Source: a virus
Lineage: Duplodnaviria; Caudoviricetes
Direction: 5' to 3' (one strand)
DNA: 52,579 bases
Virus record (IMG/VR): IMGVR_UViG_3300009786_000016
Span: 1-52,579 of that record
The notes under the pieces are model-generated. The model worked only from the letters and a program-made list of their open reading frames with translations. It was not told the DNA's origin and ran no database searches. Position numbers and translations under genes: made by a program. Positions within the stretch are counted from its first letter, which is position 1. Each line of letters starts with the position of its first letter. Shown here piece by piece: positions 1 to 52,579 of the stretch.

Positions 1-2
1 CT

Positions 3-1412
3 GTGGTACCAGAATGGCTATCAACTCTACCTACAGCTCAGAGCTTAGAAATGGGAGTTACACCTGTTGCTAGTTCAAATAGTAGCTGGAGAGCAGAGAA
101 AAAGTATAGAGCCAAAAGAGGTGCGACAAGAAAAGCAGAAATAGATAAGGCGACTGCTGTACGACACGCAGAACGCATTAGGATGGTACACGATGCTAAA
201 AGGAGACCTAATCCGCAGGGAATGATGAGTCTACGTCAAATGGCTGAATCACCAAGAGGTAGTGAGGCTAAACAATTAAGCACATTATTAGAGACTAGTA
301 CTCTCGATGATTTAAAAATGTCTCATCCAGTTGCATATGAGACTATGAAGAAGAGATATGGGTTTGGTTTTGAGTCTTCATCCTTTAAACAGAATGAGGC
401 TATGGATAGAGCTGAGCAGAAAACGGCAGATAAGGTCAAAGCTACAGCCAAGCACGGTAAAGAATATAACGATTTAATAAGTAGAGCTAAGGAAGTTAGT
501 GCTCAAGGTGAAGAGTTACGAGGAGAACAAGCCTTCGAAGAGCAGATGCAGACAGAAAAAGATATGATGAAGAAAGCTCAGTGGACATCAAATCTAGGCT
601 TACCGGGATGGGAGAATGACCAGCCTCGTAAAATAGCTAATCAGATGATTGCAGGAATGATGTCTAATAACGGTGTTGAGCAGAAATGGGTTGATGGTGA
701 ATATGACGATGCTCAAAAGGAACAATTCCAATATGATAAAAATGACCTTACTGGGAATTTCCAATCCTATGTAGATAGTGTTCTTACTACAGGTGGTACT
801 AATATGAAAGACCGTACCGATGAGAGTAGGAAAGGGAATAGGGCTTTCAGAACTTCAACAGGTCATCTTACAGGATATTACAAATCTGGACCACAACCAA
901 CACAGGGTGAAAGACAAATAACCACTGAAGAGATGAAAGAACGAGCTCAGAATCTTAGAGCCCTAGTTCACTCATCTGTTGACATAAAAGGTATCTATAA
1001 TGTAGATAACAATCCAACTGGGGTTTCTCCAGAGCAACTTTCAGAAATGAATGCTGTTATTGATGATGGTCTACAATGGAATTTACAAGGTCGTGAAACT
1101 GCATCAGAAGGAGAGTATCGCAAAAGTCAAGGTGATTTGACTGCCGCTGAAGTAAATTATGAAGCTAAACAAAAGATAGAAAAAGCTAAAAAAGACAATG
1201 AGATAGCGGCGGCGGCAAGGCAAGCGGCTATAGACAATATGCAGACACCTGAAGAGAAAAAAGGTGAAAGCGTAAGGAGTAGGCTGAAAAGTGCGGCTGG
1301 CTCTTTATTGTTTGGTCAGAGAGGTGGTTCTGTCGGATTTCAAGAGGGTGGTAATGTATCACTTAATAATTCAAGAAGATTATATAATGTAGCACGGAGG
1401 AAGTATGCCTGA
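3..1412 (+). CDS. Putative internal virion/ejection protein, 5'-truncated
   Basis: Frame is open from the window edge. Low-complexity Q/E/K/A-rich helical protein two genes upstream of the giant RNAP gene. C-terminal GQRGG/FQEGG motifs are shared with the ORF at the other window end. Confidence 0.5.
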   Translation: MVPEWLSTLPTAQSLEMGVTPVASSNSSWRAEKKYRAKRGATRKAEIDKATAVRHAERIRMVHDAKRRPNPQGMMSLRQMAESPRGSEAKQLSTLLETSTLDDLKMSHPVAYETMKKRYGFGFESSSFKQNEAMDRAEQKTADKVKATAKHGKEYNDLISRAKEVSAQGEELRGEQAFEEQMQTEKDMMKKAQWTSNLGLPGWENDQPRKIANQMIAGMMSNNGVEQKWVDGEYDDAQKEQFQYDKNDLTGNFQSYVDSVLTTGGTNMKDRTDESRKGNRAFRTSTGHLTGYYKSGPQPTQGERQITTEEMKERAQNLRALVHSSVDIKGIYNVDNNPTGVSPEQLSEMNAVIDDGLQWNLQGRETASEGEYRKSQGDLTAAEVNYEAKQKIEKAKKDNEIAAAARQAAIDNMQTPEEKKGESVRSRLKSAAGSLLFGQRGGSVGFQEGGNVSLNNSRRLYNVARRKYA

Positions 1413-3351
1413 GATAGCTAGGCTCAATCTAACTGGTCCAGCCTATGACCCAATGAAGGGTCGTGACCAAGAATCTATGTCCGACAAGATACGGAAGAAC
1501 AGTCAGGCTGTAATGGCACAGGCTCTAGCCGCTTATCAGATTCAAGGGGCAAGACATAAAGAAGAACAATATCAAGTTATGCAAAGAACAGACGAGTTCC
1601 TTGCCCATAACGGGAAAGACTTCTTTAATAATCGGGCAGATGTTACTAATCCAGATACTTGGGCATTTACAGACCCCAATAAACGTGCAGATATGTTATC
1701 TAAGTGGAAATCGCAAGTAGGTGGTAACTACGCAGGGTTTAGTAAGGCATATGAGATGGCAAAGCAGAATGAGATGGACTCTATGGCTAAGAATATGCTT
1801 AGAGGTAGAGCCGGCTATAGGACTGATAAAGAATTTGCTAGAAATTTTGCAGGAGATTTTGATAAACTCACTGATAAGCAGAAGACAACTGTGATGGAAA
1901 ATGTAAGTCCTGATGTTTATACTCAGCTTATGACTATCTATACTAAAGGTGGCGGTGGTGCTCAAGGTTCAGATGAAGTAGAAGGTATCTTCGGTTTTCA
2001 TCTAGAGAATGACATAGCTGATATGTTAGTTGAGAACTTTGATATAGAACGTGAAGATGTTACGGGATGGATGAAAGCAGAGACTTTTATTCCAGAACAC
2101 TGGAGAGATGGCTATAGAGCCGCCAGAAATCAGGACTTATCTGAATTCTCCGATGATGAGGACTGGAATTACAAGCAACATTGGGCTCAGATTCCTGCAC
2201 TTGCCGCAGAAGCATTTATAATAGGTAAGGGTGGTATGAAATTATGGAGTAAGGTATTTAAGGGTAGCGTAGATGATGTTGTTAAAGAGGGGAGTAAAGG
2301 TAAAGGTGGTGCTGGTAAAGGTGGCACTTCTGCCGAAATAAAAGCCAAAGCAATGGGTAAGTCCGAGATAAAGACAGCCCAAGGTCAGATTGATGCGTAC
2401 AAAGATGAAATGAAAATCTCTGACTTTTCTAAGCACGGGAAGAGTAAGTGGTTTAAGGCAAAGGCTCCTGACCCTAAACAATATGATGATGTAGGAAAAT
2501 GGGCTAAGGACTTTAAAGACTGGAAGGTAGCTAATGGTTTACCAAAGAATGTGCCAGCGAAGATTGACCCGACTAAGACAACGGCAGGTAAGAAAATTGA
2601 AAAGAAGAAAGCTGAGGCTAAGAAGACAGAAACTAAACCACCTAAAGACCCCAAAGGTGGTGGAGGAAGTCAAAGTGGTGGAGGTCAGCCCGGTGGAACT
2701 CCAGTAGCTAATGAATCTGCGGCTACCTTAAATTTAGGTGGAGCCTCTAAGGTATTACCTAAGTCTCAGATATCTGCGGCAGAGAAAGAAATTGCTTCAA
2801 AGCTTTCTTCAGGGAATATAGATGCTGGTGAAGCAAAAGCTATGAGAGATGCCCTAAAGAAAGTAGCAGAATCTGGAGATGAGATAACAGATGCCGCACT
2901 TAAAAAACAATTACTAAAAGCTGGTAAACAGAGTAAGGGTCTCTTGAATAGGATAGCGAGAGGTAGCTTAAAATTTGCAGTTATTCCAATGGCGGCAACA
3001 TCAGCAGGAGCGTTTGCTTTCCAAGGTGTTGGCTCAGCCCTCGGTGGAGATACAGCAGGAGAAGTAGCAGGTGTAGTCGGTGGAAGTGCTTCAGGTATAG
3101 CCGCTTATGGTGCTACTGATATGCTTAAAAGAGCATATAATAAGCACGGTTCAGCTTGGATAATGAAGAAAATTGTATCAAAAGGTGGACCAGCACTAGC
3201 GGCAAGAATGGCGGCTAAGGGTCTTTTAGGCGGTGCTTCTGGAATGATGAGTGGCGGTTTAGGGATGGCTTTGTTTGCTGGTTTTATGGCTACCGATATA
3301 CACAGTATATATCAAATATTACAACAGGCAGAAGACGCAGGAGAACTTTAG
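1405..3351 (+). CDS. Putative ejection (DNA-pilot/internal virion) protein
   Basis: 648 aa with a Gly/Lys-rich linker and Gly/Ala-rich hydrophobic C-terminal helices typical of injected membrane-channel proteins. GGAGG SD upstream; its stop abuts the RNAP start. Confidence 0.5.
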   Translation: MPEIARLNLTGPAYDPMKGRDQESMSDKIRKNSQAVMAQALAAYQIQGARHKEEQYQVMQRTDEFLAHNGKDFFNNRADVTNPDTWAFTDPNKRADMLSKWKSQVGGNYAGFSKAYEMAKQNEMDSMAKNMLRGRAGYRTDKEFARNFAGDFDKLTDKQKTTVMENVSPDVYTQLMTIYTKGGGGAQGSDEVEGIFGFHLENDIADMLVENFDIEREDVTGWMKAETFIPEHWRDGYRAARNQDLSEFSDDEDWNYKQHWAQIPALAAEAFIIGKGGMKLWSKVFKGSVDDVVKEGSKGKGGAGKGGTSAEIKAKAMGKSEIKTAQGQIDAYKDEMKISDFSKHGKSKWFKAKAPDPKQYDDVGKWAKDFKDWKVANGLPKNVPAKIDPTKTTAGKKIEKKKAEAKKTETKPPKDPKGGGGSQSGGGQPGGTPVANESAATLNLGGASKVLPKSQISAAEKEIASKLSSGNIDAGEAKAMRDALKKVAESGDEITDAALKKQLLKAGKQSKGLLNRIARGSLKFAVIPMAATSAGAFAFQGVGSALGGDTAGEVAGVVGGSASGIAAYGATDMLKRAYNKHGSAWIMKKIVSKGGPALAARMAAKGLLGGASGMMSGGLGMALFAGFMATDIHSIYQILQQAEDAGEL

Positions 3352-6300
3352 ATGGCATTAATCCCACCTGAAGGATGGGAACCCAAAGGAGACCAGAAGT
3401 CTATAAGGGATGCTGTTTTCAAATATCGTACGAATCCAGAGTTGTTCGATGAGGATTCTGTTGATGACTTAGAAACTAACGCATCTCATTTTAGGATACC
3501 CTTTGCTCGTAGTGAAGAGCATCAGGATGCCGCAATATTCCGCTTTATTAAACAAGCCGCACAGGGTTGGTCTGAAGGCTTTACAACACTCCCCCCAGAA
3601 AAACTAGGATTCGGTTCTGAACCAAAAACAACAGGTGAAGGAATTGCTAGAAACCTAGGACACCTTGCTGGTTTTATAGGCTATCTACCGGGTAGAAGAT
3701 GGATGCCTGCACTTAAAGCTCTACAGGGTAGAAGCGTACCTATGGCTGTAGCTGGTGCTGTACAGAGGAGAGTAGTAAAGAAAGTCAATCCTATGCTTAA
3801 AGAGATGGGACCTTGGGCTTTAAAGGCGTCAAAAGGTAATCTATTAAGTGATATGGCATCTGGAGCATTCCATTTAGGTGTTGCTAGTGGCGTAAGTAGT
3901 TGGACTCACGGTGTAGATGAGATTATAAAAAGCTCTATGTATGGTGCTGGATTTGGAGCCGCCTTTAGAGGGATAGGAAATCTTCCCGGATTTGGGAACA
4001 AATTGAAAGCTGGTAGTCAGATAGATATGGCAACTGGGATGCCTGTATTAAAGACATTATCACCGGGACAAAAGGCAGACTTAGGTATAAGGACTATGGC
4101 TGGCTCAGTGTTCCAAGGATTGCCGTCTACATTACAGGGGGCTACTACAGAAGAGCAGGTATATAACTATATAATGGGTGGATATTTCGGGTTAAAAGAA
4201 CAGCCATTCCAAACTAGAAAAAGTAGAGAATTCCTTATTAAGTCGATGAAGGACAAGACGGGTCCTATACCTAAAGAGCACCCTGAGTATGAAGGGTTGA
4301 CTGAATTTATGAAAGAGATTGTCGACAGAGACCATATGGAGTTCTTTGGTCCCGAAGAAAGTCGGAATATGACATATGATTTATTGTCTGGTGGTCGCTT
4401 AGATATTGAAGATATTGAAAAACTCGCAGAGAATAATGATGTTGACCTTGAAGGCATTAAGGTAGACCCAGTTACTGGTGAGAAATATGATGCCATAACT
4501 AGAGACACTATTCAGAAATACAGAGATGACCTTGTGGAGAAAGGGGCTTATGAGGATATGGGCGAACTAGATTCTCACATCGCCAAGATAGAAGACTTAG
4601 CTAAATCTGGACAACCCTTGGTTAGTTTTGTACAGACGCATTTAAAAGGTAATTGGGAAAAAGAAGACCATCCTGAAATTGCAATGATGAAGATAGCGGC
4701 TGATGTAAATCAAGTATGGAAAGGATTGCATTACACAGCTAAAGACGGATACTCAAGACCTAAGAAGAATGCAAATAAAGAGATGGAAGAGTATTTTGCA
4801 GAGACTCACGGAACAACTTTAAACGAAGAGCAGTCCGGTTGGTGGAGAGCTTTTTATGAACAGAATCGTCGTAAGAAGCCTGTGCAACTACTTACTATGG
4901 AAGATGGTGTTATCAAGTTTATGGATGGTCCAACTAACGCACTCGGCAATAGAAAGGATTTACACTTTGAACCACCACTTATTGAAGGGCTTTTTAAGAG
5001 AGAAAGAGCAGAGACTGGTAATAAACTAGACGAACCTTTCTATACCTACCTTGACCATATGATATTTAAGGGCAGGGAGTATGAGCTTTTTAAAGCCCCT
5101 AAAGACTTAGCTAGGGATATGTTCCAAGCTGAACGAAATAAAGAAGAGAATTCTGACTTTACTAACTATGAATTACGCCAGTATTTAGAGAAGAAAGCTA
5201 AAGGCATAATAGATAAGTCTATTGGGCAAAGTATTCAAGAGTTAAATAGTCACGGTTATTATTACCTAGGTGGTAAAGGCGATGCAAAAAGGATGTATTT
5301 TGTTAAGTACCATCCTAAGCTTAAGAACAATGACCCTTTCTTTAAGAATACTAAAAAACTTATTAAGGAAGCTTATGGTAAACTTCCTAAAGACCACCCT
5401 AACTATATGACTGGTGAACAGTGGGATAAGTATTATAAAAGCGGGAAACAAAGATTCTTAAAGTCTCTAGCTCTAGGTGCTAAAGACGGAGAACGTATCT
5501 ATGATAAAAGTATGCTTTCAAATTACCTGTATGATATTACCTTTAATGGATTTGAAATAAAGCCTAATAACGCACAGGATTTATATAGCTCTACTTCTCT
5601 AAGTGAAGGTTTCCAGAAGGTTATTGGTAGTGGATATATAAATAATGCTAAGGGATATAATAAGAGAGCCCAGATTTGGTTTAACACAGGGTTAAGTGCA
5701 ACTCCAGAGTATATTTCTGAAAGAGTTCTAGACACTGACGGTAGGGCGTTCAATGTTCGGATATTTTCAGAAGCAAAGACTCCGCAAGACGCAGATGGGC
5801 GTGTTGAAGTTGGAAGGCTACTTAACTCTGAACAAGCAGAAAGTACCGATGGTGGTTTAATCGGTAGAAGTGATGTCGTAGATAGCCTAAATAGTGATAA
5901 AGGACTACCTACCTCAGGTGGTGTCAATAAATCTTTTATCGTGTCTCCTGACCCCAAGGATGGGGCTCTATTGGGTAAGTATATGATTCATACGGCAAGT
6001 CCAGAGCTTGAAAAGTGGATGCACGAAGAAAATGTACATATTTTAGCACCTGAGAGTGGTATAAAACAACTAGGAGAAAGAGTCCCAGAGTCTTTAAAAT
6101 ATGACGAAAGTACAGATACTTGGGATATGCCTCTGAAAGATTATAAGGTGCCTATATATGCTTTTAGAACTATTATGTCTGAAAAGACTAGTGAAAAGTA
6201 TATCAAGCCCCAGAATTTACCGAAGCAGATGTATAGTACATTAAGTGCCTTTGGTTCTGTTGATGGTTCCTCTGATGTTATTAAAGCTATGTATGCAGAT

Positions 6301-9300
6301 TTATCTCGGTCTGCAATGTTGGGAACACCTGAAGCTAATGAATTAATTAGGAAGTGGGAGAAGTCACCTAAGAACGAGACGGCAGAGGCATTATCTGAGA
6401 AATTAGATGAGATTCCAATTCCTAAATTGATGTCTCTTCTTAGAGACCCAAATGGGGTAAACTTAGCAACTAAACTATATAAAAAGTTGTTACGACACAA
6501 TGACGATATGTTAGCTGGTCTAGCAGAAGAAGGTGAGATTAGCAAGGACCAGTACGCTAAAGAAAGTAAGGTTAATCAAGAGTTCTCAACAGCATTAGAT
6601 AGACTTCTTCAGTTATATCCAGAAGGGAATATTGGAGCTTACTTACATAAGTTCTCTAGAGATTACCGAATGGTAGCTATTAGGAACTTCATTGTTAATA
6701 GACTTACAAGACCTAAGATTGATAATAGTGCTGTTTCTAGAATGAGACCTATGGACCCAGCTTGGTTAGTTAAGGACGAGCACGGTCAGTATAAGTATCC
6801 AATGGGTGAGCTAGAGGTCAGGGATGATATATTTTTCTTAGACAATGGTATGAAGCAGAAGATAATAAGAGACCCTGTATTAATTAAAGGTAGAGAGAGA
6901 CTTGGGCATATCTGGGAAGACTTAAAGGGTGGCAAGTATGAGAAGAATAAAGACTACGTAGAAGAGATATTTAACTCAGCCGTTATGCGTGTGCCTATGG
7001 ATAGTATGAGTGGTACAAATATATTAAAGTTTAAAGGTTTTACTGGTGTAAAAGGATATGGTGTCTTACTCCACTCTAGAGCTATGAGAGCCTTAGGTGG
7101 TGCAGACCTTGATGGAGACAAAGCTTTTATATTCTTTGGTGGTGAAGGTGGACTAAAGAAAGAGTATAAGGATATGTATGGCTCACAGAGAGAAGAATTC
7201 ACCGCAATAGGTCGTGATGCGATAGGTAACAAAGTACATCTTGAAACCCACAATAAGAATGAGAAAGATTTATTAGAACCGGGCTCTCTAAGAGAGCAGT
7301 TTATTAAGAACGACCCAGAGATTAAAGCAGAAGGTAATACCCCCTATTCATATTATGACCCATACTGGCGTCACTTTATGAGTGAAGGAGCCGCTACTGG
7401 TCGTGATGTCCTAGGACTTGCTGTTACACAGAGAAGTGCTATTATAGGTGCTTATAATGCTATACGTGGCTATACCGGTAAAGAGTCTGCTGAATTTATG
7501 GTTACTCTAACAAACTCAGATGGGATTGAACTAAAGAATAAAAAAGGTGGTATTAGGAAAGCGACTGCTTGGTTGAAGGATGGAGTTTTCAGTATGCCTT
7601 TTGCTGATAAAAATGGCAATATTATGAGGGTGGAGTTCAAAACAAAGACTGATGCAAAATCATTAAGAGCCTTTAGACAAAGAGCTAGGACACTGATAGC
7701 TCTAGGCTCTGACCCTATGGATGAAGCTGGGTTACAGGACCCAATGACATTCTCTAAGAAGCTTATGGACCCCTTGTTTGAATATACAGTTAGGAGTCAG
7801 AAAGGTCAGGTAAGTAAAGTAGATAAGTGGTGGACTACTGCTTTAAGGTCAGGAGACCCAAAGGCACAGCACTTAGTTGGTCGTGGATTACAAAGACTTT
7901 TTGCTAAAGTTAACAGTGTAGTGTATAGTAAGAATTATCAAGAGAATAGAAGGTGGTCTTTTGCAGAGATACAAGCCGCTACACACTCATTGGACTTTCT
8001 ACCAGAACAGTCTCGTAATACACTACTACCTATGTTAAGTAAAGATATTGCTGGACTTAACTGGACTGATAATATGTTTAGAAGGGTTGACTTCCCTATG
8101 CTAAAAGCTCTTTATCTAGAACATCAAGATACAGCAAAGAAAGAAGATTGGATGAAAGAAGTCTTAGATAGGAAGACCCTTGGTACTCCTATGGGTAAAT
8201 TAATCGAAATGATTATGGAAAGGAAATTATATACCCCAGATGGTGCGGAAAAGTTAAGCAGAGATAAAGAAGGGTTTGAGAAACTAATAGATGAAAAGTA
8301 TGGTAAAGCTAAGGGTGCGGATGGAAAATACTATGACCTATATACTGTTGGAGAAATACCTTGGGGATTTAGACCAAGGAAGACAGGTAATCCTGACTAT
8401 AGGCGTGCATTTATTGAGCATTTAGTATTGAAAGCAGAAGACTATATTGTGAATGACTTGTCAGATATGGTCACACTTAAAAGAATTACTGAAATTATTA
8501 AGAAGAATAAACTCTCGAACTCTGAAGTTTCAGAGCTCCATAAAATGTCTGAGTATATAAAAGACCTCCATTATATGAAATCTAGTATAAGGAAGTCGAA
8601 TGAAGGAGAAACGAAAGACTTCGCTTGGAGAGAAGAAGCTCCCGAAGGCATTAAAATCGAAGATTTTGCAGACTCTAATATGGCTCAAGATAAAAGTTCT
8701 GTTAAAGCTGACCAAATTATTATAGACCAGCAGATTAGAGAGTATAAGAAAGATATGTCTGCGGCGAAAGAGGAACTATTTGACACTTTCTTACTTGGAA
8801 CCTTTCAACGTGGTAATACTAATAAGGTACAGGAGCTTAGGTCCCAGAGATACCTTGCTCCACAAGAACAGGAGATATTAGAGCTTCTAGAGAAGCAGTC
8901 TAAAAATACAGCTCTGTCTAGAGTAGCTCTAAATAGTCCTAGCGTTGCGGATATTAACATTCGCAGGTTCTTTGAAGAATACAACAACCTATTTAAAAAA
9001 GTAGGTGGAGATGGAAAGGTTGATTTAGATGCCCTTAGTGATGGTATAGTAGCTAAAGAAAAGGTTGTTAATCTTAAAGATGGTGATGGTAAGAGATGGG
9101 AAGGTCAGATTATAGAAGAAGCTGACTTAAGTTCGAAAGACAATAAATATCTAGATGAAGTTGAACCATTTAGGGGACTGACTAAGGGGGCTATAAAAGA
9201 CCCAGAGTTAAAGGAAATTTACTTAGATTTAAAAGCACATCTTGAAACTACGCTACATAATTCTGATGCTAAGAATATTAACTTCTTGTTTAGAGGTATT

Positions 9301-12150
9301 ATTGGTAAGAATATGAATAAGGGGGATAAGCAAGACTGGAAAGTATTCAGGAACTATCTTGATGAGCTTAATACTCCAACATTTTGGCGTAAATCTTGGG
9401 ACTTTATACTAGGTAAGAAGACTATTCCAGAGATACAGAGGGTTTATTATGCTAGTTTCCCAGCTACAATAGATAGAAACCTTCAGAAATCCCCAGCTAT
9501 GAGACAACTGAAAGATACTATCGGACCTTATGAAGACAGGTTAGGTAATACTATTATGGGTAAGATTAAAACGCCTGTAAGTCCTATAGCCGAGATACAA
9601 CAGTTCTCTGGTAAATCTACAGAAATTTCTATGGCACAGATAGAGCAGGAAAAGGGAAAACTGAAAGAAGCACTAGCACCATATGTTAGTGCTCTCCCTG
9701 AAGGCGATGCGTTTTTTGATATGGCTATTGCTATTAGAGAACGTGGAATGATTCAAAGAGTATTGAGACAGAAGACTAAAAACCCATTACTTACACACGA
9801 TGAGATGGTATATGAACAGCCTTGGAAAGAGATAAGAGAAGCTTTCTATAAAATGCGTGATAAAAATTTTAAGGTTGTAGTAGGTGGTAAGGTTAACTTA
9901 CTAACTGGTGGTGAGGTTATAACAAATATTAATAAGATTATCACTAAGCAGAACGAGGTTACACATAGATGGTTAGTTGGGAATCCCAAATCTATAGATA
10001 AGTGGCTTAGTATAGCTAGAGAAGGTGGGGATAAAGAGACTTGGAAAGGTTTAGATAAGCTAAGGATGGATTGGTTTAAGTATAATGAGGAGCTCATTAG
10101 GACTGGTAAGCCATTACCTATTGAAGAGTTAGGAATAGATGGGGTAAGGCAAATTGGTAAAAGGATTATAGGCAGTTTTATACCTGAACCAATGAGAAAA
10201 TCTGGCGAATTACAGAAGCTTATTGATAAGATAGAGATTACATCAAATGATATGACTGGAGAGCTTCCATTTGAGACCTATTTCCCGCATATAAACTTCG
10301 ATAGAAATATTGCTACTGCAAATTTAGACAAAGCTATAGAGACTATCACTAAGCAGTATAAGAATGGTGAAATAGAACTAGAGGAACGTGATAGAACATT
10401 GAAGCGTTTAATGACGCACTATCGTCAGGTTACTGGTGATTGGTTAGCTAAAGACGAGATGAGTGAGAACTTCGATGCTATGCAAGAGGTTCTTCAGGCT
10501 ACTGCTGAAGGGAGAAAGAAAAAAGCTCAGAATATTCTTTCTGGTGGATTAAAGAAAGTAGGTAACCAGTTTTCAAGAAAGGCACATCTTGGTGGATGGG
10601 ATAGAAGTCCTGAAGCATACGATAATTATATGAAACAAATCCTAGATTCTTTTTATAAGCAGTCTATGCAGATACAGAATAGAATTGTTATACAGGAATT
10701 TGGTAAAAGATTTATCAAATCAAGTGGTGATGCTAAGTTGACTAACTCTTGGCAGAACTTCTTTAAGCTTTACGCTCAAAGTGCTATGGGTTATCCATCA
10801 CATATACCTGAGACAGTAATGAATGACTCTAATATGAAGCTTAAAATGACCCCATATAAGTGGTTTGCCGATAGTCAGACAAAGAAACGTGTTGATTTTA
10901 TCAGGAAAAAGCTTGGTATAGGGCGTAAAATGCTCAAAAAATGGGGCTTAGACAAGAAAACCATTGATGAGTTGAGTGGTGTATCTTATGGTACGTTGAA
11001 TAATTGGTCTGCTATGGAAGCTAAATACCAATTAGCATCTCTACTAGCTCACCCTAAAAGCTCTATTGCTAACCTGTATGGTGGTACTGTACATACAGTT
11101 ATAAACTCTGGTTACCAGAACTGGAGAAACGCTAGAAGTTTTGAATATTTAAAGACCCATATTAATCCAGAATGGAAAGGGATGGAAGACGTAGAGAGAT
11201 GGTTACAGAATTTAGGTGTTACTGAAGAATTTTTAATCTATGAAGCCGGGCTTAATCCTAATATTAAATCACAAAGATATGAGAACTTTGTTAAAGATGT
11301 AGCTAAAAAACTAAAGAAAGACCCTAGTATGGCTGATAAGACATTGCTAGAGTTAAAAAGAAAGCATAAGCTTACTGAAACTATGTGGAATGCCGCCGCA
11401 TCCTTTATGCGTGTACCTGAAAGAGTGTTACGTAGAGACGCTTTTATGTCTCACTACTTACAGGCTAGGGAAAAGTTTGGTAATGCAATAAAAGATTATG
11501 ACCACCCTTTCTTAATAGAGATGGCTAAGAAGGGTGTTAAAGCAACGCAGTTTTTGTATAGTGCTCCGTATAGACCGATGTGGACTAATTCAGCTCTGGG
11601 TAGGGTGTTTAGTAGATTTCAGTTATGGAGTTGGAATAGTGTTAGATTTAGAAATGACACTATAAGAGAAGTACAGCTCAGGGGCGTAATGCCGGGTACT
11701 GAGGCTTTCGATAGGATGGTAAGGTTAGCTCAAGCTGATGCGTTTATGTTGGCTATGAGTAACTTATTTCTATATAGCCTCTTTGAAAGTGCCTTGCCAG
11801 CACCGTATAATTGGTTCCAAGATACTGCTGATTGGCTAATGGGTGATGATACAGATAAAGAGAGAGCTTTCTATGGCTCTGTTTTAGGACCAGCACAGAT
11901 GATTGCTCCACCATCAATGAGATTAGTAAGTCCTATGTTTAAGTGGTTATTACACGGCGATTCTGAACGTCTTACTGATTACTATCTATGGACAATGTTG
12001 CCTTTTGGAAGAATTATTAGAGATATATGGGGTCCGGGCGGGGCTCTTGAGAATCCTTACTATGCTGTGACGAAGGTATCTGGAATACCTATCTCTCAAA
12101 TAGGTAAAACCTTAGCAGATGAGTCTGCTTACAACCCTAGAGGATACTAA
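3352..12150 (+). CDS. Giant putative virion-packaged DNA-dependent RNA polymerase (double-psi beta-barrel, crAss-like/RNAi-RdRP-related)
   Basis: 2932 aa. Catalytic-type motif LGGADLDGD (DLDGD at nt 7105-7119), preceded in the expected order by TDGGLIG, LGKYM, PESGIK and MRVP. Lies among ejection-protein genes. Confidence 0.8.
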   Translation: MALIPPEGWEPKGDQKSIRDAVFKYRTNPELFDEDSVDDLETNASHFRIPFARSEEHQDAAIFRFIKQAAQGWSEGFTTLPPEKLGFGSEPKTTGEGIARNLGHLAGFIGYLPGRRWMPALKALQGRSVPMAVAGAVQRRVVKKVNPMLKEMGPWALKASKGNLLSDMASGAFHLGVASGVSSWTHGVDEIIKSSMYGAGFGAAFRGIGNLPGFGNKLKAGSQIDMATGMPVLKTLSPGQKADLGIRTMAGSVFQGLPSTLQGATTEEQVYNYIMGGYFGLKEQPFQTRKSREFLIKSMKDKTGPIPKEHPEYEGLTEFMKEIVDRDHMEFFGPEESRNMTYDLLSGGRLDIEDIEKLAENNDVDLEGIKVDPVTGEKYDAITRDTIQKYRDDLVEKGAYEDMGELDSHIAKIEDLAKSGQPLVSFVQTHLKGNWEKEDHPEIAMMKIAADVNQVWKGLHYTAKDGYSRPKKNANKEMEEYFAETHGTTLNEEQSGWWRAFYEQNRRKKPVQLLTMEDGVIKFMDGPTNALGNRKDLHFEPPLIEGLFKRERAETGNKLDEPFYTYLDHMIFKGREYELFKAPKDLARDMFQAERNKEENSDFTNYELRQYLEKKAKGIIDKSIGQSIQELNSHGYYYLGGKGDAKRMYFVKYHPKLKNNDPFFKNTKKLIKEAYGKLPKDHPNYMTGEQWDKYYKSGKQRFLKSLALGAKDGERIYDKSMLSNYLYDITFNGFEIKPNNAQDLYSSTSLSEGFQKVIGSGYINNAKGYNKRAQIWFNTGLSATPEYISERVLDTDGRAFNVRIFSEAKTPQDADGRVEVGRLLNSEQAESTDGGLIGRSDVVDSLNSDKGLPTSGGVNKSFIVSPDPKDGALLGKYMIHTASPELEKWMHEENVHILAPESGIKQLGERVPESLKYDESTDTWDMPLKDYKVPIYAFRTIMSEKTSEKYIKPQNLPKQMYSTLSAFGSVDGSSDVIKAMYADLSRSAMLGTPEANELIRKWEKSPKNETAEALSEKLDEIPIPKLMSLLRDPNGVNLATKLYKKLLRHNDDMLAGLAEEGEISKDQYAKESKVNQEFSTALDRLLQLYPEGNIGAYLHKFSRDYRMVAIRNFIVNRLTRPKIDNSAVSRMRPMDPAWLVKDEHGQYKYPMGELEVRDDIFFLDNGMKQKIIRDPVLIKGRERLGHIWEDLKGGKYEKNKDYVEEIFNSAVMRVPMDSMSGTNILKFKGFTGVKGYGVLLHSRAMRALGGADLDGDKAFIFFGGEGGLKKEYKDMYGSQREEFTAIGRDAIGNKVHLETHNKNEKDLLEPGSLREQFIKNDPEIKAEGNTPYSYYDPYWRHFMSEGAATGRDVLGLAVTQRSAIIGAYNAIRGYTGKESAEFMVTLTNSDGIELKNKKGGIRKATAWLKDGVFSMPFADKNGNIMRVEFKTKTDAKSLRAFRQRARTLIALGSDPMDEAGLQDPMTFSKKLMDPLFEYTVRSQKGQVSKVDKWWTTALRSGDPKAQHLVGRGLQRLFAKVNSVVYSKNYQENRRWSFAEIQAATHSLDFLPEQSRNTLLPMLSKDIAGLNWTDNMFRRVDFPMLKALYLEHQDTAKKEDWMKEVLDRKTLGTPMGKLIEMIMERKLYTPDGAEKLSRDKEGFEKLIDEKYGKAKGADGKYYDLYTVGEIPWGFRPRKTGNPDYRRAFIEHLVLKAEDYIVNDLSDMVTLKRITEIIKKNKLSNSEVSELHKMSEYIKDLHYMKSSIRKSNEGETKDFAWREEAPEGIKIEDFADSNMAQDKSSVKADQIIIDQQIREYKKDMSAAKEELFDTFLLGTFQRGNTNKVQELRSQRYLAPQEQEILELLEKQSKNTALSRVALNSPSVADINIRRFFEEYNNLFKKVGGDGKVDLDALSDGIVAKEKVVNLKDGDGKRWEGQIIEEADLSSKDNKYLDEVEPFRGLTKGAIKDPELKEIYLDLKAHLETTLHNSDAKNINFLFRGIIGKNMNKGDKQDWKVFRNYLDELNTPTFWRKSWDFILGKKTIPEIQRVYYASFPATIDRNLQKSPAMRQLKDTIGPYEDRLGNTIMGKIKTPVSPIAEIQQFSGKSTEISMAQIEQEKGKLKEALAPYVSALPEGDAFFDMAIAIRERGMIQRVLRQKTKNPLLTHDEMVYEQPWKEIREAFYKMRDKNFKVVVGGKVNLLTGGEVITNINKIITKQNEVTHRWLVGNPKSIDKWLSIAREGGDKETWKGLDKLRMDWFKYNEELIRTGKPLPIEELGIDGVRQIGKRIIGSFIPEPMRKSGELQKLIDKIEITSNDMTGELPFETYFPHINFDRNIATANLDKAIETITKQYKNGEIELEERDRTLKRLMTHYRQVTGDWLAKDEMSENFDAMQEVLQATAEGRKKKAQNILSGGLKKVGNQFSRKAHLGGWDRSPEAYDNYMKQILDSFYKQSMQIQNRIVIQEFGKRFIKSSGDAKLTNSWQNFFKLYAQSAMGYPSHIPETVMNDSNMKLKMTPYKWFADSQTKKRVDFIRKKLGIGRKMLKKWGLDKKTIDELSGVSYGTLNNWSAMEAKYQLASLLAHPKSSIANLYGGTVHTVINSGYQNWRNARSFEYLKTHINPEWKGMEDVERWLQNLGVTEEFLIYEAGLNPNIKSQRYENFVKDVAKKLKKDPSMADKTLLELKRKHKLTETMWNAAASFMRVPERVLRRDAFMSHYLQAREKFGNAIKDYDHPFLIEMAKKGVKATQFLYSAPYRPMWTNSALGRVFSRFQLWSWNSVRFRNDTIREVQLRGVMPGTEAFDRMVRLAQADAFMLAMSNLFLYSLFESALPAPYNWFQDTADWLMGDDTDKERAFYGSVLGPAQMIAPPSMRLVSPMFKWLLHGDSERLTDYYLWTMLPFGRIIRDIWGPGGALENPYYAVTKVSGIPISQIGKTLADESAYNPRGY

Positions 12151-12469
12151 TGTGGATGAAGCTCCAAAGACTGCAAGAAGTTATCGTGGTACTGTTGTTG
12201 ATGATAATGCTATTGTTTCTATTAACCTCAAGTGGCTCGGACAGTTACTGGTACTTGTGGGTATGCTCGTGTATGGTTATTGGCGTATCGAGAGTAGACT
12301 TGGAAGCCTTGAGGAAGCGATGCTTACGGCAGATGTTAAGATTGGGGACCTCCTTGGTAAACATATCGTGGAAGAGACTCTACAGCGAGAGCAGTTAGAA
12401 GAAAAAGTAAACTTCTATGAAAAAGAGTTTAACATTAACCCACTTAGTTGGGGTCGTAAAAAGAAGTAA
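12119..12469 (+). CDS. Small membrane protein with one TM helix and a coiled coil (true start probably GTG near 12152)
   Basis: Hydrophobic segment WLGQLLVLVGMLVYGYW followed by a charged heptad region. Confidence 0.55.
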   Translation: MSLLTTLEDTNVDEAPKTARSYRGTVVDDNAIVSINLKWLGQLLVLVGMLVYGYWRIESRLGSLEEAMLTADVKIGDLLGKHIVEETLQREQLEEKVNFYEKEFNINPLSWGRKKK

Positions 12470-12559
12470 ATGTGCGAATTATACTACATTGCGTTACGCA
12501 GTGTGAAAAATAAGGATTTAGTATGAAAAACAGTTACAAATTATCAGGGTGTACCCATA

Positions 12560-12748
12560 ATGCCTATGCCTAACCACTGTATAGATTGTGATAAGCCAGT
12601 CCAGAATACTGATACGTGGTTATGTGACCATTGCCAGAACAACGAAGACCAAAAGAAGATGGCAAAGACTAGCAATATAGGCGTTCCAATGGATGTTTTA
12701 GACAGAGATAGGGAAAGAAGGATAAATGACGAAAGCGAAGATACTTAG
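12560..12748 (+). CDS. Small Zn-finger protein
   Basis: CIDC...CDHC motif; overlaps the start of the next gene. Confidence 0.55.
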   Translation: MPMPNHCIDCDKPVQNTDTWLCDHCQNNEDQKKMAKTSNIGVPMDVLDRDRERRINDESEDT

Positions 12749-14414
12749 TAAAGCCGCAAGCGTAGTTGGTAAGTCTCCTTTAGCGAAAAGAGTCTTAAAC
12801 GCTAGTAAGGTAGCTACTGATGCAGTACAGGATATGTTTTATGCTAATAGGCATAAAATGACTGTTGAGCAATATGCTCTCCAAAGACAAACTCTTGAGG
12901 CAGAAGCGACGGAAATAGCCCTAAAAAGAACTGTAGGAGCAGGTCTTAGCCCTAGGTGGTCTCAAATTTATAGGGATACGGGTCGTATACAAGGCAAGAG
13001 CCAAGATATGGCTGATAATTTTATTACAACTGTAAAGGGAGCCACTAACGAGGCAGATATAAGTAGAGCTGTAAAGGTTCTTAAGACTGAAGAAAGAATG
13101 GGTCTCTTGGAGGATGTTAGCAGAGGAAACTGGGGCTCTGAGCGTGTTAAGAAGAATATAAAATATTACGATATACAAGGCTCTAGAGTTAATCAAAGTC
13201 AGCATCCTGAGCTATTCGACCACGCAATGGAAAGACAGGGTTTTGGATTAGATGCACTCGGTAATAGGATTGGTCCTGTTAATGAGGCTACTGGTCAGAT
13301 GCTTAAGCCCGTCTTAATGAGACCAAAGAGAAGTGGTGGAAGCTCTCCCCATTGGGATATGTCTAAAGACGAGAATCTAAATATGGTTCAATATATGCTA
13401 CATCAAGGCAAAAAGAATAAGATGGATTTGGAGGATATGTTACCTTGGTTTGGGGATGACTATGCAAATGTTATAATAGGTAGAATTGCTAAGCAGAATA
13501 ATATAACCAAAGAGGCGGCTAGGGGCTTGCTTTTGCAGAACGGTGGCTTACCTCAGGCACAAATAAAGAATGGTAGCTTATTTATCGACCAAGTTGTAAT
13601 GGCTAAGACTGATTTTACTATGGGTTTTGCTCCTGTGAGCCTAAGAATACGACCTCATAATAGTAATATTGAAATGATGATGCACGATGTTTGGGACAAT
13701 GGTTCTCCCGGAAGCCCATTATGGAAGTTATGGACTGCTGATTATAAAAATTTAATGATGTCCCATTCTAATGTTTATAATAGAACAGGTAGTGTAAAGA
13801 ATTTAAGAGACACTAAGTTTTGGAAAAATGTAGAAGAAAATGTTGGTAGAGCTTTAGTTAATCCAGACAAGAAAACACTAGCTGGTAGACAGATTTTAGA
13901 GAGTATGAATATCCACCATAATGGAGGCAAGAAGGCTACTGCTGATGAGCTGTTAGCTAGACTTGAAACTCATATGGATTACCAAGTTGGCTTTGGTAAG
14001 AGGAACCCTATTAAAGTTATGGACGAAGTTCAAAGAGCTTTATCTGGTAAGAAGCCTGATACTAAGTTTATAGAAAATTTATATAATAGTGGACAATTAG
14101 AAATAGATGTAGATGCCGCTAGACACCTAGCGAGACTGCGTAAAAACTCTAGTGTTAATTATAAACCAAGGAAAGAGACCCACGAGTCTTTTTCAGACTT
14201 GCCTTATGGTGATAAACTTAAGCAATCCCTAAGTAAGAAAGATGTGAATTGGGTAGAAAAACTAATAACCCATATAAATAAAGTAGGAAATGAGAAAATT
14301 ACAGACGAAGCCATACAAAGTTTTATTGATAAAAGACTTACACCAACTCTTTTCTATGGTAGTGTAGGTGGTTTGGGTGGCTATGGACTCTATAAATCAG
14401 CCCAAGATGACTAA
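12726..14414 (+). CDS. Hypothetical protein (562 aa), last gene of the plus-strand arm
   Basis: Long ORF with a Gly-rich hydrophobic C-terminal tip; no motif recognised. Confidence 0.7.
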   Translation: MTKAKILSKAASVVGKSPLAKRVLNASKVATDAVQDMFYANRHKMTVEQYALQRQTLEAEATEIALKRTVGAGLSPRWSQIYRDTGRIQGKSQDMADNFITTVKGATNEADISRAVKVLKTEERMGLLEDVSRGNWGSERVKKNIKYYDIQGSRVNQSQHPELFDHAMERQGFGLDALGNRIGPVNEATGQMLKPVLMRPKRSGGSSPHWDMSKDENLNMVQYMLHQGKKNKMDLEDMLPWFGDDYANVIIGRIAKQNNITKEAARGLLLQNGGLPQAQIKNGSLFIDQVVMAKTDFTMGFAPVSLRIRPHNSNIEMMMHDVWDNGSPGSPLWKLWTADYKNLMMSHSNVYNRTGSVKNLRDTKFWKNVEENVGRALVNPDKKTLAGRQILESMNIHHNGGKKATADELLARLETHMDYQVGFGKRNPIKVMDEVQRALSGKKPDTKFIENLYNSGQLEIDVDAARHLARLRKNSSVNYKPRKETHESFSDLPYGDKLKQSLSKKDVNWVEKLITHINKVGNEKITDEAIQSFIDKRLTPTLFYGSVGGLGGYGLYKSAQDD

Positions 14415-14504
14415 GGGGAACCTCCTTCCTCACATAGTCACCCATAGTCACCCTCTTAGTCAATCAGTCGCTTCCTTTAGATGAATCATTTTAAAAAGTT
14501 TGAA

Positions 14505-14534
14505 GAAGTGCCGGTAAAAAGTTACCGACACTTC
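14505..14534 (-). terminator. Hairpin at the convergence of the two arms (probable terminator)
   Basis: GAAGTGCCGGTAA-AAAG-TTACCGACACTTC. The one mismatch is a G-U pair on the minus strand, which is followed by a pyrimidine/T-rich stretch. Confidence 0.55.
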
Positions 14535-14560
14535 GTCTTACTGTAATACCTGACACTACG

Positions 14561-14782
14561 CTATGGCAATATAGATATCGCAGGTACTACTAGATTATTA
14601 AAATAAGAGCATCCGGTATTCACGGTACACCGTTTCCCTTCCTTTCTCTTATCCATCCACTGACATAGCAATGGTTTCTTGCCGTCTTTACGTCTTATAG
14701 TTATCATAGCACCACTACAATTACCATTAGACCAATTAGCACAATGATTTCTTGCTTTGTTCAGATTAGTCTGTTTGTTCAT
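14561..14782 (-). CDS. Cys-rich hypothetical protein (possible metal binding)
   Basis: 73 aa with five Cys; GGAGG SD upstream. Confidence 0.6.
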   Translation of the reverse strand: MNKQTNLNKARNHCANWSNGNCSGAMITIRRKDGKKPLLCQWMDKRKEGKRCTVNTGCSYFNNLVVPAISILP

Positions 14783-15002
14783 AATGCCTCCATCTTATAA
14801 GATAATACTGTTCATCATTCATTTCCCCACTATTTATAAAGTTGTGGGCTTGTTCTAAGGCTGATGGCAGGTCTGCTTCTCTGGAAGCCAACCATCCATA
14901 ATTTGTCAACCTATTCTCATAGATATCCTTTATTTCAAGCATAGTGCCATCATCCTTATTTATTTGACTACTATCAATGTCTTTTCGTCTTCTGCGTCCC
15001 AC
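14766..15002 (-). CDS. Hypothetical protein
   Basis: Tiles the minus-strand operon; start position uncertain. Confidence 0.5.
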   Translation of the reverse strand: MGRRRRKDIDSSQINKDDGTMLEIKDIYENRLTNYGWLASREADLPSALEQAHNFINSGEMNDEQYYLIRWRHYEQTD

Positions 15003-15379
15003 TTGGATGTTACCTTTATATCAGTAATTAATTTATCAATTTCTGTACAAATGTCCAACTGATTATCTGCGTGTTGATTATTGTAGAGACAATGTAGTCC
15101 TGACAGGATAAAAGATATTGATTTTGGCTTGATTTTAAGGTTGTTTCCCTCGCCTGAAGGAACCAACTTAGCATCGGTTTCTCTTTTATTGTCCAACTCA
15201 AGAAGAGTGGCGGCTAAATAAACAGCCAAGTCAGCAGATTCCTCTATAGACTCTTTTAGATTATTTCTACCGTTCTCTCCCTGAATTGGAATATCCTGTC
15301 CATACTTGCTCTGTCCTAAGTCTAATCTAGACCGCAACAGAGCAAGCACTTTATCATTTGTTGTTACGAGGTTCGCCAA
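14960..15379 (-). CDS. MazG-like/all-alpha NTP pyrophosphatase-type protein
   Basis: RLDLGQSKYG...ESIEESADLAVYL matches the GxxKYG and EExxD pattern of phage all-alpha nucleotide pyrophosphatases. Confidence 0.5.
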   Translation of the reverse strand: MANLVTTNDKVLALLRSRLDLGQSKYGQDIPIQGENGRNNLKESIEESADLAVYLAATLLELDNKRETDAKLVPSGEGNNLKIKPKSISFILSGLHCLYNNQHADNQLDICTEIDKLITDIKVTSKWDAEDEKTLIVVK

Positions 15380-15624
15380 ATCCTCGTACCTACAATACTG
15401 TTCTCAACCCTTTTCCGCAAGACAAATTTTCTGTCCATCTTTTTACCTAGGCGAGCAGTAGCTTGTGAAAGGTTTACTGATTTATGCCTTAATGTAGGAA
15501 TAAATACAGATTGATTGGGGTTAAGCATTGATATAAAAGCATACTTGCTCTTATATGTAGCACTTCTTCCGCCTGTACTAACAGGTGGAATAGGTACTCC
15601 TTCATCAAAAGTATAGTTACTCAT
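15364..15624 (-). CDS. Small conserved phage protein, probably DNA-binding
   Basis: Pattern EGVPIPP...SKYAF..L..NQSVF...RIWR is common in small phage proteins. Confidence 0.55.
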   Translation of the reverse strand: MSNYTFDEGVPIPPVSTGGRSATYKSKYAFISMLNPNQSVFIPTLRHKSVNLSQATARLGKKMDRKFVLRKRVENSIVGTRIWRTS

Positions 15625-15625
15625 C

Positions 15626-16063
15626 TTAGTAACGTCCTCCTTTAGCGAGCTTCTTCATTACATACATACTAAGTTCAGCGGGAAGCTCTTGTATTAGCTG
15701 GATAAGTATGTTAAAGTCCTCTTCATCTAGTGGACCTTTGCGTGTGTTGCAAGTCTTGCATATTAGTTGCAGATTCTCTGCAATAGTATCCCCACCCTTA
15801 CTTAGTGGTACTATGTGGTCACAAGCGATAGTTCTAAATGTTAATACTTTTTCACAGTATTTACACTTCTGTCCATACATCTCATAGAACATCTCTCTTA
15901 TTTGTCCACTACTTATTTCAAAAGTTACGTCATATTCTAGGCTTCTTCTCTTTAGACTGCCTCTTAAACTGCTCATTTTCGAAGATAATTTCTTGTATGA
16001 TTGTTTCCAGAATGTCCTATGAATAGGAACCAGCTTATCTTTAAAGTCCGTTTTTGATAGCAT
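15626..16063 (-). CDS. HNH endonuclease
   Basis: CKYC...DHIVPLSKGG...NLQLICKTCNTRK. Confidence 0.9.
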   Translation of the reverse strand: MLSKTDFKDKLVPIHRTFWKQSYKKLSSKMSSLRGSLKRRSLEYDVTFEISSGQIREMFYEMYGQKCKYCEKVLTFRTIACDHIVPLSKGGDTIAENLQLICKTCNTRKGPLDEEDFNILIQLIQELPAELSMYVMKKLAKGGRY

Positions 16064-16250
16064 CTCGTTTCATTATCCTTTGGTATAAGCCAGACTTACG
16101 CATTTTATTAAGTCTTAATTTTGTTTTTAATTGGGATAGTCTCTTAATTGCAGATGCACCTAAGCCACGTTCCTTAATTAATTTTTCGTAAAGGTTTATA
16201 GAACCTTGTAAGCTTATCTTTTCGTCAAACCCATTATTATATTTTCTCAT
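16041..16250 (-). CDS. Basic hypothetical protein
   Basis: AAGGAG SD upstream; tiles the operon. Confidence 0.6.
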   Translation of the reverse strand: MRKYNNGFDEKISLQGSINLYEKLIKERGLGASAIKRLSQLKTKLRLNKMRKSGLYQRIMKRDAIKNGL

Positions 16251-16413
16251 TTTTTAACTCCTTTCGAATATCGTCCAATACTCCCATTATCTGTTTCTTA
16301 TTTTCCTTAACTACAACCTTTAGTATATCAACAGCTATCTGCGGTATTGCAGAGTCATAGTTTAGTTGATACCCCTTATACTTATTAAGGGTTTGTATTA
16401 TTTTATGATACAT
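16237..16413 (-). CDS. Hypothetical protein (58 aa, not in ORF track)
   Basis: Translated by hand: MYHKIIQTLNKYKGYQLNYDSAIPQIAVDILKVVVKENKKQIMGVLDDIRKELKNEKI, with AAGGAG SD. Confidence 0.6.
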   Translation of the reverse strand: MYHKIIQTLNKYKGYQLNYDSAIPQIAVDILKVVVKENKKQIMGVLDDIRKELKNEKI

Positions 16414-16431
16414 ACTTGTCTCCTTTTACCA

Positions 16432-16467
16432 ATGCAACGAGGGAGTCACGGATGACCCCCTCTGCAT
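16432..16467. promoter_or_regulatory. Intergenic hairpin (possible terminator or processing site)
   Basis: ATGCA-AC-GAGGGAGTCA-CGGA-TGACCCCCTC-TGCAT lies between two minus-strand genes. Confidence 0.4.
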
Positions 16468-16472
16468 AGTAG

Positions 16473-16730
16473 CTACGCTAATGTATACTCAGCGTACTTG
16501 TTGCCCGTGTGACTTTTAACTCGTTTGGTCTCAATATCGTTTCCCTCTGTTCGCAGTACGTTAATTACTGCGGCTAGTCGAAAACAACCACACCGATTTA
16601 AAGCCATCATAGGCGTAACAGGGATACCCTGTTTTAGCAAGTCTAAGATTATTAGCTTTTGGCTAGTATTACGTCTTGGCATAAATTCCTCTCTGAAATT
16701 ACAGGGTGAATGTGAATCCCGAATTTCCAT
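16473..16730 (-). CDS. Winged helix-turn-helix protein (true start probably MPRRNTSQ)
   Basis: SQKLIILDLLKQG.PVTPMMAL..CGCFRLAAVI..LR..G.DIET is a typical phage wHTH pattern. GAGG SD precedes the internal ATG. Confidence 0.7.
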   Translation of the reverse strand: MEIRDSHSPCNFREEFMPRRNTSQKLIILDLLKQGIPVTPMMALNRCGCFRLAAVINVLRTEGNDIETKRVKSHTGNKYAEYTLA

Positions 16731-16885
16731 ATTGTGAATACAATATCTATTGACTTTGTTCTGTGCATTATTCCACTATCTAGCATCGTATTAGTTTTCA
16801 TTATCACTCCACCTATTTGGAAAAACTTTAATAGAGTTATGTATATTCCTTTTGGCACTATAAAAATGTCAAGGAAATTACTCAC
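16652..16885 (-). CDS. Hypothetical protein
   Basis: AAGGAGG SD upstream; start overlaps the gp157 stop. Confidence 0.5.
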   Translation of the reverse strand: MSNFLDIFIVPKGIYITLLKFFQIGGVIMKTNTMLDSGIMHRTKSIDIVFTIWKFGIHIHPVISERNLCQDVILAKS

Positions 16886-17421
16886 TATGACCTCCTTATT
16901 CTTTTTACTTTGGAGATAGAAAATCCCGGAATCTTTGCCCCTTGTACGAGCACCTCACGAGCTTTCTTTTTGTCTATAGCATCTGTCATTACAACCTTTT
17001 TAAAGTCATCAGGGATTTCATCTTCGTTCATTATTACGACAGGACCCCAAGTTTCGTACAATTTGTACCTTGCAGTGTCTGTCTCATAGACTCCATTTTC
17101 GTCTCCTAGTTCTTCAACAACCATTGGAATCAATGTATTATTAAAGTATCCTTTGAGACTTTGGACAGCCTTCCTTCTTACCTTCAGCCTTAATTCTTCA
17201 CTTTTTATAGCTTCGATTTCAGCGTCAATAAGATGTTCTCGTCTACTTAACTCAAGCATAAAGTGGTCGATACCATCAACCTTTTTCCTTATTGTTTGCT
17301 TTACAGTTTCCATAGCACTCACCACTTCCGTGATGTCAGAATCATCAGTAGAATATTCAGCCTGTATTTCAAGGTCTATGTATTCTCCTAATAAGTCTTT
17401 AGTTGTCTTTTTAACAACCAT
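16885..17421 (-). CDS. Siphovirus Gp157-family protein
   Basis: Coiled coil followed by VVI.NEDEIPDDF....DKKK....L..G.KIPG, characteristic of Gp157. Confidence 0.8.
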   Translation of the reverse strand: MVVKKTTKDLLGEYIDLEIQAEYSTDDSDITEVVSAMETVKQTIRKKVDGIDHFMLELSRREHLIDAEIEAIKSEELRLKVRRKAVQSLKGYFNNTLIPMVVEELGDENGVYETDTARYKLYETWGPVVIMNEDEIPDDFKKVVMTDAIDKKKAREVLVQGAKIPGFSISKVKRIRRS

Positions 17422-17598
17422 CTAAGTGTCCTCCATCATTATGTCGTGCTTTGGTTTGGAATTTTGTTTCCTTACCTCTGTTTCGATAATGTACTCTACC
17501 TGTTTCTTTAGTGACCGTTTATCTTTTCTTGCCATTTCAGACAACAGGATTTTTGTTTTAGGGCTAACCTCAGCCTTAAGCATATGTGTCTTTACCAC
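17422..17598 (-). CDS. Ribbon-helix-helix (Arc-like) DNA-binding protein (58 aa, not in ORF track)
   Basis: GTG start with AAGGAG SD; sequence includes HMLKAEVSPKTKILLSEMARKDKRSLKKQVEYIIE. Confidence 0.6.
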   Translation of the reverse strand: MVKTHMLKAEVSPKTKILLSEMARKDKRSLKKQVEYIIETEVRKQNSKPKHDIMMEDT

Positions 17599-19435
17599 TC
17601 TGTACTCCTTTTACTGGTAATCTGAATGAAGGTGTCCATTCAAGGTCTACCTCAAATAAATCACCATCACTGTTTTTGAATAACTGTACTGTTTTATCTT
17701 TACTGTCTTGACGACCATTAATACCGATTACTTTCCTTGATGCGTTTTCAATAGCACCACTGCCCTTTCCTGCGTAAATGTCGAGTACTTCGTTTCGACT
17801 GTATTCACGTGAAATTTGAGAAATCTGTATAATGATAACATCACTATTAACAGCAAGATTCGATAGATAGTGTGAAATGTAACGAATCTGTTCATACTCG
17901 CCTCTAATATTTCTTGGAGTTTGCAATAGGTCAATGTAATCGACAATAATGATTGCTGGGTCTAGTTCCTTGATTTTCTTATTAATCATAGTTACTTCTC
18001 CAGCTACTGTCTGAATTACAATGTTACTAACATACTCTTTGAATGTTTTCCCAACATATTGATGGTTCTTAGTGACTTCTTCCTTACTCAGTCCACTTGC
18101 TATCTGTAGATTACGCCTGTGCATATACCAACCACTTAATTCTAAAGATAAGAATAGTGTAGGTAATTGCCACTCAGGTCTAATACAATCATTAGCAAAG
18201 TCATACCCTAAAGCTATATTTTGTGCAAGCGTCGTTTTATTAGAACCAGTAGGTCCAAATATCGTGACTAGCTCACCCGGATATATAGCACAATCCTTAT
18301 CCTTTAGACCGAACATCTTTGCTAGGTCCAGCATCCTACCTGAATAATCAGTTTCTAATCTTTCAGACAGGTCTTTTTGTAACTCGTCAGCATTCTTTAC
18401 ATCGACTAAATAGTCTTTGTTCTTGTAATAAATGCACCTAGGGTCACATACAGGTACTAATATCTCATCTTGACAGCCATACTTATATCCTCCATTATAA
18501 CTTCCTTCGACTTTATCAATTATAATTTGTGGATTCAGTTGGTTGTTGTTCCAATGTAGTAGCGACGCTTTAGCCGCTTCACTAGGGATACCGTGTCTAC
18601 GCATATGTGATGCAATACGTAAAACAGTATTATTCCTAGTCCCAGAGACAGGTCCCCTTTTATAAAGAGTTTGTATACAGGGCACTATGTTTCTTGGCTC
18701 TGATACCTTTGACATCTCTTTAACTTCAGGAACGTCCTTATTAATGTGTTTCTCTAAGGATTGGTCTCCCCATAAGTCTGAATGTCCATAACTTAGTCTT
18801 CTACTACTAGCAATTTCGTGTATCTTTGCTACAGTTGATGACTGTACTTCTTCCAAACTTAATGGTACTTTGAATAACTGCGATTTGATGTTTAATGTAT
18901 GCGGAAGGCGTATTAATGCTGTTCGAGTATAGACGGATGGGTCTATATCGCAGACTTCTTTTAGCATAGTCACCATTGTCTGTTTTACGACAAATGGTAG
19001 GTCAGGGCTCTCTTGAAAGCCAAAAGACTCATTACTTATATCTACGTGGTATCCATTACCAGAGAAATAAGTCTGAAAGTTCCCTTCCCTTAAACTTAAC
19101 TCATTAATTAAGTGGTAGACTAATGCTTGTACTTGTCTAAGAGTATGCTCATCAGTATTCTGTCCTTTATCAATGTCAATAGGAATATCAGTGATACCTC
19201 TTGTCCCCAAGAAATTCTTTATAGTACCATTCTTTTTGATAAAGTTTAAAGCTTCTGCGTCATAAGTGTAGACGCTTTTATAGACAGCTTGATTTGCTCC
19301 CTGTTCATAGACCAAGTCCCATAAATCATCTATGAGTACGAGAGCCCCCCGTCTAGAGGGGCTCCCGACTGCGACTTCTACGTAATCCAGACTAAAACCT
19401 TGTAGGTTCGCCAGCAACGGTATTAGAAACACCAT
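17576..19435 (-). CDS. Bifunctional AEP primase-polymerase / SF4 (DnaB-like) helicase
   Basis: AEP motifs PIDID and FSGNGYH; Cys-containing primase C-terminal region (CIQTL...GTRNN...CQD...CDPRC); Walker A GPTGSNKT; Walker B IIIVDY. Exact start uncertain. Confidence 0.85.
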   Translation of the reverse strand: MVFLIPLLANLQGFSLDYVEVAVGSPSRRGALVLIDDLWDLVYEQGANQAVYKSVYTYDAEALNFIKKNGTIKNFLGTRGITDIPIDIDKGQNTDEHTLRQVQALVYHLINELSLREGNFQTYFSGNGYHVDISNESFGFQESPDLPFVVKQTMVTMLKEVCDIDPSVYTRTALIRLPHTLNIKSQLFKVPLSLEEVQSSTVAKIHEIASSRRLSYGHSDLWGDQSLEKHINKDVPEVKEMSKVSEPRNIVPCIQTLYKRGPVSGTRNNTVLRIASHMRRHGIPSEAAKASLLHWNNNQLNPQIIIDKVEGSYNGGYKYGCQDEILVPVCDPRCIYYKNKDYLVDVKNADELQKDLSERLETDYSGRMLDLAKMFGLKDKDCAIYPGELVTIFGPTGSNKTTLAQNIALGYDFANDCIRPEWQLPTLFLSLELSGWYMHRRNLQIASGLSKEEVTKNHQYVGKTFKEYVSNIVIQTVAGEVTMINKKIKELDPAIIIVDYIDLLQTPRNIRGEYEQIRYISHYLSNLAVNSDVIIIQISQISREYSRNEVLDIYAGKGSGAIENASRKVIGINGRQDSKDKTVQLFKNSDGDLFEVDLEWTPSFRLPVKGVQSGKDTYA

Positions 19436-20018
19436 TACTAACTGGTCGAATTGCAGACATATCGGCTTCTTTAATAAGATTCTTGCCTTTAAGAAATTCT
19501 ACATAACTTTGTAGCTCTTCTTTGGCTTTAGTCTCATTCTTTACCAGTCTTGGGTACACAGTTGTATATGACTTAGAAGGGTCTTTACGACCGGGTTCTT
19601 TGTATACATAACCATATGCGTCAAAACGTGGTACTAATGGGTTACCAGCGTGATGTTGCTCTAAGTATAACACTAGGTTATCTATAGAAGCACCATCGGC
19701 ATCTACCCAATTACCCTGTACATCAGGACCTCCTTGAAAGCCCACTACATCAAAAAGCCAATAAAGTCTTTTCAATAAAGTACAAGTTTTGATGTTACCG
19801 TTGCTCTCCTTATCATAGGAGCCTGCAATCTTCATTTCCACAGGATACTGTGAACCTTCAATTTGCAGGGTGATACTAATAAAGACATCAGCCCAATCGA
19901 ACATATCGGCTTTGTCTTCATAGCCCATTACAGCTACGGGTAGAAAACCCAAGAACTTACTTCCACCATCGGAAGCTTTGTCTAGGTCTTCTGGACGAAA
20001 ACGCATTGTATTACTCAT
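19392..20018 (-). CDS. Putative single-stranded DNA-binding protein
   Basis: Lies between a Sak4-like ATPase and the primase-helicase. Beta-rich aromatic core with a flexible tail ending in Phe. The call rests on context. Confidence 0.45.
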   Translation of the reverse strand: MSNTMRFRPEDLDKASDGGSKFLGFLPVAVMGYEDKADMFDWADVFISITLQIEGSQYPVEMKIAGSYDKESNGNIKTCTLLKRLYWLFDVVGFQGGPDVQGNWVDADGASIDNLVLYLEQHHAGNPLVPRFDAYGYVYKEPGRKDPSKSYTTVYPRLVKNETKAKEELQSYVEFLKGKNLIKEADMSAIRPVSNGVSNTVAGEPTRF

Positions 20019-20022
20019 AGCG

Positions 20023-20901
20023 TTATTTCTCCTCTTTGTAGTTTAGGATTTCATCACGTACTACGTTAAAGTCAAACAGTAACTTCTTTTGATTCAGAGG
20101 CTTGAGTCGAGACCCAATTACTCTTTCATCATATGCTTCAAAAGAAACATAGTAGTTACCATCGTCCTTACTCGCAGTGGCATAACCTATTACATCTGCT
20201 TTGGCGGCAAGTGAATACCCAAGTCCTCTCGGGAGCTCAGGTCCAAGTTGTGCCTTACCATCTGTAACAACTGTTGATTTTGCGTGTGAAAGCAATACTA
20301 GATTGCCTCCTTTTTGTTTAATCAGCATTTGGAATCGTTTAATTACATCAATGTTCTTACGTCTGGCTTTTCCCCAGTCGGCTCCCCATTGACCCTCTCC
20401 CATTGCTGATATTCCCAGTTCCTCACAAACAGTGTATTCTATCCATTCGTTTACTTGACCTATCGTATCAATTACAATAGTGTCATATGGTAGACTATCC
20501 CACTCGTCAGCGAGCCAATTAAACACTTCGATTAACGAATATGCTTCTATTGGTTCACCCTTGTTCCCCCCAGCACGTGCTTTAAAACCACGTTCTAATG
20601 GAGGAACAATTTCGTTTTGTGCCTTACCACCCTTAGTTACCTGTTTCTTGTCTTTAAGAACAGGTCTTGTAGGGGGGTTTAAGGAAGCGATAGTTACTGC
20701 GTTTACTCCATCTACGAAATCAGACCCTAAGTCTGTATCTAATAGTAGGACGCCATCGTTTCCTTGTTCAGACCAGCCAGAAGCGGCTGTTGTTTTACCT
20801 GTTTTAGGCTGACCGATGAGTAGCCACGTTAGACCGGCGGGCATTGCCTTCCAGTCTGTCGAAACTTTCCTCACGGCTATCTTTGGTGATTGCATTTGCA
20901 T
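20023..20901 (-). CDS. AAA_24/Sak4-like recombination ATPase
   Basis: Walker A GQPKTGKT, Walker B TIVIDT, WGADW, LLSH and ADVIGY motifs. Confidence 0.8.
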   Translation of the reverse strand: MQMQSPKIAVRKVSTDWKAMPAGLTWLLIGQPKTGKTTAASGWSEQGNDGVLLLDTDLGSDFVDGVNAVTIASLNPPTRPVLKDKKQVTKGGKAQNEIVPPLERGFKARAGGNKGEPIEAYSLIEVFNWLADEWDSLPYDTIVIDTIGQVNEWIEYTVCEELGISAMGEGQWGADWGKARRKNIDVIKRFQMLIKQKGGNLVLLSHAKSTVVTDGKAQLGPELPRGLGYSLAAKADVIGYATASKDDGNYYVSFEAYDERVIGSRLKPLNQKKLLFDFNVVRDEILNYKEEK

Positions 20902-21592
20902 CTCCTTTAGGTTTTGGTACTATTAATGTCCCATATTCGACCATATTAGGGCTCAGGCTAGACCAAATATAGTCATAATAGGCTAATTTAGCAATCATAT
21001 TGTATACTTGAGCTGACCCAAGTGACACTATATGTTGCGTTGCAAATACTGTATGTTTCATCGAACAAGGTGCTTCTTCTACTGCACTTGTAGGAATCCA
21101 TTCCTTTAGGTAATTGTCAGTATGTCTCGTTACTGTAGACATTTCTACTGTAGTTGCACCCATTCTTAAGTCAATAAAGAAATGACCAGTGCCTTTGGTA
21201 CGAGAAAGACCGTCCTTCCACATATCATACACCATTCTTCTAGATTCCATATCATCTGTACAGACTATCATTTTTGGCAGTACTACTGAATTATATTGGA
21301 AATTGTTTTCTGCTCTAAATTGTTGCCAATCTTCAGAATATTCCCTATGTAAATCGTCTGCCGCTTCCTTCTTTAACTTACCTGATTGATACAAAGGATA
21401 AGCTGTTGAGCTGAAATTATGGTCTTCAACTCTATCACTATCCCATCCCCAAATTGACTGCCATCCCATAACAGTTAAATTTTGGAGAAGAAATGAACCA
21501 ATCCCACCTAATCCTACTATACCTATCTCTGTTAATTTTGGAATAGGTATTAAATCCTTATTTCTAAGGAATCTTGTGCTTATTGCATCCAT
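20804..21592 (-). CDS. ThiF/MoeB-family E1-like ubiquitin-activating enzyme
   Basis: IGIVGLGGIGS nucleotide-binding loop, DSDRVEDHN, VCTDDMESR, IDLRMG, and candidate catalytic Cys in EEAPCSMK. Confidence 0.9.
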   Translation of the reverse strand: MDAISTRFLRNKDLIPIPKLTEIGIVGLGGIGSFLLQNLTVMGWQSIWGWDSDRVEDHNFSSTAYPLYQSGKLKKEAADDLHREYSEDWQQFRAENNFQYNSVVLPKMIVCTDDMESRRMVYDMWKDGLSRTKGTGHFFIDLRMGATTVEMSTVTRHTDNYLKEWIPTSAVEEAPCSMKHTVFATQHIVSLGSAQVYNMIAKLAYYDYIWSSLSPNMVEYGTLIVPKPKGDANAITKDSREESFDRLEGNARRSNVATHRSA

Positions 21593-22017
21593 TTAACGAA
21601 CTCCTTTAACATAATATGTGCTTCAGCACTGTTGCCGAACATAGCTATGTCTTTAATCTTAGTTGCTTCTTCACGTATTTTCTGAACTTTCTCATCTGCT
21701 TCGTTGCGTAAAGTGGAATTTATATAAGATGACTTACGTAAATATGATTCCCAGCCAATAAAGAAACTCTCAATGTTTATATTAGGCATATAAGAATGAC
21801 TATACTGTGGTCCACTTGACTTTAGATTATTTCTTATTAATTTTTCCATTTGACTCTGATTAATTAGCTTTATTTTCCCATCGTCTAGTCCTTCTAAACA
21901 GATTGCTTTCTCGTTCTTTGGCTCCTTTACCTTGTTCCATATATCGTTCTCTTTCCTGAGAGTTATCTCGTCAATCCTATTGCAGAAATACTTCTTTTGT
22001 GGTACTGTCATACCCAT
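21580..22017 (-). CDS. Hypothetical protein within the Ubl cluster
   Basis: 145 aa, helical; AAGGAG SD; overlaps the E1 start. Confidence 0.7.
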   Translation of the reverse strand: MGMTVPQKKYFCNRIDEITLRKENDIWNKVKEPKNEKAICLEGLDDGKIKLINQSQMEKLIRNNLKSSGPQYSHSYMPNINIESFFIGWESYLRKSSYINSTLRNEADEKVQKIREEATKIKDIAMFGNSAEAHIMLKEFVKWMQ

Positions 22018-22043
22018 ACTACACTCCTTATTTATTAAGTTAT

Positions 22044-22141
22044 GAGACTAGGGGACAAACCGGGAGAATTAACTCCCGAAAAGTGCACTCGATAGCATTG
22101 CTCTCTGGCTCTTTTTAACAAGATGTCCCCATTATAGTCTC
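22044..22141. ncRNA. Candidate structured RNA element (multi-helix junction)
   Basis: GAGACTA/TAGTCTC and GGGGACA/TGTCCCC closing helices enclose a CGGGAG/CTCCCG hairpin in non-coding DNA. Confidence 0.45.
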
Positions 22142-22321
22142 GATCGGGTCAGTGGTCAGGCATATAATCTGAAACCACCAACTTTTCTCACACCAGTATT
22201 ACAATCAAGACAAGACTTTCACTTGCCACGACTCCGCTTCCTCCCAGATTCAGAGTCCATACAGGGTTGGTGTATGTGCTTGTTTCTTGCATACTTAATT
22301 ATAATACCTATGGTGTGATAG

Positions 22322-22531
22322 TTATCCGTAATAGCCTGATGCGTAAAGATGCGGGTCTACGTCTGGGCAATTACTACGAATTTTATCAATGAACTCGTGT
22401 TCAGTGATTACTTCTTCCTCTAGCTCTTCGAAGATAGCTTCAGCATTGACCAGTTGTGCTGTCAAACTTTCGTCCCAGCACTCATTGTTATCTTCGAAGG
22501 GAGTGCTATCGCTACGTTCTGGTCGTCCTGC
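22322..22531 (-). CDS. Acidic 69-codon -1 frame extension of the JAB gene (or a separate 47-aa TTG-start ORF)
   Basis: Open frame AGRPERSDSTPFEDNNECWDESLTAQLVNAEAIFEELEEEVITEHEFIDKIRSNCPDVDPHLYASGYYG follows A AAA AAG. It contains no ATG and is closed by TGA just upstream. Confidence 0.5.
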   Translation of the reverse strand, partial: AGRPERSDSTPFEDNNECWDESLTAQLVNAEAIFEELEEEVITEHEFIDKIRSNCPDVDPHLYASGYYG

Positions 22532-23205
22532 TTTTTTGGCAAATCAGGTGTGTCGTCATAGTAACCATTGTAATATCCACCGTGTACATAACCGGGAGAT
22601 TGATTGGGAATCAAATGAAGTTGACCATTCCCTCTAACATAGTTAGTTTTAACCACCTTTTGTGCTTTTTCTATCTTCTTTGCTTCAGCGACCCACTCTT
22701 TAGGTACATCCATTTTATAATCTGACTCTACGTCACCTTCTATAAAATTAGGAAACCCAAAATGGTCTCTGTAACTAACACCTGTACAGAAAGGGTCTTT
22801 TGCTGACGCTACTACTGTCGTGAAAAAGAGTCCTTCTGGTGGTGCTTGGTCAAGAGCTGTTGATTCATCAGTTCCACTGAAAAATGCTCCCATTGTATGG
22901 TGTGAATGTATTAACCCAAGATATGCGTCCTTTAAATGTGCATTCATCTTGTATATCTGGGGCAATATCTTGCCTAATTTCTCACCATCTACTTCTGTAG
23001 CAGTTCCATCACCTAAGTCCATAGCAACAAAATGTGCTAATGAAACTTTAGATGGGAAACCGTTCTTTTCACGTTTTATGACTTGATACCAAGCAGGTCC
23101 CGACCACTCGGTATTTTTAAAACGAGTCAATAGAAAGTTGATTTTCTCCACTATCTTGTTCGGCAAGTTCACCGTAAGCGTTGGTTCTTCTTTTACGATA
23201 CTCAT
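22462..23205 (-). CDS. JAB/MPN+ (JAMM) metallopeptidase, deubiquitinase-like
   Basis: N-terminal catalytic Glu (TEWSG) and HSHHTMGAFFSGTD (HxH-x7-S-x2-D). Confidence 0.9.
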   Translation of the reverse strand: MSIVKEEPTLTVNLPNKIVEKINFLLTRFKNTEWSGPAWYQVIKREKNGFPSKVSLAHFVAMDLGDGTATEVDGEKLGKILPQIYKMNAHLKDAYLGLIHSHHTMGAFFSGTDESTALDQAPPEGLFFTTVVASAKDPFCTGVSYRDHFGFPNFIEGDVESDYKMDVPKEWVAEAKKIEKAQKVVKTNYVRGNGQLHLIPNQSPGYVHGGYYNGYYDDTPDLPKKQDDQNVAIALPSKITMSAGTKV

Positions 23206-24757
23206 TCGTTACTCCTTTATAGAGAGTTGTTAGGTCACTTTTTAATATCCTAGTTACTTCACAATACATTTTGTTGAAGTACTTCTCCATTATATCTGTG
23301 ACAGTTATGGGTAATAATGCTCTATGTATCTGCATCATTATTCCCCGAAGTTGTTCCCCATAAATCTCTCTTTTATTTATGGAAGTGTCTTGTTGTCCCT
23401 GTATTGTTAACCATTCAGCCAACATTTGTTTTGGGTCGAAAGGAAGTACACTTGCGTGAGTTGTCTCCATATTACCATACTCTCGTATAGCGTGAAGAAA
23501 ACATAGCAATCTATAAGCATTTGTCCTAAATGGTTGAGATGCTATTACAGACCTTTCAATGTATGCCCCAAGAACTTGATTAACATCGCTGTTACTCATA
23601 AATACGTTAGCTCTTGGTACCTTATCCCCTAGCTTTGTATGAGCTATTAGACCCTTAGATTTCAAAACCTGTTGTAAATCAGCATACCTTGACCGTGTAT
23701 GGTTAAAGTTCCCTAATCTATAGGTTATGTCTTCTAATACAGGAGGAATAGTAAAACAAATGTCTTGTCTACTAGAAAACAGTCCTTTTCTCCTGAAACC
23801 TGTCAATACTTCTTCAGCCACTGGATAAATGCCAATTTTTAGCGTATCTAGTGATTTGTCAAGCATTGTGTTGAGTAAAAGCCTGTATACTCTAGCCATT
23901 TTATCACAAAATCCTTTCAGAATCCTTACATCACCATCTTGTGTATCAATGGTATGGGTTAATGACTTTTTATAACCGAGATGTGCTATGAAAGCAGTCT
24001 CCCAGTCTATTTTCATACCACTAAGTATGTCTTTATTATCATCATACCAATCTGTGAAATCCCTGTAATGATTGCCTGTATTCCCTTGTCCCCTACTATG
24101 GTTGTCATAATTTATAGCTTCAGCTAATTTCCTTATCACATAGTAATCTTTAAAGAAACGAATACCGTGATGATGTTGTCCTTCTTCTTGCCAATCTCTG
24201 TGATAATAGTTAATGTCCCAATAACAATCAACTCTCGTCCAATTATTAAGAAATGACTGTGATACATTTACTAATGCTGGGATATTACTATCTGCTATTG
24301 TAGCAGACCAAGGTGCTGAAAATTGTCCCAAACAAGGTACACCATCAGGTGAAATGTGTGGGTGTAAACTTAAGGGTAAATTATTCAAATTTGAGGTTCT
24401 GTAAGGACCCGCCGGAGGTTGGTCATCACTTAGTCCCGTAGTCAAAGTTTCTCTTAAGTCGTACCAATTTTGATAACTACTGTCCCTATCTGGGATTAAT
24501 CGAACTCTACTAGGTTCAAACAAACTAAACTGTAAGGAATGTGCTTGTAAAGTCATAGGACTTCTAGCTCTTAGCTTGGGTACTCCTACCCTTGCCTTGA
24601 AACTCTTATTAACCCTATCTGGACTATGAAACTCGATTCCTTTATCAATCCAAGTAGAAAGTCTTTGGTTAGCCACAGCTCGACTAGTAGATATTTGGTT
24701 CTCTTTACTGTTTAATCGTATCCATCGTATGATTAATGCTCCTAATGATTTCTCCAT
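23117..24757 (-). CDS. E2 (UBC-fold) ubiquitin-conjugating-like protein with a long C-terminal extension
   Basis: LHPHISPDGVPCLG parallels the E2 HPN-x-G-x-CL active site (Cys codon at 24332-24334). AAGGAG SD supports the ATG at 24757 rather than 24814. Confidence 0.75.
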   Translation of the reverse strand: MEKSLGALIIRWIRLNSKENQISTSRAVANQRLSTWIDKGIEFHSPDRVNKSFKARVGVPKLRARSPMTLQAHSLQFSLFEPSRVRLIPDRDSSYQNWYDLRETLTTGLSDDQPPAGPYRTSNLNNLPLSLHPHISPDGVPCLGQFSAPWSATIADSNIPALVNVSQSFLNNWTRVDCYWDINYYHRDWQEEGQHHHGIRFFKDYYVIRKLAEAINYDNHSRGQGNTGNHYRDFTDWYDDNKDILSGMKIDWETAFIAHLGYKKSLTHTIDTQDGDVRILKGFCDKMARVYRLLLNTMLDKSLDTLKIGIYPVAEEVLTGFRRKGLFSSRQDICFTIPPVLEDITYRLGNFNHTRSRYADLQQVLKSKGLIAHTKLGDKVPRANVFMSNSDVNQVLGAYIERSVIASQPFRTNAYRLLCFLHAIREYGNMETTHASVLPFDPKQMLAEWLTIQGQQDTSINKREIYGEQLRGIMMQIHRALLPITVTDIMEKYFNKMYCEVTRILKSDLTTLYKGVTNEYRKRRTNAYGELAEQDSGENQLSIDSF

Positions 24758-24781
24758 TATTCTTGTTCTCCTTAATGAGAA

Positions 24782-24806
24782 TGGGGGCGGCTCTCCACCA
24801 CCCCCA
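24782..24806 (-). terminator. GC-rich hairpin between the Ubl and E2 genes
   Basis: Minus strand reads GGGGGTGG-TGGAGAG-CCGCCCCC followed by ATTCTC, with only a weak U-tract. Confidence 0.45.
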
Positions 24807-24823
24807 AACATCAATTTGTGGGC

Positions 24824-25024
24824 TCAGCCTGAAGTGACCTTGCTCGTAGTAAAAGAAACGAAATCTTCGTCTCTTAACTCTGAGTCAAGTGCAACTTTGT
24901 CTGAGTTCACAGTTATGGTAGCATTGTCCACTGAAATGCCTAACTGTTCAGCTATACTTGCTGGGCTGTTAGCATCTACAGTTTTGACAGTGCCGCCGAA
25001 GGTTTGTACTAGTACTTTAGCCAT
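24824..25024 (-). CDS. Ubiquitin-like (ThiS/MoaD beta-grasp) protein
   Basis: 66 aa; beta-grasp pattern KVLVQTFGG...ITVNS.....DSELRDEDFVSF; free C-terminal Gly (KVTSG); directly upstream of E2 and JAB. Confidence 0.85.
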   Translation of the reverse strand: MAKVLVQTFGGTVKTVDANSPASIAEQLGISVDNATITVNSDKVALDSELRDEDFVSFTTSKVTSG

Positions 25025-25053
25025 CTGGTCTGTTCCTTAACTGTTCGTGGTTA

Positions 25054-25440
25054 TTAAGAGCTTTTTCTTGGGCGTCCACGTTTGGGCTTTTTCTCTAGTT
25101 CCCCGAGTCTAGCCACTACCGCCTCAAAATCAAGCATTAATTCGTTAAAGCTTGTATTCATTGAGTCTATGGCAGTTTTACTCTGCCTGTCTTCATAGAA
25201 TAGCTTGTTTACTTGTTTCATTAAACTGAATGTCTTCTGTGATGTCCAAGTAGAAAAGTTTTCAGTTTTCCATCGTTCACCTGAAGCAGTTACAGGTTCC
25301 CAACACTTGTTACTTGCTGGGGGATTTGACTGTGGTGATGGGTATTTGCTTCCTTTATTACTGTACGTTTTATAGTTACGTGAACTCTGTCCAAATATCA
25401 TACGATATAGTGGACGTAACATTGATTTGATTTTTCTCAC
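25054..25440 (-). CDS. Hypothetical protein with coiled coil and C-terminal AT-hook-like motif
   Basis: Ends KPKRGRPRKSS; AAGGAG SD with GTG start. Confidence 0.6.
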   Translation of the reverse strand: MRKIKSMLRPLYRMIFGQSSRNYKTYSNKGSKYPSPQSNPPASNKCWEPVTASGERWKTENFSTWTSQKTFSLMKQVNKLFYEDRQSKTAIDSMNTSFNELMLDFEAVVARLGELEKKPKRGRPRKSS

Positions 25441-25454
25441 AATGTCTCCTTGTT

Positions 25455-25688
25455 TTATGGTTCTGGGTTATACTCTGGCTCGAAACGGTGACCTAGTACA
25501 TCAGGGTCTTCGGTGTGATTACAATCTAGGCATAAAATGCCAAGTTCGGAGTTTGCCGCCATACACTCTTCTAGCTGTGAGGCATAAGCATACTCTTCGA
25601 ACACTGTGTTATAAGAATCACATTCCGCACACTGCAACTGTGCTGGGTCACCGCCTATGGGAACCGAGTTTTTTATGAAATCAGGCAT
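25455..25688 (-). CDS. Zn-ribbon protein
   Basis: CAEC...CLDC. Confidence 0.6.
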   Translation of the reverse strand: MPDFIKNSVPIGGDPAQLQCAECDSYNTVFEEYAYASQLEECMAANSELGILCLDCNHTEDPDVLGHRFEPEYNPEP

Positions 25689-25878
25689 CTCTATTCTTGT
25701 TTAAGAACAATGCCTTTTCACGCCAATAATCAACGTCTGCTGATAATTGCTCTACCTTCTTGAGATGGTACTGAAGAAAGGTTACAAACATAACCATTCC
25801 TATCATCAGTAAAAGGTAAGAGACTAACAACATCATATCAATTAGGTCTTTATGCTCAATAAAATTGATAATATCCAA
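25681..25878 (-). CDS. Small membrane protein
   Basis: One hydrophobic helix; AAGGAG SD with TTG start. Confidence 0.55.
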   Translation of the reverse strand: MDIINFIEHKDLIDMMLLVSYLLLMIGMVMFVTFLQYHLKKVEQLSADVDYWREKALFLNKNRDA

Positions 25879-25880
25879 GG

Positions 25881-25979
25881 CTACTCTCCTTCGTCACTAC
25901 TTTGTTTAGAGTTGAGTTCATCGAGCTTGTCTTCTGCCACTCGTATCGCACTCTGTAACTCCTGAATTGTCATCTCCAT
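25881..25979 (-). CDS. Small coiled-coil peptide (32 aa, not in ORF track)
   Basis: MEMTIQELQSAIRVAEDKLDELNSKQSSDEGE with AAGGA SD. Confidence 0.5.
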   Translation of the reverse strand: MEMTIQELQSAIRVAEDKLDELNSKQSSDEGE

Positions 25980-26044
25980 TGCTTCCTTTATAGAAATGTC
26001 TAAAATGTCACAGGCATATGTGACCACGCCCTTGACGGCACCCA

Positions 26045-26170
26045 CTAGGATGCCATCCCAAGCTGTAGAAGTCTTAGCCTTCTGTAAGCCATTGCTTCTG
26101 TACTCGCTCTAACAGTGAGCAAGCTTCCACGTACTATGAAATACCACTTTGGTTTCTCTGATTTAGTCAT
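26045..26170 (-). CDS. Small protein (41 aa, not in ORF track)
   Basis: MTKSEKPKWYFIVRGSLLTVRASTEAMAYRRLRLLQLGMAS with a strong AAGGAGGT SD. Confidence 0.55.
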   Translation of the reverse strand: MTKSEKPKWYFIVRGSLLTVRASTEAMAYRRLRLLQLGMAS

Positions 26171-26205
26171 CTCTGACCTCCTTTACAGGGTTATGGATTA
26201 AATGA

Positions 26206-26713
26206 TTAGGAGTATAGAAGATTGTACCTGAGACAGTGCTGACTATTGTCAGTGTCCACTTACCTTCTGATTCGTTGTCTTATGTTTGGTTTACTGCTCT
26301 TTCGAGTCACGTATACATCTACCCTTCTACCATTACTGGCATACGACCCAAGACTCAAAGCTGTTAACTCCATTGTCTATAAGATACCATCCCCATTCAC
26401 ATAGGGTTAGGCTCTTAGGTCTCAACTGGCAAGTAGATTACTAGAAGATGTTGACTAGTTCTCCTTCTACTTTATGATGTTCCGACTATACAGACTTGTT
26501 TCTGTATTTAAACGAACGTACTATCAATCCTTGACGGTTACCCTACGACAATTATAGCCGTTTAGAGTAGTGGACACCGAGTTGTCTCCCGACATTCACT
26601 TCATCCACTTGATAGTCTATAGCCACCCGCCTGCTGTTGGCTTAAGGTGTAACTCTATAGATATACTACGCCATAATACTTTGACCGCTAAGTCGTAGTC
26701 TTATGACTCCTAA
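26206..26713 (-). ncRNA. Candidate large structured ncRNA (~510 nt)
   Basis: No ORF of 60 aa or more. Terminal helix TTAGGAGT/ACTCCTAA; four GNRA-capped hairpins on the minus strand; 9-bp long-range complement 26252-26260/26569-26577. Confidence 0.65.
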
Positions 26714-26714
26714 A

Positions 26715-26930
26715 TGTTAGAACGATAGTCGAGCACTCACTTGCCCAGCGTCCTATTTACAATAAATCTTTACGTACTGAATGACTAACAGTTATATCGC
26801 CATTAGGGCAATGCTGTTAGCCATACAGAATTAGTGCTAGGATATCTCTACCCTTTTACACAACTGAGAGTGACTCACCTGTGCAGGTTACGAACCATTC
26901 ACTAAAGTTAGTCGACTGTTCGTTACTACA
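26715..26930 (-). ncRNA. Second candidate structured RNA module (~215 nt)
   Basis: Closing helix 26721-26732/26912-26924. Internal 11-bp helix 26781-26791/26814-26824 has a G-U pair on the minus strand. Confidence 0.5.
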
Positions 26931-27040
26931 TACGCTTAAGTTTAAATATGGGATATGTTCATTGCGTACTCCACTTAATAGATACAGCCGACATAAGTCT
27001 TCTAATAACCGCTTCCTTTACGTAGGTTTGATAAAATATA

Positions 27041-27142
27041 AGCTATAGCGATGCCTGTGTGTGGCTGGCACCCAGAATGGGTACCAACGCACAGGTTTGA
27101 GCGATATCAGATGTCGTGCCAATAGGCACCTGATATCTAGCT
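27041..27142. ncRNA. Candidate three-way-junction RNA element (~100 nt)
   Basis: AGCTA/TAGCT closes two long hairpins (CCTGTGTGT/ACGCACAGG and GATATCAG/CTGATATC with inner GTGCC/GGCAC). Confidence 0.45.
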
Positions 27143-27149
27143 ACCGAGT

Positions 27150-27512
27150 TCAGTCGGAGACGGAACTGTCAGCAACTTCCATAGACAAATCGGCAACGAT
27201 TGGTTTATAGAAGTATGCCTTGGCAGACGGAAGACCGAGTTCTTTGTTCGGCTCTAACTCCATCGTCTTGGAAAGACGATAGTCAGTTTGAGCTACGAAA
27301 CAAAGTTCGGGCTTTTGTGCACCAAGGTTGCTTACAGCGTTGGCTTCGAGTAGAACAGGCAGGGTACTATCAGTATCACTAGTAGTGATGCGGATATTGT
27401 CACTGGGAATCCAGCGACCATTCCTGTCTGTTTCGTGCTCGAAGACACCGTTTATAACTGAACCACGATAGGTATTCGATACACGTATCGATATAGTCTT
27501 CGTTTTAGCCAT
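27150..27512 (-). CDS. Hypothetical protein, first gene of the early arm
   Basis: 120 aa, AAGGA SD, beta-rich with an acidic tail. Confidence 0.7.
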   Translation of the reverse strand: MAKTKTISIRVSNTYRGSVINGVFEHETDRNGRWIPSDNIRITTSDTDSTLPVLLEANAVSNLGAQKPELCFVAQTDYRLSKTMELEPNKELGLPSAKAYFYKPIVADLSMEVADSSVSD

Positions 27513-27539
27513 AGCGTAAACTGTCCTTCGTTTAGGTTA

Positions 27540-27760
27540 TTGATAATGCGTTCCAAGTTATAACTCGGATACACAGTAGCCAGCAGGGGCACTGCACCAG
27601 TAACAGTGCGTTAAGGAGCGTAGCGACTGCTTTACTCCCGTAGGGACGGGCGGGTTGTGTAGCTTGAGAGCTTTCTCAACCCGGCATCGACCCCTAGGGG
27701 GTAAAAACGCACGGGTACGGTGCAATGTATATCCCGTACTCCCACTCTACAGCAATTTTC
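27540..27760. promoter_or_regulatory. Divergent control region rich in GC hairpins and palindromes (possible origin, terminus or vRNAP promoter)
   Basis: Non-coding and GC-elevated; GCACTG/CAGTGC, CCCGT/ACGGG, CGGGTTG/CAACCCG and the palindrome CCCCTAGGGG lie between the divergent arms. Confidence 0.4.
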
Positions 27761-27981
27761 TAATGTTTTTGGATTTGCTCCTTGGAATCGGTTAGTGCTA
27801 CTACCCATTTACAAGGTATCCCTTCAAAAGCCTGTTATTACTTATTTTAAAGTTGTGAACCTAAAGTAAATGATAGCCCTTGTATATTCGATTTATTTGT
27901 TTTACATTTTTAGTAATATTTGGTTGTTATAGTACCCTTACACCATTAAGTGTACTTAACTATTTATTAAGGGGTAGTTTC

Positions 27982-28626
27982 GTGTTAGACAAATACTTAA
28001 ATAGTGATGGTGAGTTAGATTACCAGAAGCTGTGGTCAGAAGTAGGTGCCATAGGTGGCTTTGGGTACCAGCAGAGACGAGAATTGTTATATAAGGAGGT
28101 CGTAAATGCCTACAATACTAAGAAACGCAATCAGGATATTCCAGCTAGGGATAGACCTGAGTATATTGAAGTTAAGGATAGCCCTCATAAGGGTTTTTTG
28201 TTTTCTGGAGGACGTCTTCCAACTGAAGAACAGGTCGTTCTGGAAGTAAACCATCAGGGCAACCGTTCTTTTGTTATGTCTGAAGATGAATACTGTATAT
28301 ATGACGCTTTTGATTCTGATTACCTAGTAGAGGTGAAGGTGAGAAAGAAGTGGTATCCCGATTGTCTTGTACAGTATGACAAGTATGACCTAAATTTAAA
28401 AGAATCGGAGCAAGATGGTAAGGAATTCCTTTATATAGTCTCCGTAGGTGTGGATATATATGTATTTAACATTACTAAACTGAATGCAGAGAAGTACAAT
28501 TTCAAGTGGGATTGGAGAGAAATGCCAAAGAACACTGATTTTGGTGGTTCTGATGATAAAATTGTAAAATTTGTTGGATTTATAGACGTTACTAAGGCAA
28601 GTGTACACTATAACTATCAAACATAA
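27982..28626 (+). CDS. Protein with a C-terminal PD-(D/E)xK nuclease-like domain
   Basis: YDAFDSDYLVEVKVR motif. GTG at 27982 with AAGGGG SD is in frame with the listed ORF starting at 27880. Confidence 0.6.
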   Translation: MLDKYLNSDGELDYQKLWSEVGAIGGFGYQQRRELLYKEVVNAYNTKKRNQDIPARDRPEYIEVKDSPHKGFLFSGGRLPTEEQVVLEVNHQGNRSFVMSEDEYCIYDAFDSDYLVEVKVRKKWYPDCLVQYDKYDLNLKESEQDGKEFLYIVSVGVDIYVFNITKLNAEKYNFKWDWREMPKNTDFGGSDDKIVKFVGFIDVTKASVHYNYQT

Positions 28627-29398
28627 CGATATTGGGGCGGTTGAATACCCCATATACTATTCTCAAGAAGCCATTGACAAGGATATCGACTTTGATTACT
28701 GGCAGGACGCAGAAGAGGGGCAATATGCCCTAACGGATGATGGATATGTTGCAAAGATTATTAAGAAAAAGGTCTATACAGATGATATTGGGCGTGAGTC
28801 TTATTATTATAGAATGCCATTTGGGTATATTATGTGGAATCCTAAATATCCTGACAAGAAGTTCTGTGCAGGGGGACGTTCCGCTAATAATACATTTACT
28901 GGCAAGAAGTGGCTGGATGTAGCAGTAAATACAGAGCCATATAAGGCTTTAGCTATGTGGGCGGCACTCACGGAAGACAGAGATATAGCTATAGACCAAG
29001 TATTTGGTCCAGTTTCTACTGGGAAACGCCGTAAGTTAAGACGGCATATGAGAACAGAGAGTTTTAAGACTATGAAAAGAGACGAAGCACAGAAACTTTT
29101 AACCGATAGAATGATGGATGCCAATTTTTTCATTGATTTAATGAATGAAGGCATTGATATGGCTAAGGAAAAGAAAGATGTTAACTCAATCAGGGGTTTT
29201 GTTAATGATGGTATGGAGATTCACGGTATGAAAGACAAAGATACTGTGGTTACTACCGAGCGATTAGAGGCTGTACAGACCCGTAAACTGATTGATAACA
29301 TAAATCAAGAAGAAGAAAAGCTGATTGCGACCCGTAAGGTGGAGCAACCAGTAAAGGAGACAAGGGATGATGTGGATAAAAACTCTACTGGAGCCTGA
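28601..29398 (+). CDS. Putative terminase small subunit
   Basis: Upstream of TerL; basic HTH-like middle region followed by helical oligomerisation-like segments. Positional inference. Confidence 0.4.
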   Translation: MYTITIKHNDIGAVEYPIYYSQEAIDKDIDFDYWQDAEEGQYALTDDGYVAKIIKKKVYTDDIGRESYYYRMPFGYIMWNPKYPDKKFCAGGRSANNTFTGKKWLDVAVNTEPYKALAMWAALTEDRDIAIDQVFGPVSTGKRRKLRRHMRTESFKTMKRDEAQKLLTDRMMDANFFIDLMNEGIDMAKEKKDVNSIRGFVNDGMEIHGMKDKDTVVTTERLEAVQTRKLIDNINQEEEKLIATRKVEQPVKETRDDVDKNSTGA

Positions 29399-29498
29399 AC
29401 ACTTCCCAGCTTGGGAAGTATACTTACTATTTATGCTATTATTCTTTATTAGCATAACAGTTAGATTAGCTAGGATAGAAAGGAAGTTAGATAAATGA
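29367..29498 (+). CDS. Small membrane protein (43 aa, not in ORF track)
   Basis: MMWIKTLLEPEHFPAWEVYLLFMLLFFISITVRLARIERKLDK with AAGGAG SD. Confidence 0.5.
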   Translation: MMWIKTLLEPEHFPAWEVYLLFMLLFFISITVRLARIERKLDK

Positions 29499-29587
29499 TT
29501 GAACTATGTTTATTAGCCGTAGCGGTACTCGTTATTATAAATAGTGAACTCTGGGTAAAGGGGTTTTGGGACAAGAATGAAGAGTGA
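29495..29587 (+). CDS. Small membrane peptide (30 aa, not in ORF track)
   Basis: ATGA overlap with the previous ORF; MIELCLLAVAVLVIINSELWVKGFWDKNEE. Confidence 0.45.
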   Translation: MIELCLLAVAVLVIINSELWVKGFWDKNEE

Positions 29588-29759
29588 TTTAAGTAGAACT
29601 CCCCAAAATCAGCAAGTACCTTGGAGACAGGCTAGGAAAATCCTGTTCCCATATGCTGACCCTGTTGAGAAGGATAAGCAATGGATTACCGATAGAGACG
29701 ACTTATTCAAATTAAACGGAAAGGACTGGATGGTGAAGTTATGGAACAAGTTCTGGTAG
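29577..29759 (+). CDS. Hypothetical protein
   Basis: Tiles the operon up to TerL. Confidence 0.5.
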   Translation: MKSDLSRTPQNQQVPWRQARKILFPYADPVEKDKQWITDRDDLFKLNGKDWMVKLWNKFW

Positions 29760-31249
29760 TTGACGACTACGAACAACGGTACGCCGCAAAGAAAGCACTA
29801 AGGAAACTTCGTGACAATATAGGTCTTTTCGGCAAGACTATGTTCCCTACTGCCATAAACAAGGCAGTTCCCCCATTTCACCACGATATATATAAAAATT
29901 TATCAGACGGTCTTGTTAAGAGGCTTCTTATAGCCGCCCCTCGTGGAACGGCTAAAAGCACAGTGACCTCCTTGATACTGCCCCTTCATCGAGCCGCTTT
30001 CAAGCCGTCTGATAAAGACCTTTTTATAGTTATTATATCTGAGAGTCAAAGCCAGAGTATAAACTTCTTATCCCGTATTAAGCATCACTTAGTTAATTCT
30101 AAGAATTTTATAGAAATGTTTGGCGATATGGGACCAAACACTGCAAAAAGGTGGACTAACAATGACATTGTACTCGCTAATGGAACGAGGATTATTGCTG
30201 TTGGTACTGGTCAGCGTGTTCGTGGGTTTATTGAGGGTGATACTCGTCCTAATCTCATTATTGTAGATGACTATGAATCAGAGCTAAACGCCGCTACACC
30301 TGAAGCTAGGGCTAAGAACAGGAAATGGATAACAGAAGCAGTCATACCATCTCTTTCTGACGAAGGTAGGATTGTAATGATTGGTACAGTTATATCAGAA
30401 GACTGTTTCCTATATTGGGCTAAGGACTCTCCGGCTTGGAAAGTCTTATGGTTTGCTATAACGAATGACGATGGCGACAGTATATGGGTTGAAAGATTCC
30501 CTATGAGTCGTATTCACGCTATAAAAGCAGAGTTTGAGTCGGTAGGAAACCTAAATGGATTTTATCAGGAGTATATGAATGAAGCACAATCACCGGACAA
30601 TGCACCGTTTAAGCCAGAGTATATTAGATTACACCACTACCATTATAAACGTATTAATGGGCAAAATTGTCTCGTTAGGGTTATTGATGGTTCGGAAGAG
30701 CAAAAACCTGTGGAAGTCTATTGTGGCATTGACCCTGCTAGTAGTCTATCTGCTCGGTCGGACTTTTTTGTTATTGCTACTATTGCTCTTGACAATGCTG
30801 GGAATAAGTATATTGTGGATATATTCAGGGATAAAATCAATCCTGCATTCCAACCTGATAAAATTATCGAGATATATAAAAGGTATCGTCCGAAGAGGAT
30901 GAAAATTGAAACAACTGGGTATCAGGAAGCGTTACGTGCTAGTGTAAGGAAGATTATGATGGAAAAAGGAATGTATATACCCGGATTAGAGAAAGGGATT
31001 AAACCTAGGTCTAGAAAGAGTGAGAGGCTGATGAGCCTTGTAGCTCCTTTAGCTAGGGGGGAGTTCTTTTTTAGAAGCCAAGATTTAGTTCCACAGCAAG
31101 AGTTTCTATCTTATCCAAAAGGAAAGCACGATGATTGCCTAGATGCTATATATTATGCACTAGATGGAGCTAAACAATGTCGTGTAAAAGATTTTAACCC
31201 AGATATGCCAAAAAAGAAGAGAAAAGTTCTTGACTGGCTCACACAATAA
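29741..31249 (+). CDS. terL: Terminase large subunit
   Basis: Walker A APRGTAKST, Walker B LIIVDD, coupling motif IGT, and RNase H-fold nuclease motifs GIDPA and HDDCLDA. Confidence 0.95.
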   Translation: MEQVLVVDDYEQRYAAKKALRKLRDNIGLFGKTMFPTAINKAVPPFHHDIYKNLSDGLVKRLLIAAPRGTAKSTVTSLILPLHRAAFKPSDKDLFIVIISESQSQSINFLSRIKHHLVNSKNFIEMFGDMGPNTAKRWTNNDIVLANGTRIIAVGTGQRVRGFIEGDTRPNLIIVDDYESELNAATPEARAKNRKWITEAVIPSLSDEGRIVMIGTVISEDCFLYWAKDSPAWKVLWFAITNDDGDSIWVERFPMSRIHAIKAEFESVGNLNGFYQEYMNEAQSPDNAPFKPEYIRLHHYHYKRINGQNCLVRVIDGSEEQKPVEVYCGIDPASSLSARSDFFVIATIALDNAGNKYIVDIFRDKINPAFQPDKIIEIYKRYRPKRMKIETTGYQEALRASVRKIMMEKGMYIPGLEKGIKPRSRKSERLMSLVAPLARGEFFFRSQDLVPQQEFLSYPKGKHDDCLDAIYYALDGAKQCRVKDFNPDMPKKKRKVLDWLTQ

Positions 31250-31265
31250 GCTGTAAGTTCCGAAG

Positions 31266-33413
31266 ATGGCGTACGTAGAGAAAGAAACAGATGTTTCTCC
31301 TACAATGGTTGAGGACACCCAGAAGATTTGGAAGTCCTATTCAGAAAAACGAGATACTTGGGCACAACACGCTCAGGAAGATTCCGAGTTTCGATTGGGG
31401 AGACAGTGGACAGCAGAACAAACAAGAATCCTACTTGAGAGGGGTCAAGCACCTCTTGTAGTTAACCGTATCCACCCTGCTGTAGAAGCCGCAAAGGCTA
31501 TGCTAACAACAGGGAGACCCCAATTCCGAGTATCCCCCAGAGAAGACAGTGACAACCAAGTTGCACAAGTCTTTAATGGACTACTGGAATATATGTGGTA
31601 CATCTCCGACGGGACTCAGGCACTCCGCAACTGCATAGATGACTACTATACTATGGGTATGGGGACTATGATGGTTTATATTGACCCCTTGAAAGATTAT
31701 GGTAGAGGAGAGGTCTGCGTAAGAGATGTAGACCCATTAGATGTTTATATAGACCCTAACTCTAGGGACCGCTTATGTGATGACGCAGAGAACATTGTTA
31801 TCTCTAGGCTCTTCACTAAAGAACAAGCAATGTCTATGTATCCTATGTATGAGGATGCAATCAAAAATGCCCAGAGCGATTTACATACAGATAGACCAAC
31901 AACATCAAGAGTTGATACTAAAGGGGTAATATTCCCTGAAGATACAGCTACTAAAACTGATGCAAGTTGGGGCGAGAACTCCGAATATATCAGAGGTTAC
32001 GAGCGTTACTACAAGATATGGGTTAAGAGATTTCACGTAAAAAATAATTTAGATGGTAAGGAAGAAGTCCTTTTAGCTGAGGATATGCCAGAATTCCTAG
32101 AAAGACCTGCTATTAGTGTAAATGGTCAGATAATCTCTGACCCGAAGAAAGCTAGTGGTATTATACAACAGGTACAGGAAGAATGGCAAAAAGCGGCACA
32201 AGAAGCCCAGATGCAAGAGCAGGACGCTCCTCCACCGCCAGTAATAGAAAAACTGACATATCAGGATTTAGTAGAACAAGATATTATCGAGACCGTGTCG
32301 GTACCTGTACAACGGATAAAGATGTGTGTAATAATGGGTGATTCCTACTTATACTCTCGTATCCTTCCTATTGACCATTATCCCATCGTGTTCTTTATGA
32401 ACATTCACAATCGAACGCCCTACCCAGTGAGCGACGTACGAATGGTCAAAGATATGCAGGAATATATAAACAAGACACGGTCTCTGATAATAGCACACGC
32501 TACTACTAGCACAAATACAAAGATTTTAATACCGTCTGGTTCGGTAGATATGCAAGATTTTGAACAAAGATGGGCACAACCCGGTGTTGCCATTGAGGTA
32601 GATATGGATAATGGGGCTCCACAGCCAATACAACCAACTCCATTGCCTAATTCTTTGTATCAAAATGAGCAAATGGCTAAGCAGGATATTGACCATCAAC
32701 TAGGATTGTATGAAATGATGCAAGGTAATTCACAAGCCGCACCAGATACATATAAAGCTACAGTCGCACTTGATGAATTTGGTCAACGAAAGATAAAGTC
32801 CAAGTTACAGGATATAGAGACGGGGCTAGTTAGAATGGCTAAATGTGCTATTCCGCTTATGCAACAACTATATCAAGCCGAGAAGGTTGTTAGACTAGTA
32901 CAACCTAATAATTCGTTAAGTGAATACGCTATCAACAAGAAAATGTACGACGACAAGACAGGCGTTACAAATGTAATGAACGACATATCAAGAGGTACTT
33001 ATGATGTTGTTGTTGTTACTGGTAGTACGCTACCGACTAACAGATTTGCTCAACTAGAAATGTATATGGATGCTTATGAAAAAGGTATTATTGACAAAAC
33101 TGAAGTTCTTAAAAAGACAGAAGTCTTCGATGTGGAAGGTGTTCTTCAAAGGACAGACACTGTGGGACAGCTTCAGGCTCAAACTAAACAAATGGAAGAG
33201 CAGATTAAAGAATTAGAAGGCGATTTGCAGACAAGAGAACGTGAAAACTATCACTTGAAACAGAAAGCTGAATTAGAAAAATTCAAAGCAGACCTCGACA
33301 AAACTTCAACCCAGTCTAAAATGTCTGGCAAGTTGTTCGAGAAACGCCTTGATGATGCACTAGGACAAGTAAAGGCGGGGGTCAAAGAAGAGGCTTCCCG
33401 TGAGTCCAATTAA
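31266..33413 (+). CDS. Portal protein (P22-like, with C-terminal barrel coiled coil)
   Basis: GRQW...RGQAPLVVNRIHP, DPLDVYIDPNS and KDMQEYINK motifs; follows TerL. Confidence 0.9.
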   Translation: MAYVEKETDVSPTMVEDTQKIWKSYSEKRDTWAQHAQEDSEFRLGRQWTAEQTRILLERGQAPLVVNRIHPAVEAAKAMLTTGRPQFRVSPREDSDNQVAQVFNGLLEYMWYISDGTQALRNCIDDYYTMGMGTMMVYIDPLKDYGRGEVCVRDVDPLDVYIDPNSRDRLCDDAENIVISRLFTKEQAMSMYPMYEDAIKNAQSDLHTDRPTTSRVDTKGVIFPEDTATKTDASWGENSEYIRGYERYYKIWVKRFHVKNNLDGKEEVLLAEDMPEFLERPAISVNGQIISDPKKASGIIQQVQEEWQKAAQEAQMQEQDAPPPPVIEKLTYQDLVEQDIIETVSVPVQRIKMCVIMGDSYLYSRILPIDHYPIVFFMNIHNRTPYPVSDVRMVKDMQEYINKTRSLIIAHATTSTNTKILIPSGSVDMQDFEQRWAQPGVAIEVDMDNGAPQPIQPTPLPNSLYQNEQMAKQDIDHQLGLYEMMQGNSQAAPDTYKATVALDEFGQRKIKSKLQDIETGLVRMAKCAIPLMQQLYQAEKVVRLVQPNNSLSEYAINKKMYDDKTGVTNVMNDISRGTYDVVVVTGSTLPTNRFAQLEMYMDAYEKGIIDKTEVLKKTEVFDVEGVLQRTDTVGQLQAQTKQMEEQIKELEGDLQTRERENYHLKQKAELEKFKADLDKTSTQSKMSGKLFEKRLDDALGQVKAGVKEEASRESN

Positions 33414-33463
33414 CAACCTTTACCCATTGTGCGAATGGTAAGGACAAAAAAAGGAACTCGAAG

Positions 33464-34402
33464 ATGGTAGAGCCAGAAGTTACCCCGAATCCAGCAGAAA
33501 TGCCGGTTGCGGATATTTCAGCACCCGAAGAGTTAACTCCTGATGACATTTTTAGTCAGGATAATCAAGTTGGCGATTTTTTTAGAGCTCAGTTGGCAGA
33601 CGAACCGGAACAGAAACCCGGACCTCAGACTCAACAAGTAGCAACAGAAGAAGCCCAGCCTGATAATGATACCGTGAGGTATCAATACTGGCAATCTGAA
33701 GCAGATAAGGCTCGTAATGAGAATGAGCAGTTAAAGGCTCAAATTCAACAAGCCCCTCAGCAACAGGTTGCGTCTGTACAAGAAGCACAGACAGATGACA
33801 TAGAAGGATTTCCCCCTCCACCTGAGAAGCCTCGTCAACCGACAGGGTTTAACAGAGAAGAGGCTTGGTCCGATTCTGGCAGTAATTCAGCCCGACACCT
33901 TAATGATGTTGATGCTTGGCGTGATAATATGGACGAATATAACCGACTCCATAATGATTACAATGCCGCAGTGATGAATGAGGAAAGGGCTAAAATGCGA
34001 GATGAAAGAGAGAATATTCTTCGTCAGCAATCAGAGAAAGAACAGTATGAGAGTAATATGAGTGGTGTACGAGATACTTTGACGCAAAAATATCAGGCAT
34101 CTCCAGAAGAGATAACTGATTTTGTTAGGGTTATGGAGTCACCAGATAGTGTTAATCTCGACAATCTTTTTCAGCTATACCGTTTGAAAAATGGTGGGCA
34201 ACCAACTCAGGGACAACCTGTAGAGAGAGCGAATAGTCAAACTCCGTCAACGGATAACTTTGACCAAATGAAACGTGCTCAACAGGTACCGTCTCCAATG
34301 GGGGTATTGCCCAGTAGTAATAAGAACGCTGTAGGGAGACCTGAAGACAATGTTATGGACTCTATGCTTACAGATTACAATAATCGAAACCCTTGGACGT
34401 AG
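33464..34402 (+). CDS. Capsid scaffolding protein
   Basis: Acidic, Q/P-rich coiled-coil protein between portal and capsid; YWQSEADK motif. Confidence 0.75.
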   Translation: MVEPEVTPNPAEMPVADISAPEELTPDDIFSQDNQVGDFFRAQLADEPEQKPGPQTQQVATEEAQPDNDTVRYQYWQSEADKARNENEQLKAQIQQAPQQQVASVQEAQTDDIEGFPPPPEKPRQPTGFNREEAWSDSGSNSARHLNDVDAWRDNMDEYNRLHNDYNAAVMNEERAKMRDERENILRQQSEKEQYESNMSGVRDTLTQKYQASPEEITDFVRVMESPDSVNLDNLFQLYRLKNGGQPTQGQPVERANSQTPSTDNFDQMKRAQQVPSPMGVLPSSNKNAVGRPEDNVMDSMLTDYNNRNPWT

Positions 34403-34416
34403 AGGAGTAAATAGCT

Positions 34417-35745
34417 ATGGCAAATGCTTATAGTTTAAGCACAGGAAATGCTAAAGGGTCTTTAGACCAAGTTAGTATTAACGACTCCCGCCGAATTTTT
34501 AATTTTGGTGAGAGAGTATCCGAGTTAGCTCCACAGCAAAGTCCGTTTTTCGTTTATCTGTCAAAAGTTGCGAAGACAGCTACTGACGACCCAGTATTCA
34601 AGTTCCTTGAACAGCGTCATCAATGGCAACGTCGTAACTTTAGCCTTAAAACCGCTATAGCAAGTAACATTGCTAAGGGTGCTGATACAGCATCTCTTAA
34701 AGTGGTTTGTGGGTACGACAAATACGGAGTAGAATCCGCAACAGGTAAGAACGCCGCACCTCAGTATTTTGTAATAGGTCAAGTAATTCGCCTAGCTGGT
34801 AAAGCTATGCGTATTAAGACTGTTGATTCCGTCGGTGACGGCGAATCAGCTACATATGCCGCAGGTACAGCCGCTACTTTTTCCGAGATTACTTGTACCT
34901 GTCTTGAAGCATCTGGGGCTATTGCCGCAGATAAATTAGGACAAGTTATTGGTAGTGCTTGGGCTGAAGGTAGCCTCGACCCTGATGGATGGAAAGACGA
35001 GCTTTACTCAAGAGAAGGATACTGTCAGATTTTTAAGACAGGAATCCAGCTCTTTAGTGGAACTGCTTTGGCAACACGTTATCGTGGCAGACCTGACGAG
35101 TACCGTCGGGTGTGGTCAGATAAGTTAATGGAACACAAAATGGACATCGAGCACGCTATGCTTTACGGTGTTGGGGCTTCTGATGAAGCCGCCGCCGCCG
35201 GTCCAGTTCGTTATAGTTGGGGTATTGTACCCTATACTGAACAGTATGGTAATATTTTTAATTACACATATGCTAGTTCTGACTATGACAGCTTTATTGA
35301 TTCAATGGAGACTTTTTTCGCTCCAGAATCTGGTAATAGCGGCGACAAGTTAGTTCTTTGCTCACGTAAAGTACTTGCTTGGTTGAACAAATTGGGAACA
35401 GGTTCGTTTTTGAACAACACCGTTGGGACTGCACAGTTCAAAATGGATGTTCAAAACATTCAAGGTTCTTTCGGACATATGGTCACGAGAGTAAACACCT
35501 TGTTTGGTAACCTGCACTTTGTTGCAGAACCTCTGTTTCGTAACCAAGACGAGAATATGGCAGTTGCTATTGATTTAGCAAATGTTAAGTATCGTCCATT
35601 ATCTGGCAATGGTGTCTCAAGAGACACTCACATTGTCACTAACGTCCAGAATAACAATGTTGATGGACGGAAAGATATGATTCTAACCGAAGCCGGTTTA
35701 GAAATCAGTCTTCCTGAAACTCACGCTGTTATGAAGTGGACGTAG
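34417..35745 (+). CDS. Major capsid protein
   Basis: 442 aa after the scaffold; YCQIFK, EHKMDIEHAMLYG and ILTEAGLE patterns of podovirus HK97-fold capsids; strong hairpin downstream. Confidence 0.9.
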   Translation: MANAYSLSTGNAKGSLDQVSINDSRRIFNFGERVSELAPQQSPFFVYLSKVAKTATDDPVFKFLEQRHQWQRRNFSLKTAIASNIAKGADTASLKVVCGYDKYGVESATGKNAAPQYFVIGQVIRLAGKAMRIKTVDSVGDGESATYAAGTAATFSEITCTCLEASGAIAADKLGQVIGSAWAEGSLDPDGWKDELYSREGYCQIFKTGIQLFSGTALATRYRGRPDEYRRVWSDKLMEHKMDIEHAMLYGVGASDEAAAAGPVRYSWGIVPYTEQYGNIFNYTYASSDYDSFIDSMETFFAPESGNSGDKLVLCSRKVLAWLNKLGTGSFLNNTVGTAQFKMDVQNIQGSFGHMVTRVNTLFGNLHFVAEPLFRNQDENMAVAIDLANVKYRPLSGNGVSRDTHIVTNVQNNNVDGRKDMILTEAGLEISLPETHAVMKWT

Positions 35746-35759
35746 GATACGTAAACGAT

Positions 35760-35788
35760 TTATGGGGGGCTTTTTTAGCCCCCCATAA
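35760..35788 (+). terminator. Hairpin after the major capsid gene
   Basis: Perfect 12-bp stem TTATGGGGGGCT/AGCCCCCCATAA, without a classical U-tract. Confidence 0.7.
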
Positions 35789-35800
35789 TGGTAACTAACT

Positions 35801-37321
35801 ATGTCATTTACGACTAAAATAAAAAGATATGTAGGTCAGACTGACACCCTAGCTTCAGGTAGTGTTGATACAGCCTTAACTCAGGCAGTGGATTACACTC
35901 TTAGTGTAGTTAAGTCTGCATCTCCACAGAATTTACCATTATTTGGTAGAAAGGTTATAGTAGGTGGAGCTTTGACATCTGGATATATTAATGGTATTTC
36001 TATATTAACTGCTGGTAGTGGCTATTCTAATTCGTCTACTATTATTTTTTCTGGAGGAGGTGGTACTGGGGCAACAGGATTTTTAACTGTTTCCTATGCG
36101 AATGGTAGTGTTATCACTAGTGTTGGGCTTGGTTCATCAGTTGGTAGTCCTTCAACTAAAACTGGTTCTAATTATACAAGTATTCCTACAGTAACAGTGG
36201 GGAATGCAGGTGGTGGTAGTGGAGCTACTTTTGCTGTAACTGCTGTTATAAAAGATGGAATGGACTTAGGTGCATTAAATATTTTCGAGATACTAAAGGT
36301 AGAAAGAAATGGCTATATAGCCGAACCATCTTCAGCCGATAATAAGCATAAAGTATCTGATACGTCTAGTATCTATAGGGCTTTAGCTATAAGCCCTGTT
36401 TATATAACAGACTTTGAAGGGGTCTTACGGATTTATCCAGATTCAAGTAGTTCCGAACAAGCGATTATATATTGTATATCATCAGGAGATGGTAAAACTA
36501 TTAATGATACAAGTGAGACTATAGTAGATAATGATTTAGTATTCGGCACAACTACTTCTACTGGAGAAGAGAACTTCCCATCAGGGTGGAAAGAACTTGT
36601 CGTTTTACACGCATCTGAGCTATGTCTTATTGAAAAGTTAGGGGATATGACTCTACAATTACCTACTGACTTAGACGATACCACTGTCTTCGATAAGATA
36701 GGTGATGTTGACCTTAGTATTACGGGTCTTACACAGGGATTGCCAACTAATTTTAGTCAAACTATTACAATGCCAACTTTTACCACTGTTACTTTTCCAT
36801 CTAATGAGATAGGGGACCCATTGAGCAAGGCACAGGCTATGATAGATGAGTCAAGTATGGGTGGTGGTGAAGAAAATCAGAGTGCCCAATATTGGTTACT
36901 AGACGAAGATGAGGATATGGTTGGTTCAACACTTTCTGTAGCCGCACAAGAATTAAACAGGGCTAACACTATTCTTTCTGAACACCAGTCTCAATTAGGT
37001 AATAAGGTACAGGTATTTAATAATGAAATGACAAGATATACTTCTGAGATACAGAAGGAAGCTCAAAGAATTGGTCTAGATATATCAGAGTATCAGGCAG
37101 AGTTACAAGACGCATTGCAGAAAAAACAAAATATTTTACAAGAATACTCAACAAATCTTGGTAAAAAGATGAGTTCTTATACTACTCTTATACAGAAGAT
37201 ATCTACTGATTATCAATGGCTTACTCAACAGTTACAAGTAATAACCGGTAAGAAACAAGAGTTCATACAATCTTTTAAGGCATCAATGACACCCGAGAAT
37301 CCTCAGGAGAAGACCATATGA
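35801..37321 (+). CDS. Structural protein, probably head-tail adaptor/ring with inserted domains
   Basis: Follows the capsid gene; Gly/Ser/Thr-rich AGSGY-type insert; FPSGWKELVVLHA adaptor-like motif; long C-terminal coiled coil. Confidence 0.5.
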   Translation: MSFTTKIKRYVGQTDTLASGSVDTALTQAVDYTLSVVKSASPQNLPLFGRKVIVGGALTSGYINGISILTAGSGYSNSSTIIFSGGGGTGATGFLTVSYANGSVITSVGLGSSVGSPSTKTGSNYTSIPTVTVGNAGGGSGATFAVTAVIKDGMDLGALNIFEILKVERNGYIAEPSSADNKHKVSDTSSIYRALAISPVYITDFEGVLRIYPDSSSSEQAIIYCISSGDGKTINDTSETIVDNDLVFGTTTSTGEENFPSGWKELVVLHASELCLIEKLGDMTLQLPTDLDDTTVFDKIGDVDLSITGLTQGLPTNFSQTITMPTFTTVTFPSNEIGDPLSKAQAMIDESSMGGGEENQSAQYWLLDEDEDMVGSTLSVAAQELNRANTILSEHQSQLGNKVQVFNNEMTRYTSEIQKEAQRIGLDISEYQAELQDALQKKQNILQEYSTNLGKKMSSYTTLIQKISTDYQWLTQQLQVITGKKQEFIQSFKASMTPENPQEKTI

Positions 37322-37581
37322 AATTACAAGAAATGGTAGAACGGGTACAACAACATCATCCAGATATGGGAGTTACTGAGATAGTTAAGTCTTTAAACGA
37401 CGCTATGAACGATATGGGGTTTAAAACAGATATTGTTGAATCTGCTGACCAGTTTGAAACTATCGTAAACCAAAGAGTATATAAATTAAAGAAGCATATC
37501 ATAAAGATAAAAGCCGTAGATTACGATGGTAAAACGATTAAAAAACTACTTGGTAGACCGCTTGAAAGGGATTTAACATAG
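37318..37581 (+). CDS. Head-tail adaptor-like protein (N-terminal part)
   Basis: MKLQEMVERV...LNDAMND resembles the start of podovirus adaptor proteins. Confidence 0.5.
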   Translation: MKLQEMVERVQQHHPDMGVTEIVKSLNDAMNDMGFKTDIVESADQFETIVNQRVYKLKKHIIKIKAVDYDGKTIKKLLGRPLERDLT

Positions 37582-38051
37582 TGGAAAAGCAATCTTTAAG
37601 TATTAGCCAATGGTTATGGTGGGTCGAGAGAGACTCTGTTATGATAGGATATTATGACTCTTCTCTTGATAAAGTAACATCTCCGTCAGTAGCTAAGACG
37701 ATAACCTTATTCTATATACAACGACCTGATAAATTTTTAATAACAGGCGAGAATCCAGAACGAGATGGTTTTTCTGCTGAAGATACATATCTAGATGTTG
37801 CCCTAAGTAATACAACTCCTCCAGCAATGTTAGAAGCTAATATGCTGAGTCAAGAGGCTGAGATACCAGAACAATTTCACGAAGCCCTAGTCTCTAGGGT
37901 TATAGCTAATGGATATGAGAGACGGGTAGAAACAATTCAATTAGCATCTTACTTCTTACAAAAATATGAAATTGGTGTAAAAGAATGTAAAAAGTATGCT
38001 TATCGAGGAAGAGATGGTTCTCCAATCGCAATCAGAACACAGGATTTCTAA
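37581..38051 (+). CDS. Head-tail adaptor-like protein (C-terminal part)
   Basis: LFYIQRP and EIPEQFHEALV motifs typical of adaptor C-termini. Confidence 0.55.
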   Translation: MEKQSLSISQWLWWVERDSVMIGYYDSSLDKVTSPSVAKTITLFYIQRPDKFLITGENPERDGFSAEDTYLDVALSNTTPPAMLEANMLSQEAEIPEQFHEALVSRVIANGYERRVETIQLASYFLQKYEIGVKECKKYAYRGRDGSPIAIRTQDF

Positions 38052-38266
38052 TGGCTCTAGGTGACGGAATAGGAAATCTTAACTTTGATAAGGTACAGTG
38101 GTACTTTAATCAGCTTGGAGTAGCTTTTGATAACACCTTAGTAATGTTATTTACTAAGATTCCAAAAGGGGTTCCAGTAAGTTCAGTAAGAGTGAAATTC
38201 CCGACTGCGGTTGTTATGAGTCAGGTTACACCGCCAACAGCACCAACATATACAAGGGTACCATAA
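38051..38266 (+). CDS. Small structural/hypothetical protein
   Basis: TAATG stop-start coupling on both sides. Confidence 0.6.
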   Translation: MALGDGIGNLNFDKVQWYFNQLGVAFDNTLVMLFTKIPKGVPVSSVRVKFPTAVVMSQVTPPTAPTYTRVP

Positions 38267-38613
38267 TGGCAGGAACATTAAGTAGTCCGAATAAGATAAA
38301 GGACGTATATACAAAGTTAGTCTGGTTTAATACAGCAGACAGCAAATTTTACAGGGACAATGGAACCGCAGACGTAGAAGTACCTGTCGGTTCTTCACTT
38401 GTCACTGGCAATCTTTTGAAGCATCAAACCTCTGGAACTGTAAGTTCTGGTGATTTGTTTCAGATATTAAATAACAGCACAGAAGTGTTCTCTGTAGACT
38501 ATCAGGGAGCAGTGCATCTTAAACCAATGACCTCAGCACCAACGAATAATGCCGAAGGAACTATTTATTATAATAGTTCAAATGACACTTTGATGGTCTC
38601 TGTGGAAGAATAG
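38266..38613 (+). CDS. Short tail-fibre-like structural protein
   Basis: APTNNAEGTIYYNS fibre motif. Confidence 0.55.
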   Translation: MAGTLSSPNKIKDVYTKLVWFNTADSKFYRDNGTADVEVPVGSSLVTGNLLKHQTSGTVSSGDLFQILNNSTEVFSVDYQGAVHLKPMTSAPTNNAEGTIYYNSSNDTLMVSVEE

Positions 38614-38625
38614 GAGAATAAGGCT

Positions 38626-40002
38626 ATGGCAAAAGTCTGGAAAAAACTCCAGAGAGCAGATAGTGACTATACAGGCAATGTTACCGGAAAGGTAGACAAT
38701 GTAGCTGTAGCCACTATTAAATCTGGGGCATCGGCTGGAACAACAGCAAAAGTCGTTACCGATGCGGCATTTACAGGTAACGTATTAAAAGCCGCAAATG
38801 CGGCTGACGCATTAAAAAACTCAGAAGTAGATGCGGCTCACGTAGGATTAGGAAATGTTAGCAATACAAGTGATGCTAACAAACCTGTATCAACAGCACA
38901 AGCAACATCAATAGGTCTAAAAGCATCTATAGCAAGCCCCACATTCACGGGAACTGTAGGCGGGGTAACTAAAAGTCACGTTGGACTCGGAAGTGTAGAT
39001 AACACTGCCGATTCGGCTAAACCAGTTTCATCTGCTCAGGCTACCTCTATTGCGACTAAGGCACCAACAGCGAGCCCTACCTTTACCGGTACTGTCGGTG
39101 GTGTTACCAAAAGTCACGTAGGACTTGGTAGTGTTGATAATACCGCAGATAGTTCTAAACCGGTATCTAGTGCACAAGCAACATCTATCGCTTTAAAAGC
39201 TAGTATCGCATCTCCAACATTTACTGGTACAGTAGCAGGTGTAAGCAAGACACACGTTGGACTTGCGAATGTAGATAATACTTCAGATGCCGCTAAGCCT
39301 GTTTCTACGGCATCGGCAACATCTATCGCATTAAAAGCATCTATAGCTAGTCCCACTTTCACGGGTACAGTAGCTGGAGTTAGTGCAACTCACGTAGGAC
39401 TTGGCAGTGTAAGTAACATTACTACTACGGCTATGAGGGAAGGCGTAACTAAGGGTAATGTCGGATTAGGCAGTGTTGATAATACATCAGATGCAGGGAA
39501 ACCCGTATCAACAGCACAAGCAACATCTATCGCTACAAAAGCTCCAACTGCATCCCCTACCTTCACTGGTACGGTTGCTGGTGTAAGTGCGACTCACGTT
39601 GGATTAGGTAGTGTAAGTAACATTAGTACTGCAACTATGAGAGCTGGAGTGACTAAAGCTAATGTTGGTCTTACCAACGTAGCTGATGCTTCTATAGCAA
39701 CTATTATGAGTAATAATCTCACAGGTACGTTTGCCGGCTCAACTCTAGCGGAGACTAAAGCCGCCGCAGTATCAACTGCTACTACTAACATTGTTGGTGC
39801 TTCACCGGGTGTTCTAGATACGCTTACAAAAATATCAAGTTCACTTGCTAACAATGCTACTCTATCGAGTACATTAGTAACCTCTATTGCGACAAAAGGG
39901 ATTAAACCGTTAACTATAGCTAACCCAGCAACAGCTCCTACGGACGATGTTGGTGTACAGGGTATATATAGTGGGCAACTCTATGTAATACAGGACATCT
40001 AA
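38626..40002 (+). CDS. Tail fibre protein with 46-aa repeats
   Basis: Tandem HVGLGSVDNTADSAKPVSSAQATSIATKAPTASPTFTGTVGGVTKS units. Confidence 0.85.
   Translation: MAKVWKKLQRADSDYTGNVTGKVDNVAVATIKSGASAGTTAKVVTDAAFTGNVLKAANAADALKNSEVDAAHVGLGNVSNTSDANKPVSTAQATSIGLKASIASPTFTGTVGGVTKSHVGLGSVDNTADSAKPVSSAQATSIATKAPTASPTFTGTVGGVTKSHVGLGSVDNTADSSKPVSSAQATSIALKASIASPTFTGTVAGVSKTHVGLANVDNTSDAAKPVSTASATSIALKASIASPTFTGTVAGVSATHVGLGSVSNITTTAMREGVTKGNVGLGSVDNTSDAGKPVSTAQATSIATKAPTASPTFTGTVAGVSATHVGLGSVSNISTATMRAGVTKANVGLTNVADASIATIMSNNLTGTFAGSTLAETKAAAVSTATTNIVGASPGVLDTLTKISSSLANNATLSSTLVTSIATKGIKPLTIANPATAPTDDVGVQGIYSGQLYVIQDI
38839..39690 (+). repeat. Coding tandem repeat with 138-nt period
   Basis: CACGTWGGA unit starts near 38839, 38977, 39115, 39253 and 39391, followed by partial and variant units; synonymous sites are diverged. 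Confidence 0.85.
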
Positions 40003-40529
40003 TGGCTAAGTCTATTCAGCAATTTAAACTAAAAAACCTATCCAATGGTGTCCCTGTTAGTGGACACCTAGGGGTAGGTGTAAAGCTTTTTGGAGCTGAG
40101 TATGACTATTCATCTTTGAAAGATAGTCTCCTAGAAAAGGGGTATGTCCCAGATGAGTATGATTATATTGCTTCAAATGCTGAGGGAACAGTTAAATACG
40201 GTAGCCGTAGAGTTTGGCTTATGCAAAACGATATGGGGATGGACCAAGAGACTGAGGTAGCTTGTGAAGTTTGGACAGACGCAGAATGGGAAAAGGAACA
40301 ATGTTCTAAATTAGATGTGGATGACTATATGTCTGTATGGGACTCTAGTAAAAAAGAGATAACCTCTCCTAAGAGTTCAGTACATACAATAAGCGATTTA
40401 GAATTGGACCTAAAACCATTCATTGACTATCATAAGATGAACGCTGACATAGCGGGTTATGATTATGCTTTTAAGGTTAAACAGCCAGATGGTACTACAA
40501 AAGTAGTAGATGCTGGCAAATCCGGATGA
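40002..40529 (+). CDS. Hypothetical protein in the fibre module
   Basis: Translationally coupled acidic ORF. Confidence 0.65.
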   Translation: MAKSIQQFKLKNLSNGVPVSGHLGVGVKLFGAEYDYSSLKDSLLEKGYVPDEYDYIASNAEGTVKYGSRRVWLMQNDMGMDQETEVACEVWTDAEWEKEQCSKLDVDDYMSVWDSSKKEITSPKSSVHTISDLELDLKPFIDYHKMNADIAGYDYAFKVKQPDGTTKVVDAGKSG

Positions 40530-40780
40530 CTTTCTGGCAGGATGTCGAGGCAAAATTAAAAATTGACAGAAATAAACCTGATATAGAGAATGAAATAGTC
40601 ATTGATTTACAGAAACAACTGTCTCGGTTAACCTATAGTGATGTAGAGTATCTCTATACGACACTACTTGATAAACAGTTCAGGGGGAGAGAGATAGAGG
40701 AGGCAACTGCTCTATTATTAAAATTAAGGTTCATTAAGAACCAGTTAAAGGAGGAAGGTAGTGAAGTTAAAACAGGTTAA
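40526..40780 (+). CDS. Hypothetical protein (possible fibre chaperone)
   Basis: Small helical ORF between fibre genes. Confidence 0.55.
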   Translation: MTFWQDVEAKLKIDRNKPDIENEIVIDLQKQLSRLTYSDVEYLYTTLLDKQFRGREIEEATALLLKLRFIKNQLKEEGSEVKTG

Positions 40781-40964
40781 ATGCACAACACAAGAATTGC
40801 AGGCAGTTTGCAATTTACTAGAAAAAGTTAATGTCGGGGTAAAGGATGGAATGTGGGTTTATGAAATGTACAAGAAATTCGATAAGGCTTTTATTGAAGC
40901 GGCTGAAGCAGACCCTGAGTGGGTTGAAACAGAAGAAGAATCTATAGTAGCCCAAGATGGCTAA
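40761..40964 (+). CDS. Hypothetical protein (possible fibre chaperone)
   Basis: GGAGG SD with GTG start. Confidence 0.55.
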   Translation: MKLKQVKCTTQELQAVCNLLEKVNVGVKDGMWVYEMYKKFDKAFIEAAEADPEWVETEEESIVAQDG

Positions 40965-42738
40965 AGTTTGGAAACAATTACAACGAGCTGATTCAGCTTT
41001 TGCTGGGAACGTCACAGGTACTGTTGATGGCGTTGCAGTAGCCACAATTAAATCTGGTGCGGCTAAAGGTACCACATCTAATCAGGATTCTACTTCTACT
41101 ATAAGAAGTGGAACTACCGCCGCTAATGTAGGGTTAGGGAATGTCCCTAATTACTCTGCGGCTACAATGAGAGCTGGAGTGTCTGCAAGTGATGTAGGAT
41201 TAGGAAACGTACCTAACTATTCTGCCGCCACAATGCGTGGTGGAGTAACATCTTCGGATGTAGGTCTTGGCAATGTGGCTAACGAATCACGTGCTACTAT
41301 TCTTGCTGGTACTTTTACTGGTGATGTAACAGGTACTGTTAATGGGGCAAGTGCCGCAACTATAAAGTCAGGTGCCGCTTCTGGAACATCAGCTAAATCT
41401 GCTGTAGATGGTAACGCATCCATTACTATGGTTGGTGGTACACTAAGTATTGGTACCACAGTTGGTGGTGTGTATCCTTTTGCCGTATCAAGCAGTGGAG
41501 CACTGGCTATTGCCGGAGATGAATTTACTGTTGCCGCTACTGGAGAAGTAAGCTCTAAGGGTAGTTTTACTATTAATCAAGACGCAAGTGGAGATTCTGA
41601 GATAATACTGGCGGGCGACAGTACTGGTACTGCTAGAGTAGAAGTTAATGGAGCTAACCCACAATTTGACTTAGGGGGGACTAGTCCACTAGGTTCGTCA
41701 ACTATGTATATAAGAAGAGGTGGTACAGGAAACTCAGGCAGAATCTTGTTTATTACAGGTTCAACTACTACAACCTATGTAGGCTCTGCTAATCAACCGA
41801 TTGCTTATAACGACCAGTTTGGAATCCATCACGCCCATATGTACGACAACACCTCACCGTATTTCGAAAGAGATTTTTCATTGGATGCTTCTGGTAGAAT
41901 GGGTTTCTGGGCTAATGATAAGACTGCATTTAATGGAGTTATTATAGGTTCTGATGGTACTAATAAAGGTTTATATGTAAAGAATGGCGGGATAGGCGTT
42001 GGTTTTAAAAACACTACCGATGGGACATTACAAACTTCAGGCAATATTACGGTTGGTGGTATCCTTAACAGTAATGATACAGATGCGTATGATAAGATTA
42101 GAGTCTGGGAAAACAGTAATTATACAATAGGGATGAAATCAGCTTGTACCTTTGGTTCCCTCAATGATTACGCAATGACCTTTACTATGAATAATGATGG
42201 TGACAGAGGATTCTTATGGAGAGACGTAAGTGATAGTGCTTCTGATGGTGCTATGTCTCTTACTACAGGGGGGTCATTAGCAGTAAAGAAAGGTATAAAC
42301 GTAGGAGTAAAACAAAACCCTCTTATAGGGGGGTGGCATTCAAATGACAAAATATTTGTTACTCCAGCAGATTTTATAGTAAATGATGATAACAGTTATT
42401 ACAATGTAGCACTAGTAGATAATGGTGGTGAATTAAAGCCTATGACATCAGCATTAGAGGCTTATGTTAATATTCCAATCCCAGAGGGATATAAAGCAGT
42501 AACATTCAGGCTTAATGGTACAGGTAGTGTAAGTATTGGTGCTTATTATAGTGATGTAACTACAGCTACAGCTACATCCTGTCAACCACCAACTACTGTT
42601 TATACAAACAACGACTACACGTTTTATTCTTCAGCAGTAGCGTACACTTCCTCAGGTAGATATATAATTTTAAGATGGGCACCATCCTCTACTTCTCATA
42701 GATTGTATGGTGGCTACATAACAATAGAACCAACATAG
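40957..42738 (+). CDS. Second tail fibre / receptor-binding protein
   Basis: N-terminus nearly identical to 38626..40002; 22-aa [15 protein letters not shown] repeats; beta-rich C-terminal domains. Confidence 0.8.
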
Positions 42739-42746
42739 GTATAGAT

Positions 42747-44240
42747 GTGTCTAAAGAAAAATTATCTAATAATTCATTAGTAAACTTAACATCGAAGCCA
42801 ACTTCATATAAGACGCAATCAAAGCTTGCACACCTTTATAATGAGAGCGATGTTCAGATTACTAGCACACAAGACCCTATAACGCACAATCTTATTAATG
42901 TAATAGAAGAACTTAGAGCAGACTTCAATAAACTTCACGATGATGTACAGCACGTTTATAGAATGTTGTATAATGCTTTTGGTACTGCTGAATCTGAAAA
43001 ATGGGATTCAGTAGGAGCTACAGGAGCTACTGGAGCTCAAGGGGCTACTGGAGCTAAAGGTTCTACGGGTAGTGCCGGAGCTACAGGTGGAACAGGAGGA
43101 ACTGGTCCAACTGGTAGCACAGGTCCAACAGGTCCTACAGGACCAACAGGGTCAACGGGACCAGAAGGTTTAGTTTGGAGAGGTACTTATAGTGGTTCTA
43201 CTGCCTATACAGTAGATGATTCAGTTTATTATAGCGGCTCTTCTTATATTTGTATTAAAAACAGTACTGGTAATGCACCCACAAATGATACTTACTTCAC
43301 TGAACTAAGTGTTAAAGGTGATACTGGTTCGACTGGTTCATCAGGAGCTACAGGAGCAACTGGTCCAGCAGGTTCGAATGGTAATAATGGAGCAACAGGT
43401 GCTCAAGGAGCTAAAGGGAATACTGGAGCCACAGGAAGTGCTGGGGCAAAAGGGAATACTGGAAATGCAGGTTCTAATGGTACAGATGGCTCAAATGGAA
43501 GTAATGGTTCTGCTGGTGCTAAGGGTGATACTGGTTCTACAGGTCCTACGGGAGCACAGGGAGCTACAGGAGCCGTAGGAGCTAAAGGAAATATTGGTAA
43601 TACAGGTAGTGCTGGAGCGACAGGAGCAAATAGTACGGTCGCAGGACCTACTGGTGCAACTGGAGCTCAAGGAGCGACAGGTGCTCAAGGAGCAACAGGT
43701 AGTGCAGGAGCTAAAGGAAACACAGGAGCCCAAGGGGCAACTGGAGCCACAGGAGCCAATAGTACAGTAGCAGGACCTACAGGAGCTACAGGCAGTGCTG
43801 GAGCAAAAGGCGACACAGGTTCAGCTGGAAGTGCTGGAGCTAAGGGCAATAAAGGGGATACTGGAAGTACTGGTTCTCAAGGTGCTACTGGTGCGAATAG
43901 CACGGTTGCGGGACCTACGGGAGCAACGGGTGCAAATAGTACTGTTGCTGGACCCACAGGGGCTACAGGTTCTCAAGGTGCAACTGGAGCGGCTGGTGCG
44001 AAAGGGAATACAGGTTCAGCGGGGGCAACAGGAAGTACTGGTCCACAAGGTTCAATAGGTGCTACTGGAAGTGCGGGAGCAACAGGAGCCGCAGGTCCTA
44101 CAGGTGCTACAGGTGCAACAGGTGCAACGGGTGCAGATGGTTCAGGTACCCTAGATACAACTGCAACATTCTTGACAAGTACTAAAGGTGCTACAAAGAC
44201 AATTACAGTTGTAGACGGTATCATAACACAGATTAAATAG
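42747..44240 (+). CDS. Collagen-like fibre protein with a small carbohydrate-binding-like insert
   Basis: Long Gly-X-Y tracts interrupted by [26 protein letters not shown]. Confidence 0.85.
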
Positions 44241-44287
44241 ATTACGTGATTGTAATCACTAAAAAGTATGATTAAACAAGGATTAGT

Positions 44288-44455
44288 ATGACAAAATCTG
44301 AACTAGAGATTGAGATAAAGCATTGGAAAGATGAGGTTGAGAAATCTCTAAAATTTGTTGAGGGGAAAAGTTATGATATTATAGCTATAAAAGAAGCTAT
44401 GGCTATTCTATTAGAACTTGTTGGTAGACCTAATCCACCAAATGAAGATGAGTAA
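44288..44455 (+). CDS. Hypothetical protein (55 aa, not in ORF track)
   Basis: MTKSELEIEIKHWKDEVEKSLKF..., with AAGGA SD. Confidence 0.5.
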   Translation: MTKSELEIEIKHWKDEVEKSLKFVEGKSYDIIAIKEAMAILLELVGRPNPPNEDE

Positions 44456-44489
44456 TAATTCAGGAACAATAATTAGCGGAATATGAAGA

Positions 44490-44810
44490 ATGGATTTTAT
44501 TGCGGTATACGGCGAAGCTGGAATGATAGGCGTCGTGGGAGCAATGTTTGTTTATCTGGTGGTACAGATGTCGAACAAAGCTTCTGCTCAACAGGAAACA
44601 TTAGAAGATTTAAAAATAGAGAACAAGGGTCAATCGGAAACTCTTGAGAATATGGAAGGTATGATAATTAAATTGATTGGCAGGTGGAATGCCAGTGATG
44701 ATAAATTAGACAGGAAGTTTGATGCCTTAAATAAAGAAATAAACGATTTAGACAACCAAGTATCTGAAATAAAAGGTAGTCTAAGCAGAGTTAACGGGAA
44801 AAATCATTAA
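44490..44810 (+). CDS. Membrane protein with TM helix and coiled coil (holin/spanin-like candidate)
   Basis: N-terminal TM helix and heptad repeats; lies near the endolysin. Confidence 0.5.
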   Translation: MDFIAVYGEAGMIGVVGAMFVYLVVQMSNKASAQQETLEDLKIENKGQSETLENMEGMIIKLIGRWNASDDKLDRKFDALNKEINDLDNQVSEIKGSLSRVNGKNH

Positions 44811-44811
44811 T

Positions 44812-44958
44812 ATGGATAGTTTAAAAGTAAGTGCAATCAGTACAAGTCTAGGAGCAGTATACTACACCGAAGTTATTTCTGGGGTATTAATGTGTATAAT
44901 GTTTGTAGCACAGATTTATTACTTATATTTGAAAACAAAAAAGATAAAGGAGTCTTAA
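44812..44958 (+). CDS. Small holin-like membrane protein (48 aa, not in ORF track)
   Basis: MDSLKVSAISTSLGAVYYTEVISGVLMCIMFVAQIYYLYLKTKKIKES: TM helix with basic tail. Confidence 0.5.
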   Translation: MDSLKVSAISTSLGAVYYTEVISGVLMCIMFVAQIYYLYLKTKKIKES

Positions 44959-45186
44959 ATGGACTTTAAGAAAATGCTGATGGATATGGCACAAGCTCAG
45001 GCTGATAAGATGCAGGATGAAGCAATGGGCTTTATTGCATCTGATGAGTTTGCTGATGCGATAGCCACCAAGATAAACGAAAAGATTAATATCCCTTTCG
45101 TCTCTGAAGAGAAAGAGCAACTACTCTTTGAGAAGGTTGTGGACGTAGTAACTGACCTAATGGAAGGTGTCTTTAAAGGCAAGTAA
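44959..45186 (+). CDS. Hypothetical protein in the lysis cassette
   Basis: AAGGAG SD; KINEKINIPFVSEEKE motif; coupled to the endolysin start. Confidence 0.65.
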   Translation: MDFKKMLMDMAQAQADKMQDEAMGFIASDEFADAIATKINEKINIPFVSEEKEQLLFEKVVDVVTDLMEGVFKGK

Positions 45187-45662
45187 TGGGCTTTACTGAA
45201 TGCTGTGGAGTCGTTTTAGACCACGAAGGTGGATATGTAAATGACAAAGATGACCCCGGTGGTGAAACTAAGTTTGGTATAACCAAACGTCAATATCCTG
45301 AACTAAATATTAAGGAGTTGACTATTGGTGAAGCAATGGACATCTATAAGAGAGATTACTGGAATAAAGGTAAGGTCTCTAGTGTCCCTAGTGGGTTACA
45401 ACTTATTTATTTCGATATGGTTGTAAATGTAGGCAAAAGTAGAGCTGTGAAAATTCTACAATCTGCCTTGAATGGTAAAGGTATTCCTACAACTGTTGAT
45501 GGAGGAATAGGACCGAATACAATAAGGAATCTAAAGAAGTCTAATCTTGAACCAGAGAGACTACGTAGTTACCGAATTAAATATTATGCTGATTTGGTTT
45601 CTCGTAAGCCTACTCTAGAGAAATATTGGTACGGATGGTACAGAAGAGCAAAAAAAACATAG
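45186..45662 (+). CDS. Endolysin, glycoside hydrolase family 108 with peptidoglycan-binding domain
   Basis: HEGGYVNDKDDPGGETKFGIT and VDGGIGPNT. Confidence 0.92.
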   Translation: MGFTECCGVVLDHEGGYVNDKDDPGGETKFGITKRQYPELNIKELTIGEAMDIYKRDYWNKGKVSSVPSGLQLIYFDMVVNVGKSRAVKILQSALNGKGIPTTVDGGIGPNTIRNLKKSNLEPERLRSYRIKYYADLVSRKPTLEKYWYGWYRRAKKT

Positions 45663-45967
45663 TGTACGATACAGTTGATTTCAACTTAGCGAGTGGAAAG
45701 GATATCTTCAATAAGCTTGCTTTCAAAGGGACAAAGAGATGGAGGAAGGAGGCTCCAGAATTGTGCCCATACTGCTGTGGAGATGAGATTCAAGGAGTAG
45801 AGATACTTGGAGCTAAAGACGGACCCTTATTTTGGGAATGCAGTATGTGTGCTGAGAGAATGTTAAGATACACTCAGACAACAACAATCAAGTACTTAGA
45901 AAAAACCGTCGACTTATACGTCGACCTTGAAGGGCTGGCAAATATATGGGAACAATTACCGAATTAG
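45626..45967 (+). CDS. Zn-ribbon protein
   Basis: CPYC...WECSMC; start may be the GTG near 45663. Confidence 0.6.
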   Translation: MVRMVQKSKKNIVYDTVDFNLASGKDIFNKLAFKGTKRWRKEAPELCPYCCGDEIQGVEILGAKDGPLFWECSMCAERMLRYTQTTTIKYLEKTVDLYVDLEGLANIWEQLPN

Positions 45968-46740
45968 ATAAAGGCGTAGTTAGGCGTGGAATCATTACAC
46001 CAGATAAGCATTTTCCGTTACACGACGCACCTGCAATAAATGTTGTACTAAAAGCTATTAAGATTATTAAACCCGATTTCTATGTCGACCTCGGGGACAC
46101 CGGTGAATTTAGTTCAGTTTCACATCACCAGTGGAAGAATAAGACTAAACCACCTCTGGAGTATGTACTCCCAAGGGTTTATGAAGATATTAAGGCTGTT
46201 AATGAGGGGATGGACTTAATTGATGATGCACTTAATGCCGTAAAAGTAAAGGATAGATATTTCTGTGAAGGAAACCACGACCAATGGCTTAACTACTTTG
46301 CTAATGATAATCCATATCTCCAAGGACTTAATGTGGAAGATGCTCTTCTTCTTAAGCAGAGGGGTTATGAGTATTATCCTAATGGGAAATATCTTAAGAT
46401 AGGCGACTTATGGTTTTATCACGGAAATCATTACGGAGGTATGTATCACGCAAGGAACCACTTATTAAAGCTTGGTGTGAACATAATGTACGGGCATTGG
46501 CACGATTTACAGCAATCAAGTGTTACCCATATGGATGGACCGAAGTCAGCTTGGTCTTTGGGATGCTTAAAAGATATGAGTGATGAGAAAAATGAATGGC
46601 TTAAAAATAGGAAGACTAATTGGGCACACGCTTTTGCAGTCGTTGATTACTATACAGATGACAGGTTCACAGTACACATTGTTAATATTATTGATGGTGT
46701 TACTAGCTTATGGGGCGAGGTTTTAAACGGGAATAAATAA
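45946..46740 (+). CDS. Calcineurin-like metallophosphoesterase
   Basis: DKH, LGD, GNHD, HG and GHWH motifs. Confidence 0.88.
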   Translation: MGTITELDKGVVRRGIITPDKHFPLHDAPAINVVLKAIKIIKPDFYVDLGDTGEFSSVSHHQWKNKTKPPLEYVLPRVYEDIKAVNEGMDLIDDALNAVKVKDRYFCEGNHDQWLNYFANDNPYLQGLNVEDALLLKQRGYEYYPNGKYLKIGDLWFYHGNHYGGMYHARNHLLKLGVNIMYGHWHDLQQSSVTHMDGPKSAWSLGCLKDMSDEKNEWLKNRKTNWAHAFAVVDYYTDDRFTVHIVNIIDGVTSLWGEVLNGNK

Positions 46741-47021
46741 TGCCTAAACAGAATTTTGAAATAAAAACCTTTACTAAGGGTATCGTAAGTAATCCTAGTG
46801 ATGCTTTAGATATCCCAGATGATGCGGCTACTTACAGTCTAAATGTAGACCCACTAACAGAGGGTTCTATAGGAGGGATACCAGACGATGCCGCTTTAAA
46901 AGTATCTGGATTTACTGTTAATGTAAGTAGTATCACTTATTCCCAAGGTGATTCAACTTTTACTGCGGTTGGAACCCCGGGTGTAGGTGAACAGTATGAC
47001 CCACCAGACGAGTCAGGATAA
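46740..47021 (+). CDS. Tail nozzle-like N-terminal fragment
   Basis: MPKQ.FEIKTFTKGI......DIPDDAA....NVDP resembles the start of podovirus tail tubular B/stabilisation proteins. Confidence 0.5.
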   Translation: MPKQNFEIKTFTKGIVSNPSDALDIPDDAATYSLNVDPLTEGSIGGIPDDAALKVSGFTVNVSSITYSQGDSTFTAVGTPGVGEQYDPPDESG

Positions 47022-47024
47022 ATA

Positions 47025-50000
47025 ATGGCGAATTGGAATAAAAGCTATTTTGAAATCTCTGGTACCTTTACTGGTGCGGGAGATTCTGATTATGAAATCT
47101 ATATTAACAATCTCGATACCCTAGTTTGGAGGTATAAAGTAAACGGAGTTTGGTCTAGCACATCTGTACATAATCTCACTGGGGCTGGATATTCCCCGCA
47201 AGCGTCAACTATAACTCACACTGCTTCTGGTGCTTCAAATCCTACACTAGTTACTGGGATGCCGTTTACTGGAGCCGCTATCCCCGTTGGTGCAAGAGTT
47301 GGAGTTGTTACTGATACAACACATTTTGAAATGACTGATGCGGATGGAATTGCTATTGTACCAACTGGTACAAAGTCTGGTCAAACATTAGAAGTCACAC
47401 CCGGACACTACACGACGGCAAATTGGGCTGTGGCTACTACTATACCACTTGGTGGTACAGGTGTCAAAGTTAAGTTTACTAGACCTACTAAATCTTATTA
47501 TAATACCGGAGATAAATGGAGCTGGACTCAGTATGCAGTATTGCAATTAAACCCATCAACAGATTCTGGTTATAATACTTTAGAGATAATTGAACGGAGC
47601 GATAAGAAAGACTTAATAGCTATAAGCGACACTACTGGTAAGGTTGCTCTTATAGAAGATTTTGAAAATACTCCTACCGTTACCCAAACAAATTTAGGAT
47701 TAGGTGCTCTTCCAGCTATTGATACCTGTCATAGAAATAAAGAGATATACGTTGCGGCTGGTAGAACGAAATCTCCAAGATTTATTGGATATACTAAGAA
47801 TCTTGGATTCGATGGACTTGGAGACACATTTGCACTTATAGAAGACAAAGCATACGAACAAATAGATTCAGAATCATTTGATGCTAAGGCAATGAATGAC
47901 TTTGTATTCCTTAGAGGTGACGCCTCTACACAGGGGGCTGGCAATATAGTAGTTGGGATTATATACGGTGAGTCAAAGCTATATATTTGGAACAAGGATG
48001 ATTCAAAAGTTTATATATTTACTTTAGGTCAACCAGCTATTCGTATTAGACCAGACGCTAGTGTTAGCACAGGAACAGGCACTTCGAATGTTATTAATGG
48101 TGTTGCTGTTATGACAGAATCACAACAAGAGGGTTATTGTAATACAATAGAGTGTTGGAGTATCCCATTTTCTGGGGCTGGAGTAGGTCAAGGTGCTAAC
48201 CTTGATAGGAGAGTAAATATAAAAGCACCAACCAACAATACAAATGTATCATTATTCACAGACTTTCTTATCGTGAGTACAAATTTTGACCGGGAAACGG
48301 TTGGTAATAAATATCATATAATTTTTGCTTCACAAATGTCTGGGATAGAGGAAATTAACAATACTTGTTTATTTAAATCTCTAAATTTTGATGAAATCGA
48401 TAGCATTACAACCTATGACAATATCTCTCCGGGTTTAGATTATACTAGTGAAAATGCCTATGGCGGTCATCGTTTTGTTAGCAGGAGGGTTAAGCAAAAT
48501 TTTGAATGGGAGGGTTATGAACAAGAAGAAGACGGCGTCCCCGAGGTTTCTGCTGAGAGGAAGAATACCACCAGACAATTTGTAACTGCTACGAACGGTT
48601 CATTGGCACATATTAGTGCAATACAGGATATTTCTTTAGACTTTTCTGGATACTCCAGTAATGGCGAAAACCCTATGTTTCATTTCACAGCTAAGATAGC
48701 CGCACATACGGACTACGAAGAAACAGGTGACTTATCGGAATGGTATGATGATGCAGACATAGTCGAGAACGATTATGACCTAAGTGTAAATTGGTGGCAA
48801 GGTCCGTTTTGGCAAGACAGTGCTGGTAAGATTCTTGCGGTATCTTGGACAACATTTCAAATAAGTGCACTTGCTACATCAGTAACAAAAGGTCCTAAAC
48901 TTTTTCATTTTATGGACTGGGTTAATGACTCTATGTTTCAAACACATTATGAGATGGATAGTGGCGGTGGTGCCGCCCAACATTTTACGTGGTTCCTTGA
49001 TGCTTTCAGTGAAAGATTGGTTGACAATATTGATTTTCCACCTAATAATAGACCAAATTTTTGTAAAGACGCAGGAAGTGGTATGAAACACAATTTTATT
49101 GGAGATATAGATACAAATGGTTTAAGGTATGGATTTATAACTCCTAGACCATATGCTGTAGGTGGAGTTTATTCAAGAATATATACATTTAATACACCAT
49201 ATTCTACAGGCGGTGACGAACTTTGGGATGCTGAGGGAGGTTGGATTTATCCCAATATTTCCGGCACTATGTATACAAGAGCTAATGCTATTAACGGAGA
49301 ATGGGCTAGCGTATCTCAGCCTCCTTTTGTAATATCTAGGTTAGAGTGTTCTGATTCAGAAGATTCGAAAAGATCGCAACTTGGTGATACTGATTATGGT
49401 ATGACAATAAGTAGTGGTTATCCTAGCTCTACACATCGTCAATTAGTAATGCAAGGACCGGACGAAGGTCAGACTAGTGGAAATACACCTCGTATCAGTG
49501 AAGTCCAAATGCACGCAACTAATAATACTACACTGACTAACTTATTAGGCAATAGTGGTGGGTGGGTTACCTTTGGTAATGTAACTCAACATACTGTAGA
49601 TGCTTGGGAAGGTGGAGCAACTAAGAAAAGTTTTTATAGAATGGCTATAGTATATGACGGCTACCAAGAGAGTACTCTTCTATCTGTAACTAAATCATTT
49701 AGTCAGACGGCTGATTTTGAATATGCTCTAAAATTTACAATCACCATTGATGGAGCTTGGATACCGCCGGATAGAGTTGCTAGTATTGTAATATATAGAG
49801 CTGATGACCCAATAGAACTATCAGTAAGTCCTGCTGGATTATATCGCTTTATCGAAGAGATTCCATTAGTTTCGTTTAGTCAAGATAGTTCTGCTAATTT
49901 TACATATACTGTATACGATACTGGAACATCTGCTGGTTCTTATGGTGCTATAAATGGTATAGCTGAGACTCTTAGTAACTTACATATGAAGTACTCTGTT

Positions 50001-50963
50001 TGTGCTTCTGTAAATGGATATATGTTTATAGGTAATTGCGAACACTCTAAGTTCGATTCTGCTGAGAACTTTATTTTTAGGTCTCAAGCCGGTAAGTTTA
50101 GTATTTTTGATTGGTCTAAAGATTTTACACCAGTAGATTTTATTCCTAAAGCAATAGCTGGATTTATGGGTAAACTATATGTATTTGGTTCTAATAAGAC
50201 TGCCATTATTAATCCTGAAACACTTATTGTCGAAGACGAGATAAACGGAGTAGGTTGCGTAGGACCGAAGGCTATACAAAATACACCTAGCGGGCTATAT
50301 TGGTTTGACCAAAATAATATTTATATGGCTTCTCCGCAGATAAGAAAAATAGGAACTCCTATTTTAAAACAAGAGACTAAGGGTTGGGCTGTATTATCAG
50401 ATAACGTAAAAGCTTCGGCTGTTTCTGGGTATGATTCGAATAGACATTGCTACTTAATATATTTTAAAGATGGTTCGGATAATCGAGTATGGAGTTATTA
50501 CATTGCCACTAGTAGATGGGATTTATGGGAAACAGATTTTAGAGTATACGATACTGTACAAGGTAGCGATGGACATTGTATTTTATTAATGGAGAATGGT
50601 AGGATATCTAAACATCTAGGTGGTTCTAATAAGAGGGATTGGGAATTCCAAAGTAAAAAGTTATCCTTTGGACAGGGTACTGTAAGGAAAAAATTTAAGT
50701 CTATCAAGGTAGATTCTACTTCTAAGAGTAAGACTGGACTAAGTTACAAGACTAATGATAATAACTCATCTTGGCAAACTGGGACAGATATAAGCTCAAG
50801 GTATTTTGGAACTTCTACTGGAGGTAATGCTCTAAAAGTAGCTAGTTCAGATTCAACACTTAGGTGGATTCAAGTAAAAATAACAGGTGATAATGACCAG
50901 AGCAATAGTAATGTGTTAGCAAAAAGTCTTGGATTAGTTTATAAACCAAAGAGTCCTAGATAA
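47025..50963 (+). CDS. Tail nozzle/stabilisation protein (tubular protein B-like)
   Basis: 1312 aa, beta-rich; C-terminal GVGCVGPKAI...GLYWFD and EFQSKKLSFG...KKF patterns. Confidence 0.7.
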   Translation: MANWNKSYFEISGTFTGAGDSDYEIYINNLDTLVWRYKVNGVWSSTSVHNLTGAGYSPQASTITHTASGASNPTLVTGMPFTGAAIPVGARVGVVTDTTHFEMTDADGIAIVPTGTKSGQTLEVTPGHYTTANWAVATTIPLGGTGVKVKFTRPTKSYYNTGDKWSWTQYAVLQLNPSTDSGYNTLEIIERSDKKDLIAISDTTGKVALIEDFENTPTVTQTNLGLGALPAIDTCHRNKEIYVAAGRTKSPRFIGYTKNLGFDGLGDTFALIEDKAYEQIDSESFDAKAMNDFVFLRGDASTQGAGNIVVGIIYGESKLYIWNKDDSKVYIFTLGQPAIRIRPDASVSTGTGTSNVINGVAVMTESQQEGYCNTIECWSIPFSGAGVGQGANLDRRVNIKAPTNNTNVSLFTDFLIVSTNFDRETVGNKYHIIFASQMSGIEEINNTCLFKSLNFDEIDSITTYDNISPGLDYTSENAYGGHRFVSRRVKQNFEWEGYEQEEDGVPEVSAERKNTTRQFVTATNGSLAHISAIQDISLDFSGYSSNGENPMFHFTAKIAAHTDYEETGDLSEWYDDADIVENDYDLSVNWWQGPFWQDSAGKILAVSWTTFQISALATSVTKGPKLFHFMDWVNDSMFQTHYEMDSGGGAAQHFTWFLDAFSERLVDNIDFPPNNRPNFCKDAGSGMKHNFIGDIDTNGLRYGFITPRPYAVGGVYSRIYTFNTPYSTGGDELWDAEGGWIYPNISGTMYTRANAINGEWASVSQPPFVISRLECSDSEDSKRSQLGDTDYGMTISSGYPSSTHRQLVMQGPDEGQTSGNTPRISEVQMHATNNTTLTNLLGNSGGWVTFGNVTQHTVDAWEGGATKKSFYRMAIVYDGYQESTLLSVTKSFSQTADFEYALKFTITIDGAWIPPDRVASIVIYRADDPIELSVSPAGLYRFIEEIPLVSFSQDSSANFTYTVYDTGTSAGSYGAINGIAETLSNLHMKYSVCASVNGYMFIGNCEHSKFDSAENFIFRSQAGKFSIFDWSKDFTPVDFIPKAIAGFMGKLYVFGSNKTAIINPETLIVEDEINGVGCVGPKAIQNTPSGLYWFDQNNIYMASPQIRKIGTPILKQETKGWAVLSDNVKASAVSGYDSNRHCYLIYFKDGSDNRVWSYYIATSRWDLWETDFRVYDTVQGSDGHCILLMENGRISKHLGGSNKRDWEFQSKKLSFGQGTVRKKFKSIKVDSTSKSKTGLSYKTNDNNSSWQTGTDISSRYFGTSTGGNALKVASSDSTLRWIQVKITGDNDQSNSNVLAKSLGLVYKPKSPR

Positions 50964-51262
50964 TGCCAGAAAAAGTACAGAATAGAAAAGTAACAAGAAG
51001 TGTAGGTTCGAGGATGAATCCGTATTCTGAGGATGGAACTAACCGAGAATCTGCTGATTTACAAAAGACTGTTGAAGCTATTGCTGATAAGGTGGATACT
51101 GCTGTAGGTGCTGTAGAAGAACGACAAAGTGCTGGAAGTCTAGGTTCTATGAGGTTTGTAAAAGATAAAAAAGATTGGTACTTAGAATTTAAAACAGAAG
51201 ATGGGTGGGTCCGTAGTGATAACTCATCATCAAGTGGGTTTATATTAAGAGACAAGAAATGA
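50963..51262 (+). CDS. Small structural/hypothetical protein
   Basis: TAATG coupling to the nozzle gene. Confidence 0.6.
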   Translation: MPEKVQNRKVTRSVGSRMNPYSEDGTNRESADLQKTVEAIADKVDTAVGAVEERQSAGSLGSMRFVKDKKDWYLEFKTEDGWVRSDNSSSSGFILRDKK

Positions 51263-51275
51263 TAAAGGTGACAAT

Positions 51276-52579
51276 ATGAGTTGGTTAAGTAAAAAAGTCG
51301 GCGGTTGGTGGGATAAAGCATCTGGTGCAAATCAGAAGTATGACCCAAATCAATTAGGGAATGAGTACGATACTTCTATGCAAGGGGTTAATGCAGGCTA
51401 TGATAAGATAAGCGAGTATGCAGAGGGTATGATGGACCCAAATTCTCAGCAGAATCAGAATCAGCGTTCTATGATGAATCAACAAGGTGCAGATGCGGCG
51501 GCTCAATCATCACGGATGGCTGGTAGAAATGCGGCTATGGCTGGAGGAGCTCCAGCAGGTGCTCTTGCGGCTCAAACAGCGTCTACTGCGAATCAATCCT
51601 TAGCTGGCTCTAATAACGCCTTTAATCAGTACTTACAGGGGGCACAGGGACAAGGTGCCAGTATGCTTTCTGGTGTCCTAGCAAACCAAGGGCAGATGCA
51701 GAATCAGAAATTTCAAATGGTAAATAACCAAAGACAGGCTAATGCTCAGGCAGATACTCAAGGGGCACAGTTTGGTGCTAATCTACTAGGTAGTGCTATT
51801 GGTATGATACCGGGACTTGGTCAAAGAGGTGGTGAAGTTGGTACTGATATTCAAGAAGGTGGAATGGCTTATGATAATATGGACCACCATATAGCTTATG
51901 ATGGCTACCAGAATGGTGGCTCAGTAGGGGCGGATGGCAAACAACATTACTTTCTTGGTGGCTTAGCGGCTTCTATTGGTATGGGGGCTTTAAAAAAAGG
52001 GTATGACTCTTTAGAAGGAGGCAACTTTGGCGATAAAGTTGACAATATTAAAGGGAGCCTTGGTAAACTTGGTGAGGGTATTCAAGAAGGCGTATCAGAA
52101 ATGAAACAGCAAGCAGGTGATACTGACTACCATAAGGATGAAAGTGCGGCTAGAGATGCGGGTGCAATGGAGTATAGTCAATCCGAAGAAGGACTGAAAC
52201 AAATTGGGGATTGGGAAAATTTAGGCACAAGCAACAAAGAGTTTAATGCGGCTAATAAAAATATGACAGAACTACTTGATGATGGGACTCAGAACCCCCA
52301 GTGGCAATCAAGAGAACAAGTTGGGAAAGCTAGAATCTCACAAGGTATGAATGAGTATCGTGACAATTACGATATAGAAGGTGGAAAGCACAGAGTAGGT
52401 GCTACAAGAGCTGGTTTAGAAGATTTTAGGAACAGTGACACTACTAAAATGGTTGGTAAAGGTATAGCAGGAACCTATGGACTAGCAAAAGAAGGAGTAG
52501 GCGTTGCTAAAGATGCGATAGTTGGCGGTACTGGTCTATTAGCAGGAGCTATAGGTACAGGTGCAGGTGCTGTAGGCAA
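51276..52579 (+). CDS. Putative ejection/DNA-pilot protein, 3'-truncated (not in ORF track)
   Basis: ATG at 51276 (MSWLSKKVGGWWDKASGANQ...), open to the window end; Q/N/A/G-rich, with QxGG motifs. Confidence 0.7.
   Translation, partial: MSWLSKKVGGWWDKASGANQKYDPNQLGNEYDTSMQGVNAGYDKISEYAEGMMDPNSQQNQNQRSMMNQQGADAAAQSSRMAGRNAAMAGGAPAGALAAQTASTANQSLAGSNNAFNQYLQGAQGQGASMLSGVLANQGQMQNQKFQMVNNQRQANAQADTQGAQFGANLLGSAIGMIPGLGQRGGEVGTDIQEGGMAYDNMDHHIAYDGYQNGGSVGADGKQHYFLGGLAASIGMGALKKGYDSLEGGNFGDKVDNIKGSLGKLGEGIQEGVSEMKQQAGDTDYHKDESAARDAGAMEYSQSEEGLKQIGDWENLGTSNKEFNAANKNMTELLDDGTQNPQWQSREQVGKARISQGMNEYRDNYDIEGGKHRVGATRAGLEDFRNSDTTKMVGKGIAGTYGLAKEGVGVAKDAIVGGTGLLAGAIGTGAGAVG

Follow-up and report, generated by a model that had tools for sequence, protein, structure and literature searches.

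A large structured RNA encoded in the early operon of an uncultured marine phage

An ORF-free gap in the leftward operon

The window analysed here is a complete virus record of 52,579 nt (CheckV completeness 100%), with a plus-strand block starting at 27880, which encodes the large terminase, the portal and an SU10-type capsid protein, and a minus-strand block at 14561-27512, in which small ORFs without a known family are followed by a primase-helicase and other replication genes. A search with the capsid protein returned four records at 24-28% identity, and cultured phages were all distant. No tRNA or tmRNA gene was found by ARAGORN in the 52,579-nt genome. The stretch described as ORF-poor in the original prediction is real and larger than was claimed, no credible ORF being present at 26171-27149, a gap of 979 nt. 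The ORFs flanking the RNA are complete, each with its own stop, ribosome-binding site and start, and no terminator-like site adjoining the RNA was found. The RNA and the minus-strand genes discussed here are as follows.

27150-27512, minus strand: upstream gene of 120 aa, without a known family, which leads the leftward operon in the window's lineage
26206-26713, minus strand: whole RNA module of 508 nt, from the 5' strand to the 3' strand of helix P1
26045-26170, minus strand: downstream gene of 41 aa, with its own ribosome-binding site, which adjoins the RNA in some lineages only
24824-25024, minus strand: 66-aa protein of ThiS/MoaD size, in a possible ubiquitin-like conjugation set
23117-24814, minus strand: 565-aa protein without a family, in the same possible set
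22462-23205, minus strand: JAB-domain protein, in the same possible set
20804-21592, minus strand: ThiF-type E1, in the same possible set

Several observations concern other parts of the window. The possible ubiquitin-like conjugation set spans 20804-25024 on the minus strand and includes the 66-aa protein, which we take to resemble ThiS/MoaD. Between the 120-aa gene and the RNA, a second conserved element at 27010-27100 (minus strand) is common only to the related contigs L002 (4433-4488) and L003 (3219-3275); it consists of a long hairpin (CCUGUGCG...CACACAGG) followed by an invariant UAUUUUAUCAAACCUACGUAAAGGA, which occurs once in the window, it shows low metatranscriptome depth, and its role might be that of a promoter or of a site for processing or regulation. 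At 27556-27879, the spacer that separates the divergent operons is conserved at the DNA level in L002, L003, L004 and L005, with 72-77% identity over ~560 nt, gene included, and contains a terminator-like hairpin on the minus strand at 27708-27724. Elsewhere in the genome, a 2,932-aa ORF at 3352-12150 and a 469-aa ORF at 3-1412 had no Pfam match (Pfam scan only), and a 648-aa ORF at 1405-3351 matched neither Pfam nor PHROG.

Relatives, covariation and fold of the RNA

Using the 120-aa gene as bait, four viral contigs with a gap at the equivalent place were obtained, and their alignment revealed islands of conservation and compensating changes in two hairpins. The most conserved island (26289-26312) was then used as a DNA pattern to search contigs. 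In its strict form the pattern retrieved seven stretches in viral contigs and 11 in metagenome contigs, 10 of the latter belonging to the family, and in its relaxed form 32 stretches, 13 of which are recognised by the family profile over near-full length. After removal of duplicates the final set comprised 13 distinct full-length sequences and one truncated at the 5' end. The 13 full-length relatives measure 478-531 nt, represent about six lineages at only 60-90% identity and are bounded by helix P1; all relatives come from marine viral or metagenome contigs. Searched against the window with nhmmer, the family profile had a sole match at 26713-26209 (E 2e-101), corresponding to a single copy.

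Searches further afield gave little. A distant-mode blastn search of 26100-27200 against 50,697 phage records returned no match, no relatives were found via the 565-aa gene, and ten loci of more distant phages fetched via a 248-aa divergent gene (L031-L040) had no nhmmer match, the ORF map of one of them (L035) showing an early operon without an ORF-free gap. Contigs of prokaryote genomes (185,579 species) contained no strict-motif match and two relaxed ones (L072 and L073), which were judged to be chance as the similarity is confined to the surroundings of the motif and, in the case of L072, falls within a short spacer on a contig of high GC. Also set aside were L013, where a second motif (TATTTTATCAAACCTACGT) gave one additional match by chance within coding sequence of high GC, and L022, which was obtained in the metagenome scan and bears no similarity to the family. 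In group-B phages a second ORF-free gap of ~400 nt (L007, 526-925) lies ~0.7 kb upstream of the RNA copy.

The position of the RNA in the operon shifts between lineages. In the window, L002 and L003 the order is the 120-aa gene, the RNA, then F0, F4, F5, F6, F7 and F8, with the RNA between F2 and F0; in L018 the order is F0, F4, F5, F6, RNA, F7, F8; and in group B a different gene set surrounds the RNA. In L027, the RNA is 91% identical to that of the window, the flanks are unrelated on both sides, and similarity stops at P1. This shifting position and the unrelated flanks indicate that the RNA is a self-contained module rather than the leader of one particular gene, and its occurrence at different places of the early operon in different lineages makes action in trans likely.

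No conserved ORF explains the region, since every frame contains at least three stops in 13 of 13 sequences (range 3-20 per frame) and the longest open stretches on the sense strand, 21-56 codons, are not shared. The view that the RNA belongs to no assignable known family agrees with the Rfam search, which gave no gathering-score match in the window and none within the RNA at E <= 10 (25900-27950, Rfam 15). Neither the ROOL nor the GOLLD covariance model matched the whole window, 25900-27950 or the loci of seven relatives, and RNase P RNA, tmRNA, 6S RNA, OLE, raiA, HEARO and phi29 pRNA, all of which are presumably included in Rfam 15, had no model match at E <= 10 in the region. At E <= 1, the seven relatives' loci yielded a sole row, a sub-threshold PyrR match in L027 (E 0.068) that overlaps only the first ~73 nt of the RNA together with upstream flank and was taken as chance; a sub-threshold 7SK match at 27649-27849 (E 0.054) lies outside the RNA and is probably also due to chance. 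A group I or group II intron was rejected on the grounds that Rfam gave no match, the flanking ORFs are complete and the flanks differ between lineages. A likeness to the sarcin-ricin loop, or to the regions conserved in RNase P, was likewise considered, and no model match supports it. Full-text searching turned up no description of the RNA in the literature, and nothing relevant to it was found in the Minerva preprint. Four 18-letter motif strings were absent from the six files covered of the Fremin 2023 supplement (three were not searchable), whose candidate structured RNAs have a mean length of 67 nt.

Covariation was counted on a MAFFT alignment of the 13 sequences, made from sequence only and blind to structure, for 92 model pairs and against 500 shuffles. 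Cells were paired at 82.6% versus 66.9 +/- 0.9% in the shuffles, pairs changed on both sides numbered 55 versus 39.1, and the covariation score was 0.478 versus 0.198, none of the 500 shuffles reaching the observed value in any of these counts, a control that overstates independence because the 13 sequences all derive from a single group of marine phages that are related. With the partners slid by 1-3 columns the covariation score was at most 0.147, and a 9-sequence alignment agreed with the 13-sequence result. On the same alignment, RNAalifold, used free of the model, predicted 64 pairs, 46 of them with compensatory change, and recovered P2, P3, P4, P5, P5a, P5c, P5e, P5f, P5h, P6 and P6a. 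Covariation among homologues from viruses and metagenomes is therefore well above that of the shuffled and slid controls. Columns of P4c (32.6%), P5.1 (59.3%) and P5a (60-62%) are poorly paired in the sequence-only alignment; these helices need register shifts of 1-3 nt, which for helices of at most 5 bp satisfy many decoys too. Over distinct helix versions, G-U pairs outnumber A-C 124 to 11, and the folded strand is therefore the minus strand of the window. Folding energy bears out this minus-strand reading, with z = -3.48 on the minus strand (0/100 dinucleotide shuffles as good) and z = -2.15 on the plus strand (2/100).

The model, built from reading the alignments and from a scan of all column pairs, comprises about 20 helices, with the terminal helix P1 closing a three-way junction, where P1, the extended 5' hairpin P1a and P2 meet, and a five-way junction, from which P2, P3, P4, P5 and P6 radiate. 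Its parts are as follows.

26706-26713, minus strand: P1 5' strand, UUAGGAGU, pairing with 26206-26213
26668-26705, minus strand: P1a, the 5' hairpin, extended in 13/13 sequences
26662-26667, minus strand: P2 5' strand, in long-range pairing with 26211-26216
26617-26660, minus strand: P3 domain, with P3 (26655-26660/26617-26622), P3a (26645-26649/26624-26628) and a loop ending in conserved AAG(G)C
26520-26616, minus strand: P4 domain, with P4 (26609-26616/26520-26527), the GGGA hairpin (26583-26594), an inner hairpin and the mini-hairpin CCGUCAAGG (26529-26537)
26511-26517, minus strand: P5 5' strand, pairing with 26270-26276 to close the central domain, preceded by invariant UACGU (26516-26520)
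26488-26507, minus strand: P5.1 hairpin, AUACAGA/UCUGUAU
26315-26480, minus strand: inner multi-helix junction inside P5, closed by P5g (26476-26480/26315-26319)
26432-26471, minus strand: P5a, in the inner junction
26391-26406, minus strand: P5c with GUGA loop, in the inner junction, 96.2% paired
26351-26378, minus strand: P5d/P5e with conserved loop UAACA, in the inner junction
26328-26341, minus strand: P5f with GUAA loop, in the inner junction, 100% paired
26289-26312, minus strand: most conserved stretch, ACGUGAC-UC-GAAA-GA-GCAGUAAAC, including the GAAA hairpin P5h (26297-26306), with invariant columns in alignments A3 and A4
26216-26268, minus strand: P6 domain, with P6 (26262-26268/26216-26222), the inner helix P6a and an apical hairpin that varies in size
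26206-26213, minus strand: P1 3' strand, ACUCCUAA, the last base of which (26206) is the adapter-marked 3' end

The predicted pairing of the ends is that of a true helix, P1, which occurs in nine sequence versions including the window's own (UUGGGUGU/ACACCCAA, UUGGGUGC/GCACCCAA, AAUGAUGU/GCAUCAUU and UUGAGAG/CUCUCAA among others) and forms 8/8 pairs in eight sequences and 7/8 in the other five (n = 13); the boundaries proposed for the RNA, 26206-26713, thus match a covarying terminal helix. In P2, columns are 90.8% paired and four of six model pairs are changed on both sides, RNAalifold predicting this helix too. The same holds for four of six pairs in P3 (100% paired), three of five in P5 (100% paired, extended to 7 bp by RNAalifold) and three of six in P6 (96.2% paired). 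The CTATCAA/TTGATAG helix of the original prediction corresponds to P4 and is 100% paired in 13/13 sequences, with seven of eight pairs changed on both sides. Fully paired decoy placements were found in 0/104 cases for P4 and 4/86 for P3, as compared with 13/13 for the real long helices. Among the smaller helices, P3a has six distinct paired versions, P5g is paired in 13/13 (ACAUC/GAUGU, AUGUC/GACAU, CUUUC/GAAAG), P6a varies as UCAC/GUGA, UCGC/GCGA and GACC/GGUC, and P5h is 100% paired within the invariant ACGUGAC-hairpin(GAAA)-GCANUAAAC stretch that follows the inner junction.

All four hairpins expected to carry GNRA loops lie at their predicted minus-strand coordinates and recur in relatives with compensating changes, affecting both sides of five of six pairs in the GUGA hairpin (26391-26406) and of four of four counted pairs in the GUAA hairpin, and turning CUC/GAG into CCC/GGG in the GAAA hairpin. 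The GGGA hairpin is kept, after a 2-nt register shift only, in lineages other than group B, where the loop is CGAC, and L003, where it is UUGGAU. The predicted ATACAGA/TCTGTAT pairing (P5.1) is kept in 9/13 sequences (in full in seven, with 6/7 pairs in two) but not in the four group-B sequences, which form 4-6 of the seven pairs. Two proposals did not survive comparison with the relatives: the 9-bp long-range match suggested as a pseudoknot, complete in the window (9/9), drops to 7/9 in L027, whose RNA is 91% identical, and to at most 6/9 at aligned positions in the other 11, and the TGAGAC/GTCTCA helix is not conserved and no better than decoy level. A kissing pair between the P5a and P5e loops (GUU with AAC), noted by hand reading, was also discarded; it is absent from the window's lineage and lacks covariation because both sides are conserved. 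Some lineages have extra hairpins, in the P4 domain (L048, L053) or between P5a and P5b (L006, L007, L008, L044), the stems of which differ in sequence yet are paired (CUGG...CCAG versus ACCUG...CAGGU; CUAACAC/GGUGUUGG versus GGCGC/GUGCC); such inserted hairpins are typical peripheral elements tolerated by a folded core.

The apical loop of P1a is a palindrome of 4-6 nt in 11/13 sequences and in six of seven distinct loops (UGUACA, GUUAAC, GUAC, UGCA, GGCC, UAGCUA), and is without a palindrome in the window's own copy and in L027. L018 and L071 differ at four loop positions and both loops are palindromic. The chance of at least six palindromic loops out of seven is P = 0.011 by shuffling of loop letters and 5e-5 with random letters, both figures ignoring relatedness. 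A palindromic loop that differs in sequence from lineage to lineage is what a kissing-loop homodimer or oligomer would be expected to look like.

Expression and transcript ends

Near-identical sequence was present in 20 of the 21 metatranscriptome runs among those listed, from 16 studies. Four runs were mapped on 21000-33000 of the window as assembled contigs, for which depth is one figure per contig.

26215-26703: RNA contig of run X1, depth 265; flanking contigs among those listed, 2.1-6.6
26254-26635: RNA contig of run X2, depth 403; flanking contigs among those listed, 2.3-17.6
26272-26697: RNA contig of run X3, depth 295; flanking contigs among those listed, 2.1-9.7
26231-26673: RNA contig of run X4, depth 5.7; flanking contigs among those listed, 2
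26206-26703, minus strand: abundant RNA species, from seawater metatranscriptome contigs and adapter junctions

In three of the four runs the RNA reached a depth of 265-403 versus 2-18 for flanking phage contigs among those listed, an excess in contig depth of ~15 to 130-fold over these flanking messages, and a contig at 26750-26900, directly upstream in the same transcription unit, had a depth of 3. Sequencing adapters abut 26206 and 26703 in run X2, and the ends of the molecule are therefore pointed to there. The RNA is thus transcribed with the leftward early operon of the phage and accumulates as a discrete and very abundant species over just the RNA stretch, with ends near 26703 and 26206, the contigs giving no more than hints of strand, true ends and level. 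The generic marks of a structured ncRNA are all present, namely compensatory pairs across homologues, the lack of a conserved frame and presence as a discrete RNA species, the last of these being seen in the contigs, with strand and exact ends only hinted at. No joints or circular forms were seen in contigs.

The adapter-marked 5' end at 26703 is 3 nt further in than the P1 5' strand and belongs to the outer stem of P1a, so that the abundant species may lack half of P1. A simple view in which P1 is retained in the mature fold does not agree with this; P1 may serve as a stem for processing of the precursor, or else the cut at 26703 may be a secondary one.

Further observations were made on the same contigs. 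A T>C variant at 26253, in the P6 domain, occurs in the RNA contigs of X2 and X4 (124/237 depth in X2) and shows strain diversity within samples. In X2 and X3, from different studies, a contig covers exactly 27149-27555 with adapters at both ends (depth 17.6 and 9.7), and looks like a discrete 407-nt species carrying the 120-aa gene and ending one base past its stop codon.

Interpretation and comparison with known systems

It is confirmed that the minus strand at 26206-26713 encodes a real, compactly folded RNA of ~500 nt whose family is absent from Rfam, and we hold it almost certain that this structured RNA is genuine, functional and representative of a new family. The original proposal of a new class among the large ornate phage RNAs is fair, all the tests by which it could have failed having gone its way, and only the pseudoknot and one long-range helix have to be removed from it. 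That the RNA acts in trans is, in our judgement, highly probable. Our best guess, which we hold at roughly even odds, is a stable trans-acting architectural RNA akin to ROOL and GOLLD, possibly self-associating. The RNA would be cut out of the polycistronic transcript, with the covarying P1 helix probably joining both ends for processing, and would be an architectural RNA like ROOL and GOLLD, working in trans by virtue of its shape in three dimensions; it may associate with itself, the P1a apical loop being self-complementary in most lineages, and, as the host is taken over, would act either as a particle of RNA or at the core of a ribonucleoprotein. Whether self-association is part of how the RNA works is a point on which we lean slightly towards doubt.

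Bacterial 6S RNA binds RNA polymerase and CsrB binds CsrA, and the phage RNA might similarly be a decoy, a sponge or a ribonucleoprotein subunit that sequesters or scaffolds a host or phage protein at takeover, self-assembly being non-essential. Early, abundant expression would suit this, as would the absence of a palindromic loop from the window's copy, and the invariant unpaired junction nucleotides (UACGU, ACGUGAC, UAAAC, GGUAAG, AAG(G)C and the UAACA loop) are possible contacts; however, none of the protein genes stays next to the RNA at a constant position from lineage to lineage, repeated binding motifs were not observed, and Rfam gives nothing like 6S RNA or another known decoy, which leaves this explanation at perhaps one chance in four. 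A new ribozyme, excising itself from the operon transcript or acting on host RNA, is considerably less probable. The size, the multi-junction architecture, the GNRA loops and the highly conserved junction nucleotides are typical of large ribozymes, and precise ends (26703, 26206) occur within a longer transcript, but host RNases explain these ends equally well, the contigs contain no joints or circular forms, and models of self-cleaving ribozymes, group I/II introns and RNase P gave no match.

We consider it improbable that the RNA is a cis-acting element of the early operon, i.e. a leader, processing hub or translational regulator of its neighbours: it does lie within a polycistronic unit with no terminator-like site adjoining, and in the window and group B the gene that follows immediately has a strong ribosome-binding site, yet the neighbours vary between lineages, the contig depth of the RNA exceeds that of flanking messages ~15 to 130-fold, and 500 nt with about 20 helices is far beyond known leaders. 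Least probable by far is an element acting at the DNA level, such as an origin of replication, a site for packaging or a miniature transposon bounded by terminal inverted repeats. Such an element would account for the 8-bp terminal inverted repeats and for a module found at different places in related genomes; the repeats, however, differ in sequence between lineages and include G-U pairs, the excess of G-U over A-C (124 versus 11) has meaning only in the RNA of one strand, each genome contains one copy, and the RNA is in large excess in RNA libraries.

The reading as an architectural RNA of the ROOL/GOLLD kind has a bolder form, which we regard as rather unlikely: the RNA would be the founding member of a new class of open-ocean ornate phage RNAs, forming an RNA-only homodimer or larger particle by means of the palindromic kissing loop or constituting a new ribozyme, and would be the dominant transcript of a widespread group of uncultured marine phages. 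If so, the ROOL/GOLLD phenomenon, known from gut and lake prophages, would reach lytic phages of the ocean as well, where the fold is unrelated, and if the self-complementary loop mediates assembly, RNA-only quaternary structures would be supported as a general phage strategy. Relative expression in seawater metatranscriptomes is very high (depth from three runs, sequence presence from 16 studies), and the RNA marks an abundant group of uncultured marine phages whose early takeover programme seems to rely on RNA rather than protein. At ~500 nt it suits cryo-EM, and the 13 diverged natural variants can guide modelling and mutagenesis.

Among known systems, ROOL was found by cryo-EM to form RNA-only cages held by kissing loops and A-minor contacts (bioRxiv 10.1101/2024.12.08.627333). 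Like ROOL, the present RNA is phage-encoded, in the range of ~500-650 nt and very abundant, with many helices and multi-way junctions. In contrast, it has no covariance-model match to ROOL and another helix layout, and it occurs in marine phages of lytic type, whereas ROOL is found in Firmicutes prophages or rumen samples. GOLLD is likewise a large phage RNA that accumulates during infection and combines a conserved core with variable peripheral hairpins, and some members come from marine metagenomes; it differs in its length of ~800 nt, its frequent location beside tRNAs, the lack of a model match here, and conservation of only the 3' half, as opposed to the whole 500 nt in the present family. 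ROOL and GOLLD are often, not obligatorily, beside tRNA genes, of which this genome has none, and both form an RNA-only homo-oligomeric cage, of which the only hint here would be the palindromes in six of seven distinct P1a loops. These palindromes recall the intermolecular kissing loops reported for ROOL, GOLLD and OLE.

Vibriophage ICP1, a lytic phage without tRNA genes, produces as its most abundant phage transcript an RNA of ~800 nt from an ORF-less stretch (PMC7567579). The likeness lies in an ORF-less, highly abundant transcript in a lytic phage without tRNA genes; the two differ in that no sequence match was obtained (1.1 kb of the window compared by blastn with 50,697 phage records) and in that the ICP1 transcript, which is without a published structure, lies beside lysis genes and not in an early operon. 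The present RNA also differs from phi29 pRNA in several respects. Both are early, abundant phage RNAs in which the 5' and 3' ends pair, and pRNA oligomerises via loop-loop pairs covarying from one phage to another. However, pRNA measures ~120-174 nt and, in protein-primed phages, assembles into a ring on the portal through two distinct complementary loops, whereas the window phage has an ordinary large terminase and portal, and its RNA has no Rfam match. Retroviral dimerisation-initiation hairpins have palindromic kissing loops, and P1a resembles them in its apical loop of ~7 nt with 4-6 self-complementary nt, variable between lineages yet palindromic; this analogy applies to one hairpin only, and the window's copy is without the palindrome. 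The RNA does not belong to the ROOL, GOLLD or ICP1-transcript families, given the lack of model matches, a different arrangement of helices and the absence of tRNAs in the vicinity. To our knowledge, large, elaborately folded RNAs of unknown function are rare and make up no more than a handful of classes (OLE, GOLLD, ROOL, raiA and HEARO), each of them being structurally unprecedented, and the RNA described here adds a further class with an unrelated architecture.
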